Shown: one piece after another, positions 1 through 64,000 of the stretch
How positions within the stretch are numbered: the first letter of the stretch is position 1
Layout of the letters: each line of letters begins with the position of its first letter
Source: a virus
Length of the DNA stretch: 64,000 bases
Reading direction: 5' to 3' (one strand)
IMG/VR virus record: IMGVR_UViG_3300046804_003518
Location: 1 to 64,000 of that record
Position numbers and translations under genes: made by a program
The notes under the pieces: model-generated
Told to the model about the DNA's origin: nothing
The model's input: only the letters and a program-made list of their open reading frames with translations
The model's database searches: none

Positions 1-2
1 AT

Positions 3-155
3 TATCGGCGGCCGCGTCGTCCTCATTACTTCAAGGGTGGCTCTTATATGAGCGATGAGGTCTTGGAGAAGCACATGACTACCGAAGAGGTTGAGGCCTA
101 TAACGCCGGCTTCGACCACAACGAACATCAACACAACTTTAAGGACTATTTCTAA
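3..155 (+). CDS. partial hypothetical phage protein (5' truncated by window)
   Basis: Open frame YRRPRRPHYFKGGSYMSDEV...NEHQHNFKDYF*; its TAA overlaps the ATG at 155 (TAATG). Confidence 0.7.
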   Translation, partial: YRRPRRPHYFKGGSYMSDEVLEKHMTTEEVEAYNAGFDHNEHQHNFKDYF

Positions 156-343
156 TGTATAAGATGGAAACCGAAACCAATCACCTTATCGCTAAGGAGT
201 TGGTTGAGCTTCTGATGAAGCATGACAAGATGTACGCTCTTGGTTATCTCGAGGGGATGATTAAGACCGAGATGAACTCAAACCCTCGCTTCCGCGAGGA
301 AGTAATTCGACATTTGTATACACAAAAGCGCAGGGCTGCATAA
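155..343 (+). CDS. hypothetical protein
   Basis: 62 aa ORF with TAATG coupling on both sides. Confidence 0.7.
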   Translation: MYKMETETNHLIAKELVELLMKHDKMYALGYLEGMIKTEMNSNPRFREEVIRHLYTQKRRAA

Positions 344-552
344 TGGGCTTCTTTAGTGAAATTGATATTGATATCAACGAAATGGTTTCGATGGGCTTCA
401 CTCGTGACGAAATCCTTGCCAAGTATCCATTCTTAACTGAACGCGAGCTTGATGTGCATTTTGGTCAGGAGTTTGATCATAGTGTAATGGATGGCGATGT
501 TATTAGTTACGATGATCTCATTAACGAACCAGAGTGGGCGGATGAACAATAA
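343..552 (+). CDS. acidic hypothetical protein
   Basis: 69 aa ORF, TAATG-coupled to the upstream gene. Confidence 0.7.
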   Translation: MGFFSEIDIDINEMVSMGFTRDEILAKYPFLTERELDVHFGQEFDHSVMDGDVISYDDLINEPEWADEQ

Positions 553-988
553 GGCTAAGCGAACTCTCGACACCCGTCGTTTGTATAAATTCGAGAAGGA
601 ATGGTTCCGTGGCGAACCTAACCTTCCGATGAAGGTACTACAGGAACTTGCATATGATATTTGGAAGGAAGCTGGCTACACTGGCCATTACTATGGTGAC
701 AAAGTTAAGCCTCTCCCCGCTGTTGTGGCTGGGAATGGAGTTAAGTATAATGGTCGCTATTATTCTTATTGCGACGGCAAGCGCATAGAGCTTGCTCGAA
801 GTGAGCGTAAGAAGTTTGTACTGATTCACGAGATGGTTCATGCTCTTGGTTATGATGACCATGATGAAGCATTTGTTGACAAATACTTCGAATTGTTGGA
901 TCATTATAAGGTGTGTGACATGAGCACTCTTTGCACAATTGGTGCTAACTATGGCATCTGGTATAACCCTGTTGGGGATATTTACTAA
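542..988 (+). CDS. SprT-like HExxH zinc metalloprotein
   Basis: LIHEMVHAL motif followed by DHDEAF; probable start MNNKAK at 542 rather than 491. Confidence 0.6.
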   Translation: MNNKAKRTLDTRRLYKFEKEWFRGEPNLPMKVLQELAYDIWKEAGYTGHYYGDKVKPLPAVVAGNGVKYNGRYYSYCDGKRIELARSERKKFVLIHEMVHALGYDDHDEAFVDKYFELLDHYKVCDMSTLCTIGANYGIWYNPVGDIY

Positions 989-2316
989 TGGTTGATAGCA
1001 TTTTTAATCAGTTGGCTGCTACTTCTTCTCGTTTGGAGAAGGAAGCAATCCTAACTGCCAACAAGAGCAACGCTGTTCTTAGATGGGCGTGCTTCTTGGC
1101 TCTTGACCCGTTCACCAACTTTTACATTCGGAAGATTCCAAAGTATAAGACAGGTATCGGTCCATACACATCTCTTCAGCATGCTCTTGACAAACTGTTT
1201 GCATTGTCTACAAGACAGGTTACAGGCAATGCTGCCATCGAGTTCTTGACAAACATCCTAGAAGAGCTTGAACCTGAGGATGCTAAGGTTGTTGAACGAG
1301 TAATTGAAAAGGATCTTCGGTGTGGAGTGTCTGAGGCTACAGTCAATAAGATTTGGCCTAGCCTTGTTCCAACCTATCCTTGCATGTTGGCTTCTGGTTA
1401 CGAAGAGAAGCTCATCAACAAGATTACATGGCCTGCTAATGTCCAGCTAAAGTTGGATGGTATGAGGTTCAATGCTATTGTTGATGGCAAGAAGAAAACA
1501 GTTGAGTTCCGTTCACGCAATGGCAAGCTTCTTAACCTTCTTGGTGAGCTTGAGCAGGAGTTCTTGGCTATTGCTGGCAACGATGATGTTGTCTTTGATG
1601 GCGAGCTGAATGTCATGAATACTGATACCTACCAGTTCATGGCTCGGCAGATTGGTAACGGTATTCTATCTAAGGCTCAGAAGGGTACCCTTACTCAAGG
1701 TGATGCTGCCTTGATCCATGCTACTGTTTGGGATTGGATTCCATATGCTGACTTTAAGGCTGGCGTTTCAACTATTCCGTATCGCATCAGACTTAACTCA
1801 CTGTTCTCTACAATGGATAGCAGTAAGTTTAAAGATAAGGATGAATACCGAGTTGGTAAGGTTCATAAGGTTTGGAACGAGAATGTGAATACTCTTGCCG
1901 AAGCCCAAGAGCGGTTTGAACAGCTACTTGGCGAAGGACAGGAAGGTATCATTCTAAAAGATCTCAATGCTCATTGGGAGGACAAGCGAGCGAAACACCA
2001 GATCAAGTTCAAGGGTGAGCTCGAGTGTGACTTGGTTTGCGTCGACTGGGTCGAGGGCACTGGTAAGAATGCCGGTCGCTTAGGTGCTCTGGTTCTCGAG
2101 TCTTCTGACGGTAAGGTTAAGGTTAGCGTTGGCACTGGATTCACTGATCTTGATAGAGACCGTATCAGTAAGAAAGTTATTGGTAAGGTCATTGCTATCA
2201 AGTATAACGGTAGAGTCGTTGATCAAAGAACTGGTGTTTGTAGTTTGTTCCTTCCAGTGTTCATTGAGGTCCGGGAAGATAAGGATAGGGCCGACAGTTC
2301 TAAGAACATTAAATAA
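988..2316 (+). CDS. 30: ATP-dependent DNA ligase (T4 gp30-like)
   Basis: QLKLDGMRF adenylation motif, FDGE, EGIILK, KFKGE and VSVGTGF motifs. Confidence 0.95.
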   Translation: MVDSIFNQLAATSSRLEKEAILTANKSNAVLRWACFLALDPFTNFYIRKIPKYKTGIGPYTSLQHALDKLFALSTRQVTGNAAIEFLTNILEELEPEDAKVVERVIEKDLRCGVSEATVNKIWPSLVPTYPCMLASGYEEKLINKITWPANVQLKLDGMRFNAIVDGKKKTVEFRSRNGKLLNLLGELEQEFLAIAGNDDVVFDGELNVMNTDTYQFMARQIGNGILSKAQKGTLTQGDAALIHATVWDWIPYADFKAGVSTIPYRIRLNSLFSTMDSSKFKDKDEYRVGKVHKVWNENVNTLAEAQERFEQLLGEGQEGIILKDLNAHWEDKRAKHQIKFKGELECDLVCVDWVEGTGKNAGRLGALVLESSDGKVKVSVGTGFTDLDRDRISKKVIGKVIAIKYNGRVVDQRTGVCSLFLPVFIEVREDKDRADSSKNIK

Positions 2317-2319
2317 CTG

Positions 2320-2376
2320 TTGAATTATAGAATGTGTTGTAGTAGAATACTAAATATTTACTGAACACTAAATATT
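2320..2376 (+). promoter_or_regulatory. sigma70-like promoter overlapping tandem late-promoter-like boxes
   Basis: TTGAAT(2320)-17 bp-TAGAAT(2343); ACTAAATATT direct repeat at 2349 and 2367. Confidence 0.55.
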
Positions 2377-2391
2377 GAGGAATCTGTAAAT

Positions 2392-2562
2392 ATGTCCGAC
2401 AATAAAGTTTTGAATCTAGCCCTTACAGTAGAAGAATTGAATCTTGTTCTTGGTGCTCTTGCTGAGCTTCCATATAAGGTTTCAATGAATTTAATTGCTA
2501 AGGTTAGTAACCAAGCCCAGCAACAGTTGCAGGCTTCCACACCAGAGGTTGATAATGGCTAA
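2392..2562 (+). CDS. small hypothetical protein (missed by ORF track)
   Basis: 56 aa MSDNKVLNLALTVEELNLVLGALAELPY...; GAGGA upstream. Confidence 0.75.
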   Translation: MSDNKVLNLALTVEELNLVLGALAELPYKVSMNLIAKVSNQAQQQLQASTPEVDNG

Positions 2563-2770
2563 TAGAAGTGACTTTCAATCAGACTTCCCTCGTCAGTTCA
2601 AGCGCATGCTTGCATTGGAAGAGGCAAGGGGCATGATTAAAGATAACCACGAACGTGGCGAAATGAAGCGTGTATGGCTTGCTGCCCATAAGCATCATCG
2701 TGACTATGTCAATAAGCGTGGCACAATGGCAGTTGGTCAGAACATTGCATTGGAAGAAGGTTCTGAATGA
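2555..2770 (+). CDS. hypothetical protein
   Basis: Probable start MANRSDFQ at 2555, overlapping the upstream stop. Confidence 0.65.
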   Translation: MANRSDFQSDFPRQFKRMLALEEARGMIKDNHERGEMKRVWLAAHKHHRDYVNKRGTMAVGQNIALEEGSE

Positions 2771-3057
2771 ACACAATAGACCACTTCGGTAAAGAGTTAA
2801 TTCTCAAGCCTATCAATAAGGTACGTGTCCGTGCCGTTGATAAGAAGTGGAATGTTGAGTATAGAACTAAGAAGTGGATCTTCAATATCTGGAATGTTGA
2901 AGGTCAGTACAAAGACTTCGTTGATGCTAAGGCAAAGGCGCTTGCCCTAAAGGCACAGGGTGGTATATTCATCCTTCAGGATATGAAACTCGAGTGGGAT
3001 GTTGGTGAGGATGAGCCTCATGTTGAGGAACACCCACCGATTGATGATCCTATCTAA
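2767..3057 (+). CDS. hypothetical protein
   Basis: 96 aa ORF with ATGA overlap. Confidence 0.65.
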   Translation: MNTIDHFGKELILKPINKVRVRAVDKKWNVEYRTKKWIFNIWNVEGQYKDFVDAKAKALALKAQGGIFILQDMKLEWDVGEDEPHVEEHPPIDDPI

Positions 3058-3072
3058 TAGGTAATCTATATT

Positions 3073-3309
3073 ATGGATTCACGACAACAAACTATTCAAT
3101 ATCTAATGCTCGAGGCAAGCGAACTTACTAAAGTTTGCGCTGAGGGGTTGATGGCTGTCCATAGAAATAAAGCTGATGCAAAGATTGAACTGCAAGTAGC
3201 GTCAGTTCTCAATGCTATTAAAGAATCAATTCAACAGCTTGATTTTAATGAAGAGCGCATGATGGCTTCTGCTGAGAAAGAACAACTAAGACGCGAGAGG
3301 GAATTATAA
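3073..3309 (+). CDS. hypothetical helical protein
   Basis: 78 aa ORF, TAATG-coupled to the next gene. Confidence 0.6.
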   Translation: MDSRQQTIQYLMLEASELTKVCAEGLMAVHRNKADAKIELQVASVLNAIKESIQQLDFNEERMMASAEKEQLRREREL

Positions 3310-3767
3310 TGGAACAGGATATTGATACGAAGGCCTATTTTACATTTGATTATGAATCCGAAGGTAAGAATGTTACCCTAAGATTCAATAAGCAGGATGC
3401 ACGAGTGCCAGAGGTCCTTGAGGAGTTTTTAAACTTTCTAAAGGCTTGTGGATACTGTTTTGATATTGACGACTATCTTGATGTCAACAACGACTTCAAG
3501 TATCCAGCATCGGATAGTGAACCAGATAGTGAAGATGTTGTTTCTCACGAAGAGGCTGAGGCAAAAGCATACCAACAGGCTGCTAGCTGGACTATGACAG
3601 ATCCTAATGCTGGTCTTAATCTAACAATGGCTGATATGGATTATCCAGAACCAGAAACCACAAACTTCAGTTTCAATGATTATGGTAACAGCTGGGTCCC
3701 AGCTAACTGGGACAACTTAAACTCTTCAGCTAACTCGACAACCACTTTTAAAGTACAGGATTACTAA
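3309..3767 (+). CDS. acidic hypothetical protein
   Basis: 152 aa ORF with a T4-like phage-type N-terminus (EVLEEFLNFLKACGYCF). Confidence 0.65.
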   Translation: MEQDIDTKAYFTFDYESEGKNVTLRFNKQDARVPEVLEEFLNFLKACGYCFDIDDYLDVNNDFKYPASDSEPDSEDVVSHEEAEAKAYQQAASWTMTDPNAGLNLTMADMDYPEPETTNFSFNDYGNSWVPANWDNLNSSANSTTTFKVQDY

Positions 3768-3768
3768 C

Positions 3769-3858
3769 ATGCCAGCTAAAACAGGTATTAAAGGATACGG
3801 TAAAGGCAGAGCAAAGCTAGGTTCTAAGAAGCGTAAGGCTCGCCGCAAAAAGACCTAA
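3769..3858 (+). CDS. 29 aa highly basic peptide
   Basis: MPAKTGIKGYGKGRAKLGSKKRKARRKKT*; exactly fills the gap, starting 1 nt after the upstream stop, with TAATG overlap to the next gene. Confidence 0.6.
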   Translation: MPAKTGIKGYGKGRAKLGSKKRKARRKKT

Positions 3859-4121
3859 TGACAAAAGTAAATTCAGTTACACCCAAGTATGATATTACTT
3901 GGTATGTAAAATGGACTGCTAGCGTCATTACACTTGTTGCCATTACAGTGAGAGCCAGTGGAGTGATGGAGCTTCATTGGCTTGATCTTTTCTGTAGTTG
4001 GCTTGGTGCTGTTGGCTGGTTCTATGTTGGCTTCAAGTGGAACGATAGAGCAATCATGGTTTTGAATGGCGTGATTGGTGTTATATTGTTTGCAGGAATG
4101 ATAAGGATGTATTTCACGTGA
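3858..4121 (+). CDS. small membrane protein (about 3 TM helices; DUF6552-like)
   Basis: Hydrophobic segments; WNDRAIMVLN motif. Confidence 0.6.
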   Translation: MTKVNSVTPKYDITWYVKWTASVITLVAITVRASGVMELHWLDLFCSWLGAVGWFYVGFKWNDRAIMVLNGVIGVILFAGMIRMYFT

Positions 4122-4606
4122 AGATTAGAATTGGAAAGTACCCAAAGAAAGGCGAACAAAAGATATCAATTCATATTGATCCATGGGATACTTGGTCTAT
4201 GGATCGTACACTTGCGCTTATCGTTCATCCGATGCTCAAGCAGTTGCATAAGACGAATCATGGTGCGCCTTGTACTGATGACGAAGATGTGCCTGAGAAT
4301 CTTCGTTCTACGAATGCGAAGCCGAAGAAGAATGAGTGGGATACAGACTCCAATCACTTCAAGCGTTGGGATTGGATTATGAAGGAAATGGTCTGGGCAT
4401 TTGGTGAACTTGCAAAAGATCGCGACCCATCCTTTCTTATCAAGAAGGGTAAATACAAGATGGTGAAGAAGGAAGGACAAGATTGGAGCGAAATGGTAAC
4501 TCTTGTCGAACCAGTTTATGATATGGAGAAGATGAAAGCATATCATGAGCGCAAGAAGAATGCCTTTCGTTTATTCGGCAAGTATTATGAAAATCTTTGG
4601 GATTAA
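4118..4606 (+). CDS. conserved T4-like phage hypothetical protein
   Basis: GTG start; IHIDPWDTWSMDRTLA...RWDWIMKEMVWAF...GFRLFGKYY-like C-terminus. Confidence 0.7.
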   Translation: MKIRIGKYPKKGEQKISIHIDPWDTWSMDRTLALIVHPMLKQLHKTNHGAPCTDDEDVPENLRSTNAKPKKNEWDTDSNHFKRWDWIMKEMVWAFGELAKDRDPSFLIKKGKYKMVKKEGQDWSEMVTLVEPVYDMEKMKAYHERKKNAFRLFGKYYENLWD

Positions 4607-4608
4607 TT

Positions 4609-4899
4609 ATGAAACGTCAATGGCGATATGTTGATAAAAACATTCACTACTATTTTCAAACTAATGATGGTCAAGTAATTGGAAAAGCATACAACGTTGC
4701 TTTAACTATTATTTGGGGTGCAAAGATTCCTATTAATGCTACTGAAGAACTAATTATTGGGGAATTTGTTGAACTAGAATATGCTAAATTAGCAATCGAA
4801 AGATATTGGAACGAGAAGGATAGGACCTTTGATATGTTCGATGATGTATATAAGTTGCCCGCAGGGATTGTAGATGAGCCAGCCGGTAAGAGTTTTTAG
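4609..4899 (+). CDS. hypothetical protein
   Basis: Probable start MKRQWR at 4609. Confidence 0.6.
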   Translation: MKRQWRYVDKNIHYYFQTNDGQVIGKAYNVALTIIWGAKIPINATEELIIGEFVELEYAKLAIERYWNEKDRTFDMFDDVYKLPAGIVDEPAGKSF

Positions 4900-5431
4900 A
4901 GAATTTATAACTCCACAAGATCACAAAGAGTTATTAAATTCAGCTATGATGCTCTACAGCAATGGTATCATGCGATCAAACGTAAGAGGCTCATTCAGAC
5001 GGTTCTTGTCCCTTGATAGGGATTGTGATCAGAAATTCTTCTTTCCAAAAGTGCAGCATTTGTATAGTAGAATTTCAAATGTTCTACAAATAACTGACCC
5101 TGTGATAGACCCATCTCTTGGTATTCTACTAAGCGTAATAGAACCAAATGGCTTTATACAGAAGCACAATGACCCTTACAAACAGGATAAGGACAAAGTC
5201 AACCTAAGATTCAACATAATGGTCAACCGTGGCCCCTCAGAGGCCTATAACCCTCGTGTTGATAAAAAGTTGTACCGAGTGGAAGAAAGAGATGCATGGT
5301 TATTTAATGCAACAGATTTTTACCATAGCACATTGGCCAATCCTGGTCCAGAACTAAGAATTGTGTACCAGTTTGGGTTTATGGTTGATAGAGCATTCCT
5401 ACCTTCTCTTGACATTGCTGCAAAGGTATAG
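4874..5431 (+). CDS. 2OG-Fe(II) oxygenase-like protein
   Basis: HxD (KHND), distal His (YHST) and C-terminal Arg (LRIVY) in a DSBH-like pattern. Confidence 0.65.
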   Translation: MSQPVRVFREFITPQDHKELLNSAMMLYSNGIMRSNVRGSFRRFLSLDRDCDQKFFFPKVQHLYSRISNVLQITDPVIDPSLGILLSVIEPNGFIQKHNDPYKQDKDKVNLRFNIMVNRGPSEAYNPRVDKKLYRVEERDAWLFNATDFYHSTLANPGPELRIVYQFGFMVDRAFLPSLDIAAKV

Positions 5432-5437
5432 TATAAT
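5409..5437 (+). promoter_or_regulatory. consensus sigma70 promoter
   Basis: TTGACA(5409)-17 bp-TATAAT(5432), 6 nt upstream of the ATG at 5444. Confidence 0.85.
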
Positions 5438-5443
5438 ACTCCT

Positions 5444-6070
5444 ATGAACATTTTTATTGTTGACCGTAACCCTGTTGTTGCAGCCGAGATGCTATGTGAC
5501 CAGCATGTTGTTAAGATGGTCACCGAAAGTGTTCAGATGCTATCGACCTGTCATAGAGTGCTAGATGGCAAGATGGAGATGGGGTCTTCAGTCTCTGGTA
5601 AGAGACTAGTTCCTCGTTACAGGTTGAACGATGATCGCGACAAAGTTCTGTACCACGCTGTCCACTTTAACCATCCTTGTAACATTTGGATTAGGGAAAA
5701 TGTTATCCACTATGATTGGCTAATATTCCATACTGCTGCCCTAAGTGCTGAGTATACGAAGCGCTATAAGAAGACGCATGCGTGTCATAGTATGATTAAA
5801 TATCTACTAGAAATAAGTGTACCCAAAAACATTCCAATACCATACAACCAAACAAGATTACTTGGTAACCATGAATTTGTTCAGGCAATGCCAGATGAAT
5901 ACAAAGACAAAGACCCTGTGAAGGCTTATAGAAACTTTTACATTGGTAGCAAGTCAAAGTTTGCTCGCTGGCGATTTACAACCCCTCCTAAGTGGTACAC
6001 AGATGCAACTACAAAGTCCATACGAAGCGTATCAACTTTACGTAGCAATCAAGAATCACTTTCATACTAG
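5444..6070 (+). CDS. pyrimidine-dimer DNA glycosylase/endonuclease V-like protein
   Basis: MNIF...CDQHVVKMVTESVQMLST...HFNHPCNIW...DPVKAYRNFY signature. Confidence 0.75.
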   Translation: MNIFIVDRNPVVAAEMLCDQHVVKMVTESVQMLSTCHRVLDGKMEMGSSVSGKRLVPRYRLNDDRDKVLYHAVHFNHPCNIWIRENVIHYDWLIFHTAALSAEYTKRYKKTHACHSMIKYLLEISVPKNIPIPYNQTRLLGNHEFVQAMPDEYKDKDPVKAYRNFYIGSKSKFARWRFTTPPKWYTDATTKSIRSVSTLRSNQESLSY

Positions 6071-6593
6071 TTACGATTTCTTTAAATACAATGGCAAAGT
6101 CAAAGTTCAGTTCACTGCTTTTGAAGTTCGCAAGGACAAGTATTTCTTTTCAAAGCTTCAGAAACATAGTGATCCTATTGGTCTTCTTGTATCTAATCTG
6201 GTTGATGATCCAAGTGCATGGATTGGAGATATAGTAAACGCTGAGATGAGTGAGGATGTCTATCTCAAGTGGAAGAAGAGACAAGACTCTATCACATATA
6301 CGTACCAGGAAGACTTAAAAAAGTTATCAAATAATGTTGATGAGTCGTTGAGGGTTGATAGTGGTCAGCATCCAAAGCTATTAAAATACTTGCTTGGATC
6401 TACTATTTATCCGGAAACGATGATCTTGCTGAATTACCATTTGAACTTCTTTCCCTATTGGGAAAAGGAAATCATAGACCCAGCCATCTGGCCAAATGAG
6501 TACAATAAACTTGTGAAGTACAAACCATTTGTTAAGTTTGACAAACAAAAAATAAAGAAAATAACTGTTGACTATTTCGAGTTGGAGAGGTAA
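6003..6593 (+). CDS. 59: helicase loader (T4 gp59-like)
   Basis: PYEAYQLYVAIKNHF...YDFFKYNGK; located just upstream of gp32; probable start 6003. Confidence 0.85.
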   Translation: MQLQSPYEAYQLYVAIKNHFHTSYDFFKYNGKVKVQFTAFEVRKDKYFFSKLQKHSDPIGLLVSNLVDDPSAWIGDIVNAEMSEDVYLKWKKRQDSITYTYQEDLKKLSNNVDESLRVDSGQHPKLLKYLLGSTIYPETMILLNYHLNFFPYWEKEIIDPAIWPNEYNKLVKYKPFVKFDKQKIKKITVDYFELER

Positions 6594-6601
6594 GATAAAT
6601 A
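6568..6601 (+). promoter_or_regulatory. sigma70-like plus late-type promoter upstream of gp32
   Basis: TTGACT(6568)-17 bp-TAAGAT(6591), overlapping GATAAATA(6594). Confidence 0.6.
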
Positions 6602-6665
6602 GTGTATATAATGATTGTTTGTGAATACGTTTTATACACTAATACATTTAATACGGAGAATATAC

Positions 6666-7589
6666 ATGGCAAGTTCATTTAATCAATTGAAGCAAGGTCG
6701 TAAGAGTGACTTCGATAAGCTCGCAAAGGCTGTCGAGAAGCTCAATGAGAAGCAAGGTGGTGGCGGAGCGGATACTCGCTTCTGGCAACCAGGTGTCGAC
6801 CAAGCTGGTAACGGTTTCGCCGTTATTCGTTTCCTCCCAGCACCCGCTGGTGAAGACAATCCTTTCGTAAGAGTCTTTTCGCATGGCTTTAAGGGTCCAG
6901 GTGGCTGGTTCATTGAGAACTGCCCAACGACTCTCAATGAGAAGTGCCCTGCTTGTGAAGAGAACACTAAGCTCTGGAACAGTGGTGTTGATTCCAACAA
7001 GAAGATTGTTTCTGAGAGAAAGCGAAAGCTAAACTTTATTTCTAACATCTACGTTGTTCGTGATCCTGCAAACCCTTCTAACGAAGGTAAGGTATTCTTG
7101 TTTAAGTATGGCAAGAAGATCTACGACAAGATCAATAATGCAATGTATCCTGAGTTTGAAGATGAGAAGGCAGTCAATCCTTTCGATATGTGGGAAGGCG
7201 CTGACTTCAAGTTGAAGATTCGTAAGGTTGAAGGGTATCGTAACTACGATAAGTCTGAGTTCGATAGTCCTGCTGCTCTCCTTGATGATGATGGTAAGCT
7301 CGAGAAGATTTGGCAGAGTGAGCATTCACTTGCCAGCTTCACTGATAAGAAGGAATTCAAGGGCTATGAGGAATTGAGTGCTCGTTTGGCTAAGTCTCTC
7401 GGCCACGCTGCTCCAATGACTCGTGCTATTGAAGAGGAAGCTGAGGAAGAAGATACTCCTGTCTACCGTCCTAAGGCAGCACCAGCTAAGCAAGAGAAGG
7501 AAGCATGGAATTCTGATGATGAAGCGTTCACACCTTCTGATTCAGAAGATGATCTTCCAAATTTCTTTAAGAAGTTAGCTGAAGAATAA
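6666..7589 (+). CDS. 32: single-stranded DNA binding protein (T4 gp32)
   Basis: DTRFWQP, AVIRFLP, zinc ligands H...C...CPAC, FKYGKKI, acidic tail; start MASSF at 6666 after GGAG. Confidence 0.95.
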   Translation: MASSFNQLKQGRKSDFDKLAKAVEKLNEKQGGGGADTRFWQPGVDQAGNGFAVIRFLPAPAGEDNPFVRVFSHGFKGPGGWFIENCPTTLNEKCPACEENTKLWNSGVDSNKKIVSERKRKLNFISNIYVVRDPANPSNEGKVFLFKYGKKIYDKINNAMYPEFEDEKAVNPFDMWEGADFKLKIRKVEGYRNYDKSEFDSPAALLDDDGKLEKIWQSEHSLASFTDKKEFKGYEELSARLAKSLGHAAPMTRAIEEEAEEEDTPVYRPKAAPAKQEKEAWNSDDEAFTPSDSEDDLPNFFKKLAEE

Positions 7590-7631
7590 TATCATTAGTG
7601 AGCGTGTAGACGCATCGATTGATGATATGGA

Positions 7632-7661
7632 GGGGCCAGGAAACTGGCCCCCTTTCTTTTT
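7632..7661 (+). terminator. rho-independent terminator between convergent genes
   Basis: GGGGCCAG-GAAA-CTGGCCCC stem-loop followed by a T-rich tail. Confidence 0.9.
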
Positions 7662-10137
7662 AGAATGCGCTAACTCGTTGCTCTCCTCTACTTAGAGCAG
7701 CACCAAATGTTGGGGTGGCAGATGGACGAGTTGCAAAATTGTTTGTCTGACCATTATTAACATTTGTCGTTGGAGCATTAACAATAGCATTACCACGACC
7801 CTGGCCTGCTGCTGCTGAATCAGCAGCTGCTACTCTTTGCGAGTCTGTCATTATTTGTTGGCCAGGTGGAGTTGTTTGTACTGGTTCAACTCTTCTGCCT
7901 TCTGCTACTGCTGCTCTTTGTTCTGGTGTTGCCTGAGCAGTTGCCGCAGCAACTTTATTAGCGCTTTCCATCTTCTGTAGCTGAGCTTCCGCTGCGTTTC
8001 TACCAGCAGACCCTTCTGGCATCTTTCCTGCAAGATCACGTTGCTTCTGAATATCAGCTTCGCTGTATGGTCCTACAGCTTGGACTGGTGCAGGTGGAGT
8101 TGCTCCACGCACGGCCGCAGCAGCTGTACGGTCAAGAACATTGCCCTGGGCTGGTTGAGCACTAGGTACTGCACCTTGTTGTGGTGGTCCACCAGCCTCT
8201 GCCATCTTATTCTGAGACTTCATATTTTCAAGTCTGGAACGGGCTGCACTGATTGCTGCCTTGCCACCAGACTTTTCAGCAACAGCTAAATTACGCTCAG
8301 CGGCTGCAATATCTTCTTTACTATAAACACCATTTGAACCACCAGCTGGCTTAGCTGCTGGTTGTGCTGCTGGACCAGGAGCAGGTTGTGGACCTGCCGC
8401 GCCACCTGCAGGCTGGCCAGCCGCACCTGGAGCTGGTCTATTCAATGCCTCGGCAATCTTGGCAAGAGCTGTTAGCGCATCGCCAGTCTTTTCAAATCCC
8501 TTAGCTGCATCAGCAATCTTTCTTAGGCCAGCAGCTAAGATATCAACATTCTGCATGAAGTTCTTGGATACTTCAAAGTTAGATAGCTTCTGAAGAGCTT
8601 TCAGTGAGTCAGGTAGTTTATTAATTTCTGTAGATGCTTCGCCAAGTCTAATTAGCTTTTCAATTGGATCATTCTTACCAAACAGGCTACTGATGAAATT
8701 GCCAATAGCACCAATAACACTTGTTGCACCTAAGCCAGCAAGAGCTAAGCCCACAGCAGTTATGCCAGCCGCGGCGCCAAGCAATTGTGCTCCATTCAGC
8801 TTGCCTACACTTGTGAGGAAATCGCTAAATGCTGGTAGAGCAGCTCCAACAACATTCAATGCGGCACCAAATGCAAGCAAAGCAACGCTCATTACACCAA
8901 GAGCTGCTGAACCAGCAATAACCATTGGTAGTACCATTCCCAGACCTACAACAGCTGCTGTCAACCCTATGATGCCTAGAGCAGCAACGCCAAGTGCTTT
9001 CCAATCTACGTTTGCAAATTGTTGGAATGCCTTACCGGCAAGGAACAGTGCGCCAGACATAATTGTAAGAGCAGCAGCACCCTTAATCATGCTGACTGTG
9101 CCCTTCTCTAGCAACTTCATTACAAGGACTAGACCTGTTATACCAACAAGTCCTTTAGCAACTCCTGCCCAATCTACATCTGCAAACTGCTTAAATGCTT
9201 TAGCAGCTATGTAGAGTGCACCAGACACAACTACGAGGGCAGCTGCACCCTTTAATACTTTAGCAGTACCAAAACTCTCGATACCTTTAGCAAGACTGGT
9301 TAGTAGGGATTTTAGACCCTGGCCAATCTTAGAAATAAACTGCTTAATACCATCTGCTAGCTTACCTAACACCTTACTTACGGTGTCGGCAATACCAACA
9401 AACAGCTCTTTAATTGACTTGCCAATCTTCTGGGCACCCTGTAGGAACTTATCGAGGCCAGATGGTCCCTTAGGTGTGGCTGGACCTTTACCAGGAGCCT
9501 CAGGAGCACCAGGAGCGGCACCACCAGGCGCCGCAATGCCACCAGTACCTGGTAGTTCGGGTTTCTTACCCATGAGGAAGTCTTTTGCTTTAGTGAAAAG
9601 ACCACCTACAGCTTTATTAATGGCTTTTCTGAATCCCGACAATGCCACATACAATATAGCAAACAGTGTTACTAACTTGCCAATACCAGTTTCAAGTAAT
9701 CCAAAAGCCTTCGAAAGACCTATAACAAATCCAACTAGTAGAGGTATTAAAACCTTTTCAAAAAACTCACCCAGTTTTTCCCAGAATGATTTTTCTTTTT
9801 TTTCTTTTGGCTTTTCTTTTTCTTTTGGTTTTTGATCTTCTCTTTGCTTCTCAATCTGCGCCCCCTCGTCCATAGCAGGAGGTCTCATTTGAGGCAGATT
9901 TTCTTCTAAAACTTTCTTGGTTTCTCTAAACGATGTAACCTGGGCATCCATCTTGCCAGCAATGTTATAGAGATTAACAGCTGACTGTGCGGTGAAGATC
10001 AGTAGCTGCTGAAGGGTTGTCTCTTGACTTAACTTGTCAATTTTATCAACTATATCAGTATGCATGAGGTCAAGCTTGGCTAAAACCTCAATGCCTTGTT
10101 TTTCTAGTTGGGTGTTGTCTAATTTAGGTAAGGCCAT
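7660..10137 (-). CDS. tape-measure / baseplate hub protein (gp29-like)
   Basis: 825 aa, Ala/Gly-rich amphipathic repeats (KGAAAL...FADVDW twice), C-terminal NAPTTNVNN motif; follows gp26/gp51. Confidence 0.65.
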   Translation of the reverse strand: MALPKLDNTQLEKQGIEVLAKLDLMHTDIVDKIDKLSQETTLQQLLIFTAQSAVNLYNIAGKMDAQVTSFRETKKVLEENLPQMRPPAMDEGAQIEKQREDQKPKEKEKPKEKKEKSFWEKLGEFFEKVLIPLLVGFVIGLSKAFGLLETGIGKLVTLFAILYVALSGFRKAINKAVGGLFTKAKDFLMGKKPELPGTGGIAAPGGAAPGAPEAPGKGPATPKGPSGLDKFLQGAQKIGKSIKELFVGIADTVSKVLGKLADGIKQFISKIGQGLKSLLTSLAKGIESFGTAKVLKGAAALVVVSGALYIAAKAFKQFADVDWAGVAKGLVGITGLVLVMKLLEKGTVSMIKGAAALTIMSGALFLAGKAFQQFANVDWKALGVAALGIIGLTAAVVGLGMVLPMVIAGSAALGVMSVALLAFGAALNVVGAALPAFSDFLTSVGKLNGAQLLGAAAGITAVGLALAGLGATSVIGAIGNFISSLFGKNDPIEKLIRLGEASTEINKLPDSLKALQKLSNFEVSKNFMQNVDILAAGLRKIADAAKGFEKTGDALTALAKIAEALNRPAPGAAGQPAGGAAGPQPAPGPAAQPAAKPAGGSNGVYSKEDIAAAERNLAVAEKSGGKAAISAARSRLENMKSQNKMAEAGGPPQQGAVPSAQPAQGNVLDRTAAAAVRGATPPAPVQAVGPYSEADIQKQRDLAGKMPEGSAGRNAAEAQLQKMESANKVAAATAQATPEQRAAVAEGRRVEPVQTTPPGQQIMTDSQRVAAADSAAAGQGRGNAIVNAPTTNVNNGQTNNFATRPSATPTFGAALSRGEQRVSAF

Positions 10138-10325
10138 TATACGTCTTTATATCCTGCTTTTCTTAATCTTTCTTTCTCTTTCTCAAGATAATCAATTAGC
10201 ATAGCAACATAAACATCACGTTCAAATGGCAAAAGACCTTCAACATCACTAATGGAATATTTATGATGTTGACACAACGCAAAGATAGTTTGATAGTAAT
10301 TGGCTAGGTTACTGTACCCAGCCAA
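10137..10325 (-). CDS. 51: baseplate hub assembly catalyst (gp51-like)
   Basis: NLANYYQTIFALCQHHKYSISDVEGLLPFERDVY motif, adjacent to gp26. Confidence 0.8.
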   Translation of the reverse strand: MAGYSNLANYYQTIFALCQHHKYSISDVEGLLPFERDVYVAMLIDYLEKEKERLRKAGYKDV

Positions 10326-10327
10326 TA

Positions 10328-11023
10328 CTAGAAAAAATTCTCGAGGCCCTCGAGTCTTAGTTCTTTAACTACCTTATCCTTTGTTACATACTTAGCATCA
10401 TAGACAAGTTTTGGCATTGATTCAAAGTACTTCTGAATTTGTTCAACATGGTTCTTGTTGAGGGACAGAATGAAATCATCCATTTCTTGCTTCGAATAAT
10501 TCACTGTTTCAAATACTTCTTCACCTTCGTAAATCTGATGAATACAGCCTCTTAGTACTGATAGCGTTGTATCCATTTGGTTTGAATCTTCAATTTTAGA
10601 TAGAATGCTGAATGTTGGATACTTCAAAACAACACCAACGGTGTCAGTTAACTTAATGTTATTTGGAACATCAGCCTTCTTAAACACTTCAACCTTATCA
10701 AGATTGATTTCAACCTCGTATGTTTGTTGATCATCTGCATCCTTAACAAGTACCTTGGATACGTTTGAGACAGACTTTGATCTTAGGCAAAGGAAGAAGT
10801 ATTCCAAGTCGATAGCTGCCATGTTATCAACATCCACCTGATCAATTGCACAGTTGTTGATTAGCTGCTTATAAACATTAATAATATCTTTCTTTTCACC
10901 TGACTCCTGGGCCATTAGTAAAAGCTTTTCTTCTCTTACTGTGAAAGGTCTATAGTGAACAACTTTACCATTAGATGGTAGCGTTAATTGAAAGATTGGT
11001 TGACTAATTTTTGGTAGTGGCAT
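10328..11023 (-). CDS. 26: baseplate hub subunit (gp26-like)
   Basis: MPLPKI...LPSNGKVVHYRPFTVREEKLLLMA; LRSKSV motif. Confidence 0.9.
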   Translation of the reverse strand: MPLPKISQPIFQLTLPSNGKVVHYRPFTVREEKLLLMAQESGEKKDIINVYKQLINNCAIDQVDVDNMAAIDLEYFFLCLRSKSVSNVSKVLVKDADDQQTYEVEINLDKVEVFKKADVPNNIKLTDTVGVVLKYPTFSILSKIEDSNQMDTTLSVLRGCIHQIYEGEEVFETVNYSKQEMDDFILSLNKNHVEQIQKYFESMPKLVYDAKYVTKDKVVKELRLEGLENFF

Positions 11024-11036
11024 GATTCACCTCACG

Positions 11037-12140
11037 TTAAATTTTAAAAATATTCTTTGGACTGCGTCCACCTGTGATTGTTTTTGCTTCTTGTCTCAAC
11101 TCTTTCTTTAGTGATGAGTTGAGACCCCTTAATACGCCCAATGTCTTTCTTACATCCATTGCTGCGCTGAGTGCGTTTTGACCTGTCTTAATATATTTGT
11201 TGCCATAAATGCTTTGTTCAAGTCTTGCAGTGGCAGATACGGCCTCTGTACGAATTGATTTAGATGTATCTCTGACGTTTGTAGCAAACTCGTTAATTGA
11301 TTGAAGAGCTGTTGGCTTATAAGGACCAATCTGAGATGGCTGGCCAAAGTCGCTCAGATTGACAGGTGGGGCAGATTGTAATCTTGGATTTGTGACTTCC
11401 AACTTTCTATTCTTAAATCCACCACCAGCTAAATTTGTTGGAGGAACATTATCTTCTGCTCCTGGAGGAACTCTGCTATTTGGTTTATCAAATGAGAACG
11501 AAGGTGGAACTGGTATTCTCAACTCTGTTGGATCTGGTCTTGGTTGATCGAGCTTCTTATATTCAAATGACTTATAGGTAAATGTAACATTGAATGAAAG
11601 AATATCGTTACCAGACTGCCAATCTAAACCTGGTTCACTAATTGATAGTGGGAAGGCTTCATACATTGAAAATATCATTACTGAGCCATCCTGGGGGTCA
11701 GCGCCAGCTGCTCTTAACTTATCTCCAAATAACATAATGTCAATTTTTGTTATATATTCTGATCTATAAGAAAGCTGGTTACTAAATGCACCTGATCTTA
11801 TTTGGTCTTGGGTGTGGCTTAGGTTGACAATGTTTCTTAGCCAATCATAAAAATAGGCTAGAGAGTCGCCATCACCATCTGCGTAGAACTTCAGTGTGAT
11901 ATCGGTTGTTGCAATATCGTAGGCCATCTTCACTGTTGGACCTTGGCCATAGATTTTTGATTCTTGAGTTAGAATTTGAATGCCAGGCAATGATGCAGCA
12001 GCTGCAAGATAAGCAAGATCAGGTGGCTCAACCCCTGCTCTTGCTACCCACTTTGGTGGGTAAATGTATACAATGAAATTAGAAGGTTTCAGAAACCCCA
12101 TTTCAGTTGATACTTTGAAATCTTCTATGTTAAATGCCAT
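11037..12140 (-). CDS. tail-tube-family baseplate protein (gp54-like) with C-terminal extension
   Basis: KPSNF...ASLPG...EAFPLSISEPGLDW...FNVTFTYK tube-fold motifs, plus about 170 aa of Pro-rich/basic tail. Confidence 0.7.
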   Translation of the reverse strand: MAFNIEDFKVSTEMGFLKPSNFIVYIYPPKWVARAGVEPPDLAYLAAAASLPGIQILTQESKIYGQGPTVKMAYDIATTDITLKFYADGDGDSLAYFYDWLRNIVNLSHTQDQIRSGAFSNQLSYRSEYITKIDIMLFGDKLRAAGADPQDGSVMIFSMYEAFPLSISEPGLDWQSGNDILSFNVTFTYKSFEYKKLDQPRPDPTELRIPVPPSFSFDKPNSRVPPGAEDNVPPTNLAGGGFKNRKLEVTNPRLQSAPPVNLSDFGQPSQIGPYKPTALQSINEFATNVRDTSKSIRTEAVSATARLEQSIYGNKYIKTGQNALSAAMDVRKTLGVLRGLNSSLKKELRQEAKTITGGRSPKNIFKI

Positions 12141-12143
12141 GTG

Positions 12144-12755
12144 CTAAAACCTGTTTCTAGAATCTTGCCATACGTTTCTCTTTGTGTCCTTTCTAAACTG
12201 TTCAGAAGGCACAAATAGAGCTAAATTCCATTCCGAAGGTTCAATGTAAATTAATGTTGACTGCATCCCCTCGTTCAAGTAATGTTTATAGCATGGCTTG
12301 AACCATCTATATTTAGATGAACTACTAAGAAGGTCATACGTCATTCTCAGTCTTGTTGTCTCATCAAATGCAGTATTATTAAGAAGATTATATAATTGAT
12401 CCATCAATAATGCTCTGAATTTTGGTGGTAGATAATGAAGATTGATGCCAAAGAACCCACCTGCTACTCTTCTTACTGGAAACACTAATGGAAACCTATC
12501 ATAAAAAGGAAGCGTATCCATATGCTTTGGCTTATAAAGAAACATATACAGACGGCCAACCAACGGAACCTTACGCCTTCTATCTGTTTCCTTTAGGAAT
12601 GATCTTGGTACAACATCTGCTGGTCTTAGCGATTCGTACTTCGATTTTAACCACTGTAGCGATTGCATTGAGTTATCAAGCTCAATACCTTCATCCTCAG
12701 CCTGTTTTAATAACTTTAGGAATCCAGGAATATTGGAGTTAGTAGTGGTAGCCAT
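12144..12755 (-). CDS. 2: DNA end protector protein (gp2)
   Basis: LYMFLYKPK...LPFYDRFPLVFP...GINLHYLPP motif. Confidence 0.9.
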   Translation of the reverse strand: MATTTNSNIPGFLKLLKQAEDEGIELDNSMQSLQWLKSKYESLRPADVVPRSFLKETDRRRKVPLVGRLYMFLYKPKHMDTLPFYDRFPLVFPVRRVAGGFFGINLHYLPPKFRALLMDQLYNLLNNTAFDETTRLRMTYDLLSSSSKYRWFKPCYKHYLNEGMQSTLIYIEPSEWNLALFVPSEQFRKDTKRNVWQDSRNRF

Positions 12756-13182
12756 TAATTTCTCGTTCAGTTAGGATCTGAAACTTCCATTTTCTTTCAT
12801 CGCAAAACTCTTTACACGCCTTCCACTTAGCATTATTGATACCCCAATTCTTCACATCATTAATGTATCTTGGTGTTACTCTGCTCTTCTTTTCTGGAGG
12901 CTTTGTTTGAGAAGATGGCTTAATCTCTATTACAATCCTATCAATATTACCATTCTTGTCGCGTCTCTTTACACTGAAATCAGGAAAGTATCTGTGGTAT
13001 CTACCATCGATTGGCGATAGATAAGGTACAAAAAACTCCTCACTTGACCACTCCAATACATCAGGATGTGTATCTAAATAGTTCATCAATTTAAGCTCCA
13101 AAGATGAACGATAAATAACATTGGTGGGGTCACCTCTGTATTTTTGTGGATTTTTGACTTTGTAGCGCCCCTTATAACTCAT
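12739..13182 (-). CDS. 4: head completion nuclease (gp4)
   Basis: YKGRYKVKNPQKYRGDPTNVIYRSSLE...YFPDF...IEIKP motif. Confidence 0.92.
   Translation of the reverse strand: MSYKGRYKVKNPQKYRGDPTNVIYRSSLELKLMNYLDTHPDVLEWSSEEFFVPYLSPIDGRYHRYFPDFSVKRRDKNGNIDRIVIEIKPSSQTKPPEKKSRVTPRYINDVKNWGINNAKWKACKEFCDERKWKFQILTEREINGYHY
13110..13117 (+). promoter_or_regulatory. candidate late promoter for gp48 (inside gene 4, antisense)
   Basis: GATAAATA 78 nt upstream of the gp48 ATG. Confidence 0.4.
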
Positions 13183-13187
13183 AAAGG

Positions 13188-13195
13188 TATTTATA
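13188..13195 (-). promoter_or_regulatory. T4-type late promoter for the gp4-gp2-gp26 operon
   Basis: TATAAATA on the minus strand, 5 nt before the gp4 ATG. Confidence 0.75.
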
Positions 13196-14193
13196 TGCCA
13201 GGTTCAGCTAGAAGAAGATACAACCATCCAGCTGCCGTAATTGGTGCAACTAAGAATAGTAGATCACTTGCCGGCCTTGTGTTTCCAGCCGGTGACAACA
13301 AACTTAACATGGGTATGTTGTTTAAGTTTGTTAAGTATTCAATCACGTTTGGCAGTGGCGTTAAAGCTGCCCAGGCAACAAATTTAACCAACGCTCACAT
13401 TGCGCTACCCTTACCAGAAGGATTGCAAGATACATTAAATATTAACTATGATGTAGTTGATATGGGTGTCGTATCTGCTGGCCTACAAAGCGGTGAAGCT
13501 GTGGGCAATGACTTAAAGAACAAAGGTGCAATTGAGGGGCTAAAGACCTTTGGCAAGAGAGCAGCAGGTGACACTGAGTACTTGGCTAGAACAGCAATTA
13601 ATCAATTGGGTGCTGTTGGTTCTGGTCTTAATGCAGCATCTGGTAATGTGCCAAACCCATTTACGACAACAGTATTTAAGAATGTTGATTTAAGAAAGCA
13701 CACGCTAACATGGAAACTAACTCCAGAAACGCCAGAAGATTCTATTGCAATTAAAAATATTATTAATCTCTTCAAGTGGGAAGCTCTACCTGGCGGCGGT
13801 GCTGGGTCACCATTCCTTACAATGCCAAATGAAGTGATGGTGGATTTCTTTGGCACGAATGCTTTATACGGTTTTGGTAGATGTGTAATTACAGGTGTTA
13901 CTGTTAACTATAATCCAACAAATGTACCAGCATTCTATAAGAACATTGGCCAAGGCCTAATTAGTGCTCCTCAGCAAGTAGAGCTTCAAGTACAGCTAAG
14001 TGAAGTGGAGCAGCTTACTGGTGGCGTATTTGCTGCCACAAAAGATTATGGTGGCCAGGGTGGCGCTACCCAGACCGTACAGTCTACTGGTGATGCAAGC
14101 AGCGAATCCCTACCACAAGATCAAAGACCAGGTAACAGACTTGTTAATGAAAATGTTAATGATCCTGTCAGACAGTATGATGTGGAAGAGTAG
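13195..14193 (+). CDS. 48: baseplate tail tube cap (gp48-like)
   Basis: LPLPEGLQD...VPNPFTTTVFKNVDLRKHTLTWKLTP...CVITGVTVNY; start MPGS at 13195. Confidence 0.75.
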   Translation: MPGSARRRYNHPAAVIGATKNSRSLAGLVFPAGDNKLNMGMLFKFVKYSITFGSGVKAAQATNLTNAHIALPLPEGLQDTLNINYDVVDMGVVSAGLQSGEAVGNDLKNKGAIEGLKTFGKRAAGDTEYLARTAINQLGAVGSGLNAASGNVPNPFTTTVFKNVDLRKHTLTWKLTPETPEDSIAIKNIINLFKWEALPGGGAGSPFLTMPNEVMVDFFGTNALYGFGRCVITGVTVNYNPTNVPAFYKNIGQGLISAPQQVELQVQLSEVEQLTGGVFAATKDYGGQGGATQTVQSTGDASSESLPQDQRPGNRLVNENVNDPVRQYDVEE

Positions 14194-14210
14194 GCTTGAG
14201 GTAAACAATA

Positions 14211-14768
14211 ATGTCAGACAAATATTTTAAAAACTTCCCTCTCGTACAATATGGCGAGCACAGTGTAAGAAACATTATGCTCAAGGCAACACTTGGTAAG
14301 AAATTATTTGATAGTTTTGATAGCTTCTATCCTTACACTATTAAGGAAGGGGAAAGAATAACAGAAGTTGCTTTTAATTACTATGGATCTATTGATTATG
14401 TTTGGATTATTGTAATGTCTAACGATATGATAGATCCAGTATATGATTGGCCACTATTCAATGATGACTTTGAAAAATTCATCACTGAAAAGTATGGTAG
14501 TCTAGCGATAGCAATGAATGTTGCAAATGCTCAGTATTACAGAAATCCAAAGTATTCGTACTGGATGACTAAAACAACCTATAGCAATATATCTGCTTCA
14601 GAAAGAACTGGTTGGACAGCAGTTGATAACTATACGTATGAGCTAATTAAGAATGAGGAAAAGAGAAAAATTAGATTACTTAATAACGCTCTTGCAATTG
14701 ATATAGGATTGGAAATGGAAAAGATTTTCAGAAAAGTTAATTTACCAACAAGGGTGGCTGCTGAGTAA
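14211..14768 (+). CDS. 53: baseplate wedge subunit (gp53)
   Basis: YFKNFP...GERITEVAFNYYGS...WIIVMSNDMIDPVYDWPL LysM-like motif. Confidence 0.9.
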   Translation: MSDKYFKNFPLVQYGEHSVRNIMLKATLGKKLFDSFDSFYPYTIKEGERITEVAFNYYGSIDYVWIIVMSNDMIDPVYDWPLFNDDFEKFITEKYGSLAIAMNVANAQYYRNPKYSYWMTKTTYSNISASERTGWTAVDNYTYELIKNEEKRKIRLLNNALAIDIGLEMEKIFRKVNLPTRVAAE

Positions 14769-16150
14769 TGGCTACTGTAGCTACCTCTGCTATTATTAAA
14801 AAAGAGCAAATTGATCAATTTGCTTATAAAATTACTCTTGTCAAAAGAACCAATGGTGTCAATACAGAAATTGGTTTCAACACTTATGTTCGACATTTTA
14901 AGTTGTTTGAATCAGTATTTTCTAAATTTACTTACATTGAGGGATTGATTCTTGATGGTATGAATGTGGCTCAACGTTTTGGTATTCAACCAGGTGATGT
15001 TTTTAGAGTCGACATTTATAAAGACCCAAGCGATGTTGCCCCCCACGAAAGAATATCAAAGGATTTTATTATCCAAGATTTGGGTGGCCAAGAAAGATCA
15101 GAAGGCAATAAGGCTGCCAAGTATGCATTCAGAGCAATATCAGAAAGTGGCCATAGAGGTCTTAAAACTAAAGTCAAGAGAAGTTATAGAGGTAAGGGAT
15201 CAGCTATCGTTAATATAATGACTGGCCAATATGTAACTAAAGGTACATCAAAGCCAGCAATGCGTTGGGAATCAATTGGTAGTTATGGTGATATCAAGTA
15301 CGTTGTACCGTCGCTCACTCCGTTTGAAGCAATTGAAAATATTTCAAAACATTGCGTATCAGCATCTAATCCTAAAGATGGCAACTATTTCTTTTATGAA
15401 GTCAGAGATACTGTATACTTTAAGCCACTCAAGGCAATTGTGGCAGCTGCCAACAACCACAAGTATGCACTAACTGCTGATAAAAATAGAGCACCTGATA
15501 ATCAGGCAGCCAACGATTATTTCAGAGTGATTGAATTCCAGCATCATCAATCTACAGACCAACAAAAATTCCTACAAAGTGGAACACTATCAAACAAAGT
15601 GACAACATTTGATTTTATTACAAGAAAGATAACAGACAAGGGATTTGGCTTGCTTGGAATGAAACAAGATATTCTTCTTATGGGTGATAACCTACTAATG
15701 GATAACCAGGAAGTAAATCATTTTATACCTGGAAACAATGAAACGGATGAGCAAACAAATCTTTTCATTAGATGCTCCAGCGAAAGCTATAAAGATAGTA
15801 AGAAGGACAAAACGGTTGAAACCTTAACCAAAGCTAGACCTTATGCTCAAGCGCAAAAAGGATTAATGAATCAAACTGTTTTAACAATTAGCGTGTTGGG
15901 TAATCCTAGAATTAAGCCAGGTGATACAATTGAACTAGAAATGGCTCAGCCATCTGGTGACGTTGTGCAGGAAAAGGATTTTGTTTTGAGTGGTAAATTC
16001 TTTGTTGGTAGTTGTGCTCATTCAATAACAGACATGGATGATTATACAACAATTATTGAGTTATTCAAAGATGGTTATGAAAGAGATATAACACAATATA
16101 GAAAGGATATTAATAGTCTAAATGAATCTCAGCAAGTGAGTGGCACATAA
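14768..16150 (+). CDS. baseplate hub protein (gp27/GPD-like)
   Basis: Lies between gp53 and gp5; VLGNPRIKPGDTIEL...SGKFFVGSCAH motif. Confidence 0.7.
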   Translation: MATVATSAIIKKEQIDQFAYKITLVKRTNGVNTEIGFNTYVRHFKLFESVFSKFTYIEGLILDGMNVAQRFGIQPGDVFRVDIYKDPSDVAPHERISKDFIIQDLGGQERSEGNKAAKYAFRAISESGHRGLKTKVKRSYRGKGSAIVNIMTGQYVTKGTSKPAMRWESIGSYGDIKYVVPSLTPFEAIENISKHCVSASNPKDGNYFFYEVRDTVYFKPLKAIVAAANNHKYALTADKNRAPDNQAANDYFRVIEFQHHQSTDQQKFLQSGTLSNKVTTFDFITRKITDKGFGLLGMKQDILLMGDNLLMDNQEVNHFIPGNNETDEQTNLFIRCSSESYKDSKKDKTVETLTKARPYAQAQKGLMNQTVLTISVLGNPRIKPGDTIELEMAQPSGDVVQEKDFVLSGKFFVGSCAHSITDMDDYTTIIELFKDGYERDITQYRKDINSLNESQQVSGT

Positions 16151-18027
16151 TGAATGTTATAACGGAAGGTGATTCACAATTTGGCTCTATGACATGGTTT
16201 ATTGGTGTTGTTGAAGATGTCAATGATCCACTAAAAATTAATAGAGTTCGCGTCAGATGTATTGGTTACCATACTAACGATAAAGTTGCTATGAAGGTTG
16301 GTGACCTACCATGGGCCCCATTCCTTTCTTCCACAGCACAAATGTCAGCTCCAATGGTCAACCAAGGCGATTGGGTAATTGGATTTTTTATTGACGGCAT
16401 GCAGGCGCAGCAACCAGTTGTCCTTGGGTCTATTGTCAGTATTCCAAAAGATAAGGCCGACCCAGAAAAAGGATTTTATGATCCATCTGGTGTGCATCCT
16501 AAGCCAGAGCAACTTGAAGATGATCCACTTGGGGGTGGAACAAACTCGAGACATGCAAGAGGTCTAGAAGGTGAAGTTGATAAGAATGCTATAGCGTATT
16601 CAAAGTCGACAGTAACAACAAACATTCCAGCAGCAGATGGTTCAATATTTGCAGAACCAGAATCTAAATTTGCTGCTGTCTATCCAGCCAATCACGTAAT
16701 GGAAACAGATGGCGGTCATGTCTTTGAGCTAGATGATACACCAGGAGCTGAGAGAGTACACATCTTCCACAAAAAAGGCTCGTTTGTGGAGTTTCATCCA
16801 GATGGCACTGTAGTACATAGAGGAGCTCAAGATCGCTACCATGTAGTATTGAAAGATGAGAACATGTATGTGGGTGGAACACTAAACATGTCTGTAAAGG
16901 GTACTGTTAATATCCTAGCCGGTAACAATACAAATATATCAACAGTTGGTGATGCAACATGGAGGGTTGGCGGTAATCTGAGATTAGATGTTGCCAAGAA
17001 TTTTGATATAGCTGTAGGCGGTGATGTTAATATTGACTCAAGCGGTAAGATGCAATTAGATTCACAAAGTAGTTTTGGTATTGCTTCTGGTAGCTCAGTG
17101 GGCATCGATGCAGCTAGCTCAGCAACATTGTATGCTGGTGGCCAGTGTGGTATCCGCGGCAGTAAGGTTCAGTTGGATGGTAGTACAGTATTAGCTAAAC
17201 CTAAGATTGATCAGGGAGGTGGGTCTGTATCTAAACCTTCAAGTGGTCCAATGATCATTATTCCAAAAGCCCCTGTACCAATTTCAGTGGCAGGTCCTGG
17301 AGCTAGAAACGGCTTCACAATTAATGGTGTATTTGTTGAAAACAGCCCAAGCATTGAATTGCCTGATACAGCTACCTCATATAATATACAACGAAGCCAA
17401 GAATACATCGAGACTCCTGAAAAATTCAAGAACCCAGCTGCAGCAGCAGATGGTGTCAAGGAAAACTATCCAGGCACACCTGAATCTGGTGGTGCAGGAG
17501 AGAGCTTAATTGTTGACGCTCCACCAGCATCTGACCTCTGTGCATTCCTCAATGAACAGCTAAAATTAGCTGCGAGTGGTTATTGGTCTGAGACTGGTAT
17601 GGGTGGTGCCAAATCTAATCCAAATATTGTAAGAATCTGGGAGACACTTGGTATTGATGCTAAGGGTACTGCATATTGGAAATCAGACCAGACCCCATGG
17701 TGTATGGGATTTGTTAACTACTGTCTAAAGATGAGTGGATACAGATTTGTTCAGACTGCTCGCGCATTTGATATTAGAGATAGACAGTCAGCCTATAAGG
17801 CAATTCAAGTGCCAACAAACCAGGCTAAGTGTGGTGACATTGCCCTTTGGAGTTACTCACACGTTAATTTTGTCTTGGGTAGTAGTGGCGGCCGTCTGGC
17901 GTTTGTTGGAGGTAACCAAAGTCCTAAGGGTAAGGCAACTAATAACAATCCATCCCAGGGTGACGTTACAAGAAACAGTCCTGGCCTTGGTAACCTAATA
18001 GGCATCTACAGACCTGTCAAAAAGTAA
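16150..18027 (+). CDS. 5: baseplate spike gp5 (OB fold, beta-helix, C-terminal CHAP/NlpC-like domain)
   Basis: WFIGVVEDVNDPLKINRVRVR; YPANHVMETDGGHVFELDDTPGAERVHIFH; C-terminal TPWCMGFV...SHVNFV...GGNQS. Confidence 0.9.
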   Translation: MNVITEGDSQFGSMTWFIGVVEDVNDPLKINRVRVRCIGYHTNDKVAMKVGDLPWAPFLSSTAQMSAPMVNQGDWVIGFFIDGMQAQQPVVLGSIVSIPKDKADPEKGFYDPSGVHPKPEQLEDDPLGGGTNSRHARGLEGEVDKNAIAYSKSTVTTNIPAADGSIFAEPESKFAAVYPANHVMETDGGHVFELDDTPGAERVHIFHKKGSFVEFHPDGTVVHRGAQDRYHVVLKDENMYVGGTLNMSVKGTVNILAGNNTNISTVGDATWRVGGNLRLDVAKNFDIAVGGDVNIDSSGKMQLDSQSSFGIASGSSVGIDAASSATLYAGGQCGIRGSKVQLDGSTVLAKPKIDQGGGSVSKPSSGPMIIIPKAPVPISVAGPGARNGFTINGVFVENSPSIELPDTATSYNIQRSQEYIETPEKFKNPAAAADGVKENYPGTPESGGAGESLIVDAPPASDLCAFLNEQLKLAASGYWSETGMGGAKSNPNIVRIWETLGIDAKGTAYWKSDQTPWCMGFVNYCLKMSGYRFVQTARAFDIRDRQSAYKAIQVPTNQAKCGDIALWSYSHVNFVLGSSGGRLAFVGGNQSPKGKATNNNPSQGDVTRNSPGLGNLIGIYRPVKK

Positions 18028-18044
18028 ATGGTCAATATAGTTAA

Positions 18045-18052
18045 TATAAATA
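18045..18052 (+). promoter_or_regulatory. T4-type late promoter
   Basis: TATAAATA upstream of gp25. Confidence 0.75.
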
Positions 18053-18070
18053 ATCATAAAGAGAATTACT

Positions 18071-18493
18071 ATGTCCAACTACGCCAAAACAACAGCAGCA
18101 TTTATTAAAAAGAATGCAAGATATTCTGACTTGAGTATTGCTCTTGGCGTCAACCCATTCTCTGGTGATCTTAACAGAGTTACAGATATAGATGCTGTAA
18201 AAAGATCAGTAAAGAATTTAGTTTTAACTGACAAATTTGAAAGGATTCTTGATCCTAACATTGGCGGCAATGTTAAGGCAATACTGTTTGAGCCAATGAC
18301 TCCTCTAACAGAAACTATCCTACAAGATTACATTACAGAAGTGATTGAAAACTATGAGCCAAGAGCTATTCTTGAAGATGTTGTGATAGACGCTAATTAC
18401 GACAACAATTCTTATATTGTAACAATTACATTCAGAATTGATACGTCAGAAGACCCACAAGTATTAACTTTTGCATTAGAAAGAGTAAGATAA
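18071..18493 (+). CDS. 25: baseplate wedge subunit (gp25)
   Basis: YSDL...DAVKRSVKNLVLT...IENYEPRA motif. Confidence 0.92.
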   Translation: MSNYAKTTAAFIKKNARYSDLSIALGVNPFSGDLNRVTDIDAVKRSVKNLVLTDKFERILDPNIGGNVKAILFEPMTPLTETILQDYITEVIENYEPRAILEDVVIDANYDNNSYIVTITFRIDTSEDPQVLTFALERVR

Positions 18494-18494
18494 T

Positions 18495-20294
18495 ATGGCT
18501 AATGGATTCCTTACAACTTCAGAACTAGATTTTTCAAACTATAAATCTAGCCTAAAGACTTTCTTATCCCAACAAGATATCTTCAAAGACTATAACTTTG
18601 AAGGCTCTAACATGGCCGTATTGCTTGATGTTTTAGCGTATAACACTTATCTTAATGGTGTGTATCTTAACATGGTTGGCAGTGAAATGTTTTTAGATAC
18701 CGCTGCATTGAGAGAATCAATTGTATCGCACGCCAAAGAACTAAATTACACTCCTCGTTCTAGAACAGCTGCAGCAGCATATGTTAATATTACTATTACT
18801 CCAGATGACAATCCTGACTCAATTACAATTCCAAAGTACTATCAAATTAACGGTGAGACAAAAGATAATACAACATATTTCTTCACTACTGATGAGGCAA
18901 TTGTAATTAGACCAGATAACGGTGTCTATCAGGCAGCTAATGTTGCAGTATATGAAGGAAACATTGTTAAGGAAGTATTTGTTGCCAATGCAACAGCTCG
19001 TTATTTACTACAATCTGCAAATGTTGATATTCAATCCCTTAATGTTACTATAAAAGACTCTGCCACATCTACAACAGAAACAAAGTGGAATAGAGAAACA
19101 TTTCTGTTTGGTTTAGACAACGCTGACAACGTGTACTTTGTACAAGGTGCCGAAGATCACATGTATGAAGTTGTGTTTGGTAATGGCGATATTGGTAAAG
19201 CACTTGTTGATGGTAATGTTATTACTATTACCTATAGAGAGACAAACGGCATTGATGCTAATGGCGTAGACATATTCTCAGCTCCAAACAGCATCCAAGG
19301 TTACCAAGGAGTTGGTGTAACAACAGTTCAATCTTCTGCTCAAGGATCCGAGCATGAAACTAATGATGAGATTAAGTTCAATGCTCCTCGCTACTTCCCA
19401 ACTCAAAATAGAGCAGTAACAGTAGAAGATTATATTGCATTAACAAAACAAGCATTCCCATCTCTTGAAATTGTTACAGCTTATGGTGGTGAAGAAACAG
19501 AACCAAAACAATACGGTAAAGTAATTGTTGCCGCCAAGCCAATTGGTGGTACAAAACTACCAACTCCGCTCAAGACACAAATTTACAATTTCTTAAAAGA
19601 AAGATCTGCCATATCAATTGATCCAGTTGTAATTGATCCAGAGTATTTCTTTGCTGAAGTTGTAACAGAGGTTCTCTATAATATCAACTTAACAACAAGA
19701 TCAGAAAGAGATATTGGAGCTCTAGTTGAAGAAACAGTCATGCAATGGGGTGATAATAACCTTGCTAAGTTTGGTTCTGATCTAAGATATTCAAAACTTG
19801 TCAAGGCTATTGATGATAGTGAAGCAGCCATCATTAGTAACAATACAAAAGTAAGAATTGTTAAGCATGTTGAGGTGGATACAGGTATTCCATTTAGAAT
19901 TGCTTTTTCGTTTGAGAATGAACTAGAACAAGAAGTTTTATCGGCCAGAAAAATTTACGAAGATACTACATCTACTATTGAGTCCTCATTATTCACTTAC
20001 AATTTAAACAATATTGATTACCTTGCTAAAATTAAAGATGACAGTCAGGGTAACCTAATGATTGTATCCACAGTTAACGGTGTTGTTCAGTTGTTGAAGG
20101 ACAAGGTTGGTACAGTTGACTATGCCACAGGTACAATTTCTATTGGTGCTGTAGTGTATGAAGATGTCGGCCTCAATAACGAATTAGAAATTTATGGCAG
20201 GACAAAGAAGTTAGATATTGAAACAAATGCGAATAAAGTTCTTCAAATAGAGGCAGGACATCTTGTTGTTTCTGTCCGTGGTATTAGAGAATAA
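18495..20294 (+). CDS. 6: baseplate wedge subunit (gp6)
   Basis: ELDF...DYNFEGSNMAVLLDVLAYNT...QNRAVTVEDY motif. Confidence 0.93.
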   Translation: MANGFLTTSELDFSNYKSSLKTFLSQQDIFKDYNFEGSNMAVLLDVLAYNTYLNGVYLNMVGSEMFLDTAALRESIVSHAKELNYTPRSRTAAAAYVNITITPDDNPDSITIPKYYQINGETKDNTTYFFTTDEAIVIRPDNGVYQAANVAVYEGNIVKEVFVANATARYLLQSANVDIQSLNVTIKDSATSTTETKWNRETFLFGLDNADNVYFVQGAEDHMYEVVFGNGDIGKALVDGNVITITYRETNGIDANGVDIFSAPNSIQGYQGVGVTTVQSSAQGSEHETNDEIKFNAPRYFPTQNRAVTVEDYIALTKQAFPSLEIVTAYGGEETEPKQYGKVIVAAKPIGGTKLPTPLKTQIYNFLKERSAISIDPVVIDPEYFFAEVVTEVLYNINLTTRSERDIGALVEETVMQWGDNNLAKFGSDLRYSKLVKAIDDSEAAIISNNTKVRIVKHVEVDTGIPFRIAFSFENELEQEVLSARKIYEDTTSTIESSLFTYNLNNIDYLAKIKDDSQGNLMIVSTVNGVVQLLKDKVGTVDYATGTISIGAVVYEDVGLNNELEIYGRTKKLDIETNANKVLQIEAGHLVVSVRGIRE

Positions 20295-22291
20295 TGAAAG
20301 AACTAGAAAAGTATATATCGCCATTCATTGCTAATCAATTCCCTTCTATCTATAAAGAGGAAGGTCCTCTATTCATTGCATTTGTAAAAGCTTACTTTGA
20401 GTGGCTTGAATCACAAGACCAGGTAATTTACGATTCAAGAAGACTTCTTGAATACAGAGATGTTGATAAGACAGTGGATGTCTTTATTAATAACTTTAAA
20501 AAGAAATATATGTTTCCTATTCCAGATGATATTGCTGGCGATAAGAGACTGCTGCAGAAGCATATTAAAGAAGTTTATGGCTCAAAAGGCACAGAGCGTG
20601 GGTTAAAGCTTCTATTCCAATTATTGTTTGCTGATAATATTAGCGTCTATAAGCCAGGTGATGATGTTCTTAGACTATCAGATGGCGAATGGAATAGAGA
20701 CATTTATCTAGAGGTTTCTTACAAACCCTACAATAGTTTATTTGTGGGTGAGTTTATTAAGGGCCGCATTTCTGGTGCAAGAGCATATGTCGAGAGCTTT
20801 CAGACTAAATTTGTTAACAATAAAAACATTAACGTCTTTTACTTAACAGACGTTGTTGGTAACTTCAGAAATGATGAGGTTGTAATTATTGATGAGGCAA
20901 GGTTAGCGGAGGGACAAGTACCAGCTGTTACAGCAATCAATTCTCCAAAGATTATTGGTTCCATGACAGAAGTGGATGTTGCCAATAGAAGTTCACCATT
21001 TGGTTATTCGGTTGGCGATATTTTGGAAGTCCAGGGTAAAGGCTCTCGCGGTAAAGTTGTAGTAACAAAACTTAAAGAATTGGATGGCACAATTACATTC
21101 AATCTTGAAGATGGAGGATCCGGTTACACAATTAATAATACAGTTTTTCTAATTAAGGGTCCTGTAACTGGTGTTGTGGTTGAGAATGGTGGAGTTGGTT
21201 ACTCAAATTCTGATTATATCGTATTCTCTAATGGAACTGCTAATGCAGTAGCCAATTTAGTAACTGATGGATCAGGTACTATTCTCAACAACACTGCTGG
21301 TGGTGATACCTTATTCACCATTACTCATGGTGGCAATGGATTTTTAACTACAAATGTATTCACCGTCTCGGTTACAGTTTCAAACTCAACTGGTGGTCCT
21401 TCTGCAGGTGCTGGTGCCAACCTTGTTCCTACAATTGCAGGCGGTGGCGATTTGGCAGGACTAAGAATTGGTGCATTGTCCAACATTAAGTATTTGTTTT
21501 CTTCGGCAGCTAAAATCAATCTTGTAGGCAAGTCCCTTAACTACATTGGTACAGCAAACAGTGTTGATAATATGCTTGTTGGTCAGTTGTCGTATCCTAC
21601 AGGTACAGGGTATGGCTTATCGTCAAACGTTGCCGCAGGTTTTGATACTATATTAAAGGATGCTTTAAACTATCAAAATTATGAAGTTGGTACAATCTCA
21701 AAAATCTTTACAACAAATCCTGGTCAAGATTATACTACAAATGTGCAGATTACAGTCACCGACACTATCATTGGTTTAATGGGTTTATTGGATAAGGAAC
21801 ATCCGGCGGGCCGTGGCGACACTGGTAATGGTTACCTAGGCAATAATGCAGTGGTAACGGGAGTCAGTGGTTTTGGTTCAACGGCTCTTGGTGAAGTTAA
21901 GGTTATTGATTCTGGTCTTGGTTATGAACAAAGAGAGGAAGCAACCCTTGTATCTCTATCAAATACAAACCTTATTACATCTGGCACAGTGTTACTAATG
22001 AAGCAAGGTCAGGGCGAAGGATTCTTTAAATCTACTCGTGGCTTTTTAAACTCTGACAAGTATATTCACGATAGTTATTATTATCAAGATTATTCATATG
22101 AAGTAAGATCGTCAGTAGTATTTAATAAGTATAGCGATCTTCTAAGAAAACTTTGGCACCCAGCTGGTGTGGAGAAGTTTGGTCGCGTGCTTGTAAGTAG
22201 TGAAGTAACATCTGCCACACCAGATGTTCTACAGCAGGCATACATAGGGGATGGGTCAACGACGTCGTTTGAAATCCCGGGTGGGGCATGA
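20294..22291 (+). CDS. 7: baseplate wedge initiator (gp7-like)
   Basis: IKEVYGSKGTERGLKLLFQLLF; DSYYYQDYSYEVRS...LWHPAG motif; follows gp6. Confidence 0.75.
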   Translation: MKELEKYISPFIANQFPSIYKEEGPLFIAFVKAYFEWLESQDQVIYDSRRLLEYRDVDKTVDVFINNFKKKYMFPIPDDIAGDKRLLQKHIKEVYGSKGTERGLKLLFQLLFADNISVYKPGDDVLRLSDGEWNRDIYLEVSYKPYNSLFVGEFIKGRISGARAYVESFQTKFVNNKNINVFYLTDVVGNFRNDEVVIIDEARLAEGQVPAVTAINSPKIIGSMTEVDVANRSSPFGYSVGDILEVQGKGSRGKVVVTKLKELDGTITFNLEDGGSGYTINNTVFLIKGPVTGVVVENGGVGYSNSDYIVFSNGTANAVANLVTDGSGTILNNTAGGDTLFTITHGGNGFLTTNVFTVSVTVSNSTGGPSAGAGANLVPTIAGGGDLAGLRIGALSNIKYLFSSAAKINLVGKSLNYIGTANSVDNMLVGQLSYPTGTGYGLSSNVAAGFDTILKDALNYQNYEVGTISKIFTTNPGQDYTTNVQITVTDTIIGLMGLLDKEHPAGRGDTGNGYLGNNAVVTGVSGFGSTALGEVKVIDSGLGYEQREEATLVSLSNTNLITSGTVLLMKQGQGEGFFKSTRGFLNSDKYIHDSYYYQDYSYEVRSSVVFNKYSDLLRKLWHPAGVEKFGRVLVSSEVTSATPDVLQQAYIGDGSTTSFEIPGGA

Positions 22292-25200
22292 GTACAATAG
22301 TTGTCAAAGTAAATGGAGTACTACAGGTACTAGGTACGGATTATACCGTCTCTGGTAACAATATTGTATTTGCCAATCCACCAGATGCAAATGCAAAAGT
22401 GGAGATTAGAAAGGAAGCAGCCAGAAGTGTTTTAGAGACAAGCTTCAAAATTGATCAGATCAGATTGACAGAACTTGTTACTGCATATAGCACACAAACA
22501 ACTGTATCTTCCACATTCAATACATCTATTGGCACAGGCACCACAACAGCGTTTGTCACTGCGTTCTCAACATCTAAGACAACAGATAGTGCAGTTCTTA
22601 CATCCAAGAACACAACAACAGCTTATATTTCTGTATTTGATACAGTATTCAATACAAGTAAGTCAACAACAACTCAATTTGTTACTGCCTACCAAACTGT
22701 ATTCAATACTATTTCAACATTTGATACAACAATTCTTACTTCATACGCCACAACAAAAACAACATCTACTGTATTTGAAACAACAGGTGTTACAAGTAAG
22801 TCAACTACTACAACATATAACACTATCGTCACAACTGTATACGATAGCAATAGAACAACTTCAACTGTTTATAGTACGGCCTATACAACAACGTTTACAA
22901 CCCAAACAGCATATGCAACAACAAGAAACACTGTATATGATACTATTGTTGCCACACTGACAAGCAAAAGCACAGACACAACAGTTGCAACATCAACAAG
23001 CATTAATACTGTATTTGTAACAGCTTATGGTACTACCACTGTATTTAATACAACAAAAGATACTAACCTTTCAACAGCAAAGTCGACAGACACAACTATT
23101 GCTACTTCAAAGGCAACAAATACAACAACTACATTTGCTACAATTTACGATACAACTGGTTCAACATCTAAAAATACAACAACTGCATTCTTAACTGTAT
23201 TTGATACAGCCAAGACAACATCAACTTTATTTGCAACAACATTTGATACAACGTTTGTTACAAATAAACTAACATCAACTAGCAAATCAACAACTTCTGT
23301 ATTCAACACAACAACCACATTTATTACAACATTTGATACTGGTTACGATACTAGTAAGTCAACAACATCGTTGTTTAATACGACAACAACATTCAATACA
23401 TCATATGCAACTAACTTTGCAACGACAACAGCATTTGAAACAAATGTAGCAACCCAAACCGCTGTATCACAAAATACTGCCAGAAATACAACTACAATAT
23501 TCAACACAGCAACAAGCAAATCAACTACAACAATATTCAACACAGCAACTACGTTTAATACAACGTATGCAACTAACTTTGCAACAACAACCTCGTTTGA
23601 AACTAATTTCATTACAGCAACAAACCGTGGAACAAGTAGAGCCACTGATACAACTGGCTCAACAAGTAGAGCAACAGGTACTTCAAGAGTAACCACAACT
23701 GTATTTAATACAACAACTGTATACGATACTGCAACAGCATTCCAAACAAGTACAATATTCCAAACACAGACAACCGCAGCTGGCTCAACAACATTCTTGA
23801 CAGCAAATGAAGTTACATTTCAAACCTTTACTATAAAGGGTACTGGTGCAAGTTACATTACAACGTACCAAACAAGCTATGATACAATTATTGGCTATGG
23901 TAAGGGTGGTTTACCAATCTATGGCCAGACATATTTCAATACATCGAAATCTACACAGCCTTTAACTGCGTTTTATTTCCAGACCACAGCTGTGGGTGTA
24001 ACTGTGACAACCTATGCAACTTACACATACCTACCTCAAGGGTTTGGTTATGTGTTTTTTGATACAACAAAACTAACAGCCACGGCAAGTAGACTTACAT
24101 CAAGAGGTACGACATTCTATTTTCAAACAGATACAAGTAGAAGTACAGACACATCTAGAGCCACAAGTACATCTAGAGCCACAAGTACGTCTGCATCAAC
24201 AACCACTGCATATGATACTTCAACAACGTTTGGCACTACGTATCAGACAACAACCTCGTTTGTAACGACCTTTGACACATTAACAATATTTGGTACATCT
24301 AAGAGCACAACAACAGTATTTGATACAGCAAGAAGTACTGCTGCTGCCACAAGCACAAGCGGATCAACTACATCTGTATTTGATACAGCAACGTCAGCTG
24401 TAACATCAACGACCTTTATTACTACCTATCTAGCAGCTACAACAACAGTATTTGTAACATCTAAGAGCACAACAACAGTCTTTGATACAGCAAAGGCCAC
24501 GAGTGCAGTAACTGCCACAAGTGCGGCCACATCCACTGCATTCAACACTCTTGTTTCAACTTCTAACACAACAAGTAGAGCAACAGCAACGAGCGTTGCC
24601 ACAACAACTGTATTTGATACATCTACAGCATATGATACAAACATTGCAACTGTAAGAGACACATCCAAGTCAACAGCTACAACATACGAAACTAATTTTG
24701 GCACAAGTGCTGTCACAGCAACAGTGTTTAATACTGTATATAACACGGTAGGAGCTACCCAAAAAGCAACTGCTACGACAACAGTCTTTAATACAGCATA
24801 CGCCACAACAACAACATTTGATACAGTATACCAAACCGTATTTAATACAAACAAAACAACCGATACTTCTATCAACACCTCAAGATCTACATTGGGTACA
24901 ACAGGATCTGTATATCAAACATCTACAGCATATAATACCCAAACAGCATTTGAAACAAACAGAAACACGGTATTTGACACTGTTGTGGCAACAGACACAT
25001 CTCGCGACACAATTATCTTAACATCTAAGAGCACAACAACATCATTTGAAACGGCAATTAATACTGGCTATGACACAAGCAAGTCTACAACATCCGTATT
25101 CAACACAGTATTCAATACTGCCAAAAATACAACCAGCGTATTTGACACAACAATTGATACTTCATATGCTACAACAAAAGCCACTGCAACATCAAAATTT

Positions 25201-28200
25201 ACAACAAATTTAACTGGAAGAAGTACAACCAGCAGCTTTGACACAGCTTATGCAACTGCAATTGCAACATCCAAAACTACATCAACTGCATTTATTACCG
25301 GGTATGATACAACAACTTTGTTTGATACTTCTACTCCTACAACAAGAAACACCCTTACTCAATCTGTTTACTCAACCACTTCAAGCACATTGAAGGGCAC
25401 TGATACTGCCATCTTAACAGAATATAGAATTCTCGCAACTCAAACATTGTTTAGTACTAAGTATGAAACCACATATGAAACAATTGCTGGTGTACTAACA
25501 ACAATTTCTACGGATGTTGTAACCAACAGAACAACTAATACTGCATACGCATTTGAAAGTAGAAATACGTTAAGGGATACTGCTTTTCAAACAACAAATC
25601 CAACATTGATTGCCACAACAACATTATTCCAAACATCATACAATACAAATCAGATCACACGCTTTGTTACACTTAACACTGCCTTTGGCACAAGTAAAAA
25701 TACATCAACAGTATTTGATAAAGCCACTACAACTGTATTTGCAACAATAAGTGCATTTGATACTGTAAAGACCACAGACTTCTCTACATCACGTAATACG
25801 TTAATTACTTCTTCAACAGCATTTGAAACAAGTAAGACAACTCTTGTAGCAACTGGTACATCTAGAACTACTACCTCTTCGTATCAGACAAATATAAACA
25901 CAGTGTTCAATACAGGATACGACACATCCAAGTCAACAACATCGTTATTTGTTACAGCATTTTTAACTGTCTCAACTTTTGAAACTAATAAGACAACCTC
26001 AAGAACAACAACGCTAACTAAGGGCACAGAAATTCTCACTTTCTTTGCTACATCTCAATCAACTGTTAAGCCAACAAGCACAACGCGATCAACAGTTTAT
26101 GTTAGTGACTTTGTCACCGTCTCCCGTACTACAACATTTGTAACAGGCACAAATGAAGTAACGTCATTTGATACTAAGAGGGGTACAAACATTGATACAG
26201 TGTTTGATAGCTCAACATCTTTCTTAACGAGCTTTAACACTACTCTTAATAAGACCACAACAGCAATTACTAATAAGAGTACAACTACAGGATTTGACAC
26301 TTTTGTTAACACATCAAAGGTAACTAATGTTGCAACATCCACAGATACGTTAACTTCATTCAATACAATAACTGGCTTTTTGACATCATTTGATACAAAC
26401 AAGACGACACAGAGTTCAAAATCAACTGTATTCAATACTGCGTTTGACACAACGTTTGCCACAACAAAGTCAACATCCACAAGTAGAAGTACAACCACAT
26501 CTACAAGTAAAAGTACCTCGACGGCATACGATACAACAAAGAGTACCGTTAATAATACGAGCACAACTTACCAAACCACATTCCAAACAGATTCTGGTGC
26601 CGGCACTCTACATAACACATCAGCTTTAACAACTGGTCTAACCGGTACTCTTACTTCTTCAGTTACAGTTAAGTTAACAACAGTTGACACAACTAAATCA
26701 ACAGAAACACAGTATCTGATGTCAAGTAGCTATGGGACAGGTACTGTATTTGAAACTGTTGTCGGTACAGCATACGAAACATCAACAGTATTTAATACGA
26801 CAACTGCATTTAATACTGATACAGTATTTAACACCACAACAACCTTTCAAACAGATTCTGGTAAGGGTACATTGAAGTCGACCTCTAAGTCTACTGCAAC
26901 AAGTTACGCTACTGGCACAAGTAAAAATACATCCACATCAAAAATAACATTAACAGCAAGTGGTACGTATTATATTTCTCAAAGAAATACTACATCTGCC
27001 TATGACACAACAAAAAATACAGCTGGTGGATTAACAAGTCGAGCCACAAGCACGTCAGACACCACAACAACTGTTTACCTAAGTGCCTATCAATCAAACA
27101 TTAACACGACAACAACATACTTGTCGTCATACTCAACTGTCATTGATACAAGCAGACAAACGCAAGCTCTTACATCATTTGGAACATCAAGAACTACAGA
27201 AACAATATTCCAAACTGCCGCTTTAGGTGGCACTCTATTCAATACAACAAAGAATACAACTACCGCATTTGATACAGTTTATCTCATTACACAATCTGTT
27301 GCCTCAACTGCTACCACATTTCAAACTGATTCTGGAGCTGGTACACTAAAGAATACATCTCAGAACACAATTACTGCGTATACAAGATTTGAAGGTGGTA
27401 AGCAGACGTCAACTGTATTCTCTACAGCGTTTGCTACAAATCCGTTTGTAACAACTGCATATGGCACATCTAGAACTACAACAACTGTATACCCAACAGT
27501 GTTTACAGAATTTGGTACATCTAAAGACACCACAACTACTTTCCAGACCGACTCAGGCGCTGGTACAATGAAGGCAACGTCAAAGGACACAGTAACAGCA
27601 TTTAATACAATCTATGCAACTGCCCCAGTAACATCAAAGTCAACAACCACATCATTTGACACCATTTATAGTACTGGTATACCAACAACAAGACAAACAG
27701 CCACATTGTTGACAACTGCTACTGCATATGCAACTGAAACTGCAAAAATTACTGGCTCAGGTAAAATTACACAATTTGCAACTACAACTACAATCAACAC
27801 TGATACAGCAAGAGGAACTTCAACTACATTCCAAACGGATTCTGGTAAAGGCACACTTCACAGCACGTCAAGAAATACTCTAACTGGTACATTGACATCA
27901 TTTAACACTACAACTTTAACAATTAGCGACATGCTAACAAGCAAGTCCACTAGCACTACAACAGACCAAGGAACTCTTGTTAATACATCTACAAGCACTT
28001 CTTATGCTACACAAACTGAGTATGCAACCTCAGGTGGTGCAACAGTATTTGGTACCTCAGTAACAACTGAGACAGTCATTGACTTTACAGTTAGAAACAC
28101 GGAATATCAAACGCTAACTTCTGTTGATACATTAACGTATTATGAATCAGGGGATAGACTAACTGCAAAAACTACAGCAATTTTAACTAACACAAATACA

Positions 28201-28395
28201 TCTCAAATTGTTAGAGATACAACAAGAACAACGTCAATTGATACAACGTATATCACAACCTTCTTGACAGACTCAGGCGCAGGTACAATGGTGTCAACAT
28301 CAAAGTCAACATCTAGAACAACTGACAAGATAACAAACACCGATTACGATACAGCAATTCAAACAACATATGAAACTGTTTATATAAATAACTAG
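22288..28395 (+). CDS. 2035 aa Thr-rich self-complementary beta-hairpin fibre protein
   Basis: T-x-T periodicity; mirrored 4/6 spacing with i+j=1109 verified in two windows; six F(Q/L)TDSG(A/K)GT turn motifs in the C-terminal part. Confidence 0.8.
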   Translation: MSTIVVKVNGVLQVLGTDYTVSGNNIVFANPPDANAKVEIRKEAARSVLETSFKIDQIRLTELVTAYSTQTTVSSTFNTSIGTGTTTAFVTAFSTSKTTDSAVLTSKNTTTAYISVFDTVFNTSKSTTTQFVTAYQTVFNTISTFDTTILTSYATTKTTSTVFETTGVTSKSTTTTYNTIVTTVYDSNRTTSTVYSTAYTTTFTTQTAYATTRNTVYDTIVATLTSKSTDTTVATSTSINTVFVTAYGTTTVFNTTKDTNLSTAKSTDTTIATSKATNTTTTFATIYDTTGSTSKNTTTAFLTVFDTAKTTSTLFATTFDTTFVTNKLTSTSKSTTSVFNTTTTFITTFDTGYDTSKSTTSLFNTTTTFNTSYATNFATTTAFETNVATQTAVSQNTARNTTTIFNTATSKSTTTIFNTATTFNTTYATNFATTTSFETNFITATNRGTSRATDTTGSTSRATGTSRVTTTVFNTTTVYDTATAFQTSTIFQTQTTAAGSTTFLTANEVTFQTFTIKGTGASYITTYQTSYDTIIGYGKGGLPIYGQTYFNTSKSTQPLTAFYFQTTAVGVTVTTYATYTYLPQGFGYVFFDTTKLTATASRLTSRGTTFYFQTDTSRSTDTSRATSTSRATSTSASTTTAYDTSTTFGTTYQTTTSFVTTFDTLTIFGTSKSTTTVFDTARSTAAATSTSGSTTSVFDTATSAVTSTTFITTYLAATTTVFVTSKSTTTVFDTAKATSAVTATSAATSTAFNTLVSTSNTTSRATATSVATTTVFDTSTAYDTNIATVRDTSKSTATTYETNFGTSAVTATVFNTVYNTVGATQKATATTTVFNTAYATTTTFDTVYQTVFNTNKTTDTSINTSRSTLGTTGSVYQTSTAYNTQTAFETNRNTVFDTVVATDTSRDTIILTSKSTTTSFETAINTGYDTSKSTTSVFNTVFNTAKNTTSVFDTTIDTSYATTKATATSKFTTNLTGRSTTSSFDTAYATAIATSKTTSTAFITGYDTTTLFDTSTPTTRNTLTQSVYSTTSSTLKGTDTAILTEYRILATQTLFSTKYETTYETIAGVLTTISTDVVTNRTTNTAYAFESRNTLRDTAFQTTNPTLIATTTLFQTSYNTNQITRFVTLNTAFGTSKNTSTVFDKATTTVFATISAFDTVKTTDFSTSRNTLITSSTAFETSKTTLVATGTSRTTTSSYQTNINTVFNTGYDTSKSTTSLFVTAFLTVSTFETNKTTSRTTTLTKGTEILTFFATSQSTVKPTSTTRSTVYVSDFVTVSRTTTFVTGTNEVTSFDTKRGTNIDTVFDSSTSFLTSFNTTLNKTTTAITNKSTTTGFDTFVNTSKVTNVATSTDTLTSFNTITGFLTSFDTNKTTQSSKSTVFNTAFDTTFATTKSTSTSRSTTTSTSKSTSTAYDTTKSTVNNTSTTYQTTFQTDSGAGTLHNTSALTTGLTGTLTSSVTVKLTTVDTTKSTETQYLMSSSYGTGTVFETVVGTAYETSTVFNTTTAFNTDTVFNTTTTFQTDSGKGTLKSTSKSTATSYATGTSKNTSTSKITLTASGTYYISQRNTTSAYDTTKNTAGGLTSRATSTSDTTTTVYLSAYQSNINTTTTYLSSYSTVIDTSRQTQALTSFGTSRTTETIFQTAALGGTLFNTTKNTTTAFDTVYLITQSVASTATTFQTDSGAGTLKNTSQNTITAYTRFEGGKQTSTVFSTAFATNPFVTTAYGTSRTTTTVYPTVFTEFGTSKDTTTTFQTDSGAGTMKATSKDTVTAFNTIYATAPVTSKSTTTSFDTIYSTGIPTTRQTATLLTTATAYATETAKITGSGKITQFATTTTINTDTARGTSTTFQTDSGKGTLHSTSRNTLTGTLTSFNTTTLTISDMLTSKSTSTTTDQGTLVNTSTSTSYATQTEYATSGGATVFGTSVTTETVIDFTVRNTEYQTLTSVDTLTYYESGDRLTAKTTAILTNTNTSQIVRDTTRTTSIDTTYITTFLTDSGAGTMVSTSKSTSRTTDKITNTDYDTAIQTTYETVYINN
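28383..28390 (+). promoter_or_regulatory. T4-type late promoter embedded in the last codons (YINN) of the Thr-rich gene
   Basis: TATAAATA upstream of the gp8-like gene. Confidence 0.7.
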
Positions 28396-28417
28396 AGCAT
28401 AGGATTTAGGACACGTA

Positions 28418-30469
28418 ATGTTAACCAAATTTAAAAGAAATGTTGTTGACTTATTCATAGATTCTGTTGCCAATACGCTGAGCTTAGATCTTTCTGGCAC
28501 AGTAACAGTCAACACCTCATCAGCCAATGTCACAGGTTCAGGTACTAATTTTACTGTAGACTTTACGGTAGATGATCGTTTGTTTATTGGTTCTGAGTCA
28601 AGACAAGTTATTTCTATTGTCAATAATACATTAATGACTGTGGCCTCGGCATATTCTGCCAATGCGACAGCAAACACATATAAAAAAGGTAGATTGAAAA
28701 ACGATAGTTATTACGTTTTTGCTGCAAGACAGTCACCGTTTGAAAATGAGGCTGTTGCAGCTAATACAATTGATGATAATTATGAATCTCATATCTTCAT
28801 CCATGATGAATTAATGTTTGGTATGAAGATTACAAACGAAGATGTGCTACCAATGGTTGCCAAAAAGCAATGGCAGGCCAACACAATCTATGCCATTTAT
28901 GATGATAAAGACCAAGATTTACCAGCAAAAACCTTTCATGTAATAACAGCAGAAAACAAAGTATATAAGTGTATTCACAATCACCTTGGTGGCATCTCAG
29001 AGGTTGAACCATCCCACACAGAGCTTGGCTATCCACCTGAAGAGTCAGATGGCTATAGATGGATGTATCTCTACACAATCAACAACATTGATTACCTAAC
29101 ATATGCCACAGAAAATTACATTCCTATCATTGAAAATGCTAACGTAAAAAATGCTGCAATTGATGGGTCCATATTTAACATTACTGTTGAGGCTAATGGA
29201 TCATCATATCCAGCTGACAGCGGTACTATTAAGACGGATCCAAATGGCAACAATTATATTATCCAAATCAGAACTGGTACATCTACCTCAAACGATTTCT
29301 TTGCTAACTGTGCAATTACAATTACAAACGACTCCACAAATTTAACATATGTGAAGGAAATTCGTGACTATGTTTCAAATGGAGTTGGTAACTTTGTTAT
29401 CTTGAAAATTCCATTTACAACTGGTCAAGTTTCAAACAACAACCCATATTCAATTGGCCCATATATTAAAATTGATTCTAAGACAGGATCAAATTGTATA
29501 GCCTCAGCAGTAATGCAAAATATTTCAAATACCAACTTTACTGGTAGTATTGAAATGGTGGATATTATTAATCCAGGTAAAAACTACAAACAAGCAAATG
29601 TCTCCGTACAGACATCAACTGGTTTTGGTAGTGGAGCTAGGGTTAGAGCCATTTTGTCACCACCTGGCGGCCATGGTTCTAATGTCAAGGATGAGTTGTA
29701 TTGTCAATCTGTTGGTATTGGTGTTGTATTCTCAAATACAGCAACATTTTCCTTTTCGTCGGATGTGGAATTTAGAACAGTTGGTATATTGAAAAACCCA
29801 CTTTCCGCTAACACAATTGATGGAACTGGAACAGTTGACCTAGTAGCTAATAGTTTGAGTGTTGCAGGAGTTGGAACTAAGTTTACAAACGAACTTAATA
29901 TTGGTGACCATATCATCTACTTAGATGAAGAAAAAGAAGTTGTTTCAATTGCCAATAACACTAGCCTGACACTCAAAACACCATTCTCATATACTGTTGT
30001 GGCAGAATCATTTGATATTAGAAAAAGATTCTTCAATTCCTTTTTCAACCAAACGGTCGATGTAGCTGCATCTAATACAACCCCTGCGTTGCTGCAACCT
30101 GGTGAGTATATATTGGGGTCTGATGGCGCCGGTGGCGGATCTCAGGTTCAAGCTAAAGTTGCATTTGCTAATACATCCAAGGTCATTTTAACAGGTCTTG
30201 ATAAGACGCAGGCACGCGGTAATAATAGTGTTGTAACTTTTGTTAATGATACAGTTATGGATGGTGTTGGTTATGTGGTAAATGGTGCTGATACGCCAAC
30301 AATACCTGCATCGGGAGCTAAATACTCTAAGACGGCAGGTAATACATATATTACGACGGTTCCAGATTTAAAATTGTATTCTGGCGAAGTTTTATATCTA
30401 CAAAACTTGCTACCAATACAAAGATCAAACACAACAAACGAACAAATTAGACTAGTAGTTAAGTTCTGA
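28418..30469 (+). CDS. 8: baseplate wedge subunit (gp8-like)
   Basis: WQANTIYAIYDD...VYKCIHN...DGYRWMYLYTI...ILSPPGGHGS motifs. Confidence 0.8.
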   Translation: MLTKFKRNVVDLFIDSVANTLSLDLSGTVTVNTSSANVTGSGTNFTVDFTVDDRLFIGSESRQVISIVNNTLMTVASAYSANATANTYKKGRLKNDSYYVFAARQSPFENEAVAANTIDDNYESHIFIHDELMFGMKITNEDVLPMVAKKQWQANTIYAIYDDKDQDLPAKTFHVITAENKVYKCIHNHLGGISEVEPSHTELGYPPEESDGYRWMYLYTINNIDYLTYATENYIPIIENANVKNAAIDGSIFNITVEANGSSYPADSGTIKTDPNGNNYIIQIRTGTSTSNDFFANCAITITNDSTNLTYVKEIRDYVSNGVGNFVILKIPFTTGQVSNNNPYSIGPYIKIDSKTGSNCIASAVMQNISNTNFTGSIEMVDIINPGKNYKQANVSVQTSTGFGSGARVRAILSPPGGHGSNVKDELYCQSVGIGVVFSNTATFSFSSDVEFRTVGILKNPLSANTIDGTGTVDLVANSLSVAGVGTKFTNELNIGDHIIYLDEEKEVVSIANNTSLTLKTPFSYTVVAESFDIRKRFFNSFFNQTVDVAASNTTPALLQPGEYILGSDGAGGGSQVQAKVAFANTSKVILTGLDKTQARGNNSVVTFVNDTVMDGVGYVVNGADTPTIPASGAKYSKTAGNTYITTVPDLKLYSGEVLYLQNLLPIQRSNTTNEQIRLVVKF

Positions 30470-30479
30470 GGTTCAAAGA

Positions 30480-33400
30480 ATGGCTCTTGATATCGCAAAC
30501 ACAGTATTGAATGCATCTCCATATTTTGATGATTATAGCGAAGATAAGAACTTTCATAGAGTTCTTTTCAGACCATCTGTTGCCGTCCAGGCTCGTGAAC
30601 TAAATCAGGTTCAGTCTATTCTCCAGAACCAGATTGAAAGATTTGGCCAGCATGTCTTCAAAGATGGTACAATTATTAAGGGTTGCGGCCTATCATACCT
30701 AGAAAGAATTGATTACGTTTCTGTTAATGATCAGTTTGATTCTAATACTTCTCTATCATCAACAAATACCCAGTTTGTCAATGCGATTGCAGTTGGCTCA
30801 AATTCGGGTGTAGTTGCCCAAATTATTTCTGCAAGAGAAGGCTTTAAGGCATCAACAAGCCCTGCTAGATTCTTTATTCAATATACCCAACCAGGTTTCA
30901 ACAACCAAAGAACTTTTGACCAGAATGAAACAATCAGTCTTTACCAGCCTGGCAAGTCTTATATTGATAAGGTTGTTGTACAAGTTAACACGGTAATTAC
31001 TGTCAACACAACAAACTTCCCAGTTGGTTCTAAATTAGTCAATAATGTCAATAAGGCACGTGGCTTCATTATTAATGCCTATGCCAATACGCTAGGTAAT
31101 TATGTTGAGATGAGAAATGTCAGAAAGACATTTGCACCTGGCGACACATTGGTTCTTTCTACAGATGCGGCTGTATCTGCTAATGTTATTAATGTAGATT
31201 ATGAAAGCTACGCTAACTCTCTAATTGATACAATTACAACATTATCGGATAATACTGAGTTAGGATACACATCTTTAGGTTTTGCTTATGGTGTTGCTGT
31301 ATCACCTGGTATTATCTTCCACAAGGGTCACTTTGTTAAAGTAGATTCACACACAACAATTATTAACGAGAATGCGGCTGACCCAAGTGGTAAAATTCTT
31401 TACTTTAAGACAGAAGAAACAGTAGTTAAAGAAACAGATGACTCATCTCTCTACGACAATGCTTCTGGCACAACAAACATCAATGCACCTGGTGCCCATA
31501 GATTAAAGCTAACCTCAACACTAATTGCAAGAAATAAAAATGGTGCCAATACCATTTCAAATACTGACATTGCATTCCCAATTGTTGAGTTTGGTAACAA
31601 TGGCCCTATCTTCCAAAAGACAAACACAGAATATAATATTATTGGTGACGAGCTCAATAAAAGAACATATGAAGAGTCAGGTCACTATGTTGTCAAGCCG
31701 TTTACAATTCTAACAAAGCCTCACGGTAGCGACCCAGATAAGTTTGTTTACGAAGTTGGTCAGGGTCTGTCTTATGTTAAGGGTAAGAGAATTGAATTCC
31801 TAAACAATCAAAACGTTGAAGGAAGAAAGGGAGTTGATACTATATCAGAATCTGAACAACCTATTACTATGGCTTATGGTAATTATGTTGTTGTAGATGA
31901 CTTGAGAGGTTACTTCCCAATCAACCAAGATGTTGAAGTAAGATTCTACAATGCAGCTCAGGATGCTGTATCAGGTGAAAGACTACCAGTAGCTAACACA
32001 GCTACAGGCACAATTGTTGGCTACGCAAACATTAGGGCAATCACCTACATTGATTCAAACTCAGCCAAAAAGGGCTCACATCTAGCTCAGTATAGACTAT
32101 ACATCTTCAACTATAGACCAGTTGGCACCTACACATTCCAAGATGCAAGATCAGTTGTCTATAATAATGGTGTAAATGATTTAGCATTTGCCGACCTCGT
32201 ATTAACAGGGGGCGTGCCAATTCTTGAAGAAAGTTCAGCCACTCCTCTATTGTTTAGCGTTAACGCTAAGGCTCTAAAGAACCTAAGAAACAGCAATAAT
32301 GTTCTTGATACTAATTATTACTATACTGCAGCCAACACGACAGCTCAACTTCAGTCAACAGGTATCCTAACATTTGGTATTGGTGCATTGAAGGGTATTC
32401 TTGGATTCACCGGTAGCTCAAATGCCGATGAATTAAAGGTTGATATTCATGTTGTTGATGCCAATGCTCAATGTGCTGCAGCCCTAGTTGGCACAACAGC
32501 TGCTTCTGCCACAAACGTAATTACTGGTACAGGCACTCTATTTACTGAAGACTTTATTCCTGGTGAATGCATTAGATTCACAGGTCTACCTTCAGCCAAT
32601 ACACATAGAATTGTATCAATCACTAATGCCACATCAATGGTAATTAATACTGCTGTAACAGTTACTGCAAACACATATACAAGAGTACACCTCAGAGGTT
32701 CTGTAATTGCGCTGAACCCAGCTGCTGGCACCAAGAGAACAATGGTTGTCAACCCAGGTACTGAGACAGCCACAATTAACCTAGGTAATTCATATACTGG
32801 CACAACAAATGTCGTTGTTAGATTCCAGGCTTTAAATAATGAAGCCAATACAATCAGTAAACAAATTAATAGAAACAGTGTTGTAATTATTAACACTGCA
32901 AACAATGTTGCAGGAACAACAGGCCCATGGTTACTTGGTGTACCAGATGTGCTAAAGTTGAATGGTGTCTTTATTGGTTCTAACTCTTCAAACTTTGTTA
33001 CAGCAAATAGAGTTAGTGACTTTGTTCTTGATAATGGTCAAAGAGACACCCACTACGATCATGCCAAGATTTCATTGGCACCAAAAACATCATTTGGGTC
33101 ATTACCAAGTGGTACCCATCTACTTGTACAGTTTGATTGCTTTACAGCAAACGTATCAGGTGGTGAAGGATTCTTCTCTGTTGAGTCATATCAAGCAAAT
33201 GATACACCTAATGCCAATACCCAAACGGCACTAAGAACATATGAGATTCCAACATACACAACAACAGTAGCTAACACAACTGTTACATATGACTTGAGAG
33301 ATGTTATTGATTTTAGACCTTATAAGGCCAACACAGCTAATATTACAACATCATTCACTTCTGCTACAATTAATCCACCAGCCACAAATACATTTAACTC

Positions 33401-36308
33401 TAATACAACAGTATATAATCCATATCCTGGTTCATCATTAACAACAAACTTTACTTATTATCTTGGAAGAAAGGATAGATTAGTACTTACACCAGAAGGT
33501 GCATTTAAGGTAGAAGAGGGTCTACCAGGATTAAATCCAAGACTATCGCCAATGCTACCAGAAGTGTTAAATGTAGCAGAAGTAACAGTCCCTGCATATC
33601 CTTCACTATCTGATACAGAAAAATCAAATATCAGTAGAAGAGACAATTTCATTCAGATTGATATTCTAACAAATAAGCGCTTCACAATGCGTGACATTTC
33701 TGTTCTTGAAAAGAGAATTGAAAGATTAGAATACTACACAACTCTAAACATGCTTGAGAGCATTGCTCTCTCAACAATGATTGCTGATCAAAATGGCGAT
33801 CAAAGATTCCAGAATGGTTTCTTTGTTGATCCTTTCAATAGCCATGCATTTGGTAGAACAGAAGATCCTGGTTATAGAATTGCTATTGATGAGCAAAAGG
33901 GTCTACTAAGACCACTATTTGAGCCACAAGTTATTGAAATGGAATTTGATACAAATGCAGGTTCATATAGCAATGTCCAAGTAACTGGCAACATGGTTAC
34001 ACTTGCATATACACATGAAGTGTATATTGATCAGCCATATGCATCAGATCCAGTAAATGTTTCTGGCACACCAATTGCCTGGAAAGGAACAATTGATGTT
34101 AGACCAACTGTAAGAAATGATGTTGAATTCCTAGCAAGAGCTGCCTCAGTTGGTAGCACATCTAAGATTGCCCAGGCTTATGAAAATATGTCTACTGTTA
34201 CACCAGGCATCACGCAGTATGGTTGGTGGAGAGAGGGAATTCAGAATAATGATGACTATAATGTTAAGTCCAATGCAAATGATGCAAGAAATGCAACATC
34301 AATTGCAATTGAAACAAACAAGTCAATAACAACTCAGAGTGGCGAAAAGGTACAGACAGGTATTGTGTACCTATCAAAGGAAAGAGTTTATGCCTTCAAG
34401 GCAGTAGGCCTAAAGCCAAATACAATTCATTACCTATTCATTAATGATAACAACAACTCACAGTATGCAGCCCTAGGTGAACTAAGTTCAACACCAAATG
34501 CAGGTGACGAAACATTTGTTACTAGATCATCTCCATGGGGTACAGTTCTAGAAACAGACTCACGTGGTGAAATTATTGGTAAGTTTATTGTACCAGCCCT
34601 AGCATTAAAGTCAGGTACCCATAAGCTAACTCTAAGAAATAGAAATACATTAAACCGTGGTATTGATGAATCATTTGCTGATGCCTACTTTACAATTGAT
34701 ATCACTCTACAACAACCACCTATAGTTATTCAGCCAAACCCTCCAGGGCCACCAGACGCCAATACACCTGCAAATACTACATTACCTCCACCAGCTAATT
34801 CAACTACAAACACAGTTGTTACGCTGCCTGAGGCATTTGCAAGATTTACATATACTGGCGAAACTACAGTCACAGCTCAGCAAAATGCTAATGGGTACAT
34901 TGCAAATGGTACATTTACATTAACATTTACAGATGACAGCTTTGTTAAGAATGGAAGTATCACTGCTTATGAATGGAATTTCAATACTGGAGATTTCCCA
35001 GAAATTGGAATTCTAAATGTCAATACGACTGTAACTGGCGTTGGCCCACACACTGTAACATTTAGTACAGATAAGGCTGTTCAGGATGTTCTTGTCACAT
35101 TGACAATTACAGACTCTGCAGGCGAGAAGAAGAGAAATAGCCAACCAATTAGACTAACTAAGTTGGTCAAACCACCTATTGTTGTTCCTCCACCAGCAAC
35201 ACCTCCAACCGTACCAAACGTTGAGTTGACATTTGTCACATCAGAAGTCAACCAGGTGTCTGATCCATACATCTATAATTCCTGGAACGTGTTTGAGTTT
35301 AGAGACAGCTTCCACCGTGGGTTCAACACACCATATCTCAACCTAACATATGATACAGGAACATCTTTAGGTACTAACACCGTAGTCAAGGTTATTGCTA
35401 AGCCATCAGTTGACTATCAAGGCTATATTGGTTGGACTGTGACACCAGTATCTGCAACCTCACTAAGAACCTTTACCCAAGCAAACCTAACTCAAGTTTA
35501 TGTTGAGGCAGGTGGCTCAGGATATTCTAACAACGACACAATTAGATTCTCTAATGGTCAAGTTGATGCCTATGCAACAGTTATCACAGACGTGTATGGT
35601 TCAATTCGTTATGTTGAACTTGACACAATGGGTAACTTCTCTAACGGTGCTCCTGTAACCCAGCAAACATTTACAGCCAATAGCACTGTTTACAATAACT
35701 TCCCACTATCTGTATCAAGTACAAACACAAGCATTCTTGTTACAGTTAATGGCCTTGTCCAATCTCCAGGTGTCGATTACCAAGTAACTGGCGGTGGCTC
35801 AACTCTAAACTTTACAACCAACTTAAATTATCTTGTAAGTCCAGATATTGCAGTCGTATCGTATGATGTAACTGGTGTAACACCTGGTACTGGATTTAAG
35901 ACGCCTCAGCAAATTAAAGTACAGATTGCCAACACAACAGCTCCAGCAAATAGCACAAATGGTAACACATCAGGTGGTAGTGGTGCAGTATTGACGTTGG
36001 TACCTGGTGTCGTCTTCAATTCAACTCCAACAAATTCACCAAGATGTGCAAACGATTCGATTACTCTATACTCTAACACAGGACCAGATAGTGAAACAAT
36101 TGTACTTGTTAAGGCTGACTTCTATCTATCCAATGGTTATGCAAACTCAATTGGTAATACATCCCAGCACTTTACATTGAAGACAACATCAGCTGTTCCA
36201 ATTAATATTCCACCAATTAACGTTGGTAACTGGGGTGGCATAGGATTACCTGGAACTGGCGGTGGTTGGGTGAATGATGATTATATGAAGTACACAAAAG
36301 TAAAATAA
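30480..36308 (+). CDS. large virion structural protein (DUF4815/VrlC-like)
   Basis: SPYFDDYSEDKNFHRVLFRPSVAVQARELNQVQSILQNQI; APGAHRLK; IERLEYYT; FQNGFFVDPF. Confidence 0.8.
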   Translation: MALDIANTVLNASPYFDDYSEDKNFHRVLFRPSVAVQARELNQVQSILQNQIERFGQHVFKDGTIIKGCGLSYLERIDYVSVNDQFDSNTSLSSTNTQFVNAIAVGSNSGVVAQIISAREGFKASTSPARFFIQYTQPGFNNQRTFDQNETISLYQPGKSYIDKVVVQVNTVITVNTTNFPVGSKLVNNVNKARGFIINAYANTLGNYVEMRNVRKTFAPGDTLVLSTDAAVSANVINVDYESYANSLIDTITTLSDNTELGYTSLGFAYGVAVSPGIIFHKGHFVKVDSHTTIINENAADPSGKILYFKTEETVVKETDDSSLYDNASGTTNINAPGAHRLKLTSTLIARNKNGANTISNTDIAFPIVEFGNNGPIFQKTNTEYNIIGDELNKRTYEESGHYVVKPFTILTKPHGSDPDKFVYEVGQGLSYVKGKRIEFLNNQNVEGRKGVDTISESEQPITMAYGNYVVVDDLRGYFPINQDVEVRFYNAAQDAVSGERLPVANTATGTIVGYANIRAITYIDSNSAKKGSHLAQYRLYIFNYRPVGTYTFQDARSVVYNNGVNDLAFADLVLTGGVPILEESSATPLLFSVNAKALKNLRNSNNVLDTNYYYTAANTTAQLQSTGILTFGIGALKGILGFTGSSNADELKVDIHVVDANAQCAAALVGTTAASATNVITGTGTLFTEDFIPGECIRFTGLPSANTHRIVSITNATSMVINTAVTVTANTYTRVHLRGSVIALNPAAGTKRTMVVNPGTETATINLGNSYTGTTNVVVRFQALNNEANTISKQINRNSVVIINTANNVAGTTGPWLLGVPDVLKLNGVFIGSNSSNFVTANRVSDFVLDNGQRDTHYDHAKISLAPKTSFGSLPSGTHLLVQFDCFTANVSGGEGFFSVESYQANDTPNANTQTALRTYEIPTYTTTVANTTVTYDLRDVIDFRPYKANTANITTSFTSATINPPATNTFNSNTTVYNPYPGSSLTTNFTYYLGRKDRLVLTPEGAFKVEEGLPGLNPRLSPMLPEVLNVAEVTVPAYPSLSDTEKSNISRRDNFIQIDILTNKRFTMRDISVLEKRIERLEYYTTLNMLESIALSTMIADQNGDQRFQNGFFVDPFNSHAFGRTEDPGYRIAIDEQKGLLRPLFEPQVIEMEFDTNAGSYSNVQVTGNMVTLAYTHEVYIDQPYASDPVNVSGTPIAWKGTIDVRPTVRNDVEFLARAASVGSTSKIAQAYENMSTVTPGITQYGWWREGIQNNDDYNVKSNANDARNATSIAIETNKSITTQSGEKVQTGIVYLSKERVYAFKAVGLKPNTIHYLFINDNNNSQYAALGELSSTPNAGDETFVTRSSPWGTVLETDSRGEIIGKFIVPALALKSGTHKLTLRNRNTLNRGIDESFADAYFTIDITLQQPPIVIQPNPPGPPDANTPANTTLPPPANSTTNTVVTLPEAFARFTYTGETTVTAQQNANGYIANGTFTLTFTDDSFVKNGSITAYEWNFNTGDFPEIGILNVNTTVTGVGPHTVTFSTDKAVQDVLVTLTITDSAGEKKRNSQPIRLTKLVKPPIVVPPPATPPTVPNVELTFVTSEVNQVSDPYIYNSWNVFEFRDSFHRGFNTPYLNLTYDTGTSLGTNTVVKVIAKPSVDYQGYIGWTVTPVSATSLRTFTQANLTQVYVEAGGSGYSNNDTIRFSNGQVDAYATVITDVYGSIRYVELDTMGNFSNGAPVTQQTFTANSTVYNNFPLSVSSTNTSILVTVNGLVQSPGVDYQVTGGGSTLNFTTNLNYLVSPDIAVVSYDVTGVTPGTGFKTPQQIKVQIANTTAPANSTNGNTSGGSGAVLTLVPGVVFNSTPTNSPRCANDSITLYSNTGPDSETIVLVKADFYLSNGYANSIGNTSQHFTLKTTSAVPINIPPINVGNWGGIGLPGTGGGWVNDDYMKYTKVK

Positions 36309-36321
36309 TTGAGGAACAGCA

Positions 36322-38031
36322 ATGACTGACGCAGTAAAGTATACAAGCCTTTCACAAACATTTAGAGTAACAGCTCCTCCTGGAGTTCCAGGTGTATATG
36401 TTTCTAAGCTTGGATTATTCTTTAGAAAGAAGTCTGATTCATTGGGTGTGCAAGCATTTTTAATGCAGGTTACTAACAACTTACCTGACCCTGATAAGGT
36501 TATTCCTAACTCACTGGTTACAGTTGATGTTGAAGATGTTGCAACATCAACAGATGGATCTTCTGAAACACAGTTTGTGTTTCCACAACTTGTTTATCTA
36601 AATGCTGGCGAGACATATGCATTTGGTATTAAGTCTATTGGTAGTTCTCCTGACTATGAAGTTTGGGTTGGCGAACTAGGCCAGAGAGACCTAGCTACAG
36701 ATAAACCAATTGGTTCAAACCCAGTTGTTGAGACTGCATACTTTGCTGGTAACAAACAGAAGTATGCTGACCTAATTAACCAAGATATTAAATTTAATCT
36801 TTATAGAGCTAAGTTTACTGCTACAAGTGGCACTGCGGCACTAAGAAATAATAATACAGAAATTATCTCATTCTATAATCTATCAAGCGTATCTGGGGCT
36901 GTAGACATTAGAGCTGGTGACCACGTTTATGCATGGTCTAATTCTTATGTTAATACAGCTGCCAATGCAGTTGTAACCAAACTAGATATGGTTAATAGCT
37001 TACTATATGTTAAGAACTCATCTGGTAACTTCACTTCCAATACAGATATTGTGTTTGTAAGAACAGGTGAAGAAGGTGATCCTACATCCAATAATTCAGG
37101 CATGCTTGGTATAGCGAGAATTGATAGCACTGCAAATAATGGTATTACAAAGTTTGCATATCATGGGATTGTTCCAAAGCTAGCCATTAATAAAATTCCA
37201 TTTACAGGCATCACATTAAGATATAAGGGTGCAAAATATAATGGTACAAAATACGTACAAGATGATGAAAAATTAATTGATAATAACATTGAATTAGAAT
37301 TTAGAGATAGAACAAGATATTGGTTGGGTGAAACAGACGAAAGAAATGCTGGTAATGAGTTTAGAACTGGTGTTACCCCATCTGGTAAGCCATGCACAAA
37401 CTCATCAATTATTATTGAAGCTTCAATGAATTCAGATAATGATTTTATTTCACCAGCGATTGATTTAACTCGTAACAATGTTATCCTGTTGCGTAACATT
37501 ATTAATGCAAATACAACTGACGAACATACTGTTAGTGGTGGCGCCGCCTCAAGATATATTTCTAAAATCATTACTCTTGAAGATGAGCAAGAAGCAGAAG
37601 ATCTTAGAATCTTTATTACTGCTAATAAGCCAGCCAACACAGAAATCCATGTTTACAGTAAAATATGGAGTGACTCTGACCCAGAACCATTTGATTCAAA
37701 GGTTTGGTCAAAGATGACATATGAAAATCCAGCAACTGTTAGAAATACAAATGCTCCAGATGAATTCTTAGAATATGTGTATTCATTTGCAAATTCAGCT
37801 ACACTAGCTGGCAATGCCCTAGCAGCATTCCAAGCCAACAACACAGTTCCTGTCTCTTATCTTGGCGCCAACTCAACTGGTGGTGTGACAGGTGGCCCTT
37901 CATATGGTGGTAGTGGATATAATAAGGTAATTAAGAAGTTTGCTGTTAAGTTAGTATTAACTTCTGACACAGGTCTTGAGTACATTTATCCTACAGTTAA
38001 CGATTTAAGAGTAATTGCTCTACAGATGTAA
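36322..38031 (+). CDS. virion structural protein (resembles the C-terminal part of DUF4815-type proteins)
   Basis: SLSQTFRV...GVYVSKLGLFFRKK; QDIKFNLYRAKF; own GAGGA SD. Confidence 0.7.
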   Translation: MTDAVKYTSLSQTFRVTAPPGVPGVYVSKLGLFFRKKSDSLGVQAFLMQVTNNLPDPDKVIPNSLVTVDVEDVATSTDGSSETQFVFPQLVYLNAGETYAFGIKSIGSSPDYEVWVGELGQRDLATDKPIGSNPVVETAYFAGNKQKYADLINQDIKFNLYRAKFTATSGTAALRNNNTEIISFYNLSSVSGAVDIRAGDHVYAWSNSYVNTAANAVVTKLDMVNSLLYVKNSSGNFTSNTDIVFVRTGEEGDPTSNNSGMLGIARIDSTANNGITKFAYHGIVPKLAINKIPFTGITLRYKGAKYNGTKYVQDDEKLIDNNIELEFRDRTRYWLGETDERNAGNEFRTGVTPSGKPCTNSSIIIEASMNSDNDFISPAIDLTRNNVILLRNIINANTTDEHTVSGGAASRYISKIITLEDEQEAEDLRIFITANKPANTEIHVYSKIWSDSDPEPFDSKVWSKMTYENPATVRNTNAPDEFLEYVYSFANSATLAGNALAAFQANNTVPVSYLGANSTGGVTGGPSYGGSGYNKVIKKFAVKLVLTSDTGLEYIYPTVNDLRVIALQM

Positions 38032-38032
38032 T

Positions 38033-38242
38033 ATGGAAAGAGATGTAATTTATAGAGTACAGGATAATCCTGACTACATAAGAGATATAGAAACAAATGC
38101 GGTGTTAAATACTAATACCGCTAAGTTAAGAGAATATAAACTTAGAAAGAAACAGAATAGAAAAATACAGGATTTACAAGATGAAGTTGCAGAATTAAAA
38201 CAACTTCTTAAAGCAGTCCTTGAGGAAAGAAAATGTCAGTAA
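38033..38242 (+). CDS. small coiled-coil conserved phage protein
   Basis: YIRDIETNAVLNTN followed by a heptad tail; start MERD at 38033. Confidence 0.7.
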   Translation: MERDVIYRVQDNPDYIRDIETNAVLNTNTAKLREYKLRKKQNRKIQDLQDEVAELKQLLKAVLEERKCQ

Positions 38243-39354
38243 CAATTAATTCAATTGATGCAAATTCAGATACATTTGCAAGTTGGGTTGCCATCACAAA
38301 TCAGATGGCACAAACTATTAGTAATTCTGTTGTTACAGCAAACACTTCAGAAGGTGTTACTGGCAACTCTACAGTCAATTTTAACTCCAAGTTGTGGGGT
38401 AAGTTTGCAGCCAACACTATTCTAGTTGGCAATACAATTACATCCAACGTCACAGGCGCTAATGTAGCCATTGAAGCTAATCTAGAACTTAAATCGGCAT
38501 TTAAACTATACACAGTTGGCGACTTGAGTGTCAAGGGTAATATTATTATCGACACAACAGCCAAACTAAGATTTGGTGATAGATCATCAACATATTCAGG
38601 AACAACTGGTTGGCTCAGAGCCAACTCTACTGGCTACGCTGCATTTGCAAACCTAGAGGTAAAGGGCACAGACTTAGATCCAGATGAGTTTGTACTAACA
38701 TCAAACATTGGTTATGCAAACTCAACAAATTCTACATACGATGTTATCTGCTATGATACATCAGCAAGCAAGTGGCTAAGAACAAGATTAACTCACTTAC
38801 TTTCACAAGAAATTGATGCATTAAAGTTGGGCACAGTTACAGCTAATGCAACAGCGGGCGAAGTAAGAGTAAATGCTAATACAAACTTTGGTGGTTCAAC
38901 ATCATCGCTTTTTGTTTCTAATACAGTAGCAAGAATTGGTGTTGGTGGTATTACAAGTCCACAGGCTCCACTTCATGTCCAGGGTGCTGTTTACGCAACT
39001 GGTGATATTACAGCATTTTACACATCAGATGCAAACCTAAAGAAAAACGTAACTCCAATTGCTAATGCATTGGAAAAGGTTCGTTGGTTAAAGGGTGTCC
39101 ATTTTGAATGGGACAAAGATAAGATTGCTGGCCTAGAGCATGTTGGTCCAAAACCAGATAAAGATATTGGTTTAATTGCCCAAGATGTTGAAAAAGTATT
39201 TCCTCAAGCAGTTACAGAAAGAAGCGATGGTTATAAGGCAGTAGATTATACCAAGCTGGTTCCTGTATTAATTGAGGCTGTGAAGGAGCTCAGCTATAGA
39301 ATTAATATTCTAGAAGCTGAGATGGAAGAAAAATACCGTAGCAGTAGTAGATAA
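38233..39354 (+). CDS. tail fibre with C-terminal peptidase S74 intramolecular chaperone
   Basis: TSDANLKKNV...GLIAQDVEKVFPQAV...VDYTKLVPVLIEAVKELS. Confidence 0.85.
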   Translation: MSVTINSIDANSDTFASWVAITNQMAQTISNSVVTANTSEGVTGNSTVNFNSKLWGKFAANTILVGNTITSNVTGANVAIEANLELKSAFKLYTVGDLSVKGNIIIDTTAKLRFGDRSSTYSGTTGWLRANSTGYAAFANLEVKGTDLDPDEFVLTSNIGYANSTNSTYDVICYDTSASKWLRTRLTHLLSQEIDALKLGTVTANATAGEVRVNANTNFGGSTSSLFVSNTVARIGVGGITSPQAPLHVQGAVYATGDITAFYTSDANLKKNVTPIANALEKVRWLKGVHFEWDKDKIAGLEHVGPKPDKDIGLIAQDVEKVFPQAVTERSDGYKAVDYTKLVPVLIEAVKELSYRINILEAEMEEKYRSSSR

Positions 39355-39355
39355 G

Positions 39356-39682
39356 ATGGCAACAAAAGTTAACTTGGTTGTAGATCAAGGCGCAACATTC
39401 CAAACATCCGTTACCTTCAATGATGAAAATGGTAACACGATTAACTTTTCTACGTATTCCGGCGTTGCCCAAATGCGTAAGCATTATACATCTTCAAATT
39501 CTACATCTTTTTCTGTTAATATGACATCTAATGGTGTAATTACACTAGGGTTAACAGCCAATCAAACTGCAAATTTAACTGCTGGACGTTATGTTTATGA
39601 TCTCGAGGTCACTGATGCATCTAATCAAATCTCAAGATTGATTGAGGGTATAGTGACCGTAACTCCAAACGTAACAAGATAA
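39356..39682 (+). CDS. small virion structural protein
   Basis: NLVVDQGATF...AQMRKHY...GRYVYDLEV...RLIEGIVTVTPNVT. Confidence 0.7.
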   Translation: MATKVNLVVDQGATFQTSVTFNDENGNTINFSTYSGVAQMRKHYTSSNSTSFSVNMTSNGVITLGLTANQTANLTAGRYVYDLEVTDASNQISRLIEGIVTVTPNVTR

Positions 39683-39685
39683 TTT

Positions 39686-39693
39686 TATAAATA
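39686..39693 (+). promoter_or_regulatory. T4-type late promoter
   Basis: TATAAATA 4 nt before the ATG at 39698. Confidence 0.7.
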
Positions 39694-39697
39694 ACTT

Positions 39698-39979
39698 ATG
39701 GCAATTCTAAGTAAAGTTACAGTCAATCAGAACAAACTGGCAGCGGCTGTAACCGTTAAAAATGTCAGTGGCGGATTGCAACAAACTAATAAGGTAAATC
39801 CTATTAGTTTGATAGCATCTACCGGAGCTGGTGGTGCTGGCAGATTTGATGAGTTGCTTGATGTGACTGAAGGAACACCCGCCAATGGCGATGTTGTCGT
39901 ATATAATGCCGCAAATGATAAGTACGAGGTAAAAAGTTTAGGCAATACGTCAATAACGCTTGACGGGGGCACATTCTAA
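39698..39979 (+). CDS. small fibre-associated protein
   Basis: 93 aa; LLDV...GDVVVYN module and DGGTF C-terminus, both shared with the next gene. Confidence 0.65.
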   Translation: MAILSKVTVNQNKLAAAVTVKNVSGGLQQTNKVNPISLIASTGAGGAGRFDELLDVTEGTPANGDVVVYNAANDKYEVKSLGNTSITLDGGTF

Positions 39980-42549
39980 TGGCAAATATAATCAAAATTA
40001 AAAGAAGTGCGGCAACAGCGGCACCAACAACACTAAACGAAGGCGAGTTAGCGTTTTCGTATCTATCAGGTAAACTATTCATAGGCAACAGCTCAGCTGT
40101 AATCCCTATCGGTGGTACCCACAATCCTGGCGTACTAACAGCTAACCAAGCCCTTGTTGCAAACGCTTCAAGCGCAATTGACAAAATTATTGTCGCCAAC
40201 TTACAACCAACATATATCTACGCCAATGGTGCATCTGGCACAGCTGGCCAAGTTCTTCTATCAAATTCAACCGGTGGTGTCTATTGGGGCACCGCTGCAT
40301 CTGATCTAGATTCTTTAACAGACGTTACACTATCATCTGTTGCCAATAATCAGTTACTTGTCTACGATAATACTGCCGGCCAATGGGAAAACCATTCAAT
40401 TTCTGGCAACGCAAATCAGACAAATGTTGCGTTCAATTCCCAAAATATTACAATCAGCCTAACGCCTTCAGTTAATGTAGATACATCGATTGCTGTTGGT
40501 GGCAATGTTATTATTAATGCCTCAGCATTGTTTATTGGTAACTCTACAGTTAATTCAGTCGTCAATGCTACCCACGTAACAACAAACACATTTAACATTG
40601 CTGGTGGTATTGCAGTTGGCTCAAATGTATCGATCAATACATCAACAATCTTTATTGGCAATTCAACTGTCAATACAACAATCCAAGCTGGTAATATTGC
40701 CCTACGTGGTACACAGCTAACAATTGGCAACACATTATTTGATGGTACATTAATTAGCGTTGGCAACTCCACAGTTAATACTGTTGTCAACTCAACATCT
40801 GTAACAACCAATATTCTTTATGCAACAAATGCTGAAATTTCATCATCAGCTAATGTTGGTGGTAACATTACAGCAAGAGCAAACGTAACGGTTAATGGTG
40901 CTCTAACAGTTGCCAACACAGCATCTCTTGGCAACACAACAGTTAGTCAGACATTAACAGTTGGCAACAGTACAGTTAACGTATCAATCAACGCAACATC
41001 AATTGCAGTTGGACCAAACGTAGCTGTAACCCAAAGTACAATTACCGTTGGCAACTCAACTGTTAATGCAGTTGTCAACTCAACATCTATTAATGTAGGC
41101 ACAACAGGTACAATTGTTGGCCATAGAGTACTTTCATCAAATATTACTCTACAGGCTCCAAACAATGGTAACTATGATGGTGAAAGATTCCGTCTATACG
41201 ACTTTGGAGATAGTAGAGTACACTATTCGATGGGTGTCGAGGGTGGCCACATTTGGACGGCTGTCGACAATTCATCTAACTCAATAGGCTTCAAGTGGTA
41301 CGGTAATACAGTCCTAGCTGCCCGCTTGGGTGGTACTGGTACTCTAGAGCTAAAGGGCGATTTATACACTGATGCAGTTGCCCACGTTAACTCAGCATTG
41401 TATGTTGGTAGCACATCAACAAATGTTACAATTAATTCAACATCTCTAGCAGTTGGTTCAAATGTAACTCTTGATACAGGTGTGTTGGTAATTGGCAACT
41501 CAACTGTCAATACGACAATCAACTCATCATCAATTAGTACTGGTGCTCTAAACATTGGCAATACAACCATTAATGGTTGGGCCAATGTCATTGGTGACTT
41601 TACTGCCCACTCCAATGTACAGCTAGGTAATAGCTTTGGTGTTGATGTAGTATCGTTCAAGGCAACAGTCAACACAGAAATCACACCATCCGCAAACAAC
41701 ACTCAGAAGTTGGGTCGTGCTGATCTGAGATGGGGTGAAGTAAACGCCAACAACGTACTAGCAACAAATGTTGCTATTGACTCAGTACTAACTGTAAATG
41801 GCAATACAAAACTTGGCGATGCTTCTTCCGACGTTGTATCGTTTATTGGTAAAGTTAATACCCATATTATTCCATCAGCCAACCTAACATACAGCTTAGG
41901 TAACAACACTCTATATTGGGCTGAAGTTCACACTGGTAATGTTCATGCTGATTATGGTTACTTTAACCAAGATGTTGCAATTTATGGTGACTTGACTGTA
42001 TCTGGCAATCTTGTCACTACAAATGTTCAGTCGGTAGTCATTTCTGATCCATTGATCTACCTAGCTGGTAACAACTACGCAGCTGACCTAGTTGATATTG
42101 GTTTTGTTGGTAACTACCATGTTGGCGGCGCAAACCTCCACACTGGTTTGTTTAGAGATGCATCTGTTGATCAATACTACTTGTTCAAGGGGCTAACCCA
42201 AGAGCTTGATGGCGTACTAACAGTTAATACGGCAGACCCAACATTTGCCATTGCTGATTTGAATGCATACTTGCTATCAGGTGCGTTGGTATCCAACGCT
42301 CTAGCAGTCACAATTACAGCCAACTCAACTGTCAATGTTAATATTACAGCCAACAGCTTATCCCTATCAACTGCCCTTGCAGTAGGTTCAGGTGGTACAG
42401 GCTTGTCAACTGTTACATCTAAGGGTGTTCTATATGGTAACACTACTGGCCCACTAGGTGTTACATCTGCTGGTACAGACGGTCAAGTACTTCAGGCCAA
42501 TGCATCTGGCTACCCAGTATTTGCGGATCTTGATGGTGGCACATTCTAA
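39979..42549 (+). CDS. tail fibre protein
   Basis: IKIKRS...LNEGELA N-terminus, many (I/V)GNSTVN repeats, GGTG motif, DLDGGTF end. Confidence 0.75.
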   Translation: MANIIKIKRSAATAAPTTLNEGELAFSYLSGKLFIGNSSAVIPIGGTHNPGVLTANQALVANASSAIDKIIVANLQPTYIYANGASGTAGQVLLSNSTGGVYWGTAASDLDSLTDVTLSSVANNQLLVYDNTAGQWENHSISGNANQTNVAFNSQNITISLTPSVNVDTSIAVGGNVIINASALFIGNSTVNSVVNATHVTTNTFNIAGGIAVGSNVSINTSTIFIGNSTVNTTIQAGNIALRGTQLTIGNTLFDGTLISVGNSTVNTVVNSTSVTTNILYATNAEISSSANVGGNITARANVTVNGALTVANTASLGNTTVSQTLTVGNSTVNVSINATSIAVGPNVAVTQSTITVGNSTVNAVVNSTSINVGTTGTIVGHRVLSSNITLQAPNNGNYDGERFRLYDFGDSRVHYSMGVEGGHIWTAVDNSSNSIGFKWYGNTVLAARLGGTGTLELKGDLYTDAVAHVNSALYVGSTSTNVTINSTSLAVGSNVTLDTGVLVIGNSTVNTTINSSSISTGALNIGNTTINGWANVIGDFTAHSNVQLGNSFGVDVVSFKATVNTEITPSANNTQKLGRADLRWGEVNANNVLATNVAIDSVLTVNGNTKLGDASSDVVSFIGKVNTHIIPSANLTYSLGNNTLYWAEVHTGNVHADYGYFNQDVAIYGDLTVSGNLVTTNVQSVVISDPLIYLAGNNYAADLVDIGFVGNYHVGGANLHTGLFRDASVDQYYLFKGLTQELDGVLTVNTADPTFAIADLNAYLLSGALVSNALAVTITANSTVNVNITANSLSLSTALAVGSGGTGLSTVTSKGVLYGNTTGPLGVTSAGTDGQVLQANASGYPVFADLDGGTF

Positions 42550-42558
42550 GAGGTTTAA

Positions 42559-42795
42559 ATGGAAAATAATGATTTGGTTGAAAAGGTATTCAACAATTAC
42601 AGAAATGCGTGGATAGAAGCTTCAAGTTTAAATATTGTACAAAAATCACAGTTAGAGATAGCAAACGAAAATATTAAGAAACTAGAAGAACAAATACAAG
42701 AACAAAACAATACTATTACGAAATTAAAGAATCAGATTGAAGCAATTAGGAACGTAAAGCCTGCTCAGCAAGCACCAAAACAAGAACAAAAGTAA
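42559..42795 (+). CDS. coiled-coil hypothetical protein
   Basis: 78 aa with a heptad pattern. Confidence 0.65.
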   Translation: MENNDLVEKVFNNYRNAWIEASSLNIVQKSQLEIANENIKKLEEQIQEQNNTITKLKNQIEAIRNVKPAQQAPKQEQK

Positions 42796-42813
42796 GCTTC
42801 AAATCTCAACTGG

Positions 42814-42846
42814 GGCTACGTATAAATAGATACGTAGCCTTTTTTT
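42814..42846 (+). terminator. rho-independent terminator containing a late promoter
   Basis: GGCTACGTAT-AAATAG-ATACGTAGCC followed by T7; TATAAATA at 42821-42828. Confidence 0.85.
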
Positions 42847-42858
42847 ATAGGGTTTGAA

Positions 42859-45800
42859 ATGACCACCCCAACGACACCAGCCAATGCATTAGATGTATCC
42901 GACATTAGGGATGAAATTAACCCTGGTGATGGTTCTGGTATTCAACAAGATGTTGGGGCAAACGCTGTTGTCAGACAGCTGACAGGGTCCCTTGCAAAAT
43001 CTAAGCAGGGAACAGAGATCCTTTTTAGTGATCTGAGCAATAAGATTGGCTTCTCAGAAATTTATACAACATCGACAACAAATACCCAAGGCGGTATTGC
43101 AATTGTAGGAAGCCCAATAACAGCTGAGCTTACTCTGCAGGCTAACAGCGACATGTATGATCCATTGCTAACGTGGACATACACAATTGATAGCGGATCA
43201 GATAATATAACAGCTAGCGATATAACAGTAACAAAACCAAATAGTAAAACTGCTGTAATCAAACTTGCATCTGCAAGTGGCGCTAAGGTTGCTAACCTCA
43301 CAGTAACTGGCGTAATGACAGTTGATGGTCATACAGTCAATACATGTACTAAAAATATTAAGTTAACAGTTAATGCTGTCAACACAGCTTTCCAAGTTAT
43401 AGCTACTCCAAGCTTCACTATCAATTCAACTGGAGTTGCAGCACAGACAGCATTTGTTACAGTAACAGCAACATCAAATGCTTCATTGGCTGGAACAACA
43501 TATAGATTCACACCAACATATTTGTCAGGCACTGGACCAATTACACCTAGCTTTACGTTTAATGGCGTAATGCCAGGTATTGGTGATAGCGTATCGTTTG
43601 GTGTTACGGCGGCAACTCCATTAGTAAATGCTGTTGTATATTCGCTGTTATCAGAAATGATTAATGATGGTAAGGTTGTCGCGTCAAACACTTCTACCAT
43701 TGACATTAGAGCTCATTTTATTGATAGGCAGATTACATCTTTAACTCCAGCTGCTTTATCAAATAATCAATTCTCAAATTCTGCTAGTCAGTATTCAACA
43801 ATTGATATAACGGCTGTCCATAATTCTGTAGCACCAACATATGCTCAAGGCACGATCACATTTACTCTTGAAACAACTGGCGACACTGTCACTCAGCAAA
43901 CATTATCATCTAATAGTTCTGCTAAAGTAGAAAGAATCAGTCTCTATCACAATAAAGATACAGATGGGTTTGGCTTTAAGAAAGCAACTGTTGTAGTGCT
44001 AGCAACACTAAGAGCTTCTGATAATACAATTATGGATCAGAAGAGATCCGCTCCAATTACATTGAGAGCAGGCACCTACGGATTAACTCTCAATAAGCCT
44101 CCATCAAATACTCAGATTGGTTTTAGTGCCCAAACTGCAACCTCTATTGGTTCAGCCACATGGGGTGCTGGTAACTTTGCTTGGTCTATAAGACAATTTA
44201 ATGGAAGTGGTCCAGAGCTCACACAAGACAATCAGCCTAAAGCATCTACGATTAATATCAGAGCAACAACGCCATCTGGTAAGAATGCTACACAAACAAT
44301 TTCAAATACATGTAATTATGATTTGACAGCTACGTTATCCTATGATGGTATTACAATTGTTAATACAGTACTAAGTGACATTTTAATTAGTGCTCAGTCG
44401 CAAGCATATACTTATAGCATTTCAACTCCAGCTACCTCAAATGTACAGATGGAAGTAAGTGCTGTAGCAGAATCAAGAATTGTTATTAATGCTACCAAAT
44501 CCACAGGTACGATTACGTGGACAAAAAATAATACGAATGTAGGTATTGAAACAAATCCAACTTCTGCGCTAGTAGAGGTTGTATCACCAGTCGTTGGTGG
44601 TTCTAACACCCAAGATGTTGTGGTTACTGGTACACTATATGATGCAAGCTCGAGAGTAATTGAGGCATTATCTACCCCAACAATTACTCTTGATGCTGCC
44701 ACAACTAAATTGGCAATTAGTGGAGAAAATGTAACCAAGTCTTCAGACAACAAAACAGATACAGCCACTGGCATTTATGAAACAAGTGCAGTTGTTGGTA
44801 ATCATAAGTTTAGATTTCCTCCTACAAAACATGGTGGTAATGATTTACAGGTGGTATTAGAAAGTCCACAGAGAATGTCTATTACTGCTAGTGCAACACA
44901 AGCATCTAACTCTGGTAGTTATGAGCTCACTGCTGAAGTTAATTATAAGGGTGTTATAAGAACTGTTCAAAAAGATGTCACAGTTACAATTAATGCTCTT
45001 GCTCCATCATTAACAGTTACCAAATATCCATACACATATTCAGAATATATTACAATAGATAGTGATGTCTACGCATTCAGCGGCCAAGCAATTAATTATT
45101 TAATTGAGAATGGTGGATATGTTAATGGTGGAGTTGGAACAACAATATACAACACATTCAATGGTATTGACTTTGTTGCCACAACTGATTATCCAGGTTC
45201 AATCAATACTAATTTTACTATAACAAGAGTTGTCAATATTATTGATCCTAATGCAGTGGTTAATGGTCCATTCTACAATCAAGCAGCTAATACAAGCGCT
45301 GCACCAGCTGGATATCCAGCAACATCTGGTGGAAAGAAAAGAAGAGATAGAATTCAATCAACCCTTGGCACTCCACAGACACTTGTATATAATATTACAT
45401 ACGAATTGAGAGATCTTAATAATAATGTATTAATATCTAATACTGTAAGCGATAGTATTATTAGTCAACCACCATCAGATGGTAGTGCTAAGTTGTCCTC
45501 AGGAACTGCTGGTGGCAAATATTTTACATTTACACAAAGACCTAATGGCGCATATGGCTACCCTCAACCACACCCATCGCAAGTTACATATAACCAGAAT
45601 GTAGCATTCACAGCATCATATACAAGCACACAAACAATTCCATCTCCTGAGTTTGTCTTCAGTACCACTGGTGGTGTCTTATATGCCAATACTACAAATG
45701 GACAAGCCAACTTAGTTGGTCAGTCAATATATAATGACACTGGTCCAGAATTTAATTTTGCAATTCCGACAGTAACTAATCTTAATAATTCTGTAACTCT

Positions 45801-46569
45801 AAGTGCTCAGTTATCTTCAGGTGGTTATCTATTAGGTAAGCCTGCAACCCAAAATTATACCTTCAGCTTACCAATGCCACCAGGTAAATGTTATTACCTG
45901 CCAATATACAATTATGGTGTGAGACAGCAACACACAAGAGACCCATTTGGTTACAACAATGAGCAAGTTGATTACTCAAGAGTTCCTTCACAAGGAACTT
46001 TAGCTGGTCCAGAAACAAAATGGATTGGTACCCATGATGGTAGTAGAATTTATGAACAGTCCCAAAGACCTCTATATGCAGCAGACGGTACTAGATACTA
46101 TAGTAGCGAGTCGCATAGAACAACTCACCAATCAACTTATCCAAAAGAACTAAGATATCCAAGCAAGATAATCCCATCGGATTATTTTATGGTTCTTTCA
46201 TTTTCTGAAACAGGGTCAGCATATATTGGCCAGATATCTTTAATTGGTTCTGATAATAATGTGTATACTCTTGGTCCTAGCAATCTGTGGGCCTCAGGCA
46301 GCCAAAATGATACAAGCAGAGATAATGATGCATTTGAATGGTTCATATATACTTGGTCACCACCAGCTGGTGTAACATTTACATATGCATTCATTTCCAA
46401 TGTTGCAGGTGCGGTTGCTCCTCCTCCATTCAGCGCAACACCTCTTACGTTTACAGCAGTACAGCCAGGCAATGTTTTGGTTGGGCAAAATGTCAATCTA
46501 AATATTGGAACAGTATCTGGCGGATTAGTTGAAGAAGACTTTTACGTTGACCCAGGCGGAGTATTTTAA
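42859..46569 (+). CDS. large adhesin-like protein with gp38-like N-terminus and beta-sandwich domains
   Basis: N-terminus LDVSDIRDEI...VVRQLTG...ILFSDLSNK; the rest is Thr/Ser/Val-rich and beta-type. Confidence 0.55.
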   Translation: MTTPTTPANALDVSDIRDEINPGDGSGIQQDVGANAVVRQLTGSLAKSKQGTEILFSDLSNKIGFSEIYTTSTTNTQGGIAIVGSPITAELTLQANSDMYDPLLTWTYTIDSGSDNITASDITVTKPNSKTAVIKLASASGAKVANLTVTGVMTVDGHTVNTCTKNIKLTVNAVNTAFQVIATPSFTINSTGVAAQTAFVTVTATSNASLAGTTYRFTPTYLSGTGPITPSFTFNGVMPGIGDSVSFGVTAATPLVNAVVYSLLSEMINDGKVVASNTSTIDIRAHFIDRQITSLTPAALSNNQFSNSASQYSTIDITAVHNSVAPTYAQGTITFTLETTGDTVTQQTLSSNSSAKVERISLYHNKDTDGFGFKKATVVVLATLRASDNTIMDQKRSAPITLRAGTYGLTLNKPPSNTQIGFSAQTATSIGSATWGAGNFAWSIRQFNGSGPELTQDNQPKASTINIRATTPSGKNATQTISNTCNYDLTATLSYDGITIVNTVLSDILISAQSQAYTYSISTPATSNVQMEVSAVAESRIVINATKSTGTITWTKNNTNVGIETNPTSALVEVVSPVVGGSNTQDVVVTGTLYDASSRVIEALSTPTITLDAATTKLAISGENVTKSSDNKTDTATGIYETSAVVGNHKFRFPPTKHGGNDLQVVLESPQRMSITASATQASNSGSYELTAEVNYKGVIRTVQKDVTVTINALAPSLTVTKYPYTYSEYITIDSDVYAFSGQAINYLIENGGYVNGGVGTTIYNTFNGIDFVATTDYPGSINTNFTITRVVNIIDPNAVVNGPFYNQAANTSAAPAGYPATSGGKKRRDRIQSTLGTPQTLVYNITYELRDLNNNVLISNTVSDSIISQPPSDGSAKLSSGTAGGKYFTFTQRPNGAYGYPQPHPSQVTYNQNVAFTASYTSTQTIPSPEFVFSTTGGVLYANTTNGQANLVGQSIYNDTGPEFNFAIPTVTNLNNSVTLSAQLSSGGYLLGKPATQNYTFSLPMPPGKCYYLPIYNYGVRQQHTRDPFGYNNEQVDYSRVPSQGTLAGPETKWIGTHDGSRIYEQSQRPLYAADGTRYYSSESHRTTHQSTYPKELRYPSKIIPSDYFMVLSFSETGSAYIGQISLIGSDNNVYTLGPSNLWASGSQNDTSRDNDAFEWFIYTWSPPAGVTFTYAFISNVAGAVAPPPFSATPLTFTAVQPGNVLVGQNVNLNIGTVSGGLVEEDFYVDPGGVF

Positions 46570-48983
46570 TGCCTTACAAATGGACATTGACAAGTGGCAA
46601 TTTGCCTCCTGGTCTTTCACTTCAAACTCTTAATAGTGGTAGAAGTGGATTTCTTGTTGGTAAGCCTACCCAGATTGGTACCTATAATTGGCGTTATACT
46701 ATAACAGACGACCAGTCACCAACTCCTGCTTCAACATATGCTGACTACGCAATGACTGTATCAGGATCATTAGTATTAACTGGTTACCTAGTTGATGATG
46801 GTGGTAGATTGCCACCAATGACAAAAAATGTATCTCTAGATGGTTCATTTTCTAATAGGCTACTTGTAACTGAGCTTGGCGCACATAGCAGTACATTTAG
46901 TGTTACAGTAATTGGTGGCACAAAACCATCATGGTTAACAATTAGTGTTACACCAACAGTCAATCAATTAGCCTATACTGGCAAATTTTGCTTTGCATCA
47001 ATTAACTTCACAGGTACACCAACCGAAGCGATTGCAACCCAGTTTACAATAAGAGTAACCTCCTCATCAGGTGCATTTCAAGATTTGCCTGTTTCAATTT
47101 CAGTGGGTAGTGTAACCACAACATCACCACAAGTTGATACGTTCTATACACTAACCGCCGACAAGACTCAAATATCAGAAGGTGAGTCAGTTACATTTAC
47201 ACTTGTAACTGCAAACTATAATGATGGGGATGTAATTCCTTGGCAAATAGAACCAGGTACAGGATTCACTACATCAGATGTTGTTGGTGGTCAGTTTAGT
47301 GGCAACTTTACTCTAACGACAGTTGTTGATCGTGTGCCAATCTTCCAATCAATTGGTGGTATACTAAGCGAATATCTTGTGGGATATCAAGAAACAAAAT
47401 ACCAGACAGCCAGCGTAACAGTCACTGCTAGTGCTGATGTTAGTACGGAAGGTATTGAATATTTTAGATTTAAATTGCCTACAATCATTCAGCAGGCTCC
47501 GCCAGGATCTATAACCTATGTTGATATTGGTGTAAAAGATACCTCCCAGGCCGTAGCTGTACCAACATATAGCCTGACTGCTTCACCAACATCAATACAA
47601 GAAGGTGATGTGTTTAGTGCTACACTAACTACAACAAATGTTCCACAGGGAACAAAATTTGCTTATAGGGTTACAGGAATAACATCAACTGATTTAGATG
47701 GTATGCCATTAACTGGTTACTTTACAGTTGGTGCAGATGGTACAAGTACAATTACCTTCTCCACTTTACCAAACGGTTACTATGATCCAAAGACAGCTGT
47801 AATTGCAATCAGCTCATTAAATCTATCAGCAAGAGTTGCAATCGCTGATGCAAACCCAACATACTCGCTATCTGCTTCGGCATCAGCAATTGCAGAGGGT
47901 AAATCAGTATCATTTAATTTAAGAACGACATCTGTTGCTGATGGTACAACATACAATTATAGTATTACAGGGGTATCTTCTGCTGATATTGATAAGCCAT
48001 TAACAGGAACTATTACAGTTAATAATAATAGTGGCGGTATTGTAGTTACAGCACTAAACGATTTAACTACGGAAGGTTTTGAAACAATGACCTTCTCATT
48101 GCCAACCTTGGGGCTAATATCCCAAGTTGTAATTAATGATACTTCTGTCACTCCAGCTCCAATTAATTATTACCTAACATTGACAAATTCAAATGGCATT
48201 AATATGTCATCAAGTTCTGAAATTACAGAAGGGGATTTGTTCTTTATAACTGTTGATGCGTCAGAGGCTGCAATAGGATCTGGTGTAAGATATTCAATTA
48301 GTGGATTACCACAAACAATGTGTAGTATTCCATTAACAGGCACGTGGACACTTTATGATCGCTACCTATCCTTCCTCAATGCTGAATATGTGTCAGCATT
48401 TTATTCAACAGGCGTAACAACAAGTAAGTCTGGTGAAACTAATACTCAAAGAGTTGTAACTGTTACGTTGACAGACCTAGGAATTAGCAATTCATTTAAG
48501 TTGAACAGCCCTATTGTAACAAATACACCTCCCCCATCTCCTCCAAGTGGCAATAAGACACCTTATAACCCACCACCAAAACCTACAACAAATCCATTAA
48601 CACTGTTTGCGTCAACGTCATTACCTAATGGAACTGTTAATGTTTATTATGATTCATCTGTGTATGTTTCCCACACAGGAGGTGTTGCACCTCTTACATG
48701 GGCCGTAACAAGTGGGTCATTACCAGTAGGAATGAGTGGTATTACAGAAAATGAAACAGATGAGGGTAGCTATTTCTACCTTGTTGGTGCGCCAACAACA
48801 GCTGGAACATCAACATTTACAATCACAGCAACAGACTCAGTAGGCGTTTCAAATACATTTGTTGGTTCAATAACTGTTGCTGCTTCCCAATCAGGAACAG
48901 GGGGTGTTGATCCTGGGTCTGGCGGTATTGTTGATAATGTAACTGATCCAGTTGATTTGTGGGAATTGTATCTCGGTGGATAA
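46569..48983 (+). CDS. Ig-like repeat virion protein (He_PIG-like and Calx-beta-like domains)
   Basis: PYKWTLTSGNLPPGL and LTWAVTSGSLPVG modules; repeated YxL(T/S)AxxxxIxEGxxxxxxL modules. Confidence 0.7.
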   Translation: MPYKWTLTSGNLPPGLSLQTLNSGRSGFLVGKPTQIGTYNWRYTITDDQSPTPASTYADYAMTVSGSLVLTGYLVDDGGRLPPMTKNVSLDGSFSNRLLVTELGAHSSTFSVTVIGGTKPSWLTISVTPTVNQLAYTGKFCFASINFTGTPTEAIATQFTIRVTSSSGAFQDLPVSISVGSVTTTSPQVDTFYTLTADKTQISEGESVTFTLVTANYNDGDVIPWQIEPGTGFTTSDVVGGQFSGNFTLTTVVDRVPIFQSIGGILSEYLVGYQETKYQTASVTVTASADVSTEGIEYFRFKLPTIIQQAPPGSITYVDIGVKDTSQAVAVPTYSLTASPTSIQEGDVFSATLTTTNVPQGTKFAYRVTGITSTDLDGMPLTGYFTVGADGTSTITFSTLPNGYYDPKTAVIAISSLNLSARVAIADANPTYSLSASASAIAEGKSVSFNLRTTSVADGTTYNYSITGVSSADIDKPLTGTITVNNNSGGIVVTALNDLTTEGFETMTFSLPTLGLISQVVINDTSVTPAPINYYLTLTNSNGINMSSSSEITEGDLFFITVDASEAAIGSGVRYSISGLPQTMCSIPLTGTWTLYDRYLSFLNAEYVSAFYSTGVTTSKSGETNTQRVVTVTLTDLGISNSFKLNSPIVTNTPPPSPPSGNKTPYNPPPKPTTNPLTLFASTSLPNGTVNVYYDSSVYVSHTGGVAPLTWAVTSGSLPVGMSGITENETDEGSYFYLVGAPTTAGTSTFTITATDSVGVSNTFVGSITVAASQSGTGGVDPGSGGIVDNVTDPVDLWELYLGG

Positions 48984-49035
48984 TAAATAACTGAAAGAGG
49001 TTATATAACCTCTACTATATCCCAGTATATACTGG
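48982..49035 (+). promoter_or_regulatory. late-promoter-like box followed by two perfect palindromes
   Basis: AATAAATA(48982); AGAGGTTATATAACCTCT(48996-49013); CCAGTATATACTGG(49022-49035). Confidence 0.55.
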
Positions 49036-49053
49036 CTAAAATTTGAGGGCCAC

Positions 49054-52000
49054 ATGGCAACAAAGTTTCAGATTAAAAGAACGTCTGTAGCTGGACGTAC
49101 GCCTAATACATCTAATCAGGCTAATTCATCCTATATTGCAGCTGGTGAGCTAGCTGTCAATCTTACGGACAAAAAGCTATATTCTTCTAATGGTACCTAT
49201 CATTTTGAGATTGGTGCCTTTGATGTACAGTTAGTTAATTCAACTTCTAACGTATCCACATACACACAAATTTCTACTCTTCAATTTGACGAAGATAGTG
49301 GGTTTGATGTAACAAATCCTTCCGCGGGCATTGCTAAGGTTGCAATGAACAGTACATTCAAGTACTGGCAAGTTGATGGTGTTACTAAGCTAACTGCAAC
49401 TGGTCTTGATACCGTAAACTTTATCGGTGGCAATAATGTTCTAATTACTGCCAATGGTGCCAATACACCTCAATCTATTGCCTTTGCAACTTCAATGACG
49501 CCAACATTTACAAGCGTCACGTTTGGCAATAGCACAGTTAACACAACAATCAATTCTTCTGCTATTGCAGTCACTAAAATTTTTGCAAACGGTTTTGTTG
49601 GCACAGCTGGTAAGGTACTGACTTCAAATGGCACAGGTGGCATCTATTGGAGTGATCCAACATCTGGTGGCGGTGGCGGTGGTGACCTTACAATTATTAG
49701 CGATACGTTTAATGGTAATGGATCTAACACACAATTTACTTTATCAGTTACAACACAAACCAATAAAACATTTGTTTACCTAAATGGTGTCCTACAAGCT
49801 CCAACAACAGATTACTCTGTTGCCAACAATATTCTAACATTTGCAACAGCTCCTCCAAGTGATAATGCTATTGAAGTAAGAACCTTTGACATTCCATCTG
49901 TTGCTGACTTGACAGTTACAAGCGACAACTTTACTGGCAATGGTTCCAATACCCAGTTCACACTTACAACATCATTATCATCAGACCAAACATCGTTAGT
50001 ATTTCTAAACGGTGTCGCTCAAGTACCAACAACAGATTATACAATATCTGGTAGTACTCTAACATTTACAGCTGCTCCAGCTAATGGTACCAATATCCAG
50101 GTTACTAGCTATACCGCTGAAGATATTGCTACAACAACGTATACTGGTAATGGATCTAACACACAATTTACACTTGGTACAACATCTACCACTTCTAAGA
50201 CAGTAGTTTCTCTCAACGGTGTTACTCAAACTCCTGTTGCTGACTATAGCGTTTCAGGTGCTATTCTAGTCTTTAGTGTTGCACCAGCCAACGGCGATAA
50301 GATCATTGCTAGATCAATCCCATCTACAGCATCGTCTACTGCTGGTAGTAACACTAATGTCCAATACAATAAGTCTGGGTCGCTTGGTGGCTCGGCTGGC
50401 TTTGTGTTTGATGAGACAACCAACAACGTCACGATTGCTAATACATTAACTGTACCTAACCTAAGAATTAGTGCCTCTAACCCTCCAGCCAACTCTACTG
50501 CCACTGGTACGACTGGTACTATTGCTTGGGATAGTAGCTACCTATATGTTGCCACTGGCACAAATACTTGGAAGAAGACACCAATTACTACTGATGGTGC
50601 TGGTGGCGGAGGTAGTGCCAATACTGCCGGCGCCAATACTGAAATTCAATTTAACGACAGTAATGCTCTTGGAGCTAATAGTAAGTTCACGTTTAATAAG
50701 GACACAACGACATTAGCAATTGGCTCAAACGTAACAGTCAATACAAGTACTATCTTTATTGGTAACAGTACAGTCAACACAACAATCACAGCCGGCAATG
50801 TTCATCTTCAAGGCACTCAGTTAACTGTTGGCAATGTTGTTATTACAGGATCGCAAATCACTGTTGGTAATAGTACTGTTAATACAGTAATTGGTGCCAA
50901 TTCGTTTGGTGTCGGAATGTTGAGGGATTCATTTACTGGTAATGGATCAAACACCCAATATACATTATCATCTACACCAACTGACGAAAGTCACACACTT
51001 GTATTTGTTGATAGAGTTATTCAAAGAGATGCTGATTATAATATATCTGGTACAACATTAACATTTACAGCAGCTCCTGATAACGGGTCAGAAATAGATG
51101 TTTATATTGCCCGAGCTGGAATAGCCACGTTGTCAGGCAATGGTTCTTCAATTACATCTGTTAATGCAGCTACAGTTGGTGGCAACACTGCTTCTACACT
51201 AAGATCATATTCAGATACAGTTGCTGCCACTGCTTTCTCTAATGCTGCTGCAAGAGCCGATTCAGCTTATTCTAATGCTGTAAGTTATGCAGACACCAAA
51301 GCAGCTACAGCTTATAGTAACGCCACAAGTTATGCTGATACAAAGGCAGCTACTGCCTATTCAAATGCAACCTCATACGCTGACACTAAGGCGGCCACAG
51401 CATTTTCTAACGCAGCCTCAAGAGCTGATAGTGCATATAGTAATGCAGTAAGTTATGCAGATACAAAGGCAGCAACAGCTTATAGCAATGCTACATCGTA
51501 CGCTGATACTAAAGCCTCGGCCGCTTACTCAAATGCGATTGCCTACTCGGGTAATGCGGCGGCCGCCTATACCAATGCAGTTGCATATGCTAACTCAACA
51601 TTCCTACCTCTTGCTGGTGGAACATTAAATGGTACACTGACATTTGGGAATAGCACTGTTAATACAGTAATTAATTCCACTTCTGTTGTTGTTACAAAGG
51701 TTGTTGCTAATAGTTCTGCTGGATCAGACGGACAAATACTAACGTCTAATGGAGCTGGTGTTTATTGGGCTAATGCAGCATCAACATCAAAGTATTCCAA
51801 TCAGTATTTACTCACTGGAACAACAACAAATGCTACAGAAACAGAAATATTCATTGATGGTGGAGCAACAAGAATACCAGTAGCAGTCAATAAGACAGTT
51901 TACTACACAATTGATTGTGTCTGTAGAAGAACAGACTCAACAGGTGACCACGGCGCGTTTTTTCTAAAGGGTGTTGCAACAAATGCAAGCGGAACAACAA

Positions 52001-52164
52001 CAGACGTTGGTTCTATTTACGAAGTTATTGTTACTAGGTCTGATGCTAACTTTGCAATTGACGCCAGAGCAAATAACGCAAGCGATTCAGTAAACATATT
52101 TGTTACCGGGGCAACAGGAAAGACTGTGTCCTGGAGTTGTGTCGTTACAACAATGGAAGTATAA
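49054..52164 (+). CDS. tail fibre protein with repeated ~70 aa beta domains and a coiled-coil stalk
   Basis: Four (F/Y)xGNGSNTQ(F/Y)TL modules, GNSTVN repeats, AYSNATSYADTKAAT repeats. Confidence 0.75.
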   Translation: MATKFQIKRTSVAGRTPNTSNQANSSYIAAGELAVNLTDKKLYSSNGTYHFEIGAFDVQLVNSTSNVSTYTQISTLQFDEDSGFDVTNPSAGIAKVAMNSTFKYWQVDGVTKLTATGLDTVNFIGGNNVLITANGANTPQSIAFATSMTPTFTSVTFGNSTVNTTINSSAIAVTKIFANGFVGTAGKVLTSNGTGGIYWSDPTSGGGGGGDLTIISDTFNGNGSNTQFTLSVTTQTNKTFVYLNGVLQAPTTDYSVANNILTFATAPPSDNAIEVRTFDIPSVADLTVTSDNFTGNGSNTQFTLTTSLSSDQTSLVFLNGVAQVPTTDYTISGSTLTFTAAPANGTNIQVTSYTAEDIATTTYTGNGSNTQFTLGTTSTTSKTVVSLNGVTQTPVADYSVSGAILVFSVAPANGDKIIARSIPSTASSTAGSNTNVQYNKSGSLGGSAGFVFDETTNNVTIANTLTVPNLRISASNPPANSTATGTTGTIAWDSSYLYVATGTNTWKKTPITTDGAGGGGSANTAGANTEIQFNDSNALGANSKFTFNKDTTTLAIGSNVTVNTSTIFIGNSTVNTTITAGNVHLQGTQLTVGNVVITGSQITVGNSTVNTVIGANSFGVGMLRDSFTGNGSNTQYTLSSTPTDESHTLVFVDRVIQRDADYNISGTTLTFTAAPDNGSEIDVYIARAGIATLSGNGSSITSVNAATVGGNTASTLRSYSDTVAATAFSNAAARADSAYSNAVSYADTKAATAYSNATSYADTKAATAYSNATSYADTKAATAFSNAASRADSAYSNAVSYADTKAATAYSNATSYADTKASAAYSNAIAYSGNAAAAYTNAVAYANSTFLPLAGGTLNGTLTFGNSTVNTVINSTSVVVTKVVANSSAGSDGQILTSNGAGVYWANAASTSKYSNQYLLTGTTTNATETEIFIDGGATRIPVAVNKTVYYTIDCVCRRTDSTGDHGAFFLKGVATNASGTTTDVGSIYEVIVTRSDANFAIDARANNASDSVNIFVTGATGKTVSWSCVVTTMEV
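51232..51597 (+). repeat. 15/11-residue coding tandem repeats
   Basis: AYSNA(T/V)SYADTKAAT (15 aa) interspersed with AFSNAA(A/S)RADS (11 aa). Confidence 0.85.
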
Positions 52165-52167
52165 CAA

Positions 52168-52635
52168 ATGCCAACAAGAACAAGAAGTATTTTAATTGAT
52201 AACACACTAGGTAAAATCTTTACCGGTGTTGCTAATTCTGGAACAACTGATGTTTCAAAGTTAATAGCTGGCACCAAAATACAAAACAAGGGGGTAAGTG
52301 CTCCATCTAAAAATAATATCGTTGCAGCCACCAATATTGGGGATGGTAAGGGTGTTTATTTTTCAGCAGATAGCCTGATTGTCCAAGTTGTTCTAAAAGC
52401 TAGTATAGCCCCCAAGGGGAGAGCGGCGCAAGTTAGATTGAAGAAAGGATCGGATGGTTATAGCAATTCAACAGTTATTGACACCTATTCGTTACCAGCT
52501 AACTCAGTTTCCGCTACAATAAATACTAACATAAGCATTTTGGCAGGCCAATCTGTATTTGCAGATGTTGTCCAAGGTGGTTCAACCACTCCTGGTCAGG
52601 GATTATCCATTGCATACAATTATTACTCAGGTTAA
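52168..52635 (+). CDS. hypothetical virion protein
   Basis: 155 aa beta-rich ORF in the late operon. Confidence 0.6.
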   Translation: MPTRTRSILIDNTLGKIFTGVANSGTTDVSKLIAGTKIQNKGVSAPSKNNIVAATNIGDGKGVYFSADSLIVQVVLKASIAPKGRAAQVRLKKGSDGYSNSTVIDTYSLPANSVSATINTNISILAGQSVFADVVQGGSTTPGQGLSIAYNYYSG

Positions 52636-52639
52636 TTAT

Positions 52640-52849
52640 ATGGAAGAAGTATCAAAATATTTTAATAATGCAACGTATTATAGCTTCAATGGGCCAAGAG
52701 TAGATTTTAATCAATTCATGGTCGATAACAACGCTAGCCATACAACTTTGGTTGTCATGGATACGATTTATTTTATAACAAACGTAGAAGATGTTAGTTT
52801 TCTACAAAGCGATCCAAGAGTAACTACCTTCAATGGTAGTGGGGGTTAA
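52640..52849 (+). CDS. hypothetical protein
   Basis: Probable start MEEVSKY at 52640. Confidence 0.55.
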   Translation: MEEVSKYFNNATYYSFNGPRVDFNQFMVDNNASHTTLVVMDTIYFITNVEDVSFLQSDPRVTTFNGSGG

Positions 52850-52853
52850 TTAG

Positions 52854-53879
52854 ATGTACGCCAAGTTAGTTGTAGGTAATGCTAATATTCACCACGTTGG
52901 TGCAATGAGAGATATTGGTAGATTACTTGTATCGAGTAACCCTAGTACTGCAAACCTTTTATATTTTAGTAATACTTCAAGTGTTATAGTAAGTAATACA
53001 CCTGCAGGCTGGACGTATGTTGGAAGTAACGTGGCAAATGATCAGCCAACAATTAGTACCGAATCAGTAGCATCTCCTACAAGAACAACTGGTCATAGTC
53101 TTGTATTTTCTGCTCCTTGCTTAGATAATTCAAAGACAAAGTATCTAGTTTTGGGTAATTACGTTGGAAACGCAGTTTCAACAAATGCCTTTTCAATGAT
53201 GGCATGTTCATCATCAACTAACCTTGGTGTAATGACAAATAGAACCCCTGCTTCAAATACTGTAGGCACCTTGACGTCGCCCTCGCCCAGAATGATTCCA
53301 ACTATCTCAGGTACTGTAATTCACCTTTTAGCAACAGCCAGACATTGTACGCTAATTGTTGAAGGAATAGGATATCATGGATTATGGGAATCTTCTCAAA
53401 CTTCAGTCCATGATTTTTATAATGTTGCACCTTTCATAATAATTAATAATCCTAACAATAGCGCAACAGTTATTGAGACAATTACAACAGATGGTACTGC
53501 AATGCAACAACAAGGATATGCCGTCAATGTGACAAATCCTTCAACGGGTACTAATTACGGGGTTTACAACATATATTCTGGTTCAGCTCAAAATAAAGCT
53601 TACAACCAAAATAATTTATTCTGGGTATCAGGTAATGCTGTTAGAGAGAATACAATTGACTCAAGCGGCAACCCAAGATATCAGATTGATCCAGTATGGT
53701 ATAAAATGGGTGATATAAGCTTTCCTGCGTCATTTGTTACAGGAGTGTGCCCAATTTATTGGACAAAGGGAGGTATTGGCTCAACAGGTGATACAGTTAA
53801 TGTTAATGGTGATACCTATACTTTCTTTAACGCAGGAACATCTACCAACATGCCTGGGCTATTGATTAAGGTAGAGTAG
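52854..53879 (+). CDS. hypothetical virion protein
   Basis: 341 aa ORF in the fibre cluster. Confidence 0.65.
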   Translation: MYAKLVVGNANIHHVGAMRDIGRLLVSSNPSTANLLYFSNTSSVIVSNTPAGWTYVGSNVANDQPTISTESVASPTRTTGHSLVFSAPCLDNSKTKYLVLGNYVGNAVSTNAFSMMACSSSTNLGVMTNRTPASNTVGTLTSPSPRMIPTISGTVIHLLATARHCTLIVEGIGYHGLWESSQTSVHDFYNVAPFIIINNPNNSATVIETITTDGTAMQQQGYAVNVTNPSTGTNYGVYNIYSGSAQNKAYNQNNLFWVSGNAVRENTIDSSGNPRYQIDPVWYKMGDISFPASFVTGVCPIYWTKGGIGSTGDTVNVNGDTYTFFNAGTSTNMPGLLIKVE

Positions 53880-53880
53880 T

Positions 53881-54054
53881 ATGGCTGCATTACAATATAC
53901 TATAGTTCAGCAAGATATTACAAATTATGCCAATACAACTGTAGCAGCATTAGTTGGTCTTGTTGGTGGATATAATGTTAATAAAGAATTGCAGATTGCG
54001 TTAGATCCATTAATTGATAAATCGTTAGTTGCTCCAGAAGAAGCTTACACTTAG
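53881..54054 (+). CDS. small hypothetical protein (missed by ORF track)
   Basis: 57 aa MAALQYTIVQQDITNY...EEAYT*; starts 1 nt after the upstream stop. Confidence 0.55.
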   Translation: MAALQYTIVQQDITNYANTTVAALVGLVGGYNVNKELQIALDPLIDKSLVAPEEAYT

Positions 54055-54068
54055 TAGAGTATACAAAT

Positions 54069-54664
54069 ATGCCAGGCAAATTACAAGGTAGAGCAATATC
54101 TAATACGGCAAACGTAATCTTACAGTCTATCACTGTAGGTAACTCTACCTCTAACGCCACTGTAAATTCAACAGCGGTTGTTATTGGCAATGTCACAATT
54201 ACCGCCTCTCAGATTGCCGTTGGCAACTCAACAGTCAATGCTGTAATTAATAGCTCAGCTGTTACAGCAGCTGGCGGTGCAACATTTGGTGGCCACCTAA
54301 TGCCATCAGCCAATATCACCTACGATATTGGTAATTCTTCAATGCGCTGGAGAGATTTGTGGTTGTCTGGTACGACTATTAATCTTGGTGGTGCCACAAT
54401 TAAGACAGACACCGATACTGGTGCTGTTGCCATTATTCCTAAACCAACAACCGATACACCAGATCCACTTGCCGTAGTCATCTCGCCAGCTGGTGGTGTC
54501 ACTGCAGTACCAACAACTGGTGGTATGGTGCTTGTTGGGATGGCAATTATTTTGGTGGTGGTGGCTATCAAGATGCACCTTATTGGGTAGGTTCTGGCGG
54601 AGATTATTATGCTTATGGTGCCGCTTATGTTTGTTGGTACGACTCGAGCTTTGACACACTATGA
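54069..54664 (+). pseudogene. fibre gene with internal deletion/frameshift
   Basis: Fibre-like frame to ...VPTTGG; the -1 frame then reads NNWWYGACWDGNYFGGGGYQDAPYW...* and ends in an ATGA overlap with the next gene. Confidence 0.6.
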
Positions 54665-54891
54665 ATATACAACTAAAACAAATGAAGCTATTTGTTAAGA
54701 AAATAGACAGCGAAAAATATAAAAGAACAATCACAGATTTACAAGGTAATTTAATCTGGGATGGTGGCGAGCAGTTTTACGTTTATCAAAATATGGTTAC
54801 TATGGATAAAGAAAGAATGAATAATCTTATTACACAAATGAAACAGCTACCATTCTGGAATATAGTAGAGGTAGAAAATGACTTTGCCTAA
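54661..54891 (+). CDS. hypothetical protein
   Basis: 76 aa ORF. Confidence 0.6.
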   Translation: MNIQLKQMKLFVKKIDSEKYKRTITDLQGNLIWDGGEQFYVYQNMVTMDKERMNNLITQMKQLPFWNIVEVENDFA

Positions 54892-55042
54892 TAAAAAGTT
54901 TATTAACATGGATAAAAACTCAGACAATACCTGGTGGGTAGATGTTTTGGATACTTCTTTGGAGCACCCTAGAATGCTTCGTGAAGAATTTGATACAGAG
55001 GCAGAAGCCAGAGCCTATTACAACGAGTTAATGGATCAATAA
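54878..55042 (+). CDS. small hypothetical protein (missed by ORF track)
   Basis: 54 aa MTLPNKKFINMDKNSDNTWWVDV...; GAGG upstream. Confidence 0.55.
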   Translation: MTLPNKKFINMDKNSDNTWWVDVLDTSLEHPRMLREEFDTEAEARAYYNELMDQ

Positions 55043-55050
55043 GTAGTTAA

Positions 55051-56151
55051 ATGGCAACAACAGCTAAAATCGCAAGGACGGATGTACCTGGTGAAGTACC
55101 AAATATATCCGACAGCTCAAATAGTTCATACATTGAACCAGGTGCATTGTTCATCAATGTCACTGATCAAAAGCTATACTCTTCAAATGGGTCAAACTAT
55201 TTTCAGATTAGTGGGTCTGGTGGTGGGTCTGCTAATGTTTCTGTCATTTCCCAAACATTCACTGGCAATGACACAAACACACAGTTTACACTATCCACTT
55301 CTGCCAATACATCTAGAACATTTATATTCTTAAATGGTGTTGCCCAGGTACCAACTACTGACTATTCTATAACCGGTACTACACTAACATTTGTTACTGC
55401 TCCTGCCAATACTGATACTATCCATGCCCATATTCTGGATATTAGTAACCCAAATGATGTGGAGTTTACATTTGATAATTTTGTTGGTAATGATACCAAT
55501 ACCCAGTTTACGCTTGGTTCATCTCTATCATCTAATGCGTATGCGTTAGTATTTCTAAACGGTGTTGCCCAGGTACCAACCAACGATTATGGTGTATCTG
55601 GCGCCAATCTAACATTCACTGTTGCACCAACATCAACAGATAACATTAACATTGTTGGTATTAATGCTGCCGATAACTTAATGGTGACAACATTTATTGG
55701 AGATGGCACAACAAAGAACTTCACTCTAACAGACCCATCTACAACAAATAAGACATTTGTTTATTTAAATGGTGTTGTCCAGAGGCCAACAACTGACTTT
55801 TTTGTGACAAATAAAACACTAACATTTATTACAGCGCCAGCAAATAACGACAAAATTACAGTAAGAACCTTTTTCTATAGACTAGATGCAAGCGGCACAA
55901 ACACGTTTGTCCAGTTTAATGATTCAAATGATATTAGTGGGTCACCAGGATTCACGTTTGATAAGACAACAAACAACGTATCAGTAGCTAATACTTTAAG
56001 TATTGGCCAGCTAAGATTTACGGCCTCAAACCCTCCTGCGACAGCTGTTGCTCCTGGAGTGGCAGGAACAATAACGTGGGATTCGACCTATATCTACGTT
56101 TGTGTTGCTACAAACACGTGGAAGAGGGTTCAGATAGCAACTTGGCCATAG
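55051..56151 (+). CDS. fibre protein, compact paralogue of 49054
   Basis: Shared N-terminus (NSSYI...NxTDxKLYSSNG), three FxG(N/D)...FTL modules and the GTIxWDSxYxYV...NTWK motif. Confidence 0.75.
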   Translation: MATTAKIARTDVPGEVPNISDSSNSSYIEPGALFINVTDQKLYSSNGSNYFQISGSGGGSANVSVISQTFTGNDTNTQFTLSTSANTSRTFIFLNGVAQVPTTDYSITGTTLTFVTAPANTDTIHAHILDISNPNDVEFTFDNFVGNDTNTQFTLGSSLSSNAYALVFLNGVAQVPTNDYGVSGANLTFTVAPTSTDNINIVGINAADNLMVTTFIGDGTTKNFTLTDPSTTNKTFVYLNGVVQRPTTDFFVTNKTLTFITAPANNDKITVRTFFYRLDASGTNTFVQFNDSNDISGSPGFTFDKTTNNVSVANTLSIGQLRFTASNPPATAVAPGVAGTITWDSTYIYVCVATNTWKRVQIATWP

Positions 56152-56161
56152 TTTAAAATAA

Positions 56162-56169
56162 CATAAATA
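56162..56169 (+). promoter_or_regulatory. late-promoter-like box
   Basis: CATAAATA in the intergenic region upstream of 56210. Confidence 0.55.
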
Positions 56170-56209
56170 AACAAGACCCTTCAACCATTTTTAGTTAGGA
56201 TTAGACGGT

Positions 56210-56398
56210 ATGACAACTAAAATTAAACCATCTAACGTCGAAGAAGCTGTATATCCAGTCACTGCCAACAACGCAAATAACCTTGGCGGTACACCAGCTA
56301 ATCAACATTACACGGAAGCAAGAGTAACAATCACTGGTACAACCCCAACAAATGTGGGTGCAACATCTAACGGTCATATTTGGCTAGTTTACCAGTAA
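56210..56398 (+). CDS. small fibre adaptor-like protein
   Basis: 62 aa; LGGTPA and PT...NGHIWLVY motifs. Confidence 0.6.
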   Translation: MTTKIKPSNVEEAVYPVTANNANNLGGTPANQHYTEARVTITGTTPTNVGATSNGHIWLVYQ

Positions 56399-56410
56399 TA
56401 GGCTTATGTA

Positions 56411-59400
56411 ATGCCAGGTAAATTATTCTTTAATGACAACGGCACTCTGAGAGAAGCCGAAATTCTGAAAGTCAACGATGGCGGTATTCTACGTACCGTT
56501 AGGGATGCCTATGTTAATCAGAATGGTGTTCTAAGGCAAATTTACTCTGCTACAAAAGATACATCATACGAAACTTCTAGATCAACTGTATTTGAGACAG
56601 TCATTGTCACGACATTTGATACAACAATTTCAACAAATAGAAATACAACAACTGCTTTTGTGACGTTGTTTGAAACTGGCTATGATACAAGCAAGGCAAC
56701 TGCAACAAATAGAAACACTTCTACATCCAGAGCAACTGCCTACGCTACAACAAGAACAACTGCAACTGTATTTCAAACTTTAACCGTATTTGAAACAACA
56801 ATTGGTACTAATAGAGTAACATCAACCTCTAGGGCTACCACGACAAGTTTCCTCACTAACACTGTATTTGAAACAACTATCAATACAGCAAGAAATACTG
56901 CAACTTCTAGAGCTACCACAACAATATTTATTACAAACACTGTATTTGAAACAACTATCAATACAGCAAGAAATACTGCAACCTCAAAATCAACTGCAAC
57001 GGTATTTGACACCAATACAGTATTTGATACAACAATTAATACAGCAAGAAATACTGCAACAAGCAGAAGTACAGATTCTGTATTTGATACTGTAATTGGC
57101 ACAAATAGAACTACTCTATCTGTATTCAATACCGTTACGGCGTTTCAAACAACAACGGCGTTTGAAACTGCTTATGCTACAACCACAGTATTCAATACGA
57201 CAACTACGTTTGATACGGTAATTGATACTGCTCGTAATACAGCAACCACAAGATCTACAACCACTGCTTATGACACTGGGTATGATACAAGTAAGATAAC
57301 AAATACAGTATTCAATACTGGTACAATAAAAGATACCGTTATTGACACATCTAGATCTACTGCAACAAGTATAGCTACAACAACTGTCTTCCAGACGGCC
57401 TATGCTACAAGCAGAGCCACAGCAACTAGCAGATCTACAGATACTACAATTGATACATCTAGAGCTACAGCAACTAGCAGATCCACAGATACTACAATTG
57501 ATACATCTAGAGCAACGGCTACCTCTAGAGCAACTGACACAACAATTGTTACATCTAGGTTGACAGATACGTCTCAATCTACCACAACAACATTTAACAC
57601 AACAACGACGTTTGACACTGCTTACGCAACGACGACGACGTTTAATACTACAACTACGTTTGACACAGCATATGCTACGACAACAACGTTTAATACCACA
57701 ACTACGTTTGATACTATAATTGCAACAACAAGAGCAACAGACACTTCAAGATCAACCACTACTACGTTCCAAACAACGACAGTATTTCAAACAACTACTA
57801 CATTCCAAACAACAACTACGTTTAACACTATTACAACTTATATCACCTCTCTAGGTGGTAACACTGTATTCCAAACAACAACTACGTTTAATACTATTAC
57901 AACGTATATTACCACTCTTGTTGCTGGAACAACTAGAGCAACTGACACTTCAAGATCAACTACTACCACGTTCCAGACAACGACTGTATTTAATACAATC
58001 ACAACGTATATTACTACTCTTGTTAATGCAACTTCAAGAGCAACCGATACATCTAGAGCCACAACTACAACATTCCAGACTACAACTACATTTGGTACTA
58101 CGTTCTTCTTTAATACAAGTAAGGCAACAACATTCTACTTCAATACAACAACTACATTTGGTACTACGTTCTTCTTTAATACAAGTAAGGCAACTACGTT
58201 TTACTTCAACACATCTGTTATTACAACAACAACATTTATTACGTCAGCTGTTGGTCTTACAACGTTTATTACAACGGCTGTTGCTGGTACAAGTAAGGCA
58301 ACGACGTTCTACTTTAACACAACATACATCACAACAGCCGCTGCTGCAACCTCTAAGGCTACAACATTCTACTTTAACACAAGTGTTGGTGGTACTACAT
58401 ATTTCAGCTCAGGGTTCATAACAACATTCTACACAGTGATTGGTATAGCCTATTACAAATGGTGGTCAAACCAGTACTTTGGCAATACAACCAGAGCCAC
58501 ATCTGTAATTACATCCAAGGCTACAACATTCTACTTTGGCACAAGTGCTGGTGGTACTACCTACTTTAATACAACATTCTACTTTAATACAGTTAGAGGT
58601 ACCAGTGCTGGTGGTACTACTTTCTTCAACACTACCTTTTATTTCAATACGTCTAGAAACACGACGTTCTACTTTAACACAGCTAGAGCAACAACATCTA
58701 CCTTTATCACAACTCTAGGTGGTATCACAACATTCATTACAACTCTAGGTGGTACAACATCTAGAGCAACAGGTACTTCAGTTGGTGGTATTACTACATT
58801 TATTACAACATTGGGTGGTACAACATCTAGAGCAACAGATACGTCTAGAGCAACTACAACCACATTCCAAACAACAACAACGTTTAACACTACGTTCTTT
58901 TTTAATACAACTCTTGCTACAGCCACTTCTAGAGCAACAGATACGTCTAGAGCAACAACTACAACATTTCAGACAACAACTGCATTCAACACAACATTCT
59001 TCTTTAATACAACTCTAGCAACTGCAACTTCTAGAGCAACTGATACGTCTAGAGCAACTACGTTCTTCTTTAATACTACTTTGGCCACGGCAACAAGTAG
59101 AGCAACCGATACATCTAGAGTAACTGATACTTCTAGAGCTACTGACACATCTAGAGCTACAACAACAGTTTTCCAAACAACAACAACGTTTGAGACTGCC
59201 TATGCTACAAGCAGAGCTACCGCAACCAGCAGATCTACTGACACAACAATTAGCACATCTAGAGCTACTGCAACAAGTAGAGCAACAGATACAACAATTA
59301 GCACATCTAGAGCTACTGCAACAAGTAGAGCTACAACTACTGTCTTCCAGACAACAACAGCATTTAATACAGCTTATGCTACAACAACGGTATTTGATAC

Positions 59401-60370
59401 TACAACAACATTTGCTACTGCATATGCAACCACAACAATATTCAACACAACTACAACATTTGCTACTGCATATGCTACAACAACGGTATTCAATACAACG
59501 ACAACATTCGACACTGTAATTGATACAAACAAGTCAACTACTTCAGTATTCAATACAACCACAACATTTGCTACTGCCTACCAAACATCAGATGTTAAGT
59601 CAACTAACTTTGATACATCAACTGCCTATAACACTCTTGTTGGTACAAGCAAGTCAACAATATCAACATTTGATACATCTACTACATTTCAGACAGCTTA
59701 TGCAACAAATAGAGTTACTGCTACAGATAGATCAACCGACACTATAATTGGCACTTCTAGAGCAACTGAGACATCTAGAAATACAGCTACTGATAGAAAT
59801 ACCGTAACGGCATTTGAAACTGCATATGCTACAAACATTGCAACAACAACCGTATTTGATACATCAACAACATTTGAAACTTCTTATGCTACTGGTAGAA
59901 ACACATCAACCAACCGTTTAACGACATCGGTGTTTGATACATCAACAACATTTGAAACGACGTATGATACAAACTTTGATACACTAACCAACCGTTCAAC
60001 AACATCGGTATTTGATACATCAACAACATTTGAAACAACTTATAATACAAACTTTGATACACTTACAAGCCGCTCAACAACGTCTGTATTTGATACAACA
60101 ACATCATTTGAAACGACGTATGACACAAATATCCTTACATCAACTTCAAGAAATACAGTATCAACATTTGATACCGAGATTGTAACTGTATTTGATACTG
60201 TAACGGTATTCAATACAACAACATCTTACGACTCGCAATATGGCACAGACCGTGCAACAAGTAAGACAACAACTTCTGTGTTCAATACAGCCTATGCTAC
60301 AAATCGCAATACGGCATTCAACACATCACAAAACACAACATTCAATACAACTATCGAAACATACTTCTAA
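56411..60370 (+). CDS. 1319 aa Thr-rich self-complementary beta-hairpin fibre protein
   Basis: Mirror register i+j=1368 verified at residues 49-173/1195-1319 and 583-673/695-785; apex IAYYKWWSNQY. Confidence 0.85.
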   Translation: MPGKLFFNDNGTLREAEILKVNDGGILRTVRDAYVNQNGVLRQIYSATKDTSYETSRSTVFETVIVTTFDTTISTNRNTTTAFVTLFETGYDTSKATATNRNTSTSRATAYATTRTTATVFQTLTVFETTIGTNRVTSTSRATTTSFLTNTVFETTINTARNTATSRATTTIFITNTVFETTINTARNTATSKSTATVFDTNTVFDTTINTARNTATSRSTDSVFDTVIGTNRTTLSVFNTVTAFQTTTAFETAYATTTVFNTTTTFDTVIDTARNTATTRSTTTAYDTGYDTSKITNTVFNTGTIKDTVIDTSRSTATSIATTTVFQTAYATSRATATSRSTDTTIDTSRATATSRSTDTTIDTSRATATSRATDTTIVTSRLTDTSQSTTTTFNTTTTFDTAYATTTTFNTTTTFDTAYATTTTFNTTTTFDTIIATTRATDTSRSTTTTFQTTTVFQTTTTFQTTTTFNTITTYITSLGGNTVFQTTTTFNTITTYITTLVAGTTRATDTSRSTTTTFQTTTVFNTITTYITTLVNATSRATDTSRATTTTFQTTTTFGTTFFFNTSKATTFYFNTTTTFGTTFFFNTSKATTFYFNTSVITTTTFITSAVGLTTFITTAVAGTSKATTFYFNTTYITTAAAATSKATTFYFNTSVGGTTYFSSGFITTFYTVIGIAYYKWWSNQYFGNTTRATSVITSKATTFYFGTSAGGTTYFNTTFYFNTVRGTSAGGTTFFNTTFYFNTSRNTTFYFNTARATTSTFITTLGGITTFITTLGGTTSRATGTSVGGITTFITTLGGTTSRATDTSRATTTTFQTTTTFNTTFFFNTTLATATSRATDTSRATTTTFQTTTAFNTTFFFNTTLATATSRATDTSRATTFFFNTTLATATSRATDTSRVTDTSRATDTSRATTTVFQTTTTFETAYATSRATATSRSTDTTISTSRATATSRATDTTISTSRATATSRATTTVFQTTTAFNTAYATTTVFDTTTTFATAYATTTIFNTTTTFATAYATTTVFNTTTTFDTVIDTNKSTTSVFNTTTTFATAYQTSDVKSTNFDTSTAYNTLVGTSKSTISTFDTSTTFQTAYATNRVTATDRSTDTIIGTSRATETSRNTATDRNTVTAFETAYATNIATTTVFDTSTTFETSYATGRNTSTNRLTTSVFDTSTTFETTYDTNFDTLTNRSTTSVFDTSTTFETTYNTNFDTLTSRSTTSVFDTTTSFETTYDTNILTSTSRNTVSTFDTEIVTVFDTVTVFNTTTSYDSQYGTDRATSKTTTSVFNTAYATNRNTAFNTSQNTTFNTTIETYF
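56858..57080 (+). repeat. 78-bp coding tandem repeat (about 3 copies), N arm
   Basis: Units start at 56858, 56936 and 57014; the first two share 47 identical nt. Confidence 0.85.
59924..60130 (+). repeat. 78-bp coding tandem repeat (about 3 copies), C arm
   Basis: Units start at 59924, 60002 and 60080 (TSVFDTSTTFETTYxTNFDTLTxRST). Confidence 0.85.
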
Positions 60371-60376
60371 ACGCAT

Positions 60377-60384
60377 TATAAATA
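60377..60384 (+). promoter_or_regulatory. T4-type late promoter
   Basis: TATAAATA just after the hairpin-fibre stop. Confidence 0.75.
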
Positions 60385-60412
60385 TTAGCATGTCCCAATT
60401 GAGGTGATTAAC

Positions 60413-60607
60413 ATGATTGATGAACCAAGAGTTAGTAATGAACAGCTTGATAAAAAGCTAGAGTCTTTTGTAGAGGTTGTTCTCCAAAAGATGATTGATC
60501 TCCATCAGGAAATCAAAACGCTAAAAAAGAAAGTCCACGACGCTGAAAAGAAGCTACAGGCCCTTGAACAAGGGTCAACGGAAGTAGACGAGCGTCTTGG
60601 CATTTAA
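60413..60607 (+). CDS. small coiled-coil protein
   Basis: GAGGTG SD, then MIDEPRV... with a heptad pattern. Confidence 0.7.
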   Translation: MIDEPRVSNEQLDKKLESFVEVVLQKMIDLHQEIKTLKKKVHDAEKKLQALEQGSTEVDERLGI

Positions 60608-60621
60608 TAGGAAATTATATT

Positions 60622-61608
60622 ATGGTAGCTGAAGTTCCAGGTAAGGGTGGAAAGAATAAATTCTTTACTATGTCTTCAAATGAGTGGGTAAACGATGATG
60701 TAACCCATTTTATGAAGTCTGGTAATATACTAAGGTCTCCAATCAACGAGAGACTATCCGAAATAGCCAAGCACATTCCTAAGAATCCAAATGGATCCAA
60801 AATTGAGTATGATATCAATTATGGTAGTCCAAGTGGCACAATTGCTGGTTATAAATTTACGGATTTGTTAACTCAGATACTCTATCTTGCTCCATGTAAT
60901 ACCCAAATTGCAACAAAGAATATGATTGATTGCATTAGAAAGGGAGCAACTCCAGAAGGCCATAGAATTGTAGAGGCCCTAAGGGCAAATCTCACCGATA
61001 AGTATCTTTTAGACGAAGACCTTGATCTTGAATACGGCGATGTTAACGAATTAGTGCTCCTCCCAGGTACTAACCTTATAACAAAAGATGCTGTGGACTT
61101 TAAGAAGGTAGACGAACTCTATAATAATGGAGCTTGGGTTAAGCTCCATCCTATTACCGCTAAGGTTTGGCAAACTATGCTTGAAAAAAGATTCAAGGGT
61201 AGAGTTGTAAAAAACGAAGCATCAATGTATCCAATATTGAAGCGCTCAAAGAAGGTTTACTTCACCCTATCCTCTGAAACCGGATGTGCTGCCGTTCTTT
61301 TAGGTAAGGGAATTGGTCTTATTGATAATAAAGAAGCAAAGGTTGGTAAGACATTTGAAGCTGTTTATATGTCACTTGACAGAAGTGGCGTAAAGGATAA
61401 ACTAATTAATAAGTTTGCTGCCCTCATGTCCTACCCTGAATCAGGATTGATTAGCGTTCACCACGAAAATAAAGAAGAATGTATTCAAAGATTTTTTGAC
61501 AACATGAAGCAGCATAGACACGTTACGTTATCAAAGAAGCCTGGTGAAGAAGGGGATGATGTTATTGTAAAAGAGCTAGAACAACAGGGTGGATTGAAGC
61601 AACAATGA
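60622..61608 (+). CDS. KpsC/KpsS-like (capsule synthesis, GT-B) glycosyltransferase-like protein
   Basis: WVKLHP...ILKRSKKVYFTLSSETGCAAVLLGK resembles the K-HP...S..G.EA..GK pattern. Confidence 0.45.
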   Translation: MVAEVPGKGGKNKFFTMSSNEWVNDDVTHFMKSGNILRSPINERLSEIAKHIPKNPNGSKIEYDINYGSPSGTIAGYKFTDLLTQILYLAPCNTQIATKNMIDCIRKGATPEGHRIVEALRANLTDKYLLDEDLDLEYGDVNELVLLPGTNLITKDAVDFKKVDELYNNGAWVKLHPITAKVWQTMLEKRFKGRVVKNEASMYPILKRSKKVYFTLSSETGCAAVLLGKGIGLIDNKEAKVGKTFEAVYMSLDRSGVKDKLINKFAALMSYPESGLISVHHENKEECIQRFFDNMKQHRHVTLSKKPGEEGDDVIVKELEQQGGLKQQ

Positions 61609-62498
61609 AAACTATATTAATTGCCCAACATCATGGTACGTTTTTTACCTTAAATTCTTTAAAAGAAAAAGGTATAACGGATGTAACTATTATTATTCCC
61701 GGTAGCCAAGTTAACAAGTACAATGATATGTACAATAATAACTCTAGCAATCCAGAATATAAGCCATTTGAAAAGTATGACAATTTGGTTTCTTCTTTCC
61801 TAAAGAAGAATAATCTCAATTACAAGGCCTATGTTGTAGAAGATTTTGATGTTAGGAACACATTAGTTTCAACACTAAAGGTTATTGCTGATTTGGGATA
61901 TCAAGAAATTGTAGCGTGCATTTTGAGTGGTACTGTTGTTAATAAAGACTATAGATCAACCGCCAAAGAAGCCTTAAACTTTAAGACATTTGGAATGTGT
62001 TATTCCAGAGTTTATCATGGCCACAATCAGCTCTCAATGTACCACATGCTTGGATTGCCTCAACATGATCCATCATTGGATTTAAACTTTTTTATTGTTG
62101 ACATGAGCAAAATTAAACTTTCTGACTTGCAGAAGGGAGACGGTGAGCTTTTATCTGAGTCTGTTAAGAAAAAGCAAGTAAACATTATTGGTAGAGAATA
62201 TAATGGAAAGGACGATGCGCTAATTGGTACTGCAATTTCTGCTCGCCAAACAATTGCCCACAATCTTAAAATCCAATCAGGTTACATTGTCAACTTATGG
62301 AATAAGTCGATCAAAGCAAATAGTCTATTGAAATCAGAAGAATTCTATGGCTACCCTTTGAATATATACAGCACTCTTGGGGCAAATCTTGACGGGTATC
62401 TACCAAAAAGTACGCTGGATAAGATCATCACGAATGGTAAAGAAACGGAAAAACTCACTAGCGGTCTTTATGAATGTCTGGATATAATTGATCTATAA
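61605..62498 (+). CDS. GT8-like (GT-A fold) glycosyltransferase-like protein
   Basis: DLNFFIVDMSKIK resembles FNSGVMLIDL and GREYN resembles ..YN; no clear DxD. Confidence 0.35.
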   Translation: MKTILIAQHHGTFFTLNSLKEKGITDVTIIIPGSQVNKYNDMYNNNSSNPEYKPFEKYDNLVSSFLKKNNLNYKAYVVEDFDVRNTLVSTLKVIADLGYQEIVACILSGTVVNKDYRSTAKEALNFKTFGMCYSRVYHGHNQLSMYHMLGLPQHDPSLDLNFFIVDMSKIKLSDLQKGDGELLSESVKKKQVNIIGREYNGKDDALIGTAISARQTIAHNLKIQSGYIVNLWNKSIKANSLLKSEEFYGYPLNIYSTLGANLDGYLPKSTLDKIITNGKETEKLTSGLYECLDIIDL

Positions 62499-62501
62499 AT
62501 A
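62494..62501 (+). promoter_or_regulatory. T4-type late promoter
   Basis: TATAAATA upstream of gp13. Confidence 0.75.
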
Positions 62502-62533
62502 CATGTACAGAGTATTTTTAGAGGGTCAATCCC

Positions 62534-63274
62534 ATGGCAGTTCCAGCAACTAGATCTGAATTTAAAGAGTATTGCCTTCGTAAACTAGGTAAGCCAGTCA
62601 TTGAAATCAACGTTGATGATGATCAGGTTGAAGACCGTATTGACGAGGCGTTGAAATACTACTGGGATTATCATTTTGATGGGTCTGAGAAGACATATTA
62701 CAAACATCTAATTACAGCCTCAGATATTGCTAACAAATACATTACTCTACCAGAAAACATTATTGGTGTTGTTAAGCTATTCCCTGTTGGCCAAAGCTTA
62801 AACACAATGAATCTTTTCAACATCCGCTACCAGATTGCGTTAAATGATCTTTACACTCTAACAACGCAATCCATGATTCCATATGTCATGGCAATGCAGC
62901 ATATTCAATTCCTAGAAGAAATTTTAGTTGGCCAGAAGCCAGTCCGTTATAGCAGACACAAAGATAGATTGTTTATTGATATGGATTGGGGCCAGGCTGT
63001 TGAAGGTGAGTATTTTGTTGTGGAGGCGTACCAAGTAATAGATCCAGATACATTTACAGATGTTTGGGGCGATCGCTGGCTATCCCTCTACACAACTGCA
63101 CTTATTAAGTATCAATGGGGATCAAACCTAACTAAATTTACTGGTATGGTTCTTCCTGGTGGCGTTCAATTCAATGGTGAAAAAATCCAGGATGATGCCA
63201 AGGCTGAGATTGAGGCACTAGAGCAAGAAATGCAGACATCATATACATTACCAGCATACCATATGGTAGGATAA
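62534..63274 (+). CDS. 13: neck protein (gp13)
   Basis: EFKEYCLRKLGKPVIEINVDDDQVEDRIDEAL...YTTALIKYQWGSNL...LPGGVQFNG. Confidence 0.95.
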   Translation: MAVPATRSEFKEYCLRKLGKPVIEINVDDDQVEDRIDEALKYYWDYHFDGSEKTYYKHLITASDIANKYITLPENIIGVVKLFPVGQSLNTMNLFNIRYQIALNDLYTLTTQSMIPYVMAMQHIQFLEEILVGQKPVRYSRHKDRLFIDMDWGQAVEGEYFVVEAYQVIDPDTFTDVWGDRWLSLYTTALIKYQWGSNLTKFTGMVLPGGVQFNGEKIQDDAKAEIEALEQEMQTSYTLPAYHMVG

Positions 63275-63275
63275 C

Positions 63276-63944
63276 GTGGCTACCAACTTTTACTTTAATA
63301 ATTTTCAAAATAGCCAAGAACAAAACTTAATTGAAGATCTAGTAATAGAATCAATTAAGATCTATGGCCATGAGGTTTGGTATTGCCCAAGAACAGTTAC
63401 TGTTGAGGAGTCTATCTTCAAAGAAGACCAGCTAGCTGCCTTCAACAATGCCTACTCTATTGAAATGTATATTAAAAATGTTGAGGGCTTTGAGGGTGAG
63501 GGCGATTTCTTATCTAAGTTTGGTTTACAAATTAGAGACAGAATCACATTCACAGTTTCAAGAAGATCATTTACAGATGAAGTAACTGGTCTTACAAGAC
63601 CAAAGGAAGGAGATATGGTCTTCTTTCCATTAACCTCAAAGGGATATGTGGTGAGATTTGTTGAGCACGAGGCAATCTTTTATCAAATGGGTTCACTACA
63701 AACATTTGATCTCGTATGTGAATTGTTTGAGTTTAACCAGGAAACATTCAATACTGGCGTTGATATTATTGATGATACCTATAATGATCTAAGCTTTGCT
63801 ATGGCCAATAATACTCAGCAGGTTACCCAGTTCAATATTTCTACAATCGATAAGCAGGCTCAGAACGAAGAGTTTGAAACAAAGGGTAGCGATATTCTTG
63901 ACTTCACTGAAATCAATCCATTCTCAGAGGCTAATACCTACTAA
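63276..63944 (+). CDS. 14: neck protein (gp14)
   Basis: EQNLIEDLVIESIKIYG...LSKFGLQIRD...RPKEGD; GTG start. Confidence 0.93.
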   Translation: MATNFYFNNFQNSQEQNLIEDLVIESIKIYGHEVWYCPRTVTVEESIFKEDQLAAFNNAYSIEMYIKNVEGFEGEGDFLSKFGLQIRDRITFTVSRRSFTDEVTGLTRPKEGDMVFFPLTSKGYVVRFVEHEAIFYQMGSLQTFDLVCELFEFNQETFNTGVDIIDDTYNDLSFAMANNTQQVTQFNISTIDKQAQNEEFETKGSDILDFTEINPFSEANTY

Positions 63945-64000
63945 TGTTTGGCAACGAATTTTATCACGAGACAATTAGACGCTATGTCATCGTATTTGGT
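63944..64000 (+). CDS. 15: tail terminator (gp15), partial
   Basis: MFGNEFYHETIRRYVIVFG; TAATG overlap with gp14. Confidence 0.85.
   Translation, partial: MFGNEFYHETIRRYVIVFG

Follow-up and report, generated by a model that had tools for sequence, protein, structure and literature searches.

A gene rich in threonine codons, located at positions 56411–60370 of the plus strand in the window analysed (64,000 nucleotides, record IMGVR_UViG_3300046804_003518 of IMG/VR), encodes a protein in which the sequence of one half is mirrored by the other through a pairing code. The code is conserved in relatives of different length. Insertions and deletions come in pairs at mirror positions of the two arms, tandem arrays face each other, and in one pair of relatives a central segment of the gene has been swapped. 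The whole is very probably explained by a fibre made of a folded-back antiparallel beta ribbon, in which length changes are mirrored. That the protein evolves like the stem of an RNA, a side-chain code holding some 630 pairs in register and length being tuned by paired expansions as by the one-step exchange of a central cassette, is a broader reading, which we favour with less assurance.

Organization of the protein

The product (P0001) measures 1319 aa, followed by a stop codon. Thr accounts for 37% of the residues (488/1319), Pro occurs once, His and Cys are missing. The N-terminal domain (aa 1–48; 56411–56554) is made by three short repeats of the (F/V)N(D/Q)(N/G)G.LR type. It is near-invariant in homologues, is found also at the start of two unrelated small proteins (P0012 and P0015), and likely corresponds to the part attached to the virion. 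The remaining residues form an N arm (aa 49–679; 56555–58447) and a C arm (aa 689–1319; 58475–60367), each ~631–635 residues long, which align along a single ungapped anti-diagonal (S=1368), the final residue F1319 being opposite K49. The arms are joined by a 9-residue loop (aa 680–688; 58448–58474), the apex, which carries the motif YYKWWSNQ and all the Trp of the protein. The apex is a candidate distal tip; its sequence varies among homologues (YYKGIPLPYY, YFKGQPLQ, LWGQPESW).

Register and pairing code

A parity of two residues runs unbroken over ~1270 residues, even offsets prevailing over odd ones at every offset up to 78 residues. T, F, R, Y, I and K occupy the odd positions, T, A, S, N, D and V the even ones. 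Analysis of the register was restricted to the coded face, made by every second residue; first scans, in which both faces were mixed, gave noisy registers. On the coded face residue a pairs with residue 1368-a with zero gaps, and 315 of the 316 pairs agree, Thr/Ser facing Thr/Ser and bulky residues facing bulky residues (phi 0.994). All other shifts yield on average 160, and at most 213, agreeing pairs out of 316. Mutual information reaches 1.52 bits at S=1368, and 0.3–0.57 bits at neighbouring registers. The best offset in a direct, non-mirror comparison gives a correlation of 0.34, against 0.99 for the mirror.

Pairs are dominated by T:T (166) and F:R (61), followed by I:Y (19), F:K (9), F:G (9), F:A (8) and F:F (3); R:R pairs are missing. 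Sorted by class, aromatic residues face Arg/Lys in 74 pairs and aliphatic or small residues in 54, and cations never face cations. Read as a table, these counts would list the neighbours that nature prefers across the strands of a two-stranded beta ribbon. If the interpretation is correct, natural covariation would directly reveal the rules of cross-strand pairing, which could then serve to design beta ribbons of programmable length.

Low-complexity repeats, or an inverted duplication at the DNA level, might in principle mimic a mirror, and the extreme composition and short-repeat build of the protein invite the suspicion. The register and direct-offset controls refute this origin, as does the search for inverted repeats: the gene hosts no long nucleotide inverted repeat, only inverted matches of 14–28 nt with 75–94% complementarity, none of which joins facing arrays. 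This agrees with the preliminary description, according to which facing units are not nucleotide inverted repeats. Facing residues moreover differ in kind (Phe opposite Arg), a result that duplication cannot produce, and the register is kept through paired indels in relatives. We assign to an artefactual mirror practically no probability.

In the proposed model residues 49–1319 would turn at the aromatic apex (around aa 680–688), and form one in-register antiparallel two-stranded ribbon of ~631 residue pairs, which if straight would measure ~210 nm at 3.3–3.5 A per residue. Strands would be matched on the coded face by the rule Thr/Ser:Thr/Ser, Phe/Tyr:Arg/Lys, Tyr:Ile and Phe:Gly/Ala/Leu/Val. 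Slippage of the register would not be tolerated, and selection would retain only length changes found at mirror positions of both arms, and in even numbers of residues, the coded face being in this way preserved. Arrays standing opposite arrays of the same period and copy number are what such selection would leave.

Arrays of equal period face each other

All five arrays of the N arm lie opposite a C-arm array of equal period and similar copy number. The order of the periods is mirrored, not direct (26, 16, 16, 34, 22 aa in the N arm; 22, 34, 16, 16, 26 aa in the C arm). The 26-aa (78-bp) repeats were detected by Tandem Repeats Finder at 56823–57087 in the N arm (3.0–3.1 copies, 76–81% matches) and at 59841–60129 in the C arm (3.7 copies, 83%). 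The former correspond to aa 138–217, the mirror of which (aa 1151–1230) falls within the C-arm array (aa 1144–1240). The 26-aa triplications noted on both arms in the preliminary description are therefore confirmed, and their units start in frame at 56858/56936/57014 (aa 150/176/202) and 59924/60002/60080 (aa 1172/1198/1224).

Repeats of 16 aa (48 bp) are of two types, and the earlier claim that R-type units face F-type units, and vice versa, holds. The N-arm R-type array (TSRATATSRSTDTTID; 57413–57558, 3 copies) lies opposite an F-type array (59330–59508, 3.7 copies), the N-arm F-type array (TTTTFNTTTTFDTAYA; 57584–57715, 2.8 copies) opposite an R-type array (59213–59335, 2.6 copies). Under the a to 1368-a relation, aa 335–382 face aa 986–1033 in the first pair, and aa 392–439 face aa 929–976 in the second. 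Two additional facing pairs extend the list. Repeats of 34 aa (102 bp) are found at 57868–58093 (2.2 copies, aa 486–561) and 58821–59061 (2.4 copies, aa 804–884), repeats of 22 aa (66 bp) at 58082–58213 (2.0 copies, aa 558–601) and 58718–58842 (1.9 copies, aa 770–811).

Within arrays, the most similar units face the most similar units. Units 2 and 3 of the 26-aa arrays have a DNA identity of 0.83 in the N arm and 0.91 in the C arm, and units 1 and 2 of facing 16-aa arrays have identities of 0.96 and 0.85. The youngest units of one arm appear in this respect to lie opposite the youngest of the other.

Paired length changes in related genes

The full-length set comprises five sequences, the window gene and four cleanly assembled relatives of 1169–1299 aa (L001, L002, L003, L009). 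All homologues derive from metagenome assemblies, which are error-prone at tandem arrays. The arms of the relatives measure 591, 597, 559 and 618 residues, respectively, and each protein is in one gap-free register (S=1280, 1292, 1216 and 1335, in the same order), with phi values of 0.986–0.993 and no more than 2 mismatches per ~300 positions. Bulges are missing in 5/5 cleanly assembled full-length genes (280–318 coded pairs each). Apex loops range from 5 to ~100 residues and even shift in parity (S is odd in L009), and the arms are undisturbed.

Relative to the window gene, indels are found at mirror positions, have equal sizes, and all listed gaps are even in length. L003 lacks one 26-aa unit in both arms (window aa 171–196 with 1167–1192), and L001 features a 16-aa paired indel (window aa 236–251 with 1117–1132). 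Other paired indels involve window aa 374–389 with 974–989 (16 aa) and 627–640 with 725–738 (14 aa), and paired 6-aa insertions are found at 223 and 1145. The cumulative offsets of the two arms come repeatedly back into step. Facing arrays of equal period are present in every relative, and some periods are specific to a lineage (L003 has one of 50 aa, L009 one of 32 aa); paired expansion has therefore occurred repeatedly. Entire repeat units covary in this way, independently in several lineages.

Homologues also diverge from each other in a mirror-symmetric manner along the gene: local divergence gives r values of 0.66–0.94 for 9 of the 10 pairs compared, the null being about -0.05 +/- 0.2. 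Few aligned pairs show compensatory substitutions, with 1–5 double changes per homologue (e.g. K:F to Y:I, Y:I to R:F); they fit the code and carry little weight.

For most of the proximal ~420 residues, in either arm, the DNA of L001 and L002 is 94–100% identical; identity drops to 44–81% in the distal part, and the central cassettes differ in length by 12 aa. The two sequences differ by the swap of a central gene segment, which alters both arms at once. Two routes to length change can accordingly be envisaged. Recombination may exchange the central segment, including the distal ends of both arms and the tip, and would generate no mismatched intermediate. Alternatively, a unit may slip on one arm, and the bulged variant so formed would later be matched or lost.

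The preliminary description had proposed that fibre length evolves by paired expansions at two loci, had raised the question of how intermediates survive, and had indicated copy numbers varying independently on the two arms of homologues as evidence to the contrary. Copy numbers vary in step in the four clean full-length relatives, and the conservation of one register with mirror indels sustains the proposal. Tandem duplication is not the sole route, as seen in L001 and L002, and in the data the coupling is not absolute, given the one-arm changes described below. The survival of intermediates is partly accounted for by central-segment exchange, which changes both arms in one step.

Changes restricted to one arm

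Three contigs (L006, L008 and L010) show changes on one arm only. L006 carries an extra 10-aa unit in the N arm; its three DNA copies are distinguishable, and the unpaired unit may be real. Either the register need not always be perfect, or the contig is wrong. In L008 and L010 a single C-arm array accounts for all differences from L009. L008, in which the C arm is one 22-aa unit short, was considered as a natural intermediate and rejected: the three units of L009 differ by ~1 nt in 66, and the sister contig L010 loops back into the array and then ends. Units in L008 are 98% identical over 198 bp. The one-arm changes of L008 and L010 are probably assembly errors. Logan contigs break at every array and provide no copy counts, the pieces from the source run ending at 56887, 57667, 58111 and 59272. 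The mirror rule may serve as an internal assembly check for repeat-rich genes of this type, in which wrong copy numbers appear as register shifts.

One-arm changes, together with the clear cassette swap of L001 and L002, could also be taken to mean that arms do pair, but matched arrays are a by-product of a few distal swaps, copy numbers drifting on each arm and bulges being tolerated. The unpaired unit of L006 speaks for this reading; the variants of L008 and L010, which point the same way, are typical of assembly error. Paired indels located internally are flanked by conserved sequences on both sides (the 26-aa unit of L003, the 16-aa pairs of L001), units rank by similarity in a congruent order on the two arms, and the clean full-length genes are free of bulges. 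We consider a by-product origin of the matched arrays improbable, and retain selection for the register as the preferred explanation.

Folding of the chain

The mirror code strongly implies an out-and-back chain, with N- and C-terminal segments adjacent, and we infer that the chain physically forms a hairpin. The code by itself would equally suit pairing between chains, in which the N arm of one copy runs antiparallel to the C arm of another. The product would be either a staggered polymer or a rod bearing an attachment domain at each end. Oligomers are the rule among phage fibres, which counts for this topology. However, the apex loop varies in length and parity without disturbing the arms, and one chain can contain hairpins centred at different points, a condition that the single register of an antiparallel duplex cannot satisfy. 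Pairing between chains is thus unlikely, though slightly less so than the by-product origin of the arrays, and different-centred hairpins fit fold-back within a chain. Such multiple hairpins are found in the ORF at 22288–28395 of the window (S=1109 and 2551), and in L001 and L002, in which the C-terminal 56 aa form a separate one. The fold-back module resides also in baseplate-wedge fusion proteins (P0002, P0005, P0008), and in the product of ORF 22288–28395.

AlphaFold2 gave an unusable model (pLDDT 33) for the tip region (aa 540–828, 289 aa, with an alignment of 5 sequences). For a mini-hairpin of 61 aa with this type of sequence (26776–26958) it predicted two 24-residue strands (2–25 and 37–60; mean pLDDT 83.6) folded as a monomeric hairpin, which also argues against pairing between chains. 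Foldseek searches with the latter model gave no match at E<=0.001. In the PDB, the shapes that come closest, as weak matches (E ~0.01, TM 0.2–0.5), belong to pore-forming toxins and phage tails, in both cases long beta hairpins. The mirror code supplies evidence at the sequence level for a fibre architecture that is beyond current structure prediction.

Neither Arg on a repeated face nor a free two-stranded ribbon as long as this one has a precedent; lateral assembly, into a trimer or a barrel, may be needed. The data point to a very long and very thin appendage, in which a single recombination event within the central part of the gene can alter both length and tip, and to the same module being mounted on baseplate proteins.

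Genomic setting and homologues

The gene resides in a block of baseplate, fibre and neck genes, as expected for a virion fibre gene of a T4-like phage. The genes on its upstream side encode a baseplate wedge protein (phrog_438) and tail-fibre proteins (phrog_18673, phrog_2710, phrog_5668), those downstream encode neck proteins, gp13-like (phrog_211) and gp14-like (PF11649, phrog_460). The gp13-like gene is two ORFs downstream of the fibre gene; in the T4 gene order fibritin is found just upstream of gp13. From this context, the product of ORF 56411–60370 would be a virion fibre protein. The closest neck proteins are those of Sinorhizobium and Stenotrophomonas T4-like phages. The phage was placed only via the neck protein and one downstream gene, which share 45–51% identity with Stenotrophomonas phage DLP_6 and Sinorhizobium phages of the phiM/phiN type. 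The run in which the window is best represented is labelled 'freshwater metagenome', and the source appears to be an uncultured freshwater T4-like phage.

Most homologues were identified by pattern scans of contigs, and a profile scan gave no new loci. Among phage records, neither the flank (by megablast) nor the protein (by tblastn) gave matches; the BLAST low-complexity filter probably masks the Thr-rich query. In large protein databases a word-indexed search gave 1 match and a full HMMER scan 13 weak matches, both being limited by composition bias, and the N-terminal region alone had no match in the word-indexed search. Descriptions of such a protein (Thr-rich, hairpin or threonine zipper/ladder fibres, cross-strand compensatory indels) were not found in the open-access literature.

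Comparison with known systems

Covariation of distant indels is a classic signature of RNA structure, and no protein case was found in the literature searched. As in RNA stems, distant stretches obey a pairing rule, changes are matched, covariation reveals the fold, and bulges correspond to one-sided changes. In contrast to RNA, the polymer is a protein and the partners would be side chains touching between beta strands, an aromatic residue against a cation, Thr against Thr, a large residue against a small one; in their DNA the two arms lack complementarity. The likeness is best taken as an analogy of logic, not as membership.

The needle of T4 gp37 (the receptor-binding tip, D10–D11) is among the closest parallels to the path proposed for the chain. 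In gp37 the chain runs to the distal tip and back with N- and C-terminal segments adjacent, and the turn is the receptor-binding part. Residues 811–881 and 1010–1026 make up the collar domain D10, and the needle is held by seven His-bound iron ions (PMC6957217). The out-and-back path spans ~200 residues in gp37 and would span ~1270 in the window protein, which has no His and hence none of the iron-binding residues. Similarity to gp37 tip domains was not found (no Pfam match at E<=0.01, PHROG match at E<=0.001, or PDB sequence match at E<=1), nor was a residue-by-residue pairing code, or paired repeat expansion, found for gp37 in the open-access literature searched.

Stems of aerolysin, lysenin and anthrax protective antigen, and tails of phages Andhra and P68, resemble the mini-hairpin model in having long hairpins of two antiparallel strands, along which residue patterns alternate. 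Hairpins in toxins, tails and portals, however, measure 20–50 residues per strand, occur only as staves of oligomeric barrels, and lack both sequence relation and a Thr-rich code. The adenovirus fibre shaft, the beta-helix of T4 gp12/gp5 and the fibritin coiled coil are also thin virion fibres, the length of which changes by gain or loss of repeat units. In these shafts units follow one another in direct order, without a distant partner, and their number can change at a single place. In the window protein the order of the units is mirrored, and changes are paired.

Organization of the fibre gene and its product

The fibre gene (56411-60370, + strand) encodes a protein of 1319 aa, 37% of which are Thr; His and Cys are missing, Pro occurs once and Trp twice. 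No match to the protein was found in Pfam, PHROG or PDB sequences. The gene is flanked by a baseplate wedge gene and several tail-fibre genes, and gp13- and gp14-like neck genes are located two ORFs downstream. The neck protein is 45–47% identical to its counterparts in the Sinorhizobium phages phiM and phiN and the Stenotrophomonas phage DLP_6. The window lies within a single 188-kb contig (39.8% G+C), and the sequencing run that matches it best is labelled as freshwater metagenome. Taken together, the neighbours, the neck protein identity and the freshwater label mark the ORF as a structural gene, carried by an uncultured phage of the T4-like type. For the two ORFs separating it from the gp13-like gene (60622-62498, + strand), Pfam gave no match at E<=0.01. 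The first of them falls into phrog_26179, a group whose function is unknown, and shares 51% identity with a DLP_6 gene.

The first 48 aa (56411-56554, + strand) form a separate domain, made by three tandem repeats of ~14 aa of the type FVNDNGTLR. The domain looks like a portable attachment module, and three repeats in one chain might replace a trimer. Unrelated small proteins (64–239 aa; database entries P0012 and P0015) are headed by the same domain.

A mirror code links the two arms

From residue 49 to the C-terminal end the protein follows a strict two-residue parity, identity at even offsets exceeding identity at odd offsets throughout. Odd positions are occupied by T, F, R, Y, I and K, even positions by T, A, S, N, D and V. 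Odd residues a were set against residues 1368-a with zero gaps, and sorted as Thr/Ser or bulky. In 315 of 316 pairs the classes agree, Thr/Ser facing Thr/Ser and bulky residues facing bulky residues; every other shift gave at most 213 agreeing pairs, and 160 on average. The 137 bulky pairs include 74 aromatic:Arg/Lys, 54 aromatic:aliphatic or small (I:Y 19, F:G 9 and F:A 8 among them) and 4 aromatic:aromatic pairs, and none is cation:cation. Mutual information on the coded face, made by every second residue, is 1.52 bits, against 0.3–0.57 at neighbouring registers; coupling on the non-coded face is weaker.

The 26-aa and 16-aa arrays reported in the preliminary description were found by Tandem Repeats Finder in the same positions and in frame, along with two additional facing pairs of arrays, with units of 34 and 22 aa. 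The periods along the gene read 26, 16, 16, 34, 22 / 22, 34, 16, 16, 26 aa, an order mirrored around residue 684. Direct duplication of half of the gene would repeat the same order twice rather than mirror it, and direct-repeat shafts are excluded by the mirrored order. Facing units are not nucleotide inverted repeats, as previously noticed, and no long nucleotide inverted repeat is found anywhere in the gene. The 16-aa R-type and F-type units (57413-57558 and 57584-57715 in the N arm) are one scaffold in two spellings, the coded position being filled by either Arg or Phe. This explains why R-type arrays are opposite to F-type arrays and vice versa, an arrangement also recognized at first reading. 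The mirror code thus extends over the whole protein, and the facing tandem arrays are its local manifestation.

In each arm the R-type array is immediately beside the F-type array (57413-57715; 59213-59508), and each arm is therefore also locally self-complementary. Short local fold-backs could compete with long-range pairing while the protein folds. Local self-complementary alternatives were detected by hairpin scan in partial homologues.

Fold-back of one chain or pairing between chains

The mirror code could be satisfied by one chain folding back on itself or by separate chains pairing in antiparallel orientation; fold-back is favoured on three counts. The apex loop ranges in length between 5 and ~100 residues, and parity flips are possible there, leaving the arms undisturbed. 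Several stems with different centres can occur in one chain, as in ORF 22288-28395 and in L001 and L002, two homologous loci on other contigs. ORF 22288-28395 (+ strand) encodes another Thr-rich protein, of 2035 aa (33% Thr), which in outline follows this mirror code as well. Residues 79–503 pair with 606–1030 in stem 1 (arms of ~425 residues, tip of ~100 aa), 1131–1275 with 1276–1420 in stem 2 (arms of ~145 residues), and TDSG(A/K)GT is the turn motif at the end of each of six short stems. L001 (8233-8397) and L002 (9733-9897) feature, past the main stem, an additional C-terminal 56-aa mini-hairpin with the turn DSGAG, in which Phe/Tyr and Lys, each spaced every 6 residues, are opposite four times. 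A 61-aa stem of ORF 22288-28395 (26776-26958) was modelled by AlphaFold2 as two 24-residue strands (2–25 and 37–60; mean pLDDT 83.6), and the symmetry of the model is the one predicted by the code. Long hairpins in pore-forming toxins and in phage tails are the nearest PDB shapes, all with weak scores. For the tip of the fibre protein itself, the AlphaFold2 model was unusable (pLDDT 33). On sequence grounds, a physical hairpin in which residue a pairs with 1368-a is the favoured structure of the fibre protein.

Arm length in related genes

Scanning of viral and metagenome contigs for sequence patterns identified four additional full-length, cleanly assembled genes, L001, L002, L003 and L009, encoding proteins of 1287, 1299, 1169 and 1286 aa, respectively. 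Each follows a single gap-free register, paired residue numbers summing to 1280, 1292, 1216 and 1335 in the same order (phi 0.986–0.993, at most 2 mismatched positions per ~300). Arms measure 591, 597, 559 and 618 residues, versus 635 in the window, and in all four relatives the amount of change is identical on both arms. The sum is odd in L009 (gene at 1544-5401), where the coded face, made by odd positions in the N arm, is made by even positions in the C arm; an odd residue number is allowed in the apex loop, and indels within arms are all even.

In every relative, N-arm arrays detectable at the DNA level are opposite to C-arm arrays of equal period. Some periods are lineage-specific: L003 has a period of 50 aa, L009 one of 32 aa, and in L001 a period of 44 aa faces 22+20 aa. 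Paired expansion therefore arose several times independently. Pairwise alignments to the window contain ~90 gaps, all even in length, and clear gaps are equal in size and in mirror positions. L003 lacks one 26-aa unit at 171–196 and one at 1167–1192, and has 12 additional residues at both 297 and 1058. Missing from L001 are 16 aa at 236–251 and 1117–1132, 16 aa at 374–389 and 974–989, and 14 aa at 627–640 and 725–738, and it has 6 additional residues at 223 and 1145. Offsets counted from the hairpin base repeatedly regain equality between arms (N/C values in L001: 0/0, 10/10, 0/0, -16/-16, -30/-30, -42/-42), and are unequal solely within arrays, in which gaps can be placed arbitrarily. The closest relative, the partial gene L006 (89% protein identity), has paired losses as well, one of 22 and one of 12 aa. 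Paired expansion of the arms, initially suggested by the facing arrays, is thus supported and generalised by the code and the equal arm changes of relatives; copy numbers varying independently on the two arms, the outcome set to refute it, are absent from the clean data.

Probable duplication and recombination, and candidate single-arm variants

In the window, the most alike units of one arm are opposite to the most alike units of the other. DNA identity of 26-aa units 2 and 3 is 0.83 in the N arm and 0.91 in the C arm (0.54–0.77 in other pairs). Corresponding values for units 1 and 2 are 0.96 and 0.85 in the 16-aa R/F arrays (others 0.73–0.81), 0.79 and 0.94 in the 16-aa F/R arrays (others 0.60–0.77). 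The pattern fits rung-by-rung duplication, which may have occurred at similar times on both arms. As an exception, the homogeneity of one L009 array is 98% in one arm and 72% in the opposite arm, and each arm has therefore also been homogenised independently.

Divergence among homologues is mirror-symmetric in 9 of 10 pairs (r 0.66–0.94). Between L001 and L002, DNA identity is 94–100% along most of the ~420 proximal residues in each arm and only 44–81% in the distal part, with a difference of 6 residues per arm between the two centres. The tip and the distal parts of both arms make one contiguous central gene segment, and a single recombination patch therefore swaps both distal arms keeping the register. 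By this route, distal arms and tip would be replaced in one event; nested central swaps could also yield, we infer, the internal mirror blocks between the window and L009. By a second route, slippage in one arm would be followed by a matching change in the other. The question of how intermediates survive, raised in the preliminary description, finds a partial answer in central-cassette exchange; slippage would still require bulged intermediates.

L006 carries a third 10-aa unit in the N arm only, the three copies being distinguishable at the DNA level, and its register is 612 proximal and 622 distal to the extra unit. The 5' 900 nt (L006:1-905) show no relationship to the fibre gene; the ORF starts abruptly, at a point corresponding to window aa 350. 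L006 is a probable chimera at its 5' end, and the bulge is therefore rated as a candidate intermediate only. L008, L009 and L010 are three near-identical contigs from one lake project, and the sole difference of L008 and L010 from L009 is the copy number of one C-arm array of near-identical 66-bp units, into which L010 loops back and then terminates. Given the nature of the array and the loop-back, L008 and L010 are most likely assembly errors rather than real single-arm variants. Logan contigs of the source run are broken at every array (56887, 57667, 58111, 59272), which precluded copy counts from reads. Arrays are thus where short-read assemblies of these fibre genes cannot be trusted, and errors there become visible through the mirror rule.

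Comparison to known fibres

The nearest known design is the T4 gp37 needle, in which the chain reaches the tip and returns, residues 811–881 and 1010–1026 forming a collar (PMC6957217). The chain of the fibre protein would likewise run out to the tip and back. It does not belong to the gp37 family, however, as it has no sequence similarity to gp37, lacks the His needed by the gp37 iron sites, and has a predicted out-and-back part ~6 times longer. Neither Thr-rich fold-back fibres nor compensatory paired indels in a protein were found in the literature searched. Look-alikes in the ESM Atlas are viral 'hypothetical protein' clusters only.

Three metagenome proteins (P0002, P0005 and P0008; 1306–1416 aa) are baseplate-wedge-like, with weak PF23786 matches. 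Each has a C-terminal Thr-rich stem with ~260 residues per arm and loops of 24–100 residues. Other phages therefore also carry the zipper module as a fusion to baseplate proteins.
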